This document shows, piece by piece, positions 1-64,000 of a stretch of 64,000 nt of DNA. The first letter of the stretch is position 1; every line of letters starts with the position of its first letter. Source of the stretch: Rebecca billardiae RCC1528 (Eukaryota; Protista; Haptophyta); contig OZ251223.1 in assembly GCA_965240325.2 (NCBI GenBank), forward strand, positions 1,984,001-2,048,000, given 5' to 3'. The notes under the pieces are model-generated. The model was given only the letters and a program-made list of their open reading frames with translations, was not told where the DNA came from and searched no databases. Both the position numbers and the translations under genes were made by a program.

Positions 1-1269
1 GCGCACGCGATCGCCCCAGCCGGTGAGCGACTGGCCTTCCGTGGCCGGCAAGGAGGCGGCGCGTACAGCGATCATCGCCCGCAGAGCGGCGTCGGTCGCC
101 TCGGCCGCGCGCGCCCCTTGCGCCCACGAGCGCTGCCTGGCGGCCGCCAGCGCCAGATCGCGCGCGGCCGAGGAACCGGCCGGACCCGTCGCGGCGAGAG
201 GAGGCATGCGACGAGGGAGGACGTCCACGAGCGCTGCACACGCAGCGGCGGCCGGCTCGTACAAGTCGGAGCCGGCGAACGCGCCCAAAGGGAACCACTC
301 GCAGCCAGCAGCGAGCATCGGCGAGCGCGGCGGGCGCGTTCGGCTGGGAAGGGCCACGACGTGCGCCTCGCCGCCAAAGCGGCACTCGGCGCCGCGCAGG
401 CGTGTGGCGTAGATGCCCGTCAGCGGCGGGCCACCCGTGAGCGCGCGTGCGACGAGAGACTCGGCCCGTGGGCACGCCTCTGAGCGGGGGCACGACGACG
501 TGGATGAGCCCAGAAAGGAAGTCGGCGCGCCGCCGGGCGCGCGTCGACCGGCAAGGATGAGCGGCGCGTCGGGATCGTCGAGAGCGACGACGAGCGCCAG
601 CAGCGAGGTGCTGGAGTCCGTGGATGCACTGAGCGTGCGTGTCGGCTCGACCCACGCCAGCCGCGATGGCGGCATGCCACCTCCGCTGCGCGCCGCAGGC
701 GCGCGCAGCGGCGGCGGCGCACCGGCGCCGGCAGATGTCGCCGCCTGGCGAGCCCGCGCGTCTCCGCCGACGCGAGGCGGCGGCAGCCGCGAGCGGTCGA
801 GCAGCGCTGAGGCAGCCACGCCCGGCGCCAGCGAAGCGAGAGGCGTGGAGCCGCCCCGCCCCGCCGGCGCGAGCGGCGGCGGCGGCGCATCGCAGCCGAC
901 AGCCGGCGCGGTTGGGCGCGCGCGCTTGGCGCCGTCGACGCGGGGCGGCTGCAGCCGCGCGCGGGCAAGCAGCACGGCAGCACCCACGCCCGCCGTCACC
1001 GCCGCGACTGGCGAGGAGGCGGCAGATGACGAGTCGCCTGCGCGCGCAGCCTCAGCACGCAGCGACCGCGGTGAGGCAGCGGCGGCCAGCCCACCCGGCA
1101 AGGGAGCAGCAGGTGGTACCGCCGGCAGGGGCACCTCGGCGCTCATCGCCGCGCGCGCGGCAGCGCCCGCGGGCCCGGCGGCGACCGCCGCCGCGGACGC
1201 CGGCGAGAGAAGCGGGCAGCAATCCGCCGGCGGGCGCCCACTTAGTGGCCCGTCGGCAAGCCAAAACCC
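1..1269 (-). CDS. ORF2 (pol-like N-terminus, partial) in the -1 frame of ORF1
   Basis: Minus frame with codons spanning 1-3, 4-6 etc. appears open from about 1938 to the window edge (...PSRLAWVEPTRTLS...CEWFPLGAFAGSDLYE...SLTGWGDRVR). It is missing from the ORF track because its stop lies outside the window. Confidence 0.55.
1220..1269 (-). promoter_or_regulatory. Putative programmed -1 ribosomal frameshift signal (G_GGU_UUU plus downstream hairpin)
   Basis: ORF1 codons TCG GGT TTT form an X_XXY_YYZ heptamer (1263-1269). 5 nt downstream, GCCGACGGGCCACTAAGTGGGCGCCCGCCGGC can fold into a GC-rich stem with the ORF1 stop in its loop. Confidence 0.65.
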
Positions 1270-3644
1270 GAGGGCCAAGCGTCGAGAGCATGCTGGGCGA
1301 GGTCGACGGCATCGAGCGAGTGCGCGCCGGCGCCGATCGCGCCGTGGCCGGGTTGGCCCGAACACGGGCAGCGCCGGATGGCCACGTCCGCGAGTGAGGG
1401 CTTGGCCCTGCCGTCGGCGCGCAGCTTCGGGAACCGCGTGGCCACGACCGGCAGGCACGGGTCGACGTGCATCACACTCACGTACGCCGCCGAGAAGGAG
1501 CTCAGGCGGAAGAGGCCCAAGTTGTCCGAGAGCAGCCCGATGCCGAAGCAGTCGTGCGTCTCGGAGACGACATAGCCGACGGGGGGGCCGAAAGGCTTGG
1601 TGTTGAGGATGGTCACCTGCACGTCCGAGCCGTAGCTCGGCGCAGCGGCCGCAGGCCCGCGCGCCAACTGGCGCTGCTTCTTGCTCGGCGGGGGTTGCAG
1701 CTGCGCGCGAGCACGCCCTGGAGCGGTGGGCGACGGCTGCGGTTGCCCGCGCAAGGGGTTGGCCGGGGTGCTCGGGCCGGGGCCTGCCGACTGGCCGGCG
1801 CCCTGGCTGGCGCGGAGAGCGAGCATCCGGTCGACAAACGCCGCGCTCTGGTTCCAGGTGATCATGGTCGCCTGCGTGGAGCGACAGGCCTCGCGGATGG
1901 TGGCCAGCACGACCGACGACGGGTCGAGGAACGGCAGCTCAGGAATGCGCGCGAGCGGGTTGGGGTCGGCGAGGGCGACGCCAAAGCGCGTCTCGAGGTC
2001 AGCGAGCATCTCATTGACCAGAGCGACAGCAGCCGTCACCGCCAGGCCGATGCTGACGGCGGCCTGCAGTTCGACGAGCTTGCCAAAGAAGGAGTCGACC
2101 TCAGAGACGCCGACGTAGCCGAACAGCTTGATCGCCGCATCCTCCACGAGATGGAACATCCGGAGGTCTGTCAGCGTGTCCGAGAGCAGCGCCTCGAGCG
2201 ACACGAACGGCGTCAGCGCGCAGTAAACGGAGTGCTGCGAGAGGGCGGCGGTGAGCGCGTGCGAGAGCTCGACGATGCCCAGCGCCGTGAACTTGCCCGC
2301 CACGAGCGAGGAGCAGAGCTTGGATTCGAGCGTGAATGTCATCGACGCCTGCAGCTCGGGGACGTCCTCCCTGAGTCGCGCGGACAAGGCGCGCGCCAGA
2401 GGGCGGCCCCGCGCGGCCATCGAGAGCGTGATGAGCTGGAGGTTGCCGAGCTGCGAGGACGGGCTGGAGCCGGCGAGGACGCGGCGGATGAGGGTGAACC
2501 TCGACTGCAGCAGGAGGATCTCGCGCTGCCCAGCCGGGCTGGAGGCCGCCTTGAGGTCGAGCTCGCGCCACTCCGGGTTGTCCAGGAGAAGCGAGGCCGA
2601 GCCGGCAGCAGAGGAGCCGCGGTTGCCGCCGAGGCCCGAGCTCTGCGCAGCGGAGCCGCCATCGCCAGAGCCGAGGCCGACGAGCCTGGCGCGGACAAGC
2701 TCGAACGTGGCGCTGCCGCCGTGGTCAGAGATGCTGTCGACGACGCGCGCGACGTGAGAGTTCAGGAGCGCAAAAAGCTCGAACGACCACAGCACCAGCC
2801 CAGAAGAGGGCTGGACGACGGCGGCGAGCTTGTTGACGCACGAGGCGATGAGGTCGGCCGCCGGGGGTTGCGACGCCGAGACCACCAAGGAGAGGCTCGG
2901 GAAGAACGCGATGTACTCGGCGGGCGCGGAGCGGAGCGCCGAGTGTAACTCCTGGGGGGACGCCAGCAAACGCATCGCCTTGGCGAGGAAGACCAGGAGG
3001 TCGTCGGTCGAGTTGGGCAGGCTGGAGAGCAGCGCGCGCATGGAAGCGACGACGCGCACGAACGCATCAACGCGCAGAGCCCAGCTCACCGAAGCCGGAT
3101 ACGACACGCCGGGAGCCGCCCCGGAGTCGAGGATCTGGAGGGCACCGGCCGTCATGTCAAAGGCAGAAGCGTCCGCGAAATCGCCCGTGACGTGGCGCGG
3201 GCCCATGGTGAGCAGCAGGATGCCGAGCGGCGAGAAGAAGTAGCCCTCCAACATGAGGCGCGTCACCTTGAGGGAAGCGAAGGCCTTGAGCTCGGGCGAG
3301 GGCGGGGCGCCGAGGTTGTGCACCGAGAGCTCGATCAGGTCGTCGTCACCCACCACCACCGCCCACGGTGAGGTGCGCGTGCGCTCGAGGAACACAGAGA
3401 GCGAGTTCCCAAAGCCGTGCGTATCCGTCGCGAGCAAATCCAGCGCGCGCAGGATGGCTTGGTCCGTGAGGCCGATGCGGGCGAGCGTGGCTTTGGCGAG
3501 CGAGGTGAGGGGGCGGCCGTCGAGAGGGTCGCCCGCACGCGCAGCGCAAAAGATGAGGCCTTCGACCTGGGACACAGGGACCGACTGCATGGTCGGGTCG
3601 CCCGGGACAGGGGCCGGATCGATCACGCCCTCGTTTTCGGCCAT
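1242..3644 (-). CDS. Gag-like ORF1, 800 aa from first ATG (MAENEGVIDP...)
   Basis: Long ORF with protein-like composition, Pro/Gln-rich basic linker (PPPSKKQRQ) and C-terminal PCLPV...RCPCSGQPGHGAIGAGAH putative zinc-binding motif. Confidence 0.6.
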   Translation of the reverse strand: MAENEGVIDPAPVPGDPTMQSVPVSQVEGLIFCAARAGDPLDGRPLTSLAKATLARIGLTDQAILRALDLLATDTHGFGNSLSVFLERTRTSPWAVVVGDDDLIELSVHNLGAPPSPELKAFASLKVTRLMLEGYFFSPLGILLLTMGPRHVTGDFADASAFDMTAGALQILDSGAAPGVSYPASVSWALRVDAFVRVVASMRALLSSLPNSTDDLLVFLAKAMRLLASPQELHSALRSAPAEYIAFFPSLSLVVSASQPPAADLIASCVNKLAAVVQPSSGLVLWSFELFALLNSHVARVVDSISDHGGSATFELVRARLVGLGSGDGGSAAQSSGLGGNRGSSAAGSASLLLDNPEWRELDLKAASSPAGQREILLLQSRFTLIRRVLAGSSPSSQLGNLQLITLSMAARGRPLARALSARLREDVPELQASMTFTLESKLCSSLVAGKFTALGIVELSHALTAALSQHSVYCALTPFVSLEALLSDTLTDLRMFHLVEDAAIKLFGYVGVSEVDSFFGKLVELQAAVSIGLAVTAAVALVNEMLADLETRFGVALADPNPLARIPELPFLDPSSVVLATIREACRSTQATMITWNQSAAFVDRMLALRASQGAGQSAGPGPSTPANPLRGQPQPSPTAPGRARAQLQPPPSKKQRQLARGPAAAAPSYGSDVQVTILNTKPFGPPVGYVVSETHDCFGIGLLSDNLGLFRLSSFSAAYVSVMHVDPCLPVVATRFPKLRADGRAKPSLADVAIRRCPCSGQPGHGAIGAGAHSLDAVDLAQHALDAWPSGFGLPTGH

Positions 3645-4106
3645 GAAGAGGAGGTGGTGGTTGCCAACGAGCACAAGCAAAGAACGCAGAGGAGATGGCG
3701 GGACCTCGGGCTTTGCAGATGCGCAGGCCGAAGCAGGGGCTGCCGAGAGATGAGCAGCTCGGCCCGAAAGGTCGTGTAACCGATGATCGAGCGAGCTCTG
3801 CTAGGTGGGCTGCTTGATATGAACTTTGGTAAGTTGCCACGCCGACTTAAGATGACCTTGTATATGATCTCGAGCGCCGGATAGTGGAGAGGAGCGGGTA
3901 CTTACAGAGGAGCCAGTGTGGTTGGCCGATATGAAAGGACCAGCGCCCGCCATGATGATGATAAAGGATAGCTCCGTGGCCGATGAGCTCCGGAAATCGA
4001 CTGCAACTACCTGCAGGACCTAGAAGACGATGGCGGCCCTTGTCCACCAGCTGCGCGTTGCCTTTCCAGCCTCCCGACACACTCGGTTATAACTCCGTTA
4101 TAACGC

Positions 4107-4109
<3 letters not shown>

Positions 4110-4178
<69 letters not shown>
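4110..4178. repeat. (TA)n microsatellite
   Basis: Direct reading. Confidence 0.97.
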
Positions 4179-4179
<1 letters not shown>

Positions 4180-4375
4180 TATACGCGAGTCGTACTGCTG
4201 TTTACTTCGTCGTCCGGCGCATGACGAATTAAATCGGTGACACTGACTGACTCATCGCTGACGCGGGCTGACGACGCCGCTGACGGCGGCCCGCTGAGAG
4301 GGGCAGGCGGGCTGCCGGGCTCAGTGGGCCTGTGGCCGAGCAGGTAGGCCGACAGGCCGATCGCGTGTAGGCGGC

Positions 4376-5249
4376 TCACGGTTCGCCGCGCAGCGCCCTT
4401 AATCGCGCAGCGACTTCCGGATCCTCAGGCTCCTCGCGAAGCGCCTTGAGGCGCTTGGCCACCGCTGGGTCCTCCACTTCTGTAGGCTCGTCGAGAGCGT
4501 CGTCGGCAGCGCTGGTGCCCGCGCCACCGCGGGCAGTAGTAGAGCTCGGCCCGGCCTGCGCGCGCCCGCTGTCGCCCGGGCCGCCTTTCCGCTTCTTCGC
4601 GGCCCAGACGGTGTACGGATCGGTCCACCACACCGGCCCGCCGTTGATACCGTCGCCCGATGCGCAGCTCACGCAGCCGGTCAGCACGCTCGGCGCGATG
4701 TGGCCCGTACGCTGCGCAAGGGGTACCCGGCAAATAGCTGCGGTGCCGAAGTTCGTCGAGTTTTTGTTGATCGCGCTCATCGAGCAGAGGATCTCATACC
4801 CAGACTGCCGCCACTTGCTGATCAGTGCCGTGTCAATCACCTTGTGTCTGGCAAGGAAGTCGTACAGCTCCTGCGAGATCTTTCCCTCCTTGTAGTAGAG
4901 CTCGTAGATGTACCTGCGCAGCGCGCAGCACGCAGGCGGCGAGAGGGCGAGGCTGAAGGACATTGCCGGTGCCAAGTACACACCATGCGCACGCAGAACC
5001 CTTCCCTCCCCTTTCCCACTCCCCTCCACGTGTGGCGCCCAGCAGGGGCGGTCGGATGCATCGAGCGACATGCCTGTTCTTCTCGTAGTGAATGCGGTGG
5101 ATGGGCCACTGGCTCTCCGCCTTCCTCTTCCCCTCGTGCGGCTCGTTGACCGCGTCCCTGAGCTTGCTCTCGAAGAAGTCCAGCGACGGCTCGATCAGGT
5201 CCCAGCCCTCCGGCTTCCTCTTGTTGCCTACGCGGACGCGCCACGACAT
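4376..5249 (-). CDS. BUD31: BUD31/G10 spliceosomal protein; exons 5249-5074 and 4913-4376
   Basis: KPEGWDLIEPSL..LRDAVNEPHEGKRKAESQWPIHRIH..R|YIYELYYK..ISQELYDF..LISKWRQSGYEILC..NFGT..ICRVP matches the G10 family. The frames are joined by a 160-nt GC-AG intron. Confidence 0.93.
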
Positions 5250-5514
5250 GCTGGATCAGGGACGCTCGTCCGCCCGTGGCTTGCCGTGGCGGAGCTGCAG
5301 CAAAACATTTGGCGCGACCGCGAGGCTGGCGCCATCGTGACTGAAAGCTCACGGCCTGCGTGTTCGTGTTGTGCGGCTCGGCGCGCGTCCGTGCACGCCC
5401 TGGGCCTGGCGTGCGGGCCGGTCGATCGCGCGAGCACGCGTACGGGCGGCGCCAGCCCTCGCCACTGGCACGTCTGATACCGCCGTGTGCGCTTGACCGC
5501 CACCCTCGGCCACC

Positions 5515-8500
5515 ATGGCGGAGCAGGTCGCGCGCTTCCGGCAGTATGAGTACCGCGCGGTGCGTGCTGCACGTGGCCGCGCGGCGCCCCTGCGCGCGCG
5601 TGGCGACCGCGAGGCTTCACTGCCCGCGGGGTGGCGCTTCACCCGCTCACACTGGGCGCGCGCCCCGCCGACTCTCGCCCCGTCGCCCCGCGCAGACATC
5701 CAACCTCGTGCTCACGAGCAACGTCGAGCGCACGCGACTTGACGAGCCCACGGGTGAGCCGGAGTCGCTGGTGGGCAAGATGAAGGGCACGCGCATGGGC
5801 GACCGCGTGGTGTTCTCGAAGCCGCGCGAGCTCGAGGATGCGCGCAAGCGCAAGGCGGCCAACCTCGACACGCTCGCGCGCAAGAAGGGCAAGGGCTCGG
5901 CGCAGCACGGCGTGCTCCAGTCAGTCGACGACCTCGACTCCTATGTGCCGCGCACCAAGGAGACGCGCGCGGCGTACGAGGCGATCCTGAACGAGATGCA
6001 GCAGCAGCTCGGCGACCAGCCGCAGGACGTGCTGCGCGGCGCGGCGGACGAGGTGCTCGCGTGCCTCAAGAACGACGAGCTGACCGACCCGCAGCGCAAG
6101 GCGGAGATTGAGAAGCTTCTCAACACGCTCCGGCCGGAGCAGTTTGCCAAGCTGGTCGACCTGGGCAAGCGGATCACCGACTTCCTCCGCGACGACGCCG
6201 CGCGCGGCGCGGCGAAGCTCGACGACGAGCTCGGCGTCGCCGTCGTCTTCGACGACGACGACGACGCCGACGAGGAGGCGGAAGGCGAGGGCGGCGCGCA
6301 GCTGCTCGTGGACGAGGACGAGGAGGACGACGAGGACGACGAGGAGGCGGAGGCGGCGCGCGCGGGCGCGGGCGCGGGCACCTCGGCCGCCGGCGCGGAG
6401 GACGAGCGCGCGGGGCTCCGCGCGGCCGAGCAGCAGGACGAGGACGCGGCGGACGGCGGCGGCGCGCGCGGCAAGCGCCCGGCCTCGGGCGCGGCGGGCG
6501 GCGAGCCGGGCGCAGACGCGCTCGCGGCGCAGGCGATCGATGCGCACTGGCTGCAGCGCCAGCTGGCGAAGCACTACACCGACGCGATCGTCGCGCAGCA
6601 GATGGCGACCGACGTGCTCGGCTGCCTGCTCGAGGACGACGACCGCGCCGCTGAGAACTCGCTCGTCGGCCTCCTCGACTTTGACAAGTTCGACCTGGTG
6701 AAGCTGCTGCTGCGGCACCGGTGGAAGGTGGCGTGCTGCGTGCAGCTCGCGCAGGCGCAGTCGGACGAGGAGCGCGCCGCGCTGCGCCAGCGCATGGCGG
6801 CGCGGGCGCAGACCGCGGCGGTGCTGCGCGAGCTCGACGCGGCGAACGTGCGCACCGACGACGTGTTCAACGAGACGCGCCAGCTCGAGCAGCGCATGCG
6901 GCGTGAGGCGGCCGACCTCGCGCGCCGGCAGAAGGCGGACGGCGCGGCGGGCGGCCGCGGCGCGGCCGACGGCGCCGAGGAGCTCGCGCCCCTCGGCGCG
7001 GCGGAGGCGCACCGCGCGCCGGCGCTCGTCGACCTCGAGTCGCTCAAGTTCGACGCCGGCGGGCACACCATGACCAACCGGCAGTGCAAGCTGCCCGCCG
7101 GCTCGTTCCGCACGCAGCGCAAGGGCTACGAGGAGGTGCACGTGCCCGCGCTGATGGCGCCGCCGCCCGGCCCCGACGAGCGGCTCGTGCCGCTCACCGA
7201 GCTGCCGGCGTGGGCGCAGCCCGCGTTCCGCGGGATGGGCACGCTCAACCGCGTGCAGAGCCGCGTGTACAAGTCGGCGCTCTTCGAGGCCGACAACATG
7301 CTCGTGTGCGCGCCGACGGGCGCGGGCAAGACGAACGTGGCGCTGCTGACCGTGCTGCACGAGTTTGGGCTGCACCTCGCGGAGGGCGGCGACGGCGTCG
7401 TGGCCGACGTGGACGCGGAGCCCGGCGAGGGCGGCGAGCGGCCGCACAAGGTGCCGCTGCGGCTGGACGAGTTCAAGGTCGTCTACATCGCGCCGATGAA
7501 GGCGCTCGTGCAGGAGGTCGTGACCAACTTTTCGAAGCGGCTGGGGCCGTACGGCGTGACGGTGCGCGAGCTGACGGGCGACTCGCAGCTCACCAAGGCG
7601 CAGATCGCCGAGACGCAGATCATCGTGACGACGCCGGAGAAGTGGGACATCGTCACGCGCAAGTCGGGCGAGCGCACGTACACGCAGCTCGTGCGCCTCG
7701 TCATCATCGACGAGATCCACCTGCTGCACGACGACCGCGGCGCGGTGCTCGAGGCGATCATCGCGCGCATCCTGCGGCAGGTCGAGAGCTCGATGGAGAT
7801 GACGCGGATCGTGGGGATCTCGGCGACGCTGCCCAACTTCGAGGACGTGGCGACGCTGCTGCGCGTGCACCCGGAGCGCGGCCTCTTCTTCTTCGACAAC
7901 TCGTTCCGCCCCGTGCCGCTGCAGCAGCAGTACATCGGCATCTCGGAGAAGAAGGCCATCAAGCGGTACCAGCTGATGAACCAGCTGTGCTACGAGAAGG
8001 TCCTCGCGCAGGCCGAGCAGAGCAACCAGGTGCTCATCTTCGTGCACTCGCGGAAGGAGACGGCGAAGACGGCGCGCTCGATCCGCGACATCGCCCTCGA
8101 CAGCGCCACGCTCGGCACCTTCCTCGACGACACCTCCGGCTCGCGCGAGATCCTGACCGAGGAGGCGGCGCGCGTGAAGTCGCCCGAGCTCGCCGAGCTG
8201 CTGCAGTACGGCTTCGCCATCCACCACGCGGGGCTGGCGCGCGTGGACCGCGAGGCGGTGGAGGACCTGTTCGCGGACGGGCACGTGAAGGTGCTCGTCT
8301 CCACCGCCACGCTCGCGTGGGGCGTCAACCTGCCCGCGCACACCGTGATCATCAAGGGCACGCAGGTGTACAACCCGGAGCGCGGCGCGTGGGTCGAGCT
8401 CTCGCCGCTCGACATGATGCAGATGATCGGCCGCGCGGGCCGGCCGCAGCACGACACGGAGGGCGAGGGGATCATCCTCACGACGCACTCGGAGCTGCAG

Positions 8501-11500
8501 TACTACCTCTCCCTGCTCAACCAGCAGCTGCCCATCGAGTCGCAGTTCATCTCCAAGCTCGCGGACAACCTGAACGCGGAGGTCGTGCTCGGCTCGGTGC
8601 ACACGGCGCGCGAGGGCGTCGAGTGGCTCGGCTACACGTACCTCTTCATCCGCATGCTGCGCAACCCGGCGCTGTACGGCGCGTCGGCGGCGGAGGCGCG
8701 CGAGGACGAGCTGCTCGAGGCGCGGCGCGCCGACCTCATCCACTCCGCCGCGACCGTGCTCGACCGCGCCGGCCTCTGCCGGTACGTGCGCAAGACCGGC
8801 CAGCTGCAGCCGACCGACCTCGGCCGCGTCGCCGCCTACTACTACGTCGGCCACGAGACCATGTCGCTGTACAACGAGTTCCTCAAGCCGACGCTGTCGG
8901 ACATCGAGGTGTTCCGGCTGTTCGCGCTCTCGCGCGAGTTCGCCTCGATGAGCGTGCGCGAGGAGGAGAAGCAGGAGCTGCTCAAGCTCGTCGAGCGCGT
9001 GCCGGTGCCGGTGAAGGAGGGCGTGGACGAGCCGACCGCCAAGGTGAACGTGCTGCTGCAGGCGTACATTTCGCAGCTCAAGCTCGACGGGTTCGCGCTC
9101 GCGGCGGACATGGTGTACGTGACGCAGTCGGCCGCCCGGCTGCTCCGCGCGCTGCACGAGGTCGCGCTCAAGCGCGGCTGGGCCGGCCTCGCCGAGAAGC
9201 TGCTGACGACCTGCCTGATGGTCGACAGGCGCATGTGGCTCTCGCAGTCGCCGCTGCGCCAGTTCAAGAATGCGCGCGGCGAGCTCACGCTGCCCGACGA
9301 CATCATCAAGAAGATCGAGAAGAAGGACTTCCCGTGGGAGCGGTTCTACGACCTGCAGCCGCACGAGATCGGCGAGCTCGTCCGCTTCCCCAAGATGGGC
9401 AAGACGATCCACCGGCTGGTGCACCAGTTCCCGAGGCTCGAGCTGTCGGCGCACGTGCAGCCGATCACGCGCACCGTGCTGCGCGTCGAGCTCACCATCA
9501 CGCCCGACTTCCAGTTCGAGTTCAAGGTGCACGGCGGCGCGGAGTCGTTCCACGTGCTCGTCGAGGACGTCGACGGCGAGTCGATCCTGCACCACGAGCT
9601 CTTCCTCCTCAAGCACAAGTTCGCGGAGGAGGACCACACGCTCGCGTTCACCGTGCCCCTCTCCGACCCGCTGCCGCCGCAGTACTTTGTGCGCGTGATC
9701 TCCGACCGCTGGCTCGGCTCGGAGACGGTGCTGCCGATCTCGTTCCGCCACCTGATCCTGCCGGAGAAGTACGCGCCGCCGACCGAGCTGCTCGACCTGC
9801 AGCCGCTCCCCGCCTCCGCCGTCGGCGCCGAGTACGGCGGCTACTTCGCCGAGCGGTTCTCGCACTTCAACCCGATCCAGACGCAGACGTTCCAGCCGCT
9901 GTGCGCGACCGACGACAACGTGCTCGTGTGCGCGCCGTCGGGCTCGGGGAAGACGGTGTGCGCCGAGCTCGCGATCCTGCGCATGCTGCAGCGGCACGGC
10001 CGCGAGGGCGGCGCGCGCTGCCTCTACCTCGCGCCGCTCGACGAGATCGCCGCCGAGCGGTACGCTGACTGGGCGTCTGGGCTGGGCCCCAAGCTCGGCC
10101 TCACGGTCGTGCGGCTGTGCGGCGAGACGGCGTCCGACCTCAAGCTGCTGGAGAAGGGGCAGCTGATCGTCGCGACGGCGCAGCAGTGGGACGTGCTCTC
10201 GCGCCGGTGGAAGCAGCGGCGCAACGTCCAGGCCGTGCGCCTCGTCGTGTGCGACGAGCTCCACCTGATCGGCGGCGACGTGGGGCCGACGCTCGAGATT
10301 GTCGCCTCGCGCATGCGCTACATTGCGGCGCAGACGGACGCGCCCATCCGGATGCTCGGGCTCGCGACGAGCCTGGCGAACGCGCGCGACGTGGGCGAGT
10401 GGCTCGGCGCGGGCGCGGGCGGCGTGTTCAACTTCCACCCCTCGGTGCGCCCCGTCCCGCTCGACGTGCACATCCAGGGCTTCGACATTGCGCACGTGCC
10501 GCAGCGGCTGCTCGCGATGGCCAAGCCGCTCTACTTCGCCCTGGGCTCGTACTCGAGCGCGGACAAGCCGGCGCTCGTGTTCGTGCCGTCGGCGAAGCAG
10601 GCGCAGCTCACGGCGGTGGACGTGCTCACGTTCGCCAAGAACGCGGGCACCCCCGACCGCTTCCTCCACCTCTCCGCCGCCGACCTCGCGCCGCACCTCG
10701 CGAAGATCACCGACCCGGCCGCGCGCCACCTCGCCGAGCGCGGCGTGTGCGTGCTGCACGAGCACATGGGCGCGGAGGAGCGGCGCGTGCTCGAGGCGCT
10801 GTTCGACGCGGGGGCGATCTCGCTGTGCATCGTGACCCACTCGCTCTGCTGGGGGCTGCCGCTCAAGGCGCACCTCGTCGTCCTCCTCGACACGCAGTTC
10901 TTCGACGGCGCGGAGCACCGGTACGCTGATTACCCGCTCACGTCGCTCCTGCAGATGATGGCGCGCGCGAGCAGGCCGCAGCTCGACGACTCGGGCCGCT
11001 GCGTGATCCTGTGCCACACGCCGAAGAAGGCGTTCTTCAAGAAGTTCCTGTACGAGCCGCTCCCCGTCGAGTCGCACGTGCACCACTTCCTGCACGACCA
11101 CCTCTGCGCCGAGGTGGTGACGAAGACGGTCGAGAACAAGCAGGACGCGGTCGACTACCTCACGTGGACCTTCATGTACCGCAGGCTCACGCAGAACCCC
11201 AACTACTACAACCTCACCGGCGCGAGCCATCGGCACCTCTCGGACTACCTGTCCGAGCTCGTCGAGACGACGCTGTCCGATCTCGACCAGGCGCGATGCA
11301 TCGCCATCGACGTGCGCGCACTCGCCGCGCCGCCGCCGCGCGCGCCGCGCCGCCGCCGCCGCCGCGGCGCCCCGCCCGCCCTGCGACGGCCGCCCCGCCT
11401 CCCTCCCTCCTCCCTCTCAGCCGCGCACGCGCCCTCGCGCCTCGCGCGCGGCGCGCGCGCGCAGGAGGACGGGATGGACGTCTCGCCGCTCAACCTGGGG

Positions 11501-12661
11501 ATGATCGCGTCGTACTACTACATCGGGTACACCACCGTCGAGCTCTTCGCCTCCTCGCTCAGCGCGAGCACCAAGCTGGGCGGGCTGCTCGAGATCCTGA
11601 GTGCAGCGCCCGAGTTTGCGAGCGTGCCGGTGCGACACCGCGAGGACGAGCTGCTGCGCGCGCTCGCGATGCACTGCCCGCTGCGGCTGGACTCGGCGCG
11701 GTACAACGACCCGCACGTCAAGACGAACATCCTGCTGCAGTGCCACTTCTCCCGCCGCGAGCTCCCGCGCGACCTCGCGCACGACCTGCGCCCCGTCCTG
11801 GAGAAGGGGGTGCGGCTGCTGCAGGCCATGGTCGACGTGATCGCCTCGTCCGGCTGGCTCAGCCCGGCGATCGCGTGCATGGAGCTCAGCCAGATGGTGA
11901 CGCAGGCGCTGTGGGACCGCGACCCCGCGCTGCTCCAGCTGCCGCACTTCACGCGCGACCTCGCCAAGCGCTGCGCCGCGCGCGACGTCGAGGGCGTCTT
12001 TGACCTCATGGTGCGGCGCCGCGCCGCCCCGATGCGAGGCCCAGAGGCCGCGCGTGAGGCCGCGCGTGCGCACGGCGCGCGCGGAACGCGCGCGCAACGT
12101 GCTCGCGCGCACGCTGCTCACGCGCGCGGGCCGCCCCTCGCCCGCCGCCGCGCCCCGCTCTCGTCCACGCAGGACCTCGACGACGACGACCGCCGCTCGC
12201 TGCTGCAGATGTCGCCGGCGCAGCTCGCGGACGTGGCGCGCGTGTGCAACCGCTACCCGAGCGTCGACGTCTCGTACGCGGTCGAGGACGAGGACGAGGT
12301 GGCGAGCGGCGACACGGTGGTCGTGAACGTCGCGCTCGCGCGCGAGGCGGAGGGCAGCTTCGAGGTGCACGCGCCGCGCTTCCCCAAGCGCAAGGACGAG
12401 GGCTGGTGGCTGGTGATTGGCGAGCAGCGCACCAACACGCTCATCTCGATCAAGCGCGTGATGCTGCAGCAGAAGGCTAAGGTGAAGCTCGACTTTGTCG
12501 CGCCCGACGCGGGCGAGTACAAGTACATGCTCTACTTCATGTGCGACTCGTACCTCGGCTGCGACCAGGAGTACGAGTTCGAGCTCAAGGTCGCTGAAGC
12601 CGAAGACGAGGACGAGGGCGAGGACGAGGAGGACGAGGAGGAGGACGCTGGCGAGGCGTGA
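5515..12661 (+). CDS. BRR2: U5 snRNP 200-kDa helicase Brr2/SNRNP200; introns 5560-5695, 11312-11464, 12011-12172
   Basis: N-terminus RFRQYEYRA|TSNLVL, two Ski2-like cassettes (APTGAGKT/DEIH and APSGSGKT/DELH), Sec63 units, C-terminal YFMCDSYLGCDQEY. GT-AG introns remove the non-homologous Arg/Ala/Pro stretches. Confidence 0.97.
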
Positions 12662-13326
12662 ATGTCGCGGCGTGAAAGACTGACTCGTGATGACACTCAC
12701 ACTGCTGACGTTGACGTGAGAGGAATGCGCCGCTGCCTGATCTCGTCAGAATACGTCAGTCATCGGTCAGATGGCAACGTGCTGAGACGAGGCATGACTC
12801 TGTCACAGCAGCTACAGTATAGACATATTGACTGACAGACCGCTCAGGTGCTGAGGCTGGTGCTGTATATAGCAGTAGTATAGTAGTCCGAAGCTCCTGA
12901 GAATTGAGGCGCCGCCGGCGCTACTTAGTACGACTGTCTAAGGAGTAAGGTGGCTTAGTCATCTGCTGATCATATATATCGTCATCATCGATCTGCGCTG
13001 ATGTCTGCCACGCATCACGCTGCTTGCGATCGATCATCGAGAGTGCCTAATATGATGCGTCATCACTCTAGTTAGCTAGCTGCTGTGGCGGTAGCTAGAG
13101 TATGCGCATAATGATGCTGTTAGCAGCATGGCGGGCCGCGCCCCGCGCCTGCGGGGCCATGCCGATGATTGCCGGCACGCGTCAAGGCCCACGTCGCGCG
13201 CAGCCTGCGCCAGCCAGCGTGGCGGCGGCACTGCAGCTCGCGGCCCGGCGCGACCCGGGCCCACTGATCCCACTGGCACTGGGCCGCTGCTCCAGGACCA
13301 GAGAAGAGAAGTCGATCCTCACAAGA

Positions 13327-16072
13327 CTACAAGAGTCGCGAAAACGTGCCCGCTGCCAACTTGGCTCCGCCTTGCGATCTCGACGGAGGCCACTTCACCG
13401 AAATCCAGGTTGGGGAGGATCTCCGCTGCACTGGTGGGGAGGATGTCATCCTCCCCGCTCGCCACGGCTGGGGAGGATGTCCGCCGCGCTGTCCCGTCTT
13501 TCGCCGCTGACAAAACTTTCGAAAACGAAAGTCGCGCCATGGCGGACCCGGTGTTCCCGCCCGGCGGCGAAAGGGGCGCGGGGCCGGTGGCTCGCGATCC
13601 GAAGGGCAGTAGTTCGCGACCTCGCTTGGGCGGCGGCAGCGGCGCTGTGGCATGGCGTGTACCATCCGCGCGGCTGTGCGCGATCGCGCGGTCCCGTTCG
13701 TCGCCACGCCGCGCGCGACCGTTCACGCCACAGTCTTTCCGCACTGGCATGCACCCCTTGCAAGCGCATGACGGCGGAGAGCTCAGAGAGCCCGTCACGC
13801 GCGTGACGACCGTGTGGGATGGGTTGTACAACTTGTCTTCATGTTCAAGGAGGCACGCGCCGGCCCATGAGGCGGGCGTGAGGATCATGGACGGCTGCTG
13901 TACTGTTCACAACTCCATGGCCGTGTGGCAGGCGATGACTCATCTTGCAGCAGTTAGGAATGGTCTGGACGTTGGATGGGCTCATCAGAAAGCCTACGAA
14001 GGGCAGCCTACATATCGGCAAAACCCATCCCACGCGGTCGTCACGCGCGTGACGGGCTCTCTGAGCTCTCCGCCGTCATGCGCTTGCAACGGGTGCATGC
14101 CAGTGCGGAAAAGACTGTGGCGTGAACGGTCGCGCGCGGCGTGGCGACGAACGGGACCGCGCGATCGCGCACAGCCGCGCGGATGGTACACGCCATGCCA
14201 CAGCGCCGCTGCCGCCGCCCAAGCGAGGTCGCGAACTACTGCCCTTCGGATCGCGAGCCACCGGCCCCGCGCCCCTTTCGCCGCCGGGCGGGAACACCGG
14301 GTCCGCCATGGCGCGACTTTCGTTTTCGAAAGTTTTGTCAGCGGCGAAAGACCGGACAGCGCGGCGGACATCCTCCCCAGCCGTGGCGAGCGGGGAGGAT
14401 GACATCCTCCCCACCAGTGCAGCGGAGATCCTCCCCAACCTGGATTTCGGTGAAGTGGCCTCCGACGCGTAGCTCGACTTCTCCGAGCCGGATGTGTCCG
14501 GATCTGGCGAGGGCTCTGCGCTCTCCGCGTCCATCCACGTCTCGTCCTGCTGCGTCGCCTTGCTTTCTGTGGGACGCCTGCACCGCGACCGGGCGGGCAT
14601 CGGGGTATGGGGCGCGTGCGCGGCGGGGGTAGCACACGTGAGTATTGTTGTAGGGCAGGCGTGCACGCGCCGGGGGGCGGAGGGGGGGGGGGGGGGGGCA
14701 GGTTGTCTACGGGTGCGACCGCGACGCACTTGACGTGGGGCAGGTTGTAGATGTAGCTGGACCCGGAGATGGCCCAGATGGCAGCCACGAGCTTGGGCTC
14801 CAGTGGGTGCGCAAACAAGAGTACCTCCACCACGAAGGTGGCCAGCATGGCAAAGCCGTGCGCGTACACGCGCGCAATGTTGTCCAGGAACTGTGCGCAT
14901 GGGCGGCCGTCGGGCGGGGGGGGCGCGGGGGGATGGCCGGGCGTGCCCCGGGGTTGAGATGGGTGAGCCAATGCTCGTGCTGGGTCCAGCTTGAGCGCGC
15001 TCGGGGCTTGTGCCGGCCCGGCGCGGCGCGCACCTTGAGCACCGCGGAGATGCAGAGCCCGGTGAGCATGTTGTTGGCCACGATGCCCCACGTCCACGCG
15101 TTGTAGCCCTCGGTGAAGCCTCCCCGCGTAAGGCGCCCGTGGTCCTGCCAGGCGAGCGCAAGGCTGTTGAGCATCACGCCCCACGTGTACACCTGGATGT
15201 TCTGCCAGTGAATGGTCACGCTCCGCTGATCCTTCATCAGCTTCTCGTTGTACACGCCGCCCGCCGTGGACAGTGCGCATGTCACAAGCGAGAGCACGAG
15301 TCCCAGAAGGATGTTTGGGTTGGCGTCGCGGCCAGACGTGCCAGACAAATCGCCGGCGGGCGAAGTGACGATGAAGATGGAACCGGCCAGCAGGGCCACG
15401 GCGGTCATCTGCGCGCGCGTGAGCAGCTTCATGCCCGTCATGTGCATTGCAAAGCCCGTCCTGCGCTCGCGAGAGAGTGGTGGAGGAGGGCGTCGATCGA
15501 CATATTGGCAGTGGGCAGCAGGGCGAGGGTGAGACGGGGCCGCGGCTTGTGGCGTGCGCGCGCGGGCAGGCGAGGCCGTGCAGGCGCGGGTTGACACGGG
15601 CGAGCACCGCGAAACCAGCGCGCAGGCACAGCCGGCGGCCGAGTGTCCTCGAGCCGTCAGCCCGCCCACCCTCTGCCACGTGCAGCAGTGCTCACATGAT
15701 TGTCTTCATGCACGCAAAAATCTGGAATGTAGTGGCAGAGATGCATTTGAGCACGATGAATATCAAGTTGTTGTTGCCCATGTAGACGAGGGACGGCACG
15801 CCGTACTTCAAAAACTGAAAAGGGGATCGTGGGCACAGCGCGTCGAGAGCATGCAATGTGGAGCCCCCGTGTTCGTCGCGCCGCTCAATGGCGAGCGCGG
15901 TGAGCGCCAGGATTGAGACAGACAGCTTGCCCATCTCGGCAAAGAGGGTCACGGTCATGATGGCGTACTCAAAGTGCCCGTCCACCTGGCTGAGCTTGGT
16001 GAAGATGGGCTGGGTGGTCATCGTCACCGCCGCGCCGATGAAGGCCAGGCTCCGGAGGCCGATCCCGCGCAT
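13327..16072 (-). CDS. Nucleotide-sugar transporter (SLC35A, CMP-sialic acid/UDP-Gal-like); introns 15461-15695, 14891-15033, 14578-14729; last exon interrupted by the fold-back element
   Basis: Motifs AEMGKL, YGVPSLVYMGNNNL, TFQIFACMK, GGVYNEKLMK, IHWQNIQVYTWG, GFTEGYN, GLCISAVLK|FLDNIARVYA. The ancestral stop TAG at 13327-13329 is recovered in frame on removing the element; the present frame stops at 14076. Confidence 0.88.
13386..14462. mobile_element. Non-autonomous fold-back DNA transposon (MITE-like) with about 440-bp TIRs
   Basis: 13386-13825 is the reverse complement of 14022-14462 with about 4 differences. It is flanked by direct repeat CGACG (13381-13385 and 14463-14467); the alternative reading is a 3-bp TSD GAC with GGAGGCC ends. 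GGGGAGGAT is repeated subterminally. Confidence 0.92.
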
Positions 16073-17131
16073 CTCGTGAGTCGTGACGCGCCGCGTGCAC
16101 AAGCCACGCAAACCGGACCGCCGGTGGTTTGGTTCCGACCGCCCAGGCAAAACAACGCCTGGCTAAGCGTATCATAATGACCTCTGATACTTGTACTACT
16201 AATCATTCTCGTCAGGAGTACTGTGCCTATCATAAGCTGTGTGCGCGTACTGTATTCTACGCGACGCTGACGAAAGTAATTAATTAATTAGCACGGGCCG
16301 CAACGCTTCGGATGTCGGGGATCACGCCATCACGGGTCCGGATGATGTTCATGAGTGGATGACACGCCATTGTTGTCAGCCCGCATCCACAAAATAGCTA
16401 TGGAGTGATGGGCGACTACGAGGGGGCCGGGGGGACGACGGCGAGGAGCGCTGATGATCCTGGTGTTTGTCTCTGCTGCTCGATCTGCTCCGCCGCGGCG
16501 GCGGTCAATGCGTCGCTCGATCCAGCACTACGCTACGTCTTGACTAGCGAGGGAGACGCCGAGATCAGGGCTTTGTGCGAGGCGTCGCATGGTCGTCGCG
16601 AGGCGGCGCACAGCTGACGCTGTCAATCGACGCCGCTGCACGGCTCCGGCCCTCAGGCTCAGCGCCGCATTTGCGGCAGTCTGCGCCCATGCAAATCTGG
16701 CGAGTTGGGCCCCTATTGAGGCGTATTTGGTCCTTCGATGGGCTGGGGGGAGCCCCCCCCAGACCCCCCCAAATTGAAATGGTTTAAATGGCACCCGCCT
16801 GCCGTAGTGCGGACGTCCCGGACAGTGACCAGAGCCGACGCATGGCGGTGGTCGTCGTCGATCATCACGATCTGCATCAGAATGCCTGCGTCAGAATCAG
16901 AGGCGAGGGCCTGAGGCTGACTAGACTTATTGTCAGCTCGGTGATCACGATTCACGGTTACGGAGTCCCGCGGTACGGCTAGCCATGACGGGCAGACTGT
17001 CGCCACGATTCACGAAACGGTAGCCTGTGAGAACCGTGACAAGGAAGTGCACCGCGAAGATCAAGAGAAAGGCAAATGCGCTCGCCAACCCTGCGAGCGC
17101 CTCCGGCACCACGCCCGCGCGGCGCGGCTCA

Positions 17132-19834
17132 TCACTTGCCAAACGCCTCGACGCAGCTCGCCATTGTCGTCGATGCGCGTGTGATGCAGTCCGTCATGTA
17201 GAAGTTGGGCACCGACGACTTGAGCGGCGCGGAGGCATCCACGGACGGCTTGGCGTCGGGTGGCACGGCCAGCATCGCCTGCGCGAGGTCGCACGCGAGG
17301 GCGCACCGCGTGGGCGCGCGTGAGCCGCGCGTGGCAGGGCGGGTGTCCGTGGCAGGCAGGTGCGGTGCACGCGCCCACGGCACGCAGCGCCCGGGGTTGG
17401 GTCCTCGGTCGCGCATGCGCGCGCCGCGCCGCACGCACCCTGGCGAGCTCTGGTGAGACGGGCTCGACGTCTTCGATCCCTTCGACAAGCTGCGGCGCGA
17501 TGCTGCTGATGCGCTCGCGCACGCCCTCCACGGTCGAGTAGGGCAGCGGCTTGCCGCTCACCTCGGAGAGCGCGCGGATCACCTTCCAGTCGTCGCGCGC
17601 CTCGCCCGGCGGCGAGACGGCGCGCGCCGTCCGCTGCGCGCGCCCCTCCATGTTGACGTACGTCGCGTCCTTCTCCGTGTACGCGGGGCCGGGCAGCACG
17701 ACGCCCGCGATCTCCGCGCCCAGATCGCCGTGGTGGCCCTGCGCGCGTGGCGCACGCGGCGCCGCGCGGCGGCCTCGTGAGCGCGCCGCGCGGCGAGGGC
17801 GCGCCGGCGCGCGCGCGGCACGCGCGGCGCCGAGTGGGCGGCAGCGGCGCTCACCTGGTACACGATGAACGCCTCGGGCGAGATGCGGTCGAGGTTGACA
17901 GAGTCGTAGCCGAGGAGGTAGAGCACGTCGTACGGCGCCTCGTCGGCGTCGCCCGCGCCCTCCGCCGCGAACGGGATCGGCGAGAGCCCGAGGTCGAGCG
18001 CGCCGACGGCCGCGGCCGTGGGCTGCACAGTCGCCAGCCCGTTCCAGCCCTCACGAATCAGCGGCTTGCACGCGCTCGCGAGCTTGCGCACGGCCCAGGC
18101 GATGCCCTCCGCATCGGCGCGCTCGTACGCGCCCGTGCCCACGAGCACGAGCGGCCGCTCGGCCTTCGCGAGCACCTCGAAGAACGGGTGCTTCCCCGCG
18201 GCGAGGTCGAGCAGCGTCTGCGCGCTCTCGCCGAGGTGCGAGTACTCGTAGGTGAGCGCGGCCGCGGGGCCGACCGCGGCGACGGGCACGCCGTCGTGGT
18301 ACGCGCGGCGGCGGAGGCGGGCGTTGAGCAGCGGGGCCTCGAGGCGCAGGTTCGTCGAGAGCAGCAGCACGGCGTCCGCCTCTTCCACCCCCGCGATCGT
18401 CGAGTTGAGCGTGTACGCCGCGCGGCAGTCGGTCGCCATCCCCGCGGGCACGTCGCAGAAGATCGCCTCAGAGTTGAACGAGTTGAGCAGGTCCTTGAGG
18501 CACATGATCGACTCGGCGTCGGCGAGCGCGCCGACGTACGCGCCGATGCGCGGGCCGTCGGCCGCGTCGAGCCGCTCGCTCACGATCTCGAGCGCGTCTC
18601 TCCACGACGCGGGGCGCAGCATGTCCTCCGCGTGCGCGCGCACCATCGGCGAGTCGATGCGCTGTCGCTTGAGGCCGTCAAACGCGAACCGCGTCTTGTC
18701 CGAGATCCACTCCTCGTTGATGTCCTCGTTGAGGCGCGGGAGCACGCGCATGACCTCGCCGCCGCGCGTGTCCACCCGGATGTTCGAGCCGAGCCCGTCG
18801 AGCACGTCGATCGACTCGGTCGAGCGCAGCTCCCACGGGCGCGCCGTGAAGGCGTATGGCTTGGAGGTGAGCGCGCCCACCGGGCAGAGGTCGGCCACGT
18901 TGCCCGACAGCTCCGAGTCGAGCATCTTCTCGACGTACGTGCCGATCTCCATCGCGTTGCCGCGGCCGACGGTGCCGAGCATGTCCACGCCGGCCACCTG
19001 CGCGGCGTCGCGCGCGCGCCACGCTCGCGCGGCGGGTCAGGCGCGCGGGTGGTGCGCAGCGAGCGGTGGCCCCGGCCGCGTGCGCGCGCGCGTCCGCGCG
19101 CGCGGGGTCGTTACCTCGGTGGCGAAGCGCACGCAGCGCGTGCAGTGGATGCACCGCGTCATCACCGTCTTGATCAGCGGGCCCAGGTTCTTGTCCTCGA
19201 CGCCGCGGCGGACCTCCGTCGTGCGCCCGCGGTCGGCGCCAAAGTACATGGACTGGTCCTGCAGGTCGCACTCGCCGCCCTGGTCGCAGATCGGGCAGTC
19301 GAGCGGGTGGTTGGCGAGCAGGAACTCCATCACGCCCTCGCGCGCCTTCTTGACGATCGGCGAGTCGGTGAAGACCTTCATCCCCGGCGCGGCGGGCATG
19401 GCGCACGCCGCGACGGGCTTTGGCGCCTTCTCGATCTCGACCAGGCACATGCGGCAGTTGCCCGCGACCGACAGCCGCTCGTGGTAGCAGAAGCGCGGCA
19501 CCTGGATGCCGACCTGCTCGCAGGCCTGGATGAGGGTCGAGCCCTTCTGCACCTGTACGGTGTGGCCGTCAATGACCACCTCGATCATCTCCGTGTGCGC
19601 GGGGTGCAGATCCTGCTTGAAGTCGACACCTCGGTCGCGTGGCAGCGTCTTGGGCAGCACCGCGAAACCCTCATCGTCCAGCTGCACCGTGACCGACGCG
19701 GGGCCGTCGGATTCCTGCGGCTGGAGCGCGGACGACTCGCGCGGCCCACTCGCGTGTACCCTGCGAAGGCACGCCGGCAAGACGGCCGCCCGCGCCGGGG
19801 CGGCCACCGGCACCGCCCGGCGCGCGAGAAGCAT
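17132..19834 (-). CDS. NDUFS1: Mitochondrial complex I 75-kDa Fe-S subunit (NuoG/Nad11); introns 18998-19114, 17739-17854, 17279-17438
   Basis: [66 protein letters not shown]|GHHGD, NFYMTD; Arg/Ala-rich presequence. Confidence 0.97.
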
Positions 19835-20253
19835 GGTGGTCGTCCACACGCCCCCGATCGATCTCGCGACCGATGCCGAGCTGCCGCAAAGCCAAAGCGG
19901 GAAACCTTGCCGCCCCCCGGAAATTGAAACTCGTGGCCGAAATAAATCAACAGCGATGATTTCTCACGCGCGTATTCCCAGCCACGCGCGGTCCTGACAC
20001 AGCGGCCGTGAGCGGACAGTCGCGATGCGACGGCGACAGCTCGTTCCAACGTTCGTCACGATGAATCAGGCTCTGCCGCCGCCGCCGAAGGTCCAAAACA
20101 CTGGCCCCTCCAGGCTGCCCACAGACCGGAGTACCGGACCCGTTGACCACCCCGCACCCGGTCGGCTGGAATCCTGGATAAGTGGATTGCTGGCCAGACA
20201 CCTGACCGTCCCGAATTGTGCGACAGCCTCATGCTGAAGGACAGCGTCAACAA

Positions 20254-21589
20254 TCAGATCTTGTTCCCCATGTACGCGTTGTACATAGCCATGTTGCGCT
20301 TGAGCATGTCCTGGAGCGGCCCGAGAACGCGCGTGAACGTGCGCCGGTCGAGCGCGAGCACGCGCACGTCGCCGACTGCCGTGACCGTCGCCGCGCGTGG
20401 TCGGTTTGTGAGCAGCGCAATCTCACCAAAGTAGTCGCCTGGCTTGCACCTGCCGATCTCCTGCACCGCGCCTGCGTCCATCGAGGTGCACACCACCTCG
20501 CCCTTCTCCAGGATGAAGAATGTGTTGCCCGACTGCGCAACGCGTACGACGCAAGGGGAGGCGCGGCAGAGCGAGTGCGCACGTGAGCACGCTGCGCGCG
20601 CAACGGCGCCGACTGCGCGTCGGCCGTGCGCCGTGCGCGCTCACCTCGCCCTGGTGGATGATCTCCTCGCCATCCTTGTACTCGACCGACTTGAGCGCGT
20701 CCGCGACGGTCTGGCGCTCGTTCTTCGTGAGCGAGGAGAGCAGCGGCACATGCTCGAGGAAGCCCTCGTACGTGTTGCGCTTCTTGATCGTCGTGTCCAT
20801 CATGATGTACTTGAAGGTCGTGCGGTCGACCGCGAACAGCGTCGTGTCGGTCTTCGCCTTGACGGTCGCGGCGCGCGGCCAGTTGTACAGCAGCGCGAGC
20901 TCGCCGAACGAGTCGCCCTCAAGGCACGTGAGCACGTGCGACTCGGTGTCGCCCTTACGCACGAAGACGTCGCACTCCCCGCTGTACACGATGTAGAAGT
21001 TGTCCCCCTCCGAGCCCTGCTTGATGATCGTCGAGCCCGCCGTGTGGTCCACCTGGAACATCGCGTCCAGGAGGACGTCGAGCTGCTCCTTGTCGAGCGT
21101 GGAGAAGAGGAAGGTCTCCTGCGCCTTCGTCGCCAGCCGTTCGCGCGTCGCCGGGTCTTTCTCGTGCACCTTCCGCTCGTACATCTTGGCGATCGAGGTC
21201 GGATCCACTGACTCCGCGCTGACGGCCGATCGTCGGCGCGACGCCTTGTTGCGGTTCATCTGCATGGCCATCTGCACTGACATGTCAGGCGCGCTCTGAT
21301 CGCTGGGCGGCGGTTCGGTCTCGAAGTCGTCTTCCTCGGCCTCGGGATCGTCCTCATCGATGTGGGCCTTGATGGCCGGGACCGTGCCCATCGCGCGGCC
21401 AGCGCCCACGTTCACCGAGTCAGGGTACTGAGTGGCCATCCAGTCGATGACGAACTGCTGCGGGTTCGCTGGCCGGTGGATGCACATCGCCTCGAGCATG
21501 TTGCACAGCATGTCGTTCACTTTGTGCTCTTGCAGGTACGCCTGCACTTGCGCGCGCTCGCGCGTGGCCTCCGTCTGGTCGCTCGCCAT
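20254..21589 (-). CDS. cAMP-dependent protein kinase regulatory subunit; intron 20533-20644
   Basis: N-terminal dimerisation/docking-like domain (YLQEHKV..MCIHRPANPQQF), inhibitor site RRSAVSAE, and two cyclic-nucleotide cassettes FGELALLYNWPRAATV and FGEIALLTNRPRAATV. Confidence 0.93.
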
Positions 21590-22632
21590 GGCGACCGACA
21601 AGGCCTGCCCGTGGCTGACGACGACCTCGAACCTGCCAGGCACGGCCAGCAGCGGCCAGATTCATCATGGCTTCCGGTGCTGGGCAGCCGGGAGCAAAGA
21701 AATGAGAAGCGCAAATTTGGCTTTCATGGCGGGTGTAACCGACACCTGCTCGGATCTCGCATGAGCACGATCGATGGCGGTCCGGCAGCGCTCAGCGGGG
21801 GAGGGGGGCTCGGACGTGCACGGGGGCTATCTACCAGAAGTGCATCACGCTTTCGCGCATCGTTCATGGCGCGCGTACGGTAGCCTTGATCGTGTTGTGT
21901 CCGCCTTCTGGTGAGTCGTGCATCGCAAGGTCAAAGTCGTGAAATTGAGCACCGAGGCCGCTGGCCCGGCCGCGTGGACTGAGTGCCACGCCGCCGAGTT
22001 ACCAAGCGTTACTCGGACCTTGGCCAGGCGCCAGCCAAGGCTGTAGGGGGACGTGGGGGTACGCGTCGCACTGCGTCGCGCCTAGTTGCTACTGACCGTG
22101 CTGGTAGCATAAGGTAGGTGACGGGCCGAACCGACTGGCCCGGACTGGCGCCGAAACCGCCAGTCTGACCGGAATTACGCCAATTATACTACGGCCCCCG
22201 TGCGGCCGTGCCCCGTGGCCCGTCGTACATGTACTATACGTATATATAGATGTTGCAGCGTGCAACACGACGTTGCTCACGTTGCCAGGCACGTTGGCGG
22301 CCGTAGGCACGGTATGATGAAGCGACCGCCCGGCGGTCGCTTCATTCAGTCATGTACCGTGTGCCGGCGGGCGTACGTACGGACCGGCACGGCGGCGCGC
22401 GTGCCCGGCGCGCACTCGGCCAGGCCCAGGCCGCCCAGGGCCAGGGCTGGCAGCGTCGGGGCGTCGGGCGCCGGGCCAGGCTGCGGTGTGATTCACTGAC
22501 TCGCCGAGTGTCAGGTCAAGGTGCGTCACCATGCTCTGAACTGCCAGTGTGCTGTTGACCAAAGCTGTGTCGGCAGTTGGTTAGCCAATAGACGCCGACG
22601 GAGCCTTTGCAAGTCTCATACTCTCAATCTCA

Positions 22633-23550
22633 TTAGCGGATTGCAGAGGCAACATCTGACGCGCGCACCTCGCCACCGCTTGTCACAGGTCGCGGCTGCC
22701 CACGCGCCAATGCTCGATCCAGCGCTGTCTTGGCGACGGTATCCGTCGCCAACACCACCGCAGCCGCGCCGTCCGCCGGATTCTCCGCCGACTCGTCGTC
22801 CGCCTCCACCTCGTCATGGGCCAGGAAGTCAGCGGGCACCTCGGCGATGATGCTGAGGAGGTCGGCCGCAAGCGGGTCCTCAGGGTCGCCCTCGCACCGC
22901 TCCATGCACACATGCTCAATGCGCTGCAGCGCGCCGAAGAGCAGCTCGCGCTCGTGCCGCACCTCGTAGAACTCCGCCTGCGTGTCCTCGAGCGCGCGCA
23001 TGCGCTTGGCCAGCTCCTGCTGCAGGCACTCGACCAGCTGGCCCAGCTCATCGCGCCGCTGCGTCAGCTTGGGGTCCGCGCTGTTCGCGCCGGAGCGGGC
23101 GTCCGCAGCTGGCATGGGTGGCTCCGAGAGGCCGATAGGCTCGCTCTCCACGTCGATGCCTTGCGCGGCAGCGGCCTCCATACGCGCCTTGAGTGCCGCG
23201 TACCCCTCGAGCGCGTCCATTCGCAAGGCCGACGCCTCAGCGTACTGACGCAGCGCACTCGCCACCAGAAAGTGCTCGGCCTCGTCAGCGTCAGCGAGGC
23301 GTCCTATATCGGTCAGCTCGACACCGATGCCCGTATGCCGGATCGCCTGCTGCACCAGCTGCAAGTTGTGGACGCGCTCCTCCCGCGAGCCCGGCAGCAT
23401 CTGCAGCGTTTGCAGCAGGCCGCCGTCCTCGCCAAGGAGAGCGTCGACCAGCTGCATGTACTGCACGCCGTCGGCGAGCGCGGCGAGCGACGTGTGCTGC
23501 GTCTGAAACTGTTCGTTCCACCAGTCGAGCAGATCATCCGCCTCCTCCAT
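22633..23550 (-). CDS. Divergent EB1/RP-family-like protein (CH domain, coiled coil, EB1 C-terminal motif)
   Basis: DLLDWWNE..LADGVQYMQLVD..HNLQLVQQA resembles the EB1 CH domain. ERELLFGALQRIEHVC resembles ERDFYFGKLRxIExxC. Confidence 0.65.
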   Translation of the reverse strand: MEEADDLLDWWNEQFQTQHTSLAALADGVQYMQLVDALLGEDGGLLQTLQMLPGSREERVHNLQLVQQAIRHTGIGVELTDIGRLADADEAEHFLVASALRQYAEASALRMDALEGYAALKARMEAAAAQGIDVESEPIGLSEPPMPAADARSGANSADPKLTQRRDELGQLVECLQQELAKRMRALEDTQAEFYEVRHERELLFGALQRIEHVCMERCEGDPEDPLAADLLSIIAEVPADFLAHDEVEADDESAENPADGAAAVVLATDTVAKTALDRALARGQPRPVTSGGEVRASDVASAIR

Positions 23551-23682
23551 CCTGCGCTCGAGGAGTCGCGCTGCCGTTGGCGGCGGCGGCGCACGTCAAA
23601 CCCCCGCTTTGCTGACGCGACGAGTCGCCCGCCTCTGATCGCGTCAGCATGGCGCCCGGCCACGGCCGCGACGAAAGGGCTG

Positions 23683-23730
23683 ATCTTGCCTGCCTGAGCT
23701 GTGTGCGTCTCTTATTCTTAGTAAACTGTA
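23683..23730 (-). repeat. Dispersed TA-CAGT terminal-repeat-like motif, short copy
   Basis: Reverse complement of TACAGTTTACTAAGAATAAGAGACGCACACAGCTCAGGCAGGCAAGAT. Confidence 0.85.
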
Positions 23731-23753
23731 CTGATGCGCCGCGCGCGCCCCGC

Positions 23754-26479
23754 TCAGCGCCGGCCACATCTTTTGTTCTTCATCTTGCCGGCGCGCTTCT
23801 TCACCGCAATCTGCTTGTCGCGCGCGCTCGCCTTGTTCTTGACGCGGACGTTGCGGCTGTAGCGGTCCATGTTGTAGTTCTTCATCTTCTTCTTCTCGAC
23901 GTTGGTGAGGCCGCCCGTGCTCGACTTCTTGCGCTTGTGCCCGAAGCGCTCGCGGTCAGTGCGGCCAGCGTGCACGCTCTCAAGCCGCTCCGCCTTGCTC
24001 GCGCGCTTGCGTGCCTTGGCGCCCTCGATGTCCAGCGGGTTGATCGCCTCCTCGTTCACGATGGCGAACTGCTCGGCGAGCACGGCCGCCTCATGCGCGG
24101 CGTCGTCGTCGACGCGCTTGCGCTTCTGCCCGGACTGCAGCTGCTGCTTGGCGTGCAGCTCGCGCAGCTTGCGCAGCCGCTCAAAGTCGGCGTCGGTGAG
24201 GATGCGGCTGACGTCCAGCCGCGGCCCGGCTGGCCCGGCGCCGTCGGCCGCTCCGTCCTCCCGCTGCTCCGCCGCGCCGCGCCGCCGCTTCGCCGCGCCC
24301 GCGGGCTTGGCATCGCGCTGCGCGCCGCGCTGCTCGCCGCCCCCGCCCTCGTCGTGCTCATCCTCCTCACCGCTGCCGCCCTCGCTGTCCTCCTCCTCGT
24401 CCGTGCCAAAGCCGGCGCTCCCGCCCCCGTCATCCAGGTCGCCGCTGTCGTCGTCGTCGTCGCTGCCGTCCAGCGCGTGCTCCTCGTCCTCCTCGCTGGC
24501 ATCACTGTCGTCCGCAGCGCCGTCCGCGCCCGCGGCCTCGTCGGCGAGCGCTGCGTCGATCTCTTCGCTCGCCTCCTCCTCCTCCTCCTCCTCCTCCTCC
24601 TCCTCCGCCTCCGCCTCCGCCTCCTCCTCCGAGTCCACGTCCACGTCGCCGTTCTTGCGCTGGTGCTCGGCGAGGAGCTCGACGCCTGGCGGGGCGGCGG
24701 GGCGCGCGAGCGCAGCCAAGCGCAGCGTGGTGCGGACGCAAGTGCGTGAGCAGCGAGCAGGCCTGCACGCGCGTAGTGCGCCCGGCACGCCGCCCGGCAC
24801 GCGAACGCGCGCGCGCAGCCTGTCCTGCACGCGCCCGCACTCCGCGCGCTCACCTGCAACACCCGTGGCCGTGCGCACGGCGCCGTATGCTGCGGGCTTC
24901 GCCTCCGCCGACCCGGCTGCGAGCTGGAGTGACATTGTCTTGCCACGATCGCGCCGGTGGAGCAGCTCCGGGTACTTCTCGCGGAAGACGACTATGAGCG
25001 AGCGCGCCGCCGCGACCACGTTCTGTCTCGCGAGCGGTCGCCAAGGGCCGCGCGGCGTGCCGGGCACAGATCAGCACGCGGCACGCGCGAGAGCGCGCTG
25101 GCGCGGGGCGCGCGGCGCACCTTGTCGCGGTCCTTCTTGTACTGGACGAGGTCGTGCAGCAGCGTCTCGTCCATCACCGCCGGCACGCGCGCGCAGATCT
25201 CGCGCAGCGTGTTCAGACCGATCGCGATCACCTCCGGCCGCGAGCGGTCGGACACAAAGTGGTGCACGATTGCGCGCACGAGCGACTCGAGCGCATCCGG
25301 CGGCACGAGCTCGTGGCACGCCTGCGCGGCGTTGGCGAGGATGAGCGAGACCTGCGCCTGGTGCGGCTGCACGTACTTCTGCAGCCACGGGTAGTAGTTG
25401 AGCAGCAGCAGCTGGTGCGACGCGATCAGCTGCGAGAGCGTGCTCATCATCAGCAGGCGCAGCTCGAAGCGCGCGGTCGAGCTGCGCAGCACGCCAAACA
25501 GCCGGTCCGCAAAGCCCTGCGGGTCGTTCAGCAGCATGATCGGCGAGAACTGGCCGCCGGGCGCGGCGCCGCCGCGCGCGGCGGAGTGCTTGCCCGCCGC
25601 CTTCGCCGCGCGCTTCAGCTTGCGCTGCTTCTTGCCCGCGCGCCCCGTCTGCGAGTTGCCCGCGAGCTTGCGCGCCTCGGTGAGCGTGCGCATGCGTTGG
25701 TGGCGCACCTCGGCCGCGCCCGCGCCTGCCGCGCCGCCGTCGTCGTCGTCGTCGTCGTCGTCGCCGGCGGCGTCGTCGTCGAGGTCGCGGCCGAGGAGGA
25801 AGCGCAGCGCGACAGCCACCATGTGCCCGGACGCGTGGAACGCCGCCGTCGCGATCACGTTCACCGTCTTGGCGTCGTTCCACACCTGCTTGCGGTACAG
25901 CTCGACCATCACGTCGAGCGAGTGGCGCGCGGCCGCGCCGTTCTCGTCGGAGACCATGGAGTACATGAAGTTCTGCAGCGCGCGGTTGAGCGGCTGGTTC
26001 TTGCGCTTCAGGTTCACGTTCTTCACGTCGCCCACGATGTGGTCGTGCAGGTACTTGCGCAGCGAGCGGTCGCGGCAGCGGAAGAGGCGGAAGAAGAGAG
26101 AGAGCACCTCGACCGGCGGCGCCAGCCCGCGGTTGCGCAGCAGGATGAGCGCCTGGACGAAGGAGAGGCGGATGGCGGGGACGAGCGCGTCGGCGTGCGC
26201 ATCGAGCACGGCCATCAGCTCCGCGCCGAGCGAGCGCACGTCCTCGCGCTCGGCGTAGCACGGCGCGACGTTGGAGACAAACGAAAGCAGCGACGGCAGC
26301 TCCTTGTCGTCCGAGGACGGCTTGAGGCGGAAGAGGTCGAGCGACGAGCGGAAGTGTAGGAGCGCGCGCTCAAACTCCTCCACGTACCCACCGGGGTCGC
26401 GCTTGATCTTGTTCTGGAGCAGCGGCCATTTGCTCAGGTCAGCGAGCGAGCCGCCGGGCGTGGTCCCGGCAGCCGCCAT
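23754..26479 (-). CDS. SDA1: SDA1 60S ribosome biogenesis factor; introns 25023-25120, 24686-24853
   Basis: LQNKIKRDPxxYxEEF, LILLRNR, NRALQNFMY, ELYRKQVWNDAKTVNVI, LLNDPQGFA, AQACHELVPPD, ARSLI..LLHRRDRGK, acidic tract, TNVEKKKMKNY. Confidence 0.95.
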
Positions 26480-26608
26480 CGGAATCCTTTTTGCTTGCCC
26501 ACGCGGCCGGCACGTGCCGGTGGGCGTTGCGTGGCCACCGGTGCTTGCACGTGTGCCCGGGGCCGGGTGCCGCCGCGAGGGCAGCCCCGCGGACGTGAGT
26601 GCGTGAGT

Positions 26609-29487
26609 ATGACGTCGGCTGCCGGGGAGCAGGCGGGGTCGAAGAAGAGCGCCGAGGCGGACGGGCACACGGTCTTTGTCGGCAACCTGCCCTTTGACTT
26701 CACCCAGTGCGCGCCGCGCCGCGCGAGCGCTCCGCATGCGGCCCGCCGGTCTGCTCACGCCGCGATGCGCGCGCGCGTGCCCGGTGGCGGCGGCGCGCAA
26801 CCACCGGGCGCAGTGAAAAGCTCGAGAAGCTGTTCGGCGACATTGGGCCCATCCGCGACTGCTACGTGGTCGGCGTCCCGTGCGTCGGCGTTGGCTACGT
26901 CAAGTACGCGCTGCCCACAGACGCAAATGCCGCCATCAACTCGCTGCACGGCAAAGCTGTCGACGGCCGCAAGCTGCGCGTCACGCTCGCCCAGGCCAAG
27001 GGGGCGGCGCGCAAGAAGGCAGGGGCCGGCGACAGCGCTGCGCGCGCCGCACCCGCCGCTCAGCCCGGCAAGCGCGGCCCTCGCGGCCCCGCGGCCCTCG
27101 CGCCCAAAGGGCGCGCGCGACTGATCGTGCGCAACCTCGCGTGGGGCGTGGAGGTGGACGAGCTCAAGAAGCTCTTCTCGGCGCACGGCCAGGTGAAGGA
27201 GGTCGTGCTGCCGACTCTCGCGGACGGGCGCAAGCGCGGCTTCGCCTTCGTCGAGATGTCCTCCCACGCCGAGTGCACCGACGCCATCTCCGCGCTCAAC
27301 CTCGAGCAGCTGCGCGGCCGGCCGATCGCGGTCGACCTCGCGCTATCAAAGGACCGGTACGATGGCGGCGGCGCGCGCGCGCAGGGCGGGCAGGCGGAGG
27401 CGCAGGAGGGTGAGGCGGGCGCGCGGGCGCGGCTCGACGGCGGCCGGGAGCAGCCGTCGCGCGCGGCGCCTGGGCGAAGCGGCGAGGTCGCCCGTGCGTC
27501 GCCGAGCGCGACAGCAGCGGCCGAGCGTGCTGCACCGCAGGAGGAGGACTCAGAGGAGGAGGAGGAGGAGGACGACTCGGAGGAGGACGAGGAGCAGGAG
27601 GAGGAGGAGGAGGGGCAGCAGCAGGGCGACGAAGACGAGAGGGGCTCGCGCGAAGCCGAGGCGGAAGGCGACGACAGCGAGTCAGCGGACGACACCTCTG
27701 AGGCTGACGGGGACGACAAGCTCGCAGCCGAGGAGGGCGGCGCGCGCGCGCCCGCGGCTGAGCGGCGCGCGGATGAGCTGGCGCGCACTGTCTTCGTGCA
27801 GAGCCTGCCGTTCGACGCGACGGAGGACGAGGTGCGCGAGGCGATGAGCGCGGCGTACGGCCCGGTGCTCTCGGCCCTGCTCGTGCGCGACAAGTCGAGC
27901 GGGCTGCCGCGCGGCAGTGCGTTTGTGATCTTCAAGCGCAAGGGCGCCGCCCGCGAGGCGGTCGAGCCCGTCGCGCCGGGCGACGAGTCGCAGGGCGTGT
28001 GGCTGCGCGGGCGGCAGCTGCGCGTGCTCGCCGCGGTGGAGCGGCAGGCGGCGGGCACGCTCACCGAGCGCCACGCCGTCGAGCGCGCCGCCGAGCGCCG
28101 CGCGCCGCCCGCCCACGGCAAGCACGCCGACCTCGCCTCCCTCGGGGTCGCGCTGCGAGGCACCGAGGCCGCAGACGGCCTCTCTCCCGCGGAGCTCAAG
28201 GCAGCCGAGATGGGGTGGGCGAAGAAGAAGGCGAAGCTCAAGTCGCCGCACTACGTGGTCTCGCCCACTCGGCTCTCGGTGCGTGCGCGCGCTGCGCGCG
28301 CGTGGGCGGCCCTGCGCGCTGCGCTCCCGCCCGCGCTGCGCTCCCGCCCCCCGTGCGCCGCCCCGCCGCCCCCCGACGGCGGCACGCCCTGAGCCTGCGC
28401 GCCCTGCCCCGCTGCGCGCCCTGCCCCGCTGCGCGCCCTGCCCCGCTGCGCGCGCGCGGTGGGGTGCCAGGTGCGCAACATCCCCTGGGCGATGACGGAG
28501 GCGCAGCTCGGCCGCGTCTTTGTCGCGGCGGCGCAGGAGGCCGGCGGCGACGGCGCGCCCGCGCCCGCGCTGCGCCACGCCAAGCTCGTCTGGATGGCTG
28601 GGAGTGGCGAGCACGCGGCCGCCGCGGCGCGCAATGCCACGGGCGCGGCCGACGCGCCGCCAGCCATTCGCAAGCACGCAGGGTACGGCTTCGTCGAGTT
28701 CGAGCAGCACGAGCACGCGCTCGCCGCGCTGCACGCGCTCTCGCACCGGCCCGACACGCTCGCGCGCCTAGGCGGCGCGCCGGCCGGCGCCGCCCGCGCG
28801 CGCGGCGCACAGCCCGCGCAGGCGCAGCCGAGGCGCGGCCTCGTGGTGGAGTTTGCGCTCGACGACACGCGCAAGCTGCAGCAGCAGCGGCTGCGGCGCG
28901 AGCGGCGCACGGCGCGCGGACGGCGCGTGGCGGAGGGCGACGGGCGGCCCTCGCCGAAGCCCGGCGCGCAGCCGGGCTCCTCCGACGCCGCCAAGCCCGC
29001 GCGTGCGCCAAAGCGCGCGCGCGCCGAGGAGGGCGCGGCGGAGAGCGGCGGGCCAGGCCGGCAGCGCGCTCGGCAGCCCTCCGACTCGCACGCAGAGCCG
29101 CGTGGCAAGCCCGGCGCGCACAAGCCGCGCGCCCGAGCCGCGGCCGGCGGTGGCGACGCTGAGCGGCACGAGCCAGCTCCCCGCCCGGCGCGGCCCTCGC
29201 CTGCCTCGCGTGCGCCCCAGCCCCAACCCGCAGCAAGGCAGCCGAGAGGCACCCAGGCCGGCAAGCGTGCAGCACCGGGCGCAGCGAGTGCTGAGCGCCG
29301 GCGCCCCTCTGCGGAGGGTGCAGATGAGCACGGGGCACCCCGCTCGCGCACGCGGCGCAAGCTGGCCGAGGCGGCGGAGGACGCAAGCTTCGATCGCGCT
29401 GTTGCACGGCACAAGCGCGCGCTCGCGCCGGTCGCGTCGAGCCAGGGCGGCGACGGTCTGCGCGCCTGGCTTGGAGGCGAGGCGTGA
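26609..29487 (+). CDS. NOP4: NOP4/RBM28 four-RRM nucleolar protein; introns 26707-26813, 28279-28470
   Basis: RRM1 TVFVGNLPF, RRM2 ARLIVRNLAW..KRGFAFV..GRPIAVDLALSKDRY, acidic tract, RRM3 RTVFVQSLPFD..GSAFV, KLKSPHYVVSPTRLS|VRNIP, GYGFVEF..HEHALAAL, LVVEFALDD. Confidence 0.9.
28394..28455 (+). repeat. Short intronic tandem repeat (CCTGCCCCGCTGCGCGC, about 3 copies)
   Basis: Direct reading inside NOP4 intron 2. Confidence 0.8.
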
Positions 29488-30391
29488 AGACCGCGACCGT
29501 TCATCGGGCCATCGTTTTGATGCGCTGATGACAATTTGCTGTGTGTGACGAGTGATGCTGTCGTCCATCACGATGACGACTACGTCTACGAAGCCTTGCT
29601 AGCTGCGCGCTCTTTAGGCGGCGCGAGCAGTAACTATACAGCGCTATACTGTTATTACTGCTAGTATAGTATAGACTGCTAGTATAGACTTAGCAGTTAC
29701 TAGTACGCTTGCCGGCTTGCCTGCCGTATTAGCCTCATCAGCACAGTCGTCTGTCAGTCTGCCACAACTGCCACTCCTGCGCCCACTATCCCTCTGCTGA
29801 TATTGCCGCATTCTGATATGGCGGCGGCCGCATGAGTACAGCATCATCAGCACAGCACGATTCCGTGCCGCTGCATCTTAGCTGCTAGCAATAGCTAGCC
29901 CGGCTCGTGATCCAGCGCCGATCGGTCAGAGTCATGCTACGACGTCCGATCTGTACGTGCGAGGCACTCAGCAGACAGCAGCACTGGCACACTCAGGACG
30001 AGAACGTCGAGACGAACCGCTGGCTGCTCGCTGACAATAACAGCCCATTATAAAACAGGCGGCGGCGCTAATAGTGGGACGGTGCGCGCTGCTGACTGAT
30101 CAGGTATGCTGCTGCCAGGCTTCGTCTCAAGTAGCGTATATATATTTCTCGATCGGGGCAGTCAGTGCTGACGGGGTGCTATTAACGGGTGATGATGCTA
30201 ATAAGTCATCACAGATCGACGGGCACGCTATACGTCAGCCGCTCTCACTATCAGCTGCGGCAACGAGCGTCCAGCAGAGTGCCGTTCGGCCCAGGGCCAG
30301 TGATATCTGGACACGCTGCCATCCGCTGCAGCCTATGATGCATAGAACAACGACGCACGCAGTAGTGCTCAGCACGGCCAACGCGCTGCGG

Positions 30392-31792
30392 CTAGGCGGC
30401 GAGGGCCGCGCTCTTGAGGTCCTTTCCGATGGCGGAGACCTCGAAGCCGATGTTTGCCAGCTTGGCGTGGTCGAGGATGTTGCGCCCGTCAAACGCAAAG
30501 CACGGCTTCACCATCGAGCCGTACATGCGCTCGTAGTCGAGGCCCTTGAACTCGTCCCACTCGGTCATCACGGCGAAGGCGTGCGCGCCGGCGCACGCGA
30601 TGTACGGGTCGGTCTCGACGAGCACCTTGTCCGCCGGCGGGTTGTCCAGGTCGGCCATCATCTGCTCGCGCGAGACCTTTGGGTCGTAGATGGAGAGCGT
30701 CGCGCCCTCGCGCAGCAGCGCGGCGCACACGGCGATCGCGGCGGTCTCGCGCGTGTCGCCCGTGTCCTTCTTGAAGGCGAAGCCGAGCACGGCGATCTTC
30801 TTCCCGCTCACCGTGTTGAACATCTTCCCCACCATCTGCTTCGCGAAGCGCTCCTTCTGCCAGTCGTTCATCACGATCACCTGCTGCCAGTACGCGGCGA
30901 CCTCCGGCAGCCCAAACGACCTGCACAGGTACACCAGGTTGAGGATGTCCTTCTGGAAGCAGCTGCCGCCGAAGCCGACGGAGGCGCGCAGGAACTTGGG
31001 GCCGATGCGCGAGTCCACGCCGATCGCGTGCGCCACCTCGTCCACGTCCGCGCCCGTCGCCTCGCACAGCGCGGAGATCGAGTTGATCGACGAGATGCGC
31101 TGCGCGAGGAACGCGTTGGCCGTGAGCTTCGACAGCTCGGCCGACCACAGGTTGGTCGTGAGCACCTTCGAGTCGGGCACCCAGCGGCGGTAGATGTTCG
31201 CGAGCCTCTCGATCGCCTCGAGGCCCTCTGGCGTCTGCTCGCCGCCCACCAGCACGCGGTCGGGCTTGAGCAGGTCCTGGATGGCCGTGCCCTCCGCGAG
31301 GAACTCCGGGTTGGAGAGCACCTGGAACGCGTGCTCCGAGTTGGCCTCGAGCACCTTCGCCATCGCGGCGGCTGTCTTGACGGGGACCGTCGACTTCTCC
31401 ACGATGATCTTCGGCCCCTCCGCCACCTGCGCGATGTGCCGCCCCGCCAGCTCCCAGTAGGTGAGGTCTGCCGCCTCGCCCGCGCCGATGCCGCTCTTCT
31501 TCGTCGGCGTGTTCACCGAGACGAAGATGATGTCCGCCTCGCGGATCGCCGCCGTGCTGTCCGTCGTAAAGAAGAGGTTCTTTCCGCGCGTGGCTTCCAC
31601 GATCTCCTGCAGGCCCGGCTCATAGATCGGCAGGTTGGCCGATTGCCACGCGGCGATGCGGCGCTCGGACAGGTCGACGACCGTCACCTTGACGTCCGGG
31701 CACATCTTGGCGATCACAGTCATGGTTGGGCCACCAACGTAGCCGGCGCCCAGGCAGCAGATCTTGCACGTCCATTGCTTCTCACCGTCCAT
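30392..31792 (-). CDS. UGDH: UDP-glucose 6-dehydrogenase
   Basis: [82 protein letters not shown]; intronless. Confidence 0.98.
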
Positions 31793-32501
31793 CGCGCGTA
31801 CAGGGGGAGGGATGCGAGGGTGTAGGAGGTGGCGCGCGTGTGCACGGCTGGGCTTGGGCGTTGGAGCGAACGACGACCGGCGCCGATTCCACTCGGCGCC
31901 GATGCGCTGGTTTTCACGACCGGCGCAGGGTGCAAGCCGTTAATATGTACTACTAGTAGTAGCAACTTACCCGTATCATTGAGGGCCAACGCCAACGGAA
32001 GGTGGAAGATAACCGCCATATCTGCTGCAACGAAACGCACGCGTCGTTGTAGATTTTTAAAAATGAAACAAATTGCGCTAGCACTGTCTTAATGACTTAG
32101 CAGGCGCTCATGTCATCAGACATCAGTCGTGGTTCATCACGCGCGGAAAGCACTCAGCGACGTCCGTCTGTGGCCTCTGCGCGCTGAACTTGCAATATCG
32201 TTGACTGCGGACGACAGACTCGGAGCAGACGCCAGTCGAAGTCGTGACGTCGTAGTCGGTTATACCATTCTTACACAATGATAGCAGTCGCGCGCGCGCG
32301 TCGACATGCGACGAGCAGCAGACTACAAACAAGTCAGGCCGCCGCACCGCCGGCACCGCGCGCCGATGTCGATGATGATGATGATCAATGATGATAGTAG
32401 AACTCATGCATGAGAGTGCCCCCAAAGTGTCGACGCGCGACGGGTGCGTCGTCAGTCAGCTCTGCGCTGGCCTCCTCTCGGTGGATGCGGCCCGCCCCGC
32501 C

Positions 32502-35500
32502 TCACGCGGCCTGCTCGCGCAGGCGGCGCAGGCGCTTGCACGTGGCCTTGTGCGCGGGCCACCCCGCCTTGAGGCAGGCCGCTCCGCAGAAGCGCTCCAC
32601 CTTGCATCCGCTGCACACGCGCAGCTCCACGCCGCTCGTCGCACCGCGTGCGCCGCAGTGCGCGCAGCACGGCACCGCGGTCGCCGTTGGGCGCTGCCTC
32701 GGGCTCGGGCTTGCTGGGGTGCCGGGCGCGACGCCGGGCGCGTCGTCGTCGTCGCGCGCGCTCTGCGCCTTTGCGAGCAGGGCCTCCGCGCGCGAGACGG
32801 GCGCCATGTCCTCGGCGACGAGCCGCGCGCGCTGCTCCGCCGACATGGCCTCCCAGCGGAAGCCTGCGCGCTTCTCCGCTGACATCTTCTCCCAGCGCCG
32901 CACGAGGAGGCGGAGGGTCTCCACGACGAAGGCCTCGTCGTGCGCGCCGGCCGGCGCGCCGTCGGGCTGCGCCGCGCGCCCCTTGGCGCGCGCCATCGAC
33001 GCGGCGCGCAGCAGGACGAAGCAGCCAAAGCCCGAGTTCGCAAAGGCGCGGTACACGAGCGCGGCGCGCAGCTCCTGCGTTCCCTGCGCCGTGATGTCGG
33101 CCTTGGAGAACTCGGCGGCGGCGGGGCTCGCCTCCGCATCGCCGTGCGCGGAGGCGGCCCGGAACGAGGCGTGCGCGCGCGATACGAGGCGAATGGCTTG
33201 GACCAACTCCTCGCCGGGCCCCGCCGGGCGCGCGCCGTCCACGGCGCCGAGCGCGTCTTCAAACTTGGCCTTGAGGTCTGCGCCCGAGAGCAGGCAGTGC
33301 GACAAGGACGGGCACGACGCGACGAGCCGGCCGAGCGCGATGCCCGCCTCCGCGACCAGGAGGCCGCCGTCCTTCCGGTCGGTGCACGGGAAGGGCAGGT
33401 TGTGCACGAAGCCGTCGAGCGCGGGGCAGTACAGCCGCGCGAGCACCTCGGAGATGTCCGTGGGGCGCACGCCGCGCCACTCCACCACCGTGAGCGCCGC
33501 CAACGCCTTCTGCGCCGAGCCCGTGGTGTCGCCGCCGACCGCCGCCTCCGACGCGACCGCGGGCAGCCCCCACGGGAAGCTGGCGAAGCGCGAGCGGCGC
33601 GCGGCGCTCGATGGGACGCCGCTCTTCCCAATGCCCGCGGCCGCGTGCACTGCAAGCCCGAGGAACTCGCCGCCGGCCCACTGCCCCTGCGGCGCGCGGA
33701 TGAGTCCGATCGAGCGGCGCACGGCCGCGTCGCGCAAGGCGGCGCCCAGGCTGGCCGCCGCGCACGGCGGCTCGAGCGCCAGCACATCCTCCTCCTCAGT
33801 CGAGCCGCACTCCGCCGAGCCGGCCGCGCCAGCGGCCGCGTCGGCGTCGAGCGCCGCGGACGGGCCCCCCTGCGCGCGCGTCTCGAGCAGCGCCAGCCGC
33901 ATGAGCAGCGTGCACCCAAACGCGCGCAGGTGGTGCGGCGCGTGGTCCTTCGACTTGGAGGCGGCCGAGGGCCCGCTGAGGAACTCCTTCACGCAGTCGG
34001 CGGCGGGAACCCCCGAGGCGCCGCTGCGCTGCATGTACTCCACGAACATCGGGTCGTGCTCCAGCCGGCCCGCGTCGTCGTGCGCGCGCGGGTCGTCCGC
34101 GTGGAGCGGCAGCTCGTCTGCGAGCGCGCGGTCGAGCGCGGCCGCGTCCCACACCGTCGCGTCCGCTCCGCGCGCGAACGCGAGGGCGCGCAGCTGCTCG
34201 GAGGCGGCGAGCGCGGCGAGGGGCACGGCGCGCGCGCACGCGCGCAGCGCGCGCTGCGTCTCCATCGGCACCTCGCCCATGTGGTCGTCGTCGACGTGCC
34301 ACGCGCGCGGGTGCGTGTACGCCGCGCGGAAGACAGCCGCCACTGCGAGCGCCGCGCGCGCGACGCGGTCGCCGTACGCGCACGCCTCGGCGCCGGCGGC
34401 GTCATCGTCGGCGTCGGCCGCGGAGGCGACGCGCGGCAGCGAGGGGTGTGCGATCGCGGCGCGCAGCGTGGCGACGGCCTGACGCAGCGCGTCGGCGGGG
34501 CCCACGTCCGTGCGCACGAGCGACCAGATCTGGGCGCGCGCGTCGCAGCGCGCGCACAGCGCGCCCGCGCGCAGCCGAGCCGCGTCGCGCTTGGCCGCGT
34601 CCGCCGGCTCGGCCGCCGTGGCCGCGCGCGCGTCGAGCGCGTCCGCGCACGCGCGCAGCGCGCGCGCGCCCTCGGCCGCGTGCTCGTCCCCGAGGGCCAG
34701 CAGCGCCGCCGCCAGCCGCTCCGCGCCGCGCGGCCACGCGGGCTCGAGCGCGACCGCGCGCCGCCCGTCCGCCACCGCCTTCTCGAGCAGCAGCCGACCG
34801 CCATGCAGGTGCGCACGCGTCGTCGAGCGCAGCTGCCGGCCCAGGCGCGTGCGCACGTGGGCGAGGTTGGCGCGGACGGCGGCGCTCTCCTCGATCGCCG
34901 CCGCGCGCTCCCACGCCGCCACCGCCGCCCACAGCCGCCCGGCGCCAAAGTGCGCCTTCCCGGCCTCGCGCGCGTCCTGCGCGGACTCGAGCGCGCCGAT
35001 GCTCCGCGCGTGCTGCACGTAGCCAGGCTCTGCCGCGGGGCGCTTGGCGAGGGCGGCCTCGACGGCGGCCTGGGGCATGCAGCTCGGGCTCTGCGCGTCA
35101 CCCCTCGATGCGCGCATGCGCGACATTGCCACGTGCGACATGCCGTGCATCTCGTGCGCAACGTCGAACCGGGTCCTCGGCGCGACGGTCGCCACCCACG
35201 CGTCGCGCCTCGCGGCGGTCGTGAACCACGACGCGGCGGCGGCGTGGTCCTCGAAGCACGCGAGCGCCTGCGTGACCGTCTCGAGGTAGTCCCACGCGGC
35301 GGCGGCCTGCGCGTCGAGGCCGGGCGGCACGGCGCCTTGTGCGGGCGCAGGGAGGCAACGCACCGCCGGGACGCGCAGAACGCCCAGCGAGGCGTGGAGC
35401 TCCTGCGGGCCGTGCTGCCCGCGGAGCGCGGCCGCGACGTGGTCGAGCATGAGAGCGAGGTCGAAGAGGTCCACAGCCCGCGCACGCGATGCCTGGCGCT

Positions 35501-35549
35501 CAAAGCGGCGCGCGAGGTCTTCGTACGAGGCGGAGACGCGTGGGGCCAT
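32502..35549 (-). CDS. TPR-containing protein with C-terminal MYND zinc finger
   Basis: TPR-like AREAGKAHFGAG..ANLAHVRTRLG..DGRRAVALEPAWPRG; MYND CAHC..CSGCKVERFCGAACLKAGWPAHKATC. Confidence 0.8.
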   Translation of the reverse strand: MAPRVSASYEDLARRFERQASRARAVDLFDLALMLDHVAAALRGQHGPQELHASLGVLRVPAVRCLPAPAQGAVPPGLDAQAAAAWDYLETVTQALACFEDHAAAASWFTTAARRDAWVATVAPRTRFDVAHEMHGMSHVAMSRMRASRGDAQSPSCMPQAAVEAALAKRPAAEPGYVQHARSIGALESAQDAREAGKAHFGAGRLWAAVAAWERAAAIEESAAVRANLAHVRTRLGRQLRSTTRAHLHGGRLLLEKAVADGRRAVALEPAWPRGAERLAAALLALGDEHAAEGARALRACADALDARAATAAEPADAAKRDAARLRAGALCARCDARAQIWSLVRTDVGPADALRQAVATLRAAIAHPSLPRVASAADADDDAAGAEACAYGDRVARAALAVAAVFRAAYTHPRAWHVDDDHMGEVPMETQRALRACARAVPLAALAASEQLRALAFARGADATVWDAAALDRALADELPLHADDPRAHDDAGRLEHDPMFVEYMQRSGASGVPAADCVKEFLSGPSAASKSKDHAPHHLRAFGCTLLMRLALLETRAQGGPSAALDADAAAGAAGSAECGSTEEEDVLALEPPCAAASLGAALRDAAVRRSIGLIRAPQGQWAGGEFLGLAVHAAAGIGKSGVPSSAARRSRFASFPWGLPAVASEAAVGGDTTGSAQKALAALTVVEWRGVRPTDISEVLARLYCPALDGFVHNLPFPCTDRKDGGLLVAEAGIALGRLVASCPSLSHCLLSGADLKAKFEDALGAVDGARPAGPGEELVQAIRLVSRAHASFRAASAHGDAEASPAAAEFSKADITAQGTQELRAALVYRAFANSGFGCFVLLRAASMARAKGRAAQPDGAPAGAHDEAFVVETLRLLVRRWEKMSAEKRAGFRWEAMSAEQRARLVAEDMAPVSRAEALLAKAQSARDDDDAPGVAPGTPASPSPRQRPTATAVPCCAHCGARGATSGVELRVCSGCKVERFCGAACLKAGWPAHKATCKRLRRLREQAA

Positions 35550-35813
35550 GCTCGGCGCGTGGGGGGCGGGGCGGGCTGACGTGTGGCGGGTGGTCGCGCG
35601 AGGTGCCGCGACGCGCGGGCGTCTGCGGGCGTTGCTTTCGTCCGGGCGGCGATGCAGTTCCGTTCCGGCGGTACACGGTCCGGCTGTGCAGGACGGTCGT
35701 ATTGCTGTACAGTTTATTTGTTTTAACGTGCGTAAGGCTCACGGTGGCAGGTTGCCGCGCCATCCTTCATCGCACGCTCTCCGAAGAGACTAGAGAGACC
35801 TGGAAACTGGGTC

Positions 35814-35936
35814 GTTTACTAAGAATAAGAGACGCACACAGCTCAGGCAGGCGAGATTGACGCCCGCCAACTGTCACCGCCCATGAAGCCGTCGCCAATC
35901 GGGTAGCGCCGTCGGAAGATTCGTTCAGCCGTCCGC
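35814..35936 (+). repeat. Dispersed TA-CAGT motif family, long copy lacking the first bases
   Basis: GTTTACTAAGAATAAGAGACGCACACAGCTCAGGCAGGCGAGATTGACGCCCGCC...CAGCCGTCCGC. Confidence 0.85.
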
Positions 35937-36143
35937 AGTACAGTACGGTCCGGGCTGCAGGTGCTCTGGCGCCTTGGCGACAGCGGTGATCCGTGACACT
36001 GGGACGGATTTGATTCATCGGATTCGGAATCAGTTACGGATCATTACTCATTAGAGTTAGACCAGTGGCTCCCGGCGACCGCATTGACCGTACGGGCGTA
36101 CTCGTAGGCAGCGGGCGCCAGGCGAGCAGATTAACTGAGCGCG

Positions 36144-37448
36144 TCAGGTGAGCGCGAGTGTGACAGCACCCGGAAGCGGCGAGTTAGTGGCGTCGTTCCC
36201 GCCGACGAGGACGATGGTGGTCATGGTGCCGGGGTGATGACTGTGCTCTTCATCGACATCAGCGACGAGTGACGCGCTGTCGTCCACTTTCAGTTCGAGC
36301 GCGCCACGGTCGCTCCTGCTCTCGCCGTGCCGAGGCTGGGACAGGGACTCGCACGCATGGTTGTACCTACGTACAGCTCGCCGGCCCGCCAGCGAGCCGT
36401 GCTCCGCCCCGACTGCGGGTGCGAGGATCGCCTCATGGGCTCCAGCGCGCCCCCCTGCGCTCGGCCCATCCCCACGCGCACTCGTGCCGCTCAGCTCCAG
36501 CCGGCTCCAGCCAGGGGCTGGGACGCGGGGCGTGGCGGCAGCGTACGCCTCGAGTGACTCGCGCGTGATGTCGAGCTGTAACACGTCGTCCAAGACGAGC
36601 GGCTGCCCGTAGCTCTCCGGGGCGACCGAGCAGCCACTGCAGCCGCCCGTCACGACCATGGTGCCACCGCTCAGGACACTCGCATGGCCCGAGCGAGCCA
36701 GGGACAGCGCGGGCGCGTCCGTGATTGGCGCCGGGCGCAGCTCCCTCCATCGCACGACCGGAGGGTGTACGTCCAGCAACCAGAGCCCGCCGTCCGCCCC
36801 AAGCGCAGTGAACCCGCCGAACACGAGCACGGACGCGCCGTCGGGCGTGGGCACCGCCGTGTGCGCACAGCGCGCGGGCGGAGGGCTCCCCTCAACTGCC
36901 GGCGTGTGCCACGTGGGCGTCGAGCACCCCGGCGAGAGCGAGAGAATGTGAACGTCGTTCAGCGCCTCACTCTCGCCGTAGCCACCGAAGATGACGACCG
37001 CCGGGTCGCCCGCCTGATCGCGCAGCGCCGTCGCCGTGTGTCCAGATCGCGCCGACGGCTGCGGAGAGTCGCCACCGGCGCGCAGCTGCGTCCACGCAAC
37101 GCGCTCGTCGACAATGTCGAGGCGCCAGAGGTCGGAGAAGCTGTGGCCGCCGCCGAATCCGCCGTGTACGATGGCGCAAGACGGTCCAACGCGCGCGCAC
37201 GCCAGCCCGCCGCGATGGCTCGGGCCATCGCCCCCGCCTGCAGCGTGCTCGCGCCGCCACGCGCTGCCATCACGGCTCGAGTGCACGAGCAGCGGCTGCG
37301 ATGACTGGGGACCGTGCTCGGATTCATCGTACCCACCAAGCAGGAAGAGCCGCTGGCTGACCCCACCACCTAGCCGGCAGAGCCGAGCGTCGACGACTGC
37401 AGGCGCGCGAGATACAGTCGCACACACGGCTCGTCGCGCGGCGGCCAT
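36144..37448 (-). CDS. Kelch-repeat protein
   Basis: Repeated R-x-[GA]-H-[TA]...hhhFGG units (ARSGHTAT..VVIFGGYG..LNDVHIL; ARCAHTAV..LVFGGF; ARSGHASV..MVVTGG). First ATG at 37448. Confidence 0.85.
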   Translation of the reverse strand: MAAARRAVCATVSRAPAVVDARLCRLGGGVSQRLFLLGGYDESEHGPQSSQPLLVHSSRDGSAWRREHAAGGGDGPSHRGGLACARVGPSCAIVHGGFGGGHSFSDLWRLDIVDERVAWTQLRAGGDSPQPSARSGHTATALRDQAGDPAVVIFGGYGESEALNDVHILSLSPGCSTPTWHTPAVEGSPPPARCAHTAVPTPDGASVLVFGGFTALGADGGLWLLDVHPPVVRWRELRPAPITDAPALSLARSGHASVLSGGTMVVTGGCSGCSVAPESYGQPLVLDDVLQLDITRESLEAYAAATPRVPAPGWSRLELSGTSARGDGPSAGGRAGAHEAILAPAVGAEHGSLAGRRAVRRYNHACESLSQPRHGESRSDRGALELKVDDSASLVADVDEEHSHHPGTMTTIVLVGGNDATNSPLPGAVTLALT

Positions 37449-37505
37449 GCTGGTGAATGGGCCGGCTTGGGATTTCGTCGTGGCGGCGGCAGGGCAGGGG
37501 CGCAA

Positions 37506-38636
37506 CAAGGGTAGTAAGGGTGAGCAACTCCGCTGGCGACAGCCGCCGAGGTCGGTCGGGCTCTGTTTGCCTCGGCGAGCGGTGCGAGCGGAGCGGAGCG
37601 AGTACTATCAGCGGCGGAGGGCGCTGAGGCCGCGCACGGCGTGAGGCGCGGCGTCGGCCGAGTCGGTCCGCGGAGGATGCGCGGCGCTCGGCCCGCTGCG
37701 CAGCAGCAGTGCGCCTCACTTTGCCCCGAGCGCCGTCCTCCGCGTCGCCTCCTTCCCGCCTTGGAGCAGCACGCATGTGCGCGCCGCCACCTCGAAGGCG
37801 GCACGGGCTTGCTCAGACGACCGCGCGCGTGTGGCGCGCGACTTGGTCGACTGCGCGCGCGCGCTGCCGCGGTGCAAGGTAGCGCCACCGCATACGCGCG
37901 CCGTGGCCTTGCGAGAGCGTGTGCGCGGACGTGAGTGCGAGCTCACACACATGTCTAATGCTGCTTGCGCATCCGACTAGTGCCGAGTGACGTGAAGCTG
38001 GAAAAGACAGCGGCGTGAGTGTTGGTACCATCGATGCGGAGCCTTAGCGTCCGCTCGCATTCGTGATGAGAAGGCATACACACGGCCAGGCCTTCGTCAT
38101 GGGTATCCAATGTCACTCAACACCTCGCTGATCGACCGACGAGCGCCGGCGTGAGGCACAGCGAACCATTCGTGAGAGCAAGCAGACAAGCGAGCACTAC
38201 GCTCATGAGATGGCCGTGAGCAAAGGCTCGCGCGGGCACGGCGCGCGTATGCGGTGGCGCTACCTTGCACCGCGGCAGCGCGCGCGCGCAGTCGACCAAG
38301 TCGCGCGCCACACGCGCGCGGTCGTCTGAGCAAGCCCGTGCCGCCTTCGAGGTGGCGGCGCGCACATGCGTGCTGCTCCAAGGCGGGAAGGAGGCGACGC
38401 GGAGGACGGCGCTCGGGGCAAAGTGAGGCGCACTGCTGCTGCGCAGCGGGCCGAGCGCCGCGCATCCTCCGCGGACCGACTCGGCCGACGCCGCGCCTCA
38501 CGCCGTGCGCGGCCTCAGCGCCCTCCGCCGCTGATAGTACTCGCTCCGCTCCGCTCGCACCGGGCGCCGAGGCAAACAGAGCCCGACCGACCTCGGCGGC
38601 TGTCGCCAGCGGAGTTGCTCACCCTTACTACCCTTG
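37506..38636. mobile_element. Non-autonomous fold-back DNA transposon with 400-bp TIRs (P- or hAT-like termini)
   Basis: 37506-37905 is nearly the exact reverse complement of 38237-38636. Termini CAAGGG...CCCTTG; 7-bp direct repeat GGCGCAA at 37499-37505 and 38637-38643. Confidence 0.92.
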
Positions 38637-38753
38637 GGCGCAAGGACCTCCCTTCAGTCCCTTGGCGCAGCGCTGGTCTGTCCTGTCAGGGATTCCATCC
38701 TGCCGGTTCAAAGTGGTCATCACCGCCGCTCTTGGTCTCCAGATGTCTTGAGC

Positions 38754-41700
38754 ATGGGGGCGGGGCTGGTGGACGCGGACGGCGCCGTTCGCGGCCTGCG
38801 AGCGCGCCTCCTCGGGTCGGTGGCCCCGAACGGCGCGCCGGCTTGCGACGAGCGCTCAGATACGCGCGCGTACACGTGCCTCGAGTACGTGCACATCTGC
38901 GTTTTTGTGCTGAGCGTCCTCTTCGCCGGCACGCTCTGGGGCTGTGCGGGCGCGACGTTGTGCTACCACTTTGCGTGGTCGTCCAGCCTGTGCTGGTTGT
39001 GCACGTGGGCGGTGCCGCGGTTACGGCGCGCGCGTGCGCACGGATACCTATACTCGAGCGACGACGATCCCACGCGCGAGCTCCTCGCGTCCGCCCGGCG
39101 GGCGGGCCCGGAACGTGAGCTCACGCCAGGCAGCGACGAGCCGCGCGCACCGACCGCGACCGTGTACGTGACCGTCTTCACCGAGCCGTTCGATCAGGTG
39201 CTGCAGCCGACGATCGAGCAGGCGCTCCGCGTTGTGCGCTTCTACAACCGCCTCGCCGCCGCGCCGGACGAGGCGCCGCGCGCCAACCTGGTCGTGCTTG
39301 ACGACGGCCTGCAGCTCGTGCCGGACGCGGAGCGGGGCGCGCGGCTCGGGTACTACCACGCGCACGGGATCGCGTACATCGCGCGGCCGCGCGACGGGGA
39401 GGGCGGGTTCGTGCGCGAGGGCTTCTTCAAGAAGGCGGGCAACCTCAACTTTGCGCACACGCTCAGCGCGCTCGCGCGCGCGACACGGCCCGACATCTCC
39501 GCGCTCGACGGCGCACACGTGGAGCACGCGCGCGCTTTCGGGCGCGGCCGCCGCACGGCGGCGGGGCGGTGCTGCGAGCCGGACGGGCCCGAGGGGGCGT
39601 GGTGCAGCATACACGGCGTGGGCAAGGCGCGCCTGTGCGCGCGCGCACGCGCGCCCGACCCCGCCGCCACCGCCGCTCCGTCGCGGCCGCTGCACGCGGC
39701 GAGCCCCGAGCAGCTGGCGCGCGCGGCGGTGCACGGCGTGTGCGGGCTGGGGCAGTACGTGCTGCTGCTGGACAACGACTCGTGGGCTCCGGAGAGCGCG
39801 CTCGTGGACTCCGTGCGCCTGCTCCAGCGCGCGCCCGACGCCGCGTACCTGCAGCACGTCTCCGCGCCGCTGAACGAGGCGGAGTCGCTCGTGACGCGCC
39901 TGCACGGCGTCAGCTCACTCATCTTCTGGGGGGTCACGATGCAGAGCCGCGCGTGGGCGGCGCCGTGCCCGCTGCTCGGGCACAACGTGGTGCTGCGCCG
40001 CGCCGCGGTCGACGCGGCGGGCGGGTACCACACCGGCCGCGGCGCCGACGACCTCAGCACCGGCGTCTCCGTGCGCGTGCGCACGGGCGGCCACGGCCGT
40101 CTCGCCAAGCTGTACCCGTGGCGGCTCGGCTTCCGAGAGGGGCTGCCGGTGTGCTACCGCCGGCTGCTGGCGCAGTGGCAGCGGTACGGCGCGGTGGCGA
40201 ACGGCACGGTGACCAACCCGCTCGCGGACTGGGCGACGCGCGGCGCGCTGCAGCCCAACCTCGGCGCGCTGCTGCTCACGCGCGCAGCGGCGCGCCGCGG
40301 CGGCGGCGAGCGCGGCGAGCGCGGCGAGCGCGGCGCGCCGCCCGCCGCGCCGCCGCATGCGGCGGCCGCCGCGGACGAGTGGGCGCAGCCAGGGCGCACG
40401 GCGGTGTCAGCCGCCGAGCTCTTCGACCTCTTCCTCTTCTTCGTGCCCGGGCTGCAGGGCGCCGTCTTCTTCCTCGCCTTCCTGCCGTACGTGCAGCTCG
40501 TGCTGTGGCGCGCCGCCATCCTCGGACCGGCCGCGCTCGGAGGGGCGCCCGCCGCGCCGGCCGCGGGCGCGGTGCAGCCGAGCGAGGAGGTGGAGCTCGG
40601 CGGCGCGCACGTCGGGCTCGGCGGCGGCTTCGTCGTCGCCGCGCTCCTCCCCTTCCTCGCCGCGGCGACGCTCGCGCTCCAGCGGGACGCGCCCGCGCTG
40701 CCGGCGCGCGCGCGCGCGCTGCATGCTCTGCTTGGCGGGCCGCTCTACCTGTCTCTCTGGCTTGCGTTCACGCGCGGCTTTGTGGTCGATCACTGGTGCA
40801 AGGCGATCGACGCGTACGCGACGACGAGCGTGGGCCGCGCGTCCCGCGTGCCGCTCGCGCAGCACGCGCGAGCGCACCGGGTGCAGCTCCTGCTCGGCAC
40901 GGCCTGCGCGCTGTGCGGCGCGTGCGCGCTCGCGCGCGCGCCCGCGGCGCTGAGGCTCACCGCCGCGGCAGACCTGCTAGTCGGCGTCTTCTTGCTGAGC
41001 GCGGCGTACGTGCTCGACCCGCCCGTGCTGCCCCCCGCGCTGGCTCACCCGCCACTCGGCGCCCTGCGTGCGCTCGGCGCGCTCGGCTGCCGCGGCGCAC
41101 GCCGGGTCGCGGCCGCCGTGCACCCAGCCGCGCTGTGCGCGTGCCCACTCGGCGACGAGCCGGCGAGGCCGGCGCGGGTCGGCCGTGGCGGGCGGGCGCG
41201 CGGCAAGCCGGTGGTGGACGAGCTCCAGCTCCAGCCCGCCGAGCCCGACGCCGCCGCCAACGCCGACAGGGCAGCTGTCGCTGCCGCCGCCATGCCCAAG
41301 GTTGAGAGCGGTGCGGGCTGCGCGCGCAGGGCGCTCGGAGCGGTGCGCGGCGCACTGCGCGCGCTGGGCAGCCTGAGTGAGCGCGCAGACGAGCGACTGC
41401 CTGCGCTGGACGGCGTGCGCGCGCTCGCGTGCCTGTGGGTCATGCTGTACCACGCGCTCGGCTACTGGTTCTCCCGCCGGTGGGACGGCCAGCGTGGCGC
41501 GTACGTGTGGGCAGGCGCCTTCTCCGAGTGGGCGGAGGCCAAGCCGGCACCCTACCTCGCCCTGCTCGACAGCGTGCTTCTCTCCGGCGCGGTGACGGCG
41601 GGCTCGCTCGGCGTGGACATGTTCCTCGTCCTCTCGGGCTTCCTGATCGGGCGCATGCTGCTCGCGCAGATCGGGCGCGCGCGCGCAGCCGCGCCCGCCG

Positions 41701-42950
41701 CCGCGACCGGCCCCCAGCGCGCGGCAGCCGTGCAGCTCGCCGCTGCCGCGCCGGGCTCCGGGCTGTCGTGGGCCCTGTTCATGCTGCGGCGCGCGCTGCG
41801 CCTCATGCCCGTGCACCTGCTCGCGATGGCGTGCTCCGCGCCGTGGCGCGACCAGCGCCTGGCGTGCGAGCGCAACTGGGCGTCGCACCTTCTGTTCGTC
41901 AACAACCTGCGCGGCGGGATGGGCGACGCGTGCGTCGGGCAGTCGTGGTCGGTGGCGCTCGAGTTCCAGCTGTACGCGCTCTCGCCGCTGCTGCTGGGCT
42001 GGATCGCGACGGAGCGCTCGGGGGATGGTGACGAGCGCGTGCGCCGCGCGCTCGTCGCCGGCGCCCTCGGCACCGTCGCCGTCGCCACCGCGCGCGCGGC
42101 GGCCGGCGCGGCGTGGCCGCTGCTGCTGGACGGCGCGGTGGTGGCGTCGCCCGACCTCGTGCTCACGCAGGTGCCCACGCGCTCCGCGGCGTACCTGGCG
42201 GGCGTGGTCGCGGCGGTGCTGCACGAGCGCGGCGAGCAGCAGCGCCAGCGCGGCGGCGCGCCCTGCGCCGACATCGTGGCGCGGCTCACGGCCGGCCGCG
42301 CGCGCTGCGTGGCCGTCGGCGCGTGCACGCTCGCGCTCGCGGCGCTCGGGCCGGCAGATGCGGCCGGCGCGATCCGGCAGTGGAACCGCGAGTGGCCCGT
42401 GCTGCACGCGCTCGTCTTTGTGGCGGGGCGGCCGCTCTTCGGGCTGTGCACGGCCTTCTGGCTGCTGCACGCGCTGCGCTGGCCGAGCGCCCTCCGCGCG
42501 TTCCTCTGCGCGCGCGCGTGGACGGCCGTGGCCGCGGTCGCGTACCCCGCCTACCTGCTGCAGCACGTGCCGCTCTCGGTCGCGGCGCAGCTGACGGCGC
42601 GCGTGCCGTCCGCGCTCACGCTGCACGGCGTGCGAGGCGGCGCGCTCGCCTGCGCCGTGTTCGCCGCGTACGCCAGCCTCATGTGCGCGTCGACCCTGCT
42701 TCTCGCCGCGCTCGCCCACCTCGCCTTTGAGCGGCCGGTCCTGCGCTGGGTGGCGCGCGTGCGCGGCGCGACGGCGGCGGCGGTGCAGGCAGAAGTGGCG
42801 GCGGCGGCGGAGATCGAGATGGCAGCAGGAGCGGCGGACCCGCGATCGACCACGCCGGTTCCGCCGCCTGGCGCCGCTGATCCTGCTGCTACTGGCGCTG
42901 CTCATCAAACTGTCGTGGCTGGTGCGACAAGAGCGATGCATAATTATTAG
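38754..42950 (+). CDS. Membrane GT2 glycosyltransferase fused to an acyltransferase-3 (OafA/OatA-type) domain, about 1398 aa
   Basis: GT2 motifs VLDDG, KKAGNLN, LLLDND, LGHNVVLR, ADDL, QWQRY followed by hydrophobic helices. AT3 motifs LDGVRALACLWVMLYH (R-x10-H), GVDMFLVLSGFLI, RRALRL, WSVALEFQLY, AYPAYLLQH, FERP. No stop between them. Confidence 0.85.
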   Translation: MGAGLVDADGAVRGLRARLLGSVAPNGAPACDERSDTRAYTCLEYVHICVFVLSVLFAGTLWGCAGATLCYHFAWSSSLCWLCTWAVPRLRRARAHGYLYSSDDDPTRELLASARRAGPERELTPGSDEPRAPTATVYVTVFTEPFDQVLQPTIEQALRVVRFYNRLAAAPDEAPRANLVVLDDGLQLVPDAERGARLGYYHAHGIAYIARPRDGEGGFVREGFFKKAGNLNFAHTLSALARATRPDISALDGAHVEHARAFGRGRRTAAGRCCEPDGPEGAWCSIHGVGKARLCARARAPDPAATAAPSRPLHAASPEQLARAAVHGVCGLGQYVLLLDNDSWAPESALVDSVRLLQRAPDAAYLQHVSAPLNEAESLVTRLHGVSSLIFWGVTMQSRAWAAPCPLLGHNVVLRRAAVDAAGGYHTGRGADDLSTGVSVRVRTGGHGRLAKLYPWRLGFREGLPVCYRRLLAQWQRYGAVANGTVTNPLADWATRGALQPNLGALLLTRAAARRGGGERGERGERGAPPAAPPHAAAAADEWAQPGRTAVSAAELFDLFLFFVPGLQGAVFFLAFLPYVQLVLWRAAILGPAALGGAPAAPAAGAVQPSEEVELGGAHVGLGGGFVVAALLPFLAAATLALQRDAPALPARARALHALLGGPLYLSLWLAFTRGFVVDHWCKAIDAYATTSVGRASRVPLAQHARAHRVQLLLGTACALCGACALARAPAALRLTAAADLLVGVFLLSAAYVLDPPVLPPALAHPPLGALRALGALGCRGARRVAAAVHPAALCACPLGDEPARPARVGRGGRARGKPVVDELQLQPAEPDAAANADRAAVAAAAMPKVESGAGCARRALGAVRGALRALGSLSERADERLPALDGVRALACLWVMLYHALGYWFSRRWDGQRGAYVWAGAFSEWAEAKPAPYLALLDSVLLSGAVTAGSLGVDMFLVLSGFLIGRMLLAQIGRARAAAPAAATGPQRAAAVQLAAAAPGSGLSWALFMLRRALRLMPVHLLAMACSAPWRDQRLACERNWASHLLFVNNLRGGMGDACVGQSWSVALEFQLYALSPLLLGWIATERSGDGDERVRRALVAGALGTVAVATARAAAGAAWPLLLDGAVVASPDLVLTQVPTRSAAYLAGVVAAVLHERGEQQRQRGGAPCADIVARLTAGRARCVAVGACTLALAALGPADAAGAIRQWNREWPVLHALVFVAGRPLFGLCTAFWLLHALRWPSALRAFLCARAWTAVAAVAYPAYLLQHVPLSVAAQLTARVPSALTLHGVRGGALACAVFAAYASLMCASTLLLAALAHLAFERPVLRWVARVRGATAAAVQAEVAAAAEIEMAAGAADPRSTTPVPPPGAADPAATGAAHQTVVAGATRAMHNY

Positions 42951-44572
42951 TGTCAGTCGTCACGCACTTTCGTCGTCAGACTACATCTGCGCTATATTAT
43001 TATTGGCAGAAATATTTATCACGCGACGCGGTCCGTTGTACTGTTACCTGCTTTATTGAAATAAGTATATATAATAATAATAATTTATTATAAATAAGTT
43101 ATTATTGGACCGCCTTGTGGCTTATCTAATTAATAGGTCGTACCTAGCAACTTTTAGCTAGAGTAGCTAGGCGCTCGATCGTCGTGATGACGCGGCGAAA
43201 GACAATTAAGGTTCAAGGAATACATAGTTTAATTGGCCGGACGCTTGCTGTCGTCCTGATGCTGATGATTATCCGGCAGCCAGCAACCACCGTGCTCGGC
43301 CTGACGAACTCACGACGCCGAGTAACTAAGTAGTACGCAGCATGCATGAACAGTTATTCTGCCATCATCAGCAGTATAGTAGCGCTCTGTAGCTGCTGCT
43401 GCCAATATATCGGGCGGACGAGTTTGATGCGTGATGATGCCTGTATACCGTCGTACGTCAGTCCGAGCGACTAAGATTCATGGGCCGTGTAACCGAAGCC
43501 GCGGCAGCCCTCTGCCCTGTTGCTGTTGCTCATTGACGAGTCAGCTAAAGTGATACAGTAGCTTAACATCAGTCATCGACCGATAAGTAGCCGGCCATGT
43601 CCGAATTTATCCGCGGCGGGAGGCTCCATAACGCGGATCGACGATTGCGGGTGCGGGCATCTATCGCGCGGAAGAGTCACGCGGGTATAGTGATGAATCG
43701 TCGCGCAATCAGACAGAATGACGATGCTAGATGGCGCACAACGACTAACAAGGCTGCTGACAATGGCGGGCAGCGCCGCCGGCTGGGGAGTCACTGCCAA
43801 TGAAGATAGCAGCAGAATGATGGTGAGGAACGAATCATCGCTGCCAGTAATCGCGTCTTTATTGTTGCGCCAGGGCTGATGCACCGAATAGGCCGCCAGC
43901 TTGCGCTCCTGAGTCCTGTGCCGCTGCCGCACGCATGCACTGCAGACGCACTCTGCAAATAAGTCCGATTCGCGCCGCCTGGCGCCTACTTGAACGAAGG
44001 TTCACTTTGCGGCGGGCTCGGTAAAGGGCCCGCCATTCACCTCGCCGTCCTCTTCCTCCGCCTCGTCGTCGTCTTCAAGTCAGGTTGGGAGTGCCTTGCC
44101 ACTTATGTACATCAGGGGGCAGAAGACGCAGAAGTCGCCGACTCGATCTCGTCGCGCGGCCATCTGGCTGGGACGACGTGCCCCTTGATGCGGCGCGGAG
44201 TCGCTCGATTCGCGCCACGGCGGCCTCGTCAGCCCTGGCAGTGCCAATGTAGCGCGGCAGGTCCACCGCCCAGGTCCGTCGGCCGAACGCTCACCTTATG
44301 GCCCAGCGGCTCGCTCTCGCCTTCGGCGAGCAGCCCTCGACGCGTGCCCATGATAACGACTCCTCATTCCGATGCGGTAGTTATCGAAGAACATCCGAGG
44401 CGCGCGCGAGGCCCTGATGCCTGATGGCTGATGCAGGCACACGCGGGAGTTCACGGGGAACAGAGAGCCAGAAGAGTTCGCCATCGCGCAGACTTCCCTC
44501 GCGAGCGGCGACGCGGCAAGCACTGCAAATAATTCTGGCGAACCTTGCTGCCTTGCTTGGCCAGTAGTATCA

Positions 44573-44615
<43 letters not shown>
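44573..44615. repeat. (TAG)n microsatellite
   Basis: Direct reading. Confidence 0.95.
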
Positions 44616-44616
<1 letters not shown>

Positions 44617-45032
44617 CAAATCGGCAATACGTACCCCCCAATAAGGCCATACCTGCACCTTAGTTACAATAAATGGAATGATGGTACCATAAAAAAGCAT
44701 CTTCATCTTCGCTTGCAGGGAACCAGTTGTGATCAATCAAGAGCTCCAGCGCTGGTCGATTTCGTCACAAGTATTTACGATGTTTGGCGTGCTATTTCAA
44801 GTGTAGCCCATTATCAATCTCGACATCACCAACATCGGAAAGCACTTTGCTGCCGCAGTTTTCCATACCTGATGATACACATGAGCGTTTTTGACGATTG
44901 CATCGATTAACCAATAAGGGATTGTGGCCCAGAAGCTAGGCAAGTAAGGCAACGAGGCAAGGGGCTCCGTGCTTTGCTGTTGAGCCAGGCGCAGCGCCCG
45001 CCCGCCCCCCTCACCATCGTGAACTCAGAACT

Positions 45033-48000
45033 ATGGACGAACATCAACGGGCCGAGGAGCAGCTGCTCCGGCGCAGGTCGGAGCGTGGCGACGCACGCTC
45101 CACCTTCCTCTTAGCCGAGCGCCTCGACCGTGGTGACAGTTTTGCCCGGGACGAAGCCTTCCGCCTGCACCGCAGGCTCGCTGACGACCACGGCCTCGCC
45201 GACGCCCAGAACCGGCTTGGCGAGATCTGTGCGTCAGGTACGCACGGGCAGGCGAAAGATGCAGTGGAGGCAGCCCGCTGGTACCGGCTTGCGGCCGACC
45301 AGGGCAACGCAGTCGCGCAGTGCAACCTGGGCCAGTGTTATCAGCACGGCGAAGGTGTGCCGCAGGACATGGCTGAGGCCGTACGCTTGTACCGGCGTGC
45401 GGCCGAGCAGGGCGACGCAGGCGCGCAGTGCAACCTGGGCTGGTGCTGTGAGCGCGGCGAGGGGGTGCCGCAGGACATGGCCGAAGCTGTACGCTGGCAC
45501 CGGCTGGCGGCCGAGCAGGGCAACGCATATGCGCAGTGCAACCTGGGCTGGTGCTATCAGCACGGCGAAGGTGTGCCGCAGGACATGGCTGAGGCCGTAC
45601 GCTTGTACCGGCGTGCGGCCGAGCAGGGCGACGCAGTCGCGCAGTGCAACCTGGGCCAGTGCTATCAGCACGGCGAAGGTGTGCCGCAGGACATGGCTGA
45701 GGCCGTACGCTGGCACCGGCTGGCGGCCGAGCAGGGCAACGCATATGCGCAGTGCAACCTGGGCTGGTGCTGTGAGCGCGGCGAGGGGGTGCCGCAGGAC
45801 ATGGCCGAAGCTGTACGCTGGCACCGGCTCGCGGCCGAGCAGGGCAACGCAGACGCGCAGAGCAACCTGGGCTGGTGCTGTGAGCGCGGCGAGGGGGTGC
45901 CGCAGGACATGGCCGAAGCTGTACGCTGGTACCGGCTGGCGGCCGAGCAGGGCAACGCAGACGCGCAGTACAACCTGGGCCAGTGCTATCAGCACGGCGA
46001 GGGTATGCCACAGGACATGGCCGAGGCTGTACGCTGGTACCGGCTCGCGGCCGAGCAGGGCAACGCAGACGCGCAGTGCAACCTGGGCCAGTGTTATCAG
46101 CTCGGCGAAGGTGTGCCGCAGGACATGGCTGAGGCCGTACGCTTGTACCGGCGTGCGGCCGAGCAGGGCGACGCAGGCGCGCAGTGCAACCTGGGCCAGT
46201 GTTATCAGCACGGCGAAGGTGTGCCGCAGGACATGGCTGAGGCCGTACGCTTGTACCGGCGTGCGGCCGAGCAGGGCGACGCAGGCGCGCAGTGCAACCT
46301 GGGCTTGTGCCATCAGCACGGCGAAGGTGTGCCGCAGGACATGGCTGAGGCCGTACGCTGGCACCGGCTGGCGGCCGAGCAGGGCAACGCATATGCGCAG
46401 TGCAACCTGGGCTGGTGCTGTGAGCGCGGCGAGGGGGTGCCGCAGGACATGGCCGAGGCTGTGCGCTGGTACCGGCTCGCGGCCGAGCAGGGCGACGCAG
46501 GCGCGCAGTGCAACCTGGGCCAGTGTTATCAGCACGGCGAAGGTGTGCCGCAGGACATGGCTGAGGCCGTACGCTTGTACCGGCGTGCGGCCGAGCAGGG
46601 CGACGCAAGCGCGCAGTGCAACCTGGGCTTGTGCCATCAGCACGGCGAAGGTGTGCCGCAGGACATGGCTGAGGCCGTACGCTGGTACCGGCTGGCGGCC
46701 GAGCAGGGCGACGCATATGCGCAGTGCAACCTGGGCTGGTGCTATCAGCACGGCGAGGGTATGCCACAGGACATGGCCGAGGCTGTACGCTGGTACCGGC
46801 TCGCGGCCGACCAGGGCCACGCAGTCGCGCAGTGCAACCTGGGCCAGTGCTATCAGCACGGCGAAGGTGTGCCGCAGGACATGGCCGAGGCTGTGCGCTG
46901 GTACCGGCTTGCGGCCGACCAGGGCGACGCAGTCGCGCAGTGCAACCTGGGCCAGTGTTATCAGCACGGCGAAGGTGTGCCGCAGGACATGGCTGAGGCC
47001 GTACGCTTGTACCGGCGTGCGGCCGAGCAGGGCGACGCAGGCGCGCAGTGCAAGCTGGGCTGGTGCTGTGAGCACGGCGAAGGTGTGCCGCAGGACATGG
47101 CTGAAGCCGTACGCTGGCACCGGCTGGCGGCCGAGCAGGGCAACGCATATGCGCAGTGCAACCTGGGCTGGTGCTGTGAGCGCGGCGAGGGGGTGCCGCA
47201 GGACATGGCCGAAGCTGTACGCTGGTACCGGCTGGCGGCCGAGCAGGGCAACGCAGACGCGCAGTACAACCTGGGCCAGTGCTATCAGCACGGCGAGGGT
47301 ATGCCACAGGACATGGCCGAGGCTGTACGCTGGTACCGGCTCGCGGCCGACCAGGGCCACGCAGTCGCGCAGTGCAACCTTGGCGGGCGCTATCAGCACG
47401 GCGAGGGTGTGCCGCAGGACATGGCAGACGCTGTACGCTGGTACCGGCTCGCGGCCGACCAGGGCAACGCAGTCGCGCAGTGCAACCTGGGCCAGTGCTA
47501 TCAGCACGGCGAAGGTGTGCCGCAGGACATGGCCGAGGCTGTGCGCTGGTACCGGCTTGCGGCCGACCAGGGCCACGCAGGCGCGCAGTGCAACCTGGGC
47601 CAGTGCTATCAGCACAGCGAAGGTATGCCGCAGGACATGGCTGAGGCCGTACGCTTGTACCGGCTTGCGGCCGAGCAGGACAACGCAGACGCGCAGTGCC
47701 ACCTGGGCTGGTGCCATCAGCACTGCGAAGGTGTGCCGCAGGACATGGCCGAAGCTGTACGCTGGTACCGGCTTGCAGCCGAGCGAGGCCACGCATATGC
47801 GCAGTGCAAGCTGGGCCATTGCTATAAGCACGGCAAGGGAGTGCGGCAGGATGCTGCTGAGGCAGCACTGTGGTTCCGCCTGGCAGCGGATGGGGACTCG
47901 CCCGAGGGCTGCAACGAGCTCGGGCGGCTGATGCTGGCAGGCCTAGGCGTGCACAGCAATGTGGTGGAGGGCGCACGGCTGCTGCGCCGTGCCAGCGAGC

Positions 48001-48299
48001 TCAATAGCTCATGGGACACAAGCACTGTGCTCGCCGAGTTCGCAGGAGAGCGTGAGGTGGTGTCAAAGTGCTGCATTATCTGCGCCAAGACTGGTCGTGG
48101 GCTGAAGAAGTGCAACGGGTGCCGAGTGGCAGTCTTCTGCTGCAGTGAGCACCAGCGGCACGCATGGAGGGCACACAAGCCGCACTGCGCCGAGTGGTGT
48201 GCCGACATCACGCCGTCGCCACCAGCACCCCCGGGCCTGGGACGACTACATCAAGCAGACAATATGAATGACGATGATGTCTATGATTCGGCCGGATGA
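45033..48299 (+). CDS. Sel1-like repeat protein with C-terminal MYND zinc finger
   Basis: 36-aa units AQCNLGxCYxxGxGVPQDxAEAVRWYRLAAEQG; C-terminal CIIC..LKKCNGCRVAVFCCSEHQRHAWRAHKPHC. Confidence 0.92.
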   Translation: MDEHQRAEEQLLRRRSERGDARSTFLLAERLDRGDSFARDEAFRLHRRLADDHGLADAQNRLGEICASGTHGQAKDAVEAARWYRLAADQGNAVAQCNLGQCYQHGEGVPQDMAEAVRLYRRAAEQGDAGAQCNLGWCCERGEGVPQDMAEAVRWHRLAAEQGNAYAQCNLGWCYQHGEGVPQDMAEAVRLYRRAAEQGDAVAQCNLGQCYQHGEGVPQDMAEAVRWHRLAAEQGNAYAQCNLGWCCERGEGVPQDMAEAVRWHRLAAEQGNADAQSNLGWCCERGEGVPQDMAEAVRWYRLAAEQGNADAQYNLGQCYQHGEGMPQDMAEAVRWYRLAAEQGNADAQCNLGQCYQLGEGVPQDMAEAVRLYRRAAEQGDAGAQCNLGQCYQHGEGVPQDMAEAVRLYRRAAEQGDAGAQCNLGLCHQHGEGVPQDMAEAVRWHRLAAEQGNAYAQCNLGWCCERGEGVPQDMAEAVRWYRLAAEQGDAGAQCNLGQCYQHGEGVPQDMAEAVRLYRRAAEQGDASAQCNLGLCHQHGEGVPQDMAEAVRWYRLAAEQGDAYAQCNLGWCYQHGEGMPQDMAEAVRWYRLAADQGHAVAQCNLGQCYQHGEGVPQDMAEAVRWYRLAADQGDAVAQCNLGQCYQHGEGVPQDMAEAVRLYRRAAEQGDAGAQCKLGWCCEHGEGVPQDMAEAVRWHRLAAEQGNAYAQCNLGWCCERGEGVPQDMAEAVRWYRLAAEQGNADAQYNLGQCYQHGEGMPQDMAEAVRWYRLAADQGHAVAQCNLGGRYQHGEGVPQDMADAVRWYRLAADQGNAVAQCNLGQCYQHGEGVPQDMAEAVRWYRLAADQGHAGAQCNLGQCYQHSEGMPQDMAEAVRLYRLAAEQDNADAQCHLGWCHQHCEGVPQDMAEAVRWYRLAAERGHAYAQCKLGHCYKHGKGVRQDAAEAALWFRLAADGDSPEGCNELGRLMLAGLGVHSNVVEGARLLRRASELNSSWDTSTVLAEFAGEREVVSKCCIICAKTGRGLKKCNGCRVAVFCCSEHQRHAWRAHKPHCAEWCADITPSPPAPPGLGRLHQADNMNDDDVYDSAG
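45306..47789 (+). repeat. Coding tandem array of 23 x 108-bp near-identical units
   Basis: Counted from the translation; exact 108-nt period without indels, flanked by divergent capping repeats. Confidence 0.93.
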
Positions 48300-48398
48300 T
48301 TATCGACGCGATGCTGAATGTAATTAATCACAATGATCATGATGAGTGATGGCCGGATGATATTAAGTATATCGAGATTAAAGTCGCTCATCAGATAC

Positions 48399-50990
48399 AT
48401 GATCGGCTACGCCGATCTTCGGGTAGTAAACAACGAAGTTGAGGGCGCACGGCCCTGGTAGTTGTGAGTCTAGTAGTTGTCGTGCGCGCATTCTTCACCG
48501 CCGAATCACGATGCGCGCGCCCCGGGCGCGTCGCCGTGCAGGAGGCGCGAGCGCGAGTAATCGACGCGATCGACGGCCTCGGGGGGCTGCGCCGTGTCGC
48601 GGCTCTTCATTCAGTCTTCACGCAGCCGGCGTGCCCCTCGAGCGCGCGCACGCACTCTGACTCGGCGGTGTCCCACGCCCACAGCCGCACGACCGCGTCG
48701 CTGTCGTCGCCCGCGCTCGCCGCGACGCGCCCGTCGGCCGAGAGTGCGACCGCCTCCACCCAGCCGGCGTGCGCTAGCAGCACAGCCTCGCACGGCCCGC
48801 GCGCGGCGAGCAGGGGCGCTCGCGCGCAGTGCTCGCGCCCGCGCGCCCAGCTGGCGCGGGCGGCCGGGTGCGCGGCGCGCGGCGCGCGCCGCGCCCACGC
48901 GGTCGCGGACTCGTGCGGCGCCGAGCCAACCGGCTGCTCGAGGCACAGCGCGAGGCAGCGGCCCGGCGCCGTGGCGGCGGCGGAGGCGCTCAGCCGCGCG
49001 AGCTGCAGCCAGTCCGCGACGCGCGCGCGCAGCGCCGCAGCCTCCGCGCGCGCGGCCGCGCCCGGCTCGCCGCCGCCGCCGCCGCGCGCGTCGGCGTCGG
49101 CGAGCGCCGCGGCCGTGTCTGCGAGGTCGCGCACGTACTCGGTCTCGAGGCCGTGCCGCGCGCGCGCCTCCCACCCGTCCGCGCCCGCGTCGGTGAGCTC
49201 GCGCGCCGCGTCGGCCGCGCGCCCGGCCGCGAGCAGCGCTTGCACTAGCTCCTCGCACCGGCGCACATTGAGCACGGCGGCGTCGCGGCCGGCGAAGGCC
49301 GAGGCGCGCGGCGGAGAGGAGCAGGGGCTGCGGCGCGACGCGCCGCCGCCCGTCCTCGCCGCCGGTGGCCTTCGGGTGGCGCAGCGGTTTGGCGGCCTCG
49401 CCCGCCCACGTGCCAGCCCAGAAATCTGCGAGCGCGTGCGCGTCGGCCGCGCGGGCGTACCGTGCCGCCGCCGCCTCGGCCACCTGATGAGGCGGTGGTA
49501 CCAGCGCAAACAAAGGGCCGTCGCCGCCGGCGGCGAGCAGCAAGCCGAGCGCGTCGCGCACGGCGAGCCACACGGGCAGCCGCACCACCGCCGGCACCCA
49601 GAACTCGAACACGGACGCCAGCACGTCCTCGTGCAGAGAGAGCGAGCCTCCTCCAGCTCGGCACTCGAGAGGCCGCGGCGCGACGCGCAGATGGCGCCGC
49701 ACGCGCGCCGCACGAGCATCGCGCTGTGCAGCCGCTCGACGCGCTCGAAGGTGGCGGCGACGGCGGCGCGCGCGTCGGCGGGCAGGTGCGCGGGCGGCGG
49801 CTCGCCCGAGCGCCACTCCGCCGCCGCGTCGGCGAGCAGCACGGCGTGCAGCGCGCTCGGCGCCTCTCCGAGTGCCGAGCGCACCGCCTCGGCCTGCCGC
49901 GCGTCGAGCGTGCGCCCCGCCGCGCCGAGCCGGCCTCGCACCACCGCCTCCGCGTCCGCCGCCGAGAGCCCGCCGAGCTGCAGCGCGGGCACGCCCAGCT
50001 GCGCGAGCCGCGTCGCGCACCCGTAACGGTAGCCGCCAGCGTCACCGCCAGCGTCACCGCCAGCGTCAGCGCCCGAGTCGATCTGCGCCAAAAAGGACAG
50101 AGTCAAGAAGCGTGTCGAGCGGCGCGGTGGAGACTCACCGTGGAGAGCAGCGCGGAGTAGCGCACGCGCTCGCCGCCCTCAAGCACCGCCTCGTGCTCGT
50201 GCGCCGCGAACGAGCGGCTCGCGCCGCCGTCCTCGCTGGAGCCCGACGTGACGACGCGCCTCCGCGGTCTGCGCGCGCGCAGCCGCGGCCCGCGCAAGCA
50301 CCTGGGTATTTTTCGACCACGCTTGTCCCTAAGTGCGCCTTTAGTGCGGCAGCTCAAAAAATGGCGTTTCGCTTCAAAGAATAATCGAATATACCAGCAC
50401 CCTATGGGGGTTGAAAGAGATCGTACCTGTGCAAATACAAGAATTGATTGCCGCCCGCATTGACGTCGCGCATCCGAGTAAGCTAGAGTGACCAAGAGTA
50501 TATCACTCAATATCAGCGTGGCGGGAACGCCGGTTCGGGCTACCCGCGCAATGACATCTCGCGTGTATGAATCAAGGGTAATCAAGGGGCTTAAACCCGC
50601 CACTGAGAAGCTGACGGTTCATGACTTCATATGCCGGCATAATACTTTAATTCAAGCGACATAAAAGCCGACCCAACTTCTCTTTTCTATGGTTGGCGAG
50701 CTGTTTCAGGCTCTTACAATTCAGACATCTTACTATGACGGAATGTTCGAACACACGGCTGGTGTTATGTGCTATTCCACCCTGCATTCCCCTAAGTGTT
50801 ACTATCGTTAAAATTAAGGGGCAGTACAAACGCAATCATTGGCAGCGATATCCATGCTCATACCCTAGGCCACCTACCGAAAACAACCCAAAATCCTGCG
50901 CGCATCCTCTTTTTGATTTTGCGGAGCACGTGCGCCGCCCCCCCCCGGCTTTCGCTCACGCGCAGACCTTTCGGGGGGGCCGTGCGCCAT
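48399..50990 (-). mobile_element. Non-autonomous rolling-circle-like element, family 1 copy 1 (Helitron2/Helentron-like ends)
   Basis: On the minus strand it starts AT-GGCGCACGGCCC (50990) and ends GGGCCGTGCGCC-26 nt-GATCGGC GTA GCCGATC-AT (48399). Both ends are homologous to 53681-55534. Confidence 0.75.
48607..50030 (-). pseudogene. Frameshifted fragment of a NACHT/WD40 (NWD/TEP1-like) gene inside the element
   Basis: Across frames: FERVERLHSAMLVRRACGAICASRRGLSSAELEE / EDVLASVFEFWVPAVVRLP / LADFWAGTW..RRVAPQPL / NVRRCEEL / HAGWVEAVALSADG..VRLW..CVRALEGH. No P-loop, no start, truncated WD40 region. Confidence 0.7.
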
Positions 50991-50994
50991 GACA

Positions 50995-51062
50995 CATACA
51001 TACATACATACATACATACATACATACACATACATACATACATACATACATACATACATACA
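50995..51062. repeat. (CATA)n microsatellite
   Basis: Direct reading; a short (TA)n follows at about 51116-51141. Confidence 0.95.
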
Positions 51063-51235
51063 TCATACATTCTATACGATTTGTAGTTACTCAATAATCA
51101 TCGTCGGTCAATACTTATATATATATATATATATGTATATATCAAATGCCGCGGTGGTATAGTCAGCATGATACGTTTGACTGAGTCCGGTTCAGTGTGA
51201 TGACTTGACAGACGTGTGTAGCTTATGGCTATATT

Positions 51236-53353
51236 ATGGCCCGCGGTGCAGGGCGGAGCGCGTAGCGTGGAGCCCCACCGGGGGCCCTCACTACGTTGTC
51301 AAAAAGATCTTTTGATCAAAGAAAAGGGGACGGGGGACGATTTTGAGGGTTGTTGGAGGGTGAGTTTTCGATTTTTTGAGGGGTACGGTACAATGCTGTC
51401 CATCCCAAGCTTAAAAGGCCGCGCCCAGAGTCATTCCGCGTATGTCGTTGGACGGCCGTCACATTGTCAGTAAACGAATCTGCGCCATTGTGGTAATGCC
51501 CGGGGCCGGACTCCGCCCAGCACCAGACAACAGTGATCCACTCCGGACTGGGCGGTCCGGCGATCGCTCCCCGCGATGAGTTGAGAGTCGATGACCAGTG
51601 GACCTCTCGACCCGCAGTCAAACGCCGGCGACGCGGCGCGGGCGCGCGCGCACTTGTCGCGCAAGACAGATCAGAAATCCTGATTCCTGGACGCGCACGC
51701 GAACCGGCTCGGCATGCGGAACGCGTTGATGCGCTTGGGGACGCACGACATCGGGCCGTTCTGAAACGACACCGGGCGAAACTCTACCGCGTGCACACGC
51801 GGACCGCAGGCCGCGTGACGACTGCGACACTGCGCGACGCGAAGGAGCAGGTGCTGGCGCCGCAGATGGCGGTGCGGGCGTTCTGCCCGAGCTGCAACAA
51901 CCCGCTGCTCTCGGGCCAGGTGCATCAGCGCATCCAGGACCGCCGCTGCCACGTGCTAACCAAGGTGGTGGGCAAGACACGCGACCGTGTGCGAGCAAGG
52001 CGTGCCAAGATGATCGACACGGCGAAGCAGGTGGTGATCGAGGCGCTGAGCCTGATCATGGTGAGGCGCATCTTCTCGACCTGCCCGACGCGCAGACCAC
52101 GCAGGCGTCGCTTCCGGGCGCGTGGGACTCGCGCACCAAGACGGTGTGGCGCGTGGACCCTGTCGCCAAGGCGGTCAACTCCGCCTGGCCGCTGGAGGTG
52201 GTCGCTCGCCGCGCCTGGCCAAGCTGGTGCACGAGGGGCCAGCTGATGGCGGCGGTGGTGCCACCGATGAAGCTGATCTTCGTGCAGCGCAAGGACGCGT
52301 CGGGCCCGTTCTCCCACGTGCTCAAGATCGTCTTCCGCGTCGCGACGATGAGCGTGGCGGCCCCTCACAACCTGCAGCTGCCGGCGTCGCTGCTCTGTGC
52401 GCAGCGCGCGCGCGCGCGTGCGCGCGCGACGGGCACGTGGCGCGCCGACCAGCCGTACGGCGCTGACTGTTGACGCACCTCGCGCATGCGCTACCCCGGC
52501 CGCGCCGCCGCCGCCGCCGCGCAGGCATGCTCTCGTAGGAGGAGACGGCGGAGCTGCGCGCACACATGGCCGCGCGCGGCTCTCGGTCGGACGGTCGGCG
52601 ATCACGGGCGCGCTGCCGGCCCGGCGCGCCGCTGAACGACGAGTAGGCCGCGCTGGAGGAGTACGTCCGCCGCCGCGCTCCGCCTGCGCGAGCAGCGCTC
52701 CGCCGCGCCCGACCCGCTGGCCGAGCAGCTGCGCAGCGACCGCGCCATCGCAGAGCAGCTGCAGCGCGAGGAGATGGCGGCACGCGCGGGCGGCGCGCCC
52801 GTGACGCTGCACTCGGCCGAGGTCGACGAGGACGCGCAGATGGCGCTGGCGCTGCTGCTCGTGTGCGAGGCGTGCGACCAGGACACACGCGCGCTGCGCA
52901 ACGCTGAGCGCCGGATCCGTTTTCGGCGCCGTAAGGTACGCAAGGCGCTGGCAGCGGAGCGCACCGGGGCGGCGGCGCATGCGCGCACGCGGCGCGCTCG
53001 CGGTCGATGCGCGGCAACTCCAACCGCCTCGGCAAGCGCAAGCAGCGGGACGAGGGCGGCGCCGCGGCGGCGGGTGCGATGAACAAATCGGACGAGCGCG
53101 CCAAGTCCCGACGCATCGCCAACGCCGCCAAGCTGTTCGAGGACATGGACGGCGACGAGATCGCGGCCGCGGCGCACGCGGCGGGCAAGCTGGACTGCCA
53201 ACTTGCGACGCGTCTCTCGCAGACTGCCACTGCCACTGGGCCTGGCCCATTATAAATCTTCATACGACATTGAGCAGCCGAGCAGCCGACGGAGGGTGCA
53301 CCGCGGGCCCCTAACTGCGTTGGTTCTACGGAAGGACCGCGGAACGCGGTCAT
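51236..53353 (+). mobile_element. Non-autonomous rolling-circle-like element, family 2 copy 1
   Basis: Starts AT-GGCCCGCGGTGCA; ends TGCACCGCGGGCC (53297-53309)-25 nt-GACCGCG GAA CGCGGTC (53335-53351)-AT. Ends homologous to 55860-57144. Confidence 0.75.
51660..53255 (+). pseudogene. Degenerate, frameshifted coding sequence of unknown family inside the element
   Basis: Protein-like segments in alternating frames (AFCPSCNNPLL; PMKLIFVQRK; AIAEQLQREE..DEDAQMALALLLVCEAC; LGKRKQRDE..AAKLFEDMD) without a continuous ORF. Confidence 0.45.
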
Positions 53354-53680
53354 TATTGCTGGATCTCGGGCCTAGGGCAAGAGTGAGAGAGAGAGAGACG
53401 AGACGACGAGCCTTCGCGCCCGCTTTTACATGGCCCTTATGCTGATCGAGCTAAGATTCCGGTAGTAGTAGCTACTACCTGCTACTGCAGTAGTCGTAGC
53501 TCCTATACAGACTGATGCCTTCGGACTGACTAACCCGTGGCGTCATATACAGTAGTAGTAGATATACGCGACTGCGGGCTGACCGGGCTCGCAGCAGCCT
53601 GGCCGCACACACGGCGGCAGCAGCGGCGCGCCCGCCACGACGCGCGCAGGATATATTATATTATTTATTGGCGCGGTATT

Positions 53681-55534
53681 ATGGCGCACGGCCCCCCCCC
53701 GAAAGGTCTGAGCGTGAGCGAAAGCCGGGGGGGGGGGCGGCGCACGTGCTCCGCAAAATCAAAAAGAGGATGCGCGCAGGATTTTGGGGCCGATTTTTGT
53801 AGGCTGATTCAGATGTGGCCGGACCCCTAGTGGACGCATTTCGCTGCCAATGATTGCGTTTGTAGTAGATGCTAATTTTAACGATAGTAACACTTAGAGG
53901 AATGCAGGGTGGAATAGCACATAACACCAGCCGTGTGTTCGAACATTCCGTCATAGTAAGATGCTTGAATTGTAAGAGCCTGAAACAGCTTGCCAACCAT
54001 AGAAAAGAGAGGTTCGGTCGGCTTTTATGTCGCTTGAAGTAAAGTATTGCCGGCATCTGAAGTCATGAACCGTCGCTTCTCAGTGGCGGATATCATCAGG
54101 TTATGGCGCGATGTTCTAGGGCACGCGATCCGCATCGTTTCGCACGAACCCTCGCGGGCGACGAGATATATCATTGACGCGGGTAGCCCTAAGGCGTTCC
54201 CGTTCCCGCGCGCAATTCATAACCGTATCTTTTCTGATTACTATAGTTATCTCCCGTCGATTAATACTGCTCATCACTTACAGTTGACTAAGAATAAGAG
54301 ACGCACACAGCTCAGGCAGGCGAGATTGCTACAAAAGGCGCTGCCACTGCCTTGGCCACTGGCCACGCAAACTCGACGCGGGCTCGCGAACAGCCAACAG
54401 GCGGGCACTGCACGCGATCGTTCAATCCGACAAGACTCAGCGCAGGTGCGCGCAGATCTGCGGCGGGTCCCAACGGCCGTCGGCATCGCATTCGTGCCTC
54501 GTTCACCCCGCGCGCCCCGCCCTGCCATGCCTCTTCGGCCCAGTGCGTTTTCCAACCGAGCACGTCGTCACTCGGTCGCACGAACGCGGCCGTTGTCGAC
54601 CGGCTCGTAGCTGACCATTCGCGCGCCCGCGCGCGCCACGCCGCACGCCGCGCAGCTGAGGCTCTCGGCATGTTCAGAAGTCGCTCGCCCAACCCTCACC
54701 GCTCACGCTCGCGCCGTCCATGACCATGGCCGAGCTGTGATGGCTGAGCCGCGTGCGGCGTGCTGACGGCTGCGCATGGCGGCGCGGCAAGCATTTGGCG
54801 CGCGAGCCGCGCGCTGACCGTGAGGAGGGGCTCTGGCGCTCACTCGACGGATGCCTGACCGTGCCTGACACGAGAGCCACAGGCTTAGATCTGCGAGCGG
54901 CGAGCCCGCGATGATGGCGAGTTGGCATATGCTACGGGCGACGCCGTGCTCCCCTCTCGCCCGTGCTCGCAGTAGTCCTCGCGCTCCGGGCCGTCGGCCG
55001 ACAGCACCCGCGGCGGCACCGACGCGCACAGCCATGCAGCGGCCCTCGCACCGAGTGCATCGACGCGGCGGCGAGCCTGACAGATAAAGGCGTGCAAGGA
55101 GCGGCTACTGCGGCTGCGGGAGGTCGTAGATAGACAGGCTCGAGCCGCGGCTGCTCGCGACGCTCTTCCCCGCAGCGAGCTCGTCCGACGCTGCGCCGAT
55201 CCCGCCGAGCGCGCGAGGCTGTGCGAGGCTGAGACGGGCGAGCTGCCGAGCGCGATCTCCGCGCTGCGCGCGGCCACAGACAACAGGGCTGCCCGATGCG
55301 CACCGGGCGGAGGCGCTGCGGCTGCTGCGCGTCGAGTTCGACAGGCGGCGCAGCCCCCCGAGGCCCGGGCCGTCGACCGCGTCGATTACTCGCGCCCGCG
55401 CCTCCTGCACGGCGACGCGCCGGGCGCGCGCATCGTCATTCGGTCGTGAAGAACGCGACGACTATTGCATACCAGTAGGGCCGTGCGCCCTCAACTTCGT
55501 TGTTTACTACCCGAAGATCGGCGTAGCCGATCAT
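53681..55534 (+). mobile_element. Non-autonomous rolling-circle-like element, family 1 copy 2
   Basis: Starts AT-GGCGCACGGCCC; ends GGGCCGTGCGCC (55478-55489)-26 nt-GATCGGC GTA GCCGATC (55516-55532)-AT. About the first 500 bp and last 200 bp align with copy 1; the interior is unrelated. Confidence 0.75.
54279..54328 (+). repeat. Dispersed TA-CAGT motif family, short copy
   Basis: TACAGTTGACTAAGAATAAGAGACGCACACAGCTCAGGCAGGCGAGATTG. Confidence 0.85.
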
Positions 55535-55537
55535 ATA

Positions 55538-55542
55538 TAGAT

Positions 55543-55619
<77 letters not shown>

Positions 55620-55647
55620 CAGATAGATAGATATAGCAGATAGATAG
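55538..55647. repeat. (TAGA)n microsatellite
   Basis: Direct reading. Confidence 0.95.
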
Positions 55648-55859
55648 TTGCTGATGATCACGCGACGCCGCGACGACTGCGCTAAGTATAGTTATGCATC
55701 AGTACTGCACGTCAGCACGATGCGATGGCACTACAGTAGTGTAGTCTGTACTAGCAGTCATCGTCGTCGCTCGTCATTAATAATTCGCCGGATTCGGGCC
55801 GTCCTAGCTTCATCGATCATCACCGCCGAGAATTTGACTATACTATCATCGGGGCCATC

Positions 55860-57144
55860 ATGGCCCGCGGTGCAGGGCGGAGCGCGCAGCGTGGAGCCCG
55901 CACCAGCGGGCCCGAACCACGTTTCAAAAAGATCTTTGATCAAGAAAAAAGGGACGGGTGGCGGCGGAAAAAAAGGGACGGGGGGCGATTTTTAGGGCTG
56001 GCGGAGACCGAGTTTCGAGTTTTTGAGATCGCATTGAGAGGTCTATCAGGCCAAAAAAAACCGCGCCCAGCTGATTCCCTTAAGTAAAGTGCGATCTGGA
56101 CGTCAGCTGGACGTGACATTAGTGTAACGGTTCGTTACGAGCGAATCGTACTCGTCTTCCCGGATCGCGTGACGTCCGGACTGGGCCACATCCGGATCGT
56201 CGGAGGTGACGTGCCCCGGCACGATGGGCGATGGCGGATATGCGGGACGGCGCCTGCACGTGCCTCCGGACCCGCCTCCCGCTTGCTGCTCACGCAGTCA
56301 GCTGCGACCGTGGCGCATGATCGCAGAAGCAGTGCCGGCAGTACGGCCTGCATCAGCTAGTGCCGCGCCGTCGTGGCGCGCGCGGTACGGTTGCGCGTTT
56401 GCAGCGCTCGCCGCCTCGGCGACGGCACGCGCGTGCGGCTCAGGTGTGTCAAATGCGGTCTCGTCGGCGCGCTTTCGCCTGCCACCTCGTGCACCCGTGC
56501 CGCCAGTTTCATCGTCTTCATGAGGACTGCTGCTGCTGTCGCCATCCGCTCTCCATCACCCCGAGTCGCCGGTCGCGCGGCGCGCGCGGTAGGCACTAGG
56601 CAGGGCGTACGGTCACTCACCCGTGCAACGGGTCAAGTGGCCAGAGTACGTCTGGTCGTTGGCTGGCACGGGCCGCAGCGCTAAAGCACCCTGCTGTCAC
56701 ACCCGACTCCTTCAGTACTCCGAGCTCCGCGGCACGACTCACTCGGCACGATCGCGGACGGGTCGGATCCGAGCTGATCAGCCAGAGTTGGACACAGTTT
56801 GGCAGCTACTAGTAGTAATTCCGATGCCGATGGCACGATCGCGGACGGGTCGGATCCGAGCTGATCAGCCAGTTGGACATTTGGCAGCTAGTTGTCAGAC
56901 GGACGTCCGATTTGACGACCGGTGCCGGGTGCGGTCTCAGGTCCGCTGCTGTGATTGTGTGAAGTGTGAATGAGTCTCGCGGTCGCGCAGGCAGGGCGAC
57001 GGTCGGACTAATATAGCTTCAGTCATCTCAGAACCGACTTCAACTGGCGAACTGCCACTACGGCGGAGAGCCGCGATTGCACGGCCACCGCGGGCCCCCA
57101 ACTGCGTTGATTCTATGCAGAAAAGGACCGCGGAACGCGGTCAT
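55860..57144 (+). mobile_element. Non-autonomous rolling-circle-like element, family 2 copy 2
   Basis: Starts AT-GGCCCGCGGTG; ends CACCGCGGGCC (57086-57096)-29 nt-GACCGCG GAA CGCGGTC (57126-57142)-AT. Confidence 0.72.
56745..56892 (+). repeat. Two-copy direct repeat of about 60 bp, 87-bp period
   Basis: GGCACGATCGCGGACGGGTCGGATCCGAGCTGATCAGCCAG at 56745 and 56832, followed by related tails. Confidence 0.9.
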
Positions 57145-57279
57145 CGTTATGATGCTGCTGATCATGATCGTCATCATGAATGATGATCGTCGATCCGCTG
57201 CGAAGTGCGGTGAGCGCCGAGCAGCCATGTGTGCTCGACTCGCTCAGTGCTCGCCGCCAAGGCCTGCCTGTCGTCTGGC

Positions 57280-59625
57280 TCACGACGAGGCGAGCGCCAG
57301 CACGGCCGCGAGTGCCACTGAGAGCCCACCGTCTGCGCTCGGCGGCAGCGGGCGGGCCGTGGCGGCGGCCGCTCCTGGCGCGAGCAGCTCCAGGTCTGGG
57401 GCGCGCTCAAAGCGCCACGGCGAGCCGGCGTGCACGCGCGCCGGAGACCTCTGGCGCACAGCGAGCTCGGCAGCGGCGGCACCTCCGCGCGAGATGCGCA
57501 GCACCACGCCGTGTGTGCTCTCAGTCGCCGGCTCGCGTGGCGTCTGCTCCGCCTCGGCGCTCAGCTGGAGGCCGAGACTGCGCGCGCACGCCGCCACGCG
57601 CGCCAGCCTGGCCGCGCACACGGCGTGCGCGACCGCTGCCGCCAGGAGGGCGAGCATCGAGGCGAACGGGGCGTGGCCGCCGGCGAGGGACTCCCACCTC
57701 GCGCTGATCACGCCCGCGCCCGCGGCACGCGACGCGTACGCGCGCGCCGACGGCGCGAAGCCGGCCGACCGGAGCGTCGCGGCCGCGCCATCGAGCGTGC
57801 CCTCGAGCGCCATCGCCTCGCCCACGCGCAGCTCCCAGGAGAGGGCGGGCGGGCCGGCGCCCGCGGACGCGCCCGCGGAGCGGCTCGCGCGGCGCGCGGC
57901 GGTGGCCGGCGCGGCGGCGCGGCGCCGCGCCGTGCGCACGAGCACCGGCAGCAGCGCGCTCGAGTAAGCCGCACGCAGCTCGCCCAGCGCCGCCTGCAGC
58001 GTGGGGCAGAGCAGTGCGTGCGCACCTGCGGAGCTCAGCTCGAGCCACCACGCGGCCGCTGGGGTGGTCGGACCGCCGGCGCGGGCGGCGGGCGCGCTCG
58101 GGGTGCCGGTGGATGCGCCGGGCGGGTGCTGCCTCACGGGCAGCCGCTCGAAGAGGAACGCCGCATGCGTAGCGTCGTCGGCCGCCACGCCCGCCGCGGC
58201 CGAGCGCGAGGCTCCTGCTGACGCGCTGAGCGTGCCACCAGGCGCGTGCTGGGCGCGCGGAGGCGGCGGCGGGACGGATGACACCGCGCTGGCGCTCACC
58301 GCGAGCGCGTGCGCCACCCAGGTGAGCAGCATCGCGTCGGACAGCGCGGCAGCCTCGCCACTCGCGCCGCCATGCACCTCAATCGCGCCGCGCCCGCCCA
58401 GCCCAGGGCCAGGCGCGCCGCCCACAAGGGCAGCAGCGCCGCGCGCTGCGGGCTCGGCGCACGCGCTCGGCAGCCCTGGCACGATCGGTCGCTCCGGTGA
58501 CGCTCGCGAGGCGTGTGGCGCGTGTGCGGGCTTGGCGCTCGGCTGGCCGAGCGCGCTCGCGCGCTCGAGCCGCAGCACGATCGGCGCGAGCCGCGCCAGA
58601 TGCGCGCGGCCCGCCTGCGCGCTCGCAGCGCCGCCTGGGCCCGCGCCGGGCTCGGCTGAGGGCGCGCATGCGCCCGCGCGCGGCGGGTCGGCCGGGTCGA
58701 GGCCCCACGGGTAGACGACGAGGCGGGCGGGGTCCCAGTGCGTGACGAGCATGTCGCGCATCCCGTCGCCCACGACGGCCCGCCCCAGCGTCGCCGCCTG
58801 CGCCTGCGCGTACGCCAGGCGCTCGCGCGCTGAGAGCCACGTTCGCATCAGCCGCGCGTGCGCAGCGCGCGCCTCCCGCTGCTGCTGCTGCTGCGCCGGG
58901 CTGTCGGCCGCGGGGGCGTCCTGCTCGGCGGCTGGAGCGGCACCGGGTAGATCACCCAGCACCACGGCGCAGCACGCGGGGAGTGGGGCGTCGCCCACGA
59001 CCAGCGTCGCGTCGTCCTGGGGCGTGTCCATCTCCGCAGCAGACCACAGCCTGCGCATGCGCGCGCGCGTGCGCGTCTGCGACGATTCCCAGCTCGAGCG
59101 CCGGCTCATGTCGGTCGCGAGGGTGCGCAGCTTGCTGGCAGCCTCGGCGAGCGCGCTCTCCTTCGCATCGAGGTGCACCACCGCCCGATCGCGCCGCTGC
59201 CGCTTCTGCGCCGCCTCGACCGCCTGCCGCTCCGCGGGCGCGCTCGGGAGGTCCGCGAGGTGGTCAACAACGCCGAGCTCGAAGGGAGGGACGTGCGCGG
59301 CGGAGGCGCCGGGCTGCAGGCTGCGGAGGAGGTCGAGCAGCACGCCCATCTCCCTGAGCGCCGCTTCGCGGTGACGGCCAAGCTCCGCCTGCAGCTCCTC
59401 CTCCTGCTTGGGCGCCGCTTCGGCCTCGGCACGCGCCGTTCCCAGCGCCTCCTCGAGCCACTCGAAGGGGAGCTCGCGCCCGTCGGCACCCCAGAGCAGC
59501 TCCGCCGCACGCTCATGAGCCGAGTGCGCGTCCAGCGCGGGTGGCGGCGGCAGGTGCTCCCCCGTATCGCTCACCGCCTGCACGCGCTCGGGGAGCGGCT
59601 CGATTGCGTAGCGTGGCGTCGCCAT
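57280..59625 (-). CDS. MED17: Probable Mediator subunit 17-like protein
   Basis: N-terminal blocks YAIEPLPERVQAVSDTGE, AALREMGVLLDLL and KESALAEAASKL..RMRRLW resemble the conserved MED17 N-terminal blocks as I recall them; the rest is unrecognised. Confidence 0.55.
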   Translation of the reverse strand: MATPRYAIEPLPERVQAVSDTGEHLPPPPALDAHSAHERAAELLWGADGRELPFEWLEEALGTARAEAEAAPKQEEELQAELGRHREAALREMGVLLDLLRSLQPGASAAHVPPFELGVVDHLADLPSAPAERQAVEAAQKRQRRDRAVVHLDAKESALAEAASKLRTLATDMSRRSSWESSQTRTRARMRRLWSAAEMDTPQDDATLVVGDAPLPACCAVVLGDLPGAAPAAEQDAPAADSPAQQQQQREARAAHARLMRTWLSARERLAYAQAQAATLGRAVVGDGMRDMLVTHWDPARLVVYPWGLDPADPPRAGACAPSAEPGAGPGGAASAQAGRAHLARLAPIVLRLERASALGQPSAKPAHAPHASRASPERPIVPGLPSACAEPAARGAAALVGGAPGPGLGGRGAIEVHGGASGEAAALSDAMLLTWVAHALAVSASAVSSVPPPPPRAQHAPGGTLSASAGASRSAAAGVAADDATHAAFLFERLPVRQHPPGASTGTPSAPAARAGGPTTPAAAWWLELSSAGAHALLCPTLQAALGELRAAYSSALLPVLVRTARRRAAAPATAARRASRSAGASAGAGPPALSWELRVGEAMALEGTLDGAAATLRSAGFAPSARAYASRAAGAGVISARWESLAGGHAPFASMLALLAAAVAHAVCAARLARVAACARSLGLQLSAEAEQTPREPATESTHGVVLRISRGGAAAAELAVRQRSPARVHAGSPWRFERAPDLELLAPGAAAATARPLPPSADGGLSVALAAVLALASS

Positions 59626-59745
59626 CGTCGCCGCGACGAGCTCATGGTCCGGGGCAAAGCAAAGCTTTGGTCCGGTTTCCGGAATAAATCGCCCCCCGCC
59701 CCCCTGCGCAGCGCTCCCTCATGATCATCAGACTGACTCATCTCC

Positions 59746-59884
59746 CTCGCAGGCGGACGGCTGAATGAATCTTCCGACCCGGCGCTACCATCGGCGACGC
59801 CTTCATGGGCGGTGACGGTTGGCGGGCGTCGATCTCTGCCTGCCTGAGCGCTGTGTGCGTCCGTCTTATTCTTAGTAAACTGTA
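59746..59884 (-). repeat. Dispersed TA-CAGT motif family, long copy
   Basis: Reverse complement aligns with the 35814 and 62832 copies over about 135 bp. Confidence 0.85.
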
Positions 59885-60529
59885 CTCTCAACTGTCTCTG
59901 TAGTAGCTAGCTACGGTAGTTTAGTATTCGGTCACACTCACTGAGCTGTATTATAATCTGAATTCTGATTGATGTTCCGCCAGGCGGGACATTGTCTGAC
60001 TAATTCTATGATTTAAAGACACAGGCACGAGGGCGCAGCTCTCCTGATTCGTCTGTCGAAGTAGTTACTGATTGGAGACAGAGGCCAGAGTAGTGAGAGT
60101 CAGGTGACTGTCTTGTCCTGAATAACCGAGTTGTCAGCACCTATAATTTAGTAGCGCCGCCTATTATTATAACTAGTAGTAGTAACTAATATCTTCGACG
60201 TCGGACTTTGACCGAGCCACTACAGACGTCAGTTCATTCCGTGACTCGGACGGTCACGGGGGGCCCCGTGCCGCCCGAGCCGAGCTGCAGCATGAATCCA
60301 GTCGGAGCTGTATAACTATAAGCAGTCAGACAGTCTGACAGTCAGTGATCGGAGCGGTGTACTGTGACTCTGTGTAGTGACTGTGACTGAGAGTCGGGCC
60401 CCGCGAGCTGAGTTACGGGATTAAGTGAGTCATCATAAGACATCGACATCGTCCGATCGATCAACTCAATAGTTGATGGCTGACAATGATGGAAGTCTCA
60501 GCACGATTCATCACTCCGGTGTCCTCACG

Positions 60530-61507
60530 TCACTTCACCGCGCGCGGCCGCAGGCTGCCCCTGCCGCTTGATGCGTTGACCAGCATCGGTGAAGGTCGCT
60601 GATGCTGCTCATGGACACTGGTGACGTTCGATCCAAGCCGCAGACTCGCACGCACGGGTGATTGACGGTCGTCAACCATGCTGGTTCGCGTGCTCCCTTG
60701 CCGCGAAGTGTATGGCGTCGCCATGCCACTCGGAGCCAAGAACGCAGGCCTGCTCGGGGGCGGGCCAGGCTCGTCGTCGACCGCCGACAGGAGTGCGGGG
60801 AGCTCAATGCCGGACCGAGTGAGCTGCTCATCGATGCGCGTGCGCAACTTCTCCGAGTGCACGCCTTGCATCTGCACGAAAGATGGGCGTGAAGACAGAG
60901 GCTTTGGAACCCGCACAGGCGTGAAGTCGTCGTCGGGGGAGTCCGCAAAATCGAGCAGATCGTCAGGCAGCAGGCTGGGGCGGCGGCTGCTCGACCGTCC
61001 GCCCCTGGGCTGAGCACGGGGGGTGGAGATGGGGTCGCGATCGGCAGCCTGATCGAGTGAGATTGCAGTGGGGCGCAACATGTTGGACTCTGCTGCCGCA
61101 GCCTTCCCCTGTGGCTGGGATGCAAACGTCGACAACAAGCGCGTGGCTTCCGCCGCTGCTGCGAGGCCGTCCTCGTCAGCCTCAAGCGACTTGATGAGCA
61201 AGGCGTACGTGTGGCCGGGGTCGGTGCGCCCAGAGCTGCCTCTGCTCAGTGCCGTACTGCCTGGCGCGGTGTGAACCTCACCCAGAGCCTTATCGACGGT
61301 GGACGCGTCCCCCATAGCCTCGTGAATCGTGTATTTCAATGCTGATGTAGGATCACCCGCGAGCGTGTCCCCGAAGGACACGCCAAGCATGCCGCGCAGG
61401 CTGTCCTCGCCCAAGACCTCGGCTTGCGGCTCGCCATCGACGAGGTGGCAAACCAGGTACGCCGTGCTTGCGCCAGGAGCGGGTAGAAGGCTGCGCTGGC
61501 CCACCAT
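60530..61507 (-). CDS. Hypothetical protein, Ser/Pro/Arg-rich C-terminal half
   Basis: 325-aa ATG-initiated ORF with protein-like composition, divergent from the EF-hand gene; no recognised domain. Confidence 0.55.
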   Translation of the reverse strand: MVGQRSLLPAPGASTAYLVCHLVDGEPQAEVLGEDSLRGMLGVSFGDTLAGDPTSALKYTIHEAMGDASTVDKALGEVHTAPGSTALSRGSSGRTDPGHTYALLIKSLEADEDGLAAAAEATRLLSTFASQPQGKAAAAESNMLRPTAISLDQAADRDPISTPRAQPRGGRSSSRRPSLLPDDLLDFADSPDDDFTPVRVPKPLSSRPSFVQMQGVHSEKLRTRIDEQLTRSGIELPALLSAVDDEPGPPPSRPAFLAPSGMATPYTSRQGSTRTSMVDDRQSPVRASLRLGSNVTSVHEQHQRPSPMLVNASSGRGSLRPRAVK

Positions 61508-61690
61508 GAAGGCGCGCGGGATTCGCGTCCACGTCCAAGAAAGCTGGCTCGATCGTCCAAAAAGCTGTTTCGGGACGAGGCAACCCTTTCAGCTCGAGGC
61601 ACAACAAAGACGGTTGACGAGACTGAGACTCGCTGGTGCGGCAAGCAAAAGCCCTCGATTGCCGTCGGGCGACCGTCCATCGGCGGCAAG

Positions 61691-62224
61691 ATGGCGGATG
61701 GGGCCAAGCCATGGGTGGGGATGTCCGGGGTCGAGGATTTCGTCGAGCACGAGCTGGCCTACATCAATGCAGCATTCGAGGCGGCCAAGGTTGGAGAACG
61801 TGCGCACATCGACGACCTCATCCCCTCCATCGCAGCCACATGCCCGCTTGCTGAAAGATTCCTAGAGCTTGTCGCGCCGGCCCACGGACATCTCACCCTC
61901 GCTCAGATAATCAGCGCGCTGCGGCCACTGGGTGCAAACGCGACAGCATCCGATAAGATGAAAGGGCTATTTGCGGCATATGACTGGGACGCTGACGGGC
62001 AGCTGACCGTCGATGATTTGACCTCGATGATGCAGCTGCTGCTCGGGCACACGCTGACAACCGATGCGATCGAGGCCATGGCGATTTCTGCACTCACACG
62101 CGGGACAGAGCGATCACCCGAAGACAATGGCGGCACGGCAGTTCGCCAGCTTTCTTGGGATGAGTTCATGGAGAGATTTGCCCCCGAGGACCTTGTCGTG
62201 AGCATGCAACTCTCGCCTCCGTAA
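61691..62224 (+). CDS. Small EF-hand protein, calcineurin B/CHP-like
   Basis: SDKMKGLFAAYDWDADGQLTVDDLTSMMQLLLG is a canonical EF-hand in calcineurin-B-like context; degenerate final hand LSWDEF. Confidence 0.75.
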   Translation: MADGAKPWVGMSGVEDFVEHELAYINAAFEAAKVGERAHIDDLIPSIAATCPLAERFLELVAPAHGHLTLAQIISALRPLGANATASDKMKGLFAAYDWDADGQLTVDDLTSMMQLLLGHTLTTDAIEAMAISALTRGTERSPEDNGGTAVRQLSWDEFMERFAPEDLVVSMQLSPP

Positions 62225-62704
62225 CTACTATACACTAGCAGTCCGCCGCCGTTAGTGCCAGCAGTCGGATGACTCTAGTGAGTCAGAGAAAGTGAGGCAA
62301 CTACTTCAGAATAGGCACCGGGTCTGATTCAGTCTGTCCGGCAGGATAAAACGGTCGCCATTACCGTAATAAACAAAATGATAGCAATTATTAGTAATTC
62401 ACGGAGTCACTACGGCAGCGCCACTCGTAACTATAGCTATAGACTCGCTGACGCAGTCCGTCTTGCCCGTCCCGGATGAACATCACCGATCCGACGGACG
62501 CCGTCTCACTCGACACTCGTCTGACGCGTGCGGATTGGATATACTGCCACTGGATAGAGCCCGTTACTGCGTCAGTAGCTATCAGAGACAGGTCGGAGAG
62601 AAAGAGAGCTAGCTAGAAGTAGAGAGCACATGCAGAGCCAGAGAGAGAGTACTGAGCTCAGAGAGTGAGAGTCAGAGTAAGCTAGAGAGAGAGTAAGCTG
62701 CTAG

Positions 62705-62719
62705 AGAGAGAGAGTAAGC

Positions 62720-62810
<91 letters not shown>
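62705..62810. repeat. (AG)n microsatellite with degenerate 5' extension
   Basis: Direct reading. Confidence 0.95.
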
Positions 62811-62812
<2 letters not shown>

Positions 62813-62831
62813 GACTAGTTACCAGAGAGAC

Positions 62832-62975
62832 TACAGTTTACTACTGTAAGAATAATAAGAGACGCACACAGCTCAGGCAGGCGAGATTGACGCCCGCGCC
62901 AACTGTCACCGCCCATGAAGCCGCGTCGCCGATGGTAGCGCCGTCGGAAGATTCTTTCAGCCGTCCGCCTGCGAG
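62832..62975 (+). repeat. Dispersed TA-CAGT motif family, long copy
   Basis: Aligns with the other copies with several small insertions. Confidence 0.85.
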
Positions 62976-63409
62976 GCCTGGATGAGGGCTGCGGCCGCCT
63001 CGCGGCGCGCCAGCGCCCGTCGTCCTCGCCCCACCGTCGTCTACAAAACGTCGTCGTCCGAATCGTCTCCAACTGGGCGCCGGTGCGACAGTAGAGCAGA
63101 GCCAGAGACGCCGCCGTACCAGCAGTAGTCATTATCGGTCGAGTCATAAATTAATAACTGCTCTGCTGCTTCCGCGCGTTACAAGTAACGTCACGGTAAC
63201 TAGTCGGTATCTAATTCACTACGGGCGCTGATATGATTTGTAACACGCCCACGGGCACGGCGCGACGGCCCGAGTTGAGTAGTATTCCGGGAGTGAGCCG
63301 TAGTGACGACTCAGACTGCCGTGAGTAGTCGGCAGTCACCCATAAGCTGGCATCAGTGATTCCGTCAGCTGCGCGCGTCCAGACTTCGACTCTGATTAGT
63401 GATGCTGAT

Positions 63410-63931
63410 TCAGGCGTCCTGCGCGCCATCCGATGGAAGACCGTGGAATTGCAGCACGGCGTGCACCGCGGTGAAGCCCATCAACGACGGCTCGTGCACA
63501 CGATCGGAGCCGACCTCCCCGAACGGTCGGGGGCCAAACTCCCCGGCAGCAAAGAAGCCAGTGACAGGCATCTCGGGCACAGCGTGCCGCAGTGGGCGGA
63601 GCTCGCTGTCCGCCTCGGCGTGGAAGCGCTCGCCTCGGCCGCAGCACACGAAGCTCACGCAGAACGTCGGGTCGTCACGGTCGAGCTGGGTCAGCGCGTC
63701 TTCTGCACAAGCGCGCAGCTCCGCGGCCGAGCCCTCCGCGTTGACTGACGCGAAGCGGCACAGCTCACCCGGCTTGACCTCGAGATCGACTTCGAGCGCG
63801 CCCGTGCCCGGCAGCACGCGCCGAGGGTGCAGCAGCCGCATGCGGCGCTCCTCCGTGTTGGGCCGGAGGGCGAGGTAGAGCGGCGATGGGAGGTGGCCAT
63901 CATAAAGCGCCGCCGACAGGTCGTGGAGCGC
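63410..63931 (-). CDS. Last exon of a FIST C-domain protein (gene continues beyond the window)
   Basis: FVCCGRG..DSE..PEMPVTGFFAAGEFGP..MGFTAV is typical of FIST_C; acceptor CAG at 63932-63934. Confidence 0.8.
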   Translation of the reverse strand, partial: ALHDLSAALYDGHLPSPLYLALRPNTEERRMRLLHPRRVLPGTGALEVDLEVKPGELCRFASVNAEGSAAELRACAEDALTQLDRDDPTFCVSFVCCGRGERFHAEADSELRPLRHAVPEMPVTGFFAAGEFGPRPFGEVGSDRVHEPSLMGFTAVHAVLQFHGLPSDGAQDA

Positions 63932-64000
63932 CTGCGTGTGCGCGCGCGGCCCGTGAGGTGCGGGGCTCAGCGAGAAGGCTCGCGCACGCGGCACGGCGCC

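Follow-up and report, generated by a model that had tools for sequence, protein, structure and literature searches.

A candidate single-polypeptide fusion of a BcsA-like GT2 synthase and an AT3 acyltransferase in the haptophyte Rebecca billardiae

The window analyzed here comprises 64,000 nucleotides from the genome of Rebecca billardiae RCC1528, a GC-rich haptophyte alga; all features described below lie on its forward (+) strand. The gene at 38754..42950 consists of a frame of 1398 codons, which starts with the ATG at 38754 (A at -3 and G at +4), contains no internal stop codon, and is closed by a TAG at 42948-42950. The uninterrupted frame claimed by the first-pass annotation was therefore confirmed, and the gene was found as a single copy in the 72-Mb genome. 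Pfam located both Glyco_trans_2_3 and Acyl_transf_3 in this one frame. GC3 remained at 0.87-1.00 in one register from approximately residue 1 to residue 1350 and dropped only in the C-terminal tail.

The N-terminal half begins with a membrane helix region (aa 41-89; 38874..39020), modeled as one 49-residue helix preceding the catalytic domain; residues 48-66 are hydrophobic (score of 2.06), and the region aligns with the BcsA helices upstream of the GT domain. The cytosolic GT-A catalytic domain follows at aa 95-467 (39036..40154), with pLDDT values mostly >90 outside an insert at approximately aa 269-311, which was non-conserved and modeled with low confidence. Pfam assigned aa 335-539 to Glyco_trans_2_3 (PF13632) with 50.4 bits against a cut-off of 27. 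The membrane channel module (40443..41012), delineated from model helices and hydropathy, contains TM5 (aa 564-590), TM6 (614-642), an amphipathic helix (651-682), TM7 (709-728), and TM8 (731-753).

Every GT2 motif listed in the first-pass annotation was located in the frame, and most of the residues concerned were nearly or fully invariant among 81 homologues. In DDG (aa 183-185; 39300..39308), D184 was conserved in 81 of 81 and G185 in 78 of 81 sequences. YIARPR begins at aa 208 and precedes FFKKAGNLN (aa 224-232; 39423..39449), which we take to be the counterpart of the cellulose synthase K-A-G-N motif and whose F225, K227, N230, and N232 were present in all 81. The same was true for D340 and D342 of DND (aa 340-342; 39771..39779), the DxD metal/nucleotide-sugar motif, and for G409 and H410 of GHN (aa 409-411; 39978..39986), with N411 in 80 of 81. 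ADD (aa 431-433; 40044..40052) takes the place of the catalytic-base motif TED; D433 was found in 81/81 sequences, and position 432 was Glu in 74 and Asp in seven. FREG corresponds to aa 460-463. QWQRY (aa 474-478; 40173..40187), on the interface helix, is the non-canonical counterpart of QxxRW, and Q474, R477, and Y478 were invariant in a seven-member clade of fused and bacterial-like proteins. Because the fungal clade reads E-L-x-R-W-x-K-Y, with the canonical R-W aligned to Q474-W475 (L-L-A-Q-W in the family register), the QxxRW register is ambiguous; in either register, one canonical residue is replaced. The hallmark of processivity is non-canonical in this protein, which would count against a polymeric product.

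The structure prediction proposed in the first-pass annotation yielded a BcsA-like fold for the GT2 half (pLDDT, 80.8; pTM, 0.84). Comparison with BcsA gave Z scores of 25.9 (442 residues; rmsd of 4.0) and 25.4 (439 residues; rmsd of 3.5), and the alignment covered model residues 1-719 (719 being aa 758), taking in the catalytic domain as well as the membrane channel. Other structural matches included CesA (Z of approximately 19-22) and hyaluronan synthases (Z of approximately 17-19). The profile built from the 81 homologues matched BcsA with an E-value of 6e-9.

The resemblance to a fungal-type GT2 clade noted in the first-pass annotation proved to be real, as fungal proteins combining DUF7928 with Glyco_trans_2_3 (e.g., Pseudozyma flocculosa PFL1_02199 and Venturia effusa FKW77_000328) formed the largest homologue group and the best structural cluster (TM of 0.68 with 585 residues aligned), but these proteins are not the closest relatives. 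Their catalytic residues are invariant, as in the alga, and they are themselves uncharacterized; they differ from the algal protein in their identity of only approximately 20%, an N-terminal DUF7928, the absence of AT3, and retention of R-W in the motif. The nearest kin was instead a small bacterial-like clade (P0003, P0004, and P0007; approximately 1100-1200 aa and 29-32% identity), which was placed as the sister of the fused clade within the seven-member group (local support of 100%). Like the algal protein, its members have Q-x-x-R-Y-G and the C-terminal helices, whereas they are encoded by low-GC genes in bacterial contexts (LpxB, LacI, and RNR on the contig), carry a long extra N-terminal domain (with a GH26-like piece in the case of P0007), and lack an AT3 domain. 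On the contigs examined, no AT3 gene was found beside the GT2 genes of these relatives, which we counted against the explanation preferred below. In the sister clade P0100/P0120, the same type of GT2 is fused to a PMT_2 (GT-C-like) domain.

These relationships bear on what the GT2 half would synthesize. We consider it unlikely, but worth weighing, that the fusion is real and the GT2 non-processive, linking a single sugar, or a few, to a lipid, be it diacylglycerol, ceramide, a sterol, or a polyprenyl phosphate, with AT3 acylating the resulting glycolipid or lipid-linked sugar. The departure from QxxRW would fit such an enzyme, as would the match to PcManGT, a non-processive membrane GT2 (Z of 20.8 over 336 residues), the presence of a beta-monoglucosyldiacylglycerol synthase cluster among the structural neighbors (TM of 0.58), and the PMT_2/GT-C-like partner of P0100/P0120, a usual user of lipid-linked sugars. 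However, the longest and best structural matches were processive synthases and extended through the interface helices and four channel helices, and the sequence-level matches among solved structures at an E-value of <=0.001 were cellulose synthases only, with CslF6 weaker (E-value of 0.04). The conserved block after the motif (W-x-K/R-Y) is similar to the one in hyaluronan and chitin-oligosaccharide synthases, which also argues against a glycolipid product.

The C-terminal half comprises an AT3/TmAT acyltransferase domain at aa 883-1330 (41400..42743; model pLDDT, 81.5). The full AT3 domain reported in the first-pass annotation was borne out: Acyl_transf_3 (PF01757) matched aa 883-1301 with 69.6 bits against a cut-off of 31, covering profile positions 2-304 of 326, and the model showed the ten-helix TmAT fold. 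Over approximately 315-325 residues, this model matched HGSNAT (Z of 14.2 and 12.4) and GWT1 (Z of 9.7), the TmAT superfamily members with solved structures; the next structural match reached a Z of only 5.1. Both motifs defined for AT3 proteins, R-X10-H in helix 1 and, on the cytoplasmic side of helix 3, RXXR (PMC9833829), are retained. R889-X10-H900 (41418..41453) is the motif of TMH1 and includes the catalytic histidine, its Arg and His being present in >=90% of 20 aligned AT3 sequences, and R1013-x-x-R1016 (41790..41801) corresponds to the RXXR of TMH3, with both arginines invariant in the same alignment. In the conserved AT3 block W-S-V-A-L-E (aa 1065-1070; 41946..41963), E1070 was invariant and Trp and Ser nearly so. 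Judging from the family catalytic motifs and the matching predicted folds, both halves look active.

An active AT3 half might still serve another acceptor than the GT2 product, or have a structural or export role of the kind once proposed for IcaC, whose own role is still debated in the literature. The fused orthologue P0006 would suit such a role, in that its AT3 half has the histidine displaced to one residue earlier and lacks the W-S of W-S-x-x-x-E. This AT3 half also fell below every Pfam threshold, which, like the displaced histidine, we counted against the explanation preferred below. In contrast, the R. billardiae protein and P0001 retain all AT3 catalytic motifs tested, and the two active sites would, by prediction, act on the same extracytosolic side. 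Moreover, a stable two-enzyme fusion usually reflects one shared pathway, which also counts against a separate task for AT3, and we regard this explanation as improbable.

The two halves are joined by a 129-residue linker (aa 754-882; 41013..41399), which is poorly conserved, net basic (approximately 18 Lys and Arg against 11 Asp and Glu, counted over aa 761-885), and inferred to be cytosolic. It contains a helix (aa 853-875) and Met847, encoded by the in-frame ATG at 41292; this ATG and the GCTCAC at 41043, both named in the first-pass annotation, are indeed present. Such elements could mean that the locus gives rise to two proteins through an internal promoter or start at Met847, splicing within the linker, or proteolytic cleavage, and that the long frame overstates the fusion. 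The ATG lies 36 codons upstream of AT3 helix 1, the linker is of low complexity as well as poorly conserved, and its freedom from stop codons is statistically ordinary at 80% GC: 31% of shuffles of the 387-nt linker lacked an in-frame stop, so that the open linker alone is weak evidence for a fusion. Nevertheless, its codon positions showed a coding-like bias in an unchanged register (GC3 of 0.88-0.91 versus GC2 of 0.60-0.63), and its GC content of 80% was far above the 51-58% of the flanking non-coding DNA.

Comparison with other organisms also spoke against two proteins. Fused relatives of 1380 and 1385 aa with approximately 53% identity (P0001 and P0157) were found in two independent samples, together with a Tara fragment, and a further fused orthologue (P0006/L016) was 35% identical in the GT2 half and 30% identical in the AT3 half. 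The two halves thus occupy one frame in three organisms despite differing linker lengths. The contig of P0006 has a GC content of only 48%, and it is therefore unlikely that its linker stays open by chance; only 0.9% of shuffles were stop-free (p of about 0.009). Met847 is not conserved in P0001, and a separate AT3 isoform would be compatible with a full-length protein as well. We consequently hold two separate products to be very unlikely. The sequence data, with a single-copy, stop-free frame and conservation of the fusion in at least two other organisms, indicate that the GT2-AT3 fusion is a genuine single gene.

We favor, with somewhat more than even confidence, the explanation that this gene encodes a single-polypeptide, two-enzyme membrane machine in which a BcsA-like GT2 and an AT3 make, export, and O-acylate a glycan; one protein would thus probably make, export, and acylate a surface glycan. 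Four membrane helices are predicted after the cytosolic GT domain, as in TM5-8 of BcsA, which would place the 129-residue linker in the cytosol, and AT3 proteins begin in the cytoplasm (PMC9833829). In the models, the two halves appear to have compatible membrane topologies. The GT-A domain of the GT2 half (approximately aa 40-753) would take a nucleotide sugar in the cytosol and extend the glycan, which would cross the membrane within a channel built from helices of the enzyme itself. The basic cytosolic linker would lead into the ten-helix AT3/TmAT domain, whose pore may admit cytosolic acyl-CoA, as modeled for bacterial AT3, with the acyl group passed to a sugar hydroxyl on the extracytosolic side. 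Catalysis would depend on His900, and CoA would be bound by Arg889, Arg1013, and Arg1016. Since the tether would put the acyltransferase beside the exit of the synthase, the nascent chain could be O-acylated as it emerges, probably by acetylation or succinylation. Processivity and the coupling of synthase and acyltransferase are inferred from these features, and the product would be an O-acylated glycan or glycolipid.

Among known systems, BcsA, CesA, CslF6, and HAS share with the algal protein the arrangement of a membrane GT2 in which interface helices and then four membrane helices come after a cytosolic GT-A domain, as well as the D, DxD, (T)ED-type, and K-A-G-N-type motifs. They differ from it in their low identity (15-18%), the absence of a C-terminal AT3 domain, and the presence of QxxRW where the alga has QWQRY; BcsA carries an FFCGS-type block where the alga has GHN. 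Pfam detected no PilZ domain, plant zinc-finger, or class-specific regions in the algal protein. The switch motif of TFT1 (AfTFT1 residues 548-558; 2026 preprint) had no match in the algal protein at <=5 substitutions and one chance-like match at <=4 substitutions among the 158 proteins scanned. Assignment to the lineage of TFT1, a characterized fungal mixed-linkage glucan synthase, was therefore not supported, although this is a weak test that used the motif only. The fungal proteins with DUF7928 are likewise distinct from TFT1.

The AT3 half can be compared with OafA, OafB, and OatA (AT3-SGNH), VanT (AT3-alanine racemase), and animal NRF-AT3 proteins, which likewise combine an AT3 domain carrying R-X10-H and RXXR with a second domain. 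Neither an SGNH domain nor an eleventh helix was found in the algal AT3 half by Pfam or in the predicted model. Reviews of AT3/TmAT proteins give SGNH, alanine racemase, and NRF domains as the only fusion partners, and the algal partner, an N-terminal polytopic GT2 synthase, is absent from these lists. Among the matches listed from 1.84 billion representative proteins, only the fused orthologues matched both halves, so the architecture is not common. The first-pass annotation knew of no characterized equivalent, and none appeared among those matches, in the AT3/TmAT reviews, or in full-text literature searches. The GT2-AT3 join is thus conserved, yet undescribed in the literature searched.

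Precedents for the pairing combine a glycan-exporting synthase with a stand-alone AT3, namely, IcaA/IcaD with IcaC in staphylococcal PNAG production and the OPG synthesis machinery with MdoC/OpgC (PMC9558356). Membership of the algal GT2 in OpgH/MdoH itself was rejected, as NF003958 scored 15.9 bits, below its cut-off of 419, and matched 85 residues only. IcaC and MdoC/OpgC are thought to O-succinylate the glycan outside the cytoplasm (PMC9558356). The Ica and Opg pairs are separate polypeptides encoded in bacterial operons or by neighboring genes, whereas in the alga, a eukaryote, the two activities would reside in one chain.

The GT2-AT3 gene occupies 38754–42950 of the forward strand as one frame of 1398 codons, running from ATG to TAG with no internal stops, and its start codon has A at −3 and G at +4. 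Pfam placed Glyco_trans_2_3 at aa 335–539 (50.4 bits against a curated cut-off of 27) and Acyl_transf_3 at aa 883–1301 (69.6 bits against 31), which bore out the uninterrupted frame for a GT2 synthase plus acyltransferase-3 proposed in the first-pass annotation. The motifs it had listed (DDG, YIARPR, FFKKAGNLN, DND, GHN, ADD, FREG, and QWQRY) were each found where claimed, and both of its landmarks in the linker between the two halves, GCTCAC at 41043 and an in-frame ATG at 41292 (Met847), were present.

The gene is located in a genome of 72 Mb in 41 contigs (approximately 60–77% GC), and the genes of the window were eukaryotic, including a Brr2/SNRNP200 helicase in a single 2433-codon frame, MYND fingers, Sel1 arrays, and Kelch proteins. 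The best named relatives of the Brr2 region were from Pavlovales sp. CCMP2436 (74%) and Prymnesium parvum (71%), with land plants at 66–68%, which makes a haptophyte the most likely host. A 1088-aa protein encoded at 45033–48299 carries approximately 25 Sel1 repeats and a MYND zinc finger at its end, and the protein encoded at 32502–35549 (minus strand) likewise has a terminal MYND finger. Two tRNAs were called by ARAGORN on the minus strand, tRNA-Leu(GAG) at 12068–12153 and tRNA-Ala(TGC) at 29072–29141, both within or adjoining long GC-rich frames; no Rfam family was above threshold anywhere in the window. An inverted repeat (37506–37915 and 38227–38636; 410 nt, 99% complementary, 311-nt spacer) occupies most of the divergent intergenic region between the GT2-AT3 gene and a Kelch-repeat gene on the minus strand (36144–37508); 118 nt separate its end from the GT2-AT3 ATG downstream. 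This repeat looks like a fold-back element in the shared promoter region.

To characterize the GT2 half, we used an alignment of 81 homologues, in which E144, D184, R211, R221, G223, F225, K227, N230, N232, D340, D342, G409, H410, D433, and E462 were invariant. The D, DxD, and catalytic-base positions known from GT-A enzymes are among them, as is a K-A-G-N block. Searching solved structures with single-half sequence queries gave no match, and BcsA was reached only with the 81-sequence profile (E 6e-9); together with plant CesA (E 1e-6 to 1e-3), cellulose synthases were the only significant matches of this profile, followed by CslF6 (E 0.04) and a few weak unrelated matches at E ≥0.01. The AlphaFold2 model of the GT2 half (pLDDT 80.8, pTM 0.84) contained only one long low-confidence stretch, which corresponded to a non-conserved insert. 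Structural alignment of this model matched BcsA best, with 9fnn_A at Z 25.9 (442 residues, rmsd 4.0) and 5ej1_A at Z 25.4 (439 residues, rmsd 3.5), and the BcsA alignment extended over model residues 1–719, covering the catalytic domain, interface helices, and C-terminal membrane helices. Plant CesA (Z approximately 19–22), hyaluronan synthases (approximately 17–19), and a cyclic glucan synthase (16.5) scored lower. Structure prediction, which the first-pass annotation had named as a check, thus gave a BcsA-like GT2 model and, for the other half, an HGSNAT/GWT1-like AT3 model.

The QxxRW motif of processive synthases is, however, non-canonical in the GT2-AT3 protein, which has QWQRY at this site. 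Q-x-x-R-Y-G was common to the fused clade and its bacterial-like sisters, and fungal relatives have E-L-x-R-W-x-K-Y, which puts the canonical R-W on Q474–W475 of the window protein, in an ambiguous register. In the FastTree phylogeny of the GT2 half, for which long branches and skewed composition were flagged in the fused clade, the fused eukaryotic proteins formed one clade with 98% local support. Its sister consisted of three low-GC proteins of approximately 1100–1200 aa, at least one of which has plainly bacterial surroundings (LpxB, LacI, and RNR genes), and the resulting seven-member group had 100% support. The long N-terminal region of one protein of the bacterial-like GT2 clade, P0007 (contig L020, 1301–4882), contains a GH26-like segment (aa 390–448, E 1e-8). 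Most GH26 enzymes are beta-mannanases, and the segment is a weak, possible hint to the kind of polymer made. The next branch out comprised P0100 and P0120, proteins of approximately 1200–1500 aa that couple GT2 with a PMT_2 (GT-C-like) domain at the C-terminus and represent another synthase-plus-modifier architecture in a neighbouring clade.

Most homologues fell into a large clade that included proteins of Pseudozyma flocculosa and Venturia effusa annotated only as uncharacterized or hypothetical, typically with an N-terminal DUF7928. The best clusters in a structural search of the ESM Atlas were Ascomycota DUF7928+Glyco_trans_2_3 proteins (TM 0.68, 585 residues), followed by a Bacillota cluster and a diatom-rich cluster. 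None of these clusters carried AT3, and no AT3 gene was found near the GT2 loci of the bacterial relatives. The resemblance to a poorly characterized fungal GT2 clade suggested earlier therefore held as a relationship, but the tree showed that the nearest kin were not fungal. Identification as the characterized fungal mixed-linkage glucan synthase TFT1 was rejected on the absence of its switch motif, a weak test, and the OpgH equivalog was missed by a wide margin. The odd QxxRW, the presence of PcManGT and a glucosyl-diacylglycerol synthase among the structural neighbours, and the GT2-PMT_2 sister clade would fit a glycolipid or lipid-linked sugar as the product; with processive synthases such as BcsA as the best matches of the fold, we regard such a product as unlikely.

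We next focused on the AT3 half. Two motifs, R-X10-H and RXXR, define AT3 proteins (PMC9833829), and both were kept, as R889-X10-H900 in helix 1 and R1013-x-x-R1016 in helix 3, along with the F-x-x-L-S-G-F and W-S-x-x-x-E blocks. The AT3 model (pLDDT 81.5), searched against 48,161 representative solved chains, matched HGSNAT (Z 14.2 and 12.4) and GWT1 (Z 9.7) over approximately 315–325 residues, with all other matches at Z 5.1 or below. Within the TmAT superfamily, which includes AT3, HGSNAT and GWT1 are the members with solved structures (PMC12423673). A feature-based search grouped the AT3 half with ordinary, mostly eukaryotic, AT3 clusters, and its closest stand-alone relatives included a eukaryotic gene adjoining a calpain. 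The same genome contains roughly ten stand-alone AT3 genes, and phmmer comparison of the AT3 half with the ORFs of these loci gave nothing at E <1e-3, indicating that the AT3 half is no recent copy of them.

To examine whether the two halves belong to one gene, we analyzed the linker (41013–41399, aa 754–882), which is 387 nt long with 80% GC. Its being open is unremarkable by itself, since 31% of its shuffles also lacked an in-frame stop. Codon-position GC was of the coding type with a constant register over the entire frame (linker GC3 0.88–0.91, GC2 0.60–0.63), and the non-coding DNA flanking the gene had 51–58% GC. The gene is present in one copy in its genome. A word-index protein search with this low-complexity, GC-rich protein was nearly blind (2 and 3 matches), and an exhaustive search was performed using aa 130–1329 against 1.84 billion representative proteins. 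A domain scan of the 158 stored matches showed both halves in just two other organisms. The first is represented by P0001 and P0157 (1380 and 1385 aa, approximately 53% identity), whose sources are a Logan assembly and a JGI metagenome; Tara data contributed a fragment. The automatic JGI name of P0157 covers the acyltransferase only. Loci L001 and L018, compared for dN/dS across the linker, were 99.6% identical with no substitutions there and belong to the same species. The second organism is represented by P0006 on a 4.1-kb contig (L016), in which identity is 35% for the GT2 half and 30% for the AT3 half. This contig has 48% GC, and its 276-nt linker was open in only 0.9% of shuffles, with 6 and 2 stops in the other two frames. 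In the P0006 AT3 half, the histidine is displaced by one position and the W-S block is partly missing, suggesting from the sequence that this half may be diverging. The linker varied in length among the three fused organisms, with the halves in frame in each.

Two further proteins bear on the distribution of the fusion. P0002 (1044 aa, GT2 only) was rejected as an unfused orthologue and is uninformative on the fusion because its contig, the ENA metagenome contig L002, ends within the linker in a Nextera transposase adapter (6140–6194), which makes the called stop codon and last residues artefacts. P0009 (AT3 only; L022 3–1457, Logan ERR1712137) is, among proteins without the fusion, the nearest AT3 relative. 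Its reading frame continues without a stop back to the start of the 1.5-kb contig, and the 25 codons upstream are hydrophobic and resemble the final GT2-module helix. P0009 may represent a truncated fourth member of the fused orthologues, one with a short linker, although the stretch is too short for significance. A related-locus search found no further related loci in metagenome or genome contigs. By its coding signature, its conservation, and the low-GC orthologue, the fusion is real and conserved and most probably a single gene, and we consider it very improbable that the locus yields two proteins through splicing or an internal start at Met847.

The model further suggested how the halves are arranged in the membrane. 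Following the cytosolic catalytic domain, it placed membrane helices at aa 564–590, 614–642, 709–728, and 731–753 and an amphipathic helix at aa 651–682, an order equivalent to the TM5, TM6, IF3, TM7, and TM8 pattern of BcsA, with the BcsA alignment ending at aa 758. The even number of crossings would return the chain to the cytosol, and the linker is net basic (approximately 18 K+R versus 11 D+E). AT3 proteins have their start in the cytoplasm, accept acyl-CoA on that side of the membrane, and offer the acyl group at the opposite, extracytoplasmic face (PMC9833829, PMC12423673); the cytosolic exit of GT2 and the cytoplasmic start of AT3 would therefore allow fusion without an extra helix. By analogy with the published OafB model, we infer from the predicted topology that glycan exit and acyl transfer share one face of a single membrane. 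Docking prediction between the channel module (aa 400–790) and the AT3 domain (aa 876–1345) gave a score of 0.00, which counts neither way. Given this shared topology, we see little likelihood that the GT2 product is left unmodified by the AT3 half. The best-supported reading, which we hold to be fairly probable, is a machine in which the GT2 half would polymerize a glycan, the protein would translocate it across the membrane, and the AT3 half would O-acylate it.

In surveys of AT3 architecture, the domain occurs alone or fused to SGNH, alanine racemase, or NRF domains; no glycosyltransferase is listed (PMC9558356, PMC12423673). Full-text literature searches found no paper describing GT2 and AT3 domains together, in agreement with the earlier statement that a characterized equivalent was not known. 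The protein thus combines two well-known enzyme families in an undescribed, conserved, and topologically coherent fusion limited to a few protists, though looser bacterial combinations of GT2 and AT3 may exist. Very few eukaryotic AT3 proteins have known targets (PMC9558356), and the fusion offers them a functional lead. It also bears on the uncharacterized GT2 clade concerned, which is widespread in fungi, diatoms, and some bacteria. In haptophytes, the fusion points to a so far unsought acylated surface glycan.

More tentatively, and with somewhat less than even likelihood, the protein could be the eukaryotic equivalent, complete in itself, of synthase-dependent exopolysaccharide secretion in bacteria, in which one polypeptide polymerizes a beta-glycan, exports it, and esterifies it as it leaves, yielding a polymer with O-acyl groups that goes into the cell covering or into organic scales. 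If this reading is correct, the protein would contain, as far as could be found, the first AT3 domain of a eukaryote whose acceptor can be identified, and would be the first natural covalent link of a processive synthase to a TmAT acyltransferase. The fusion bears on the open question of how an AT3 acyltransferase locates its glycan and modifies it while the glycan is being exported; acceptor recognition by AT3-only proteins was raised as a question in a 2022 review, which also described the part played by IcaC alongside the PNAG synthase as "an outstanding problem" (PMC9558356). A natural fusion sets partner and stoichiometry in one chain, which would make the coupled polymerization, export, and acylation reaction directly testable. 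The same pairing occurs as separate bacterial proteins in the PNAG synthase IcaAD with the AT3 protein IcaC and in osmoregulated periplasmic glucan synthesis with MdoC/OpgC (PMC9558356), and, on the secretion reading, the haptophyte protein would provide a single-protein model for this IcaA–IcaC and OPG–OpgC type of coupling.
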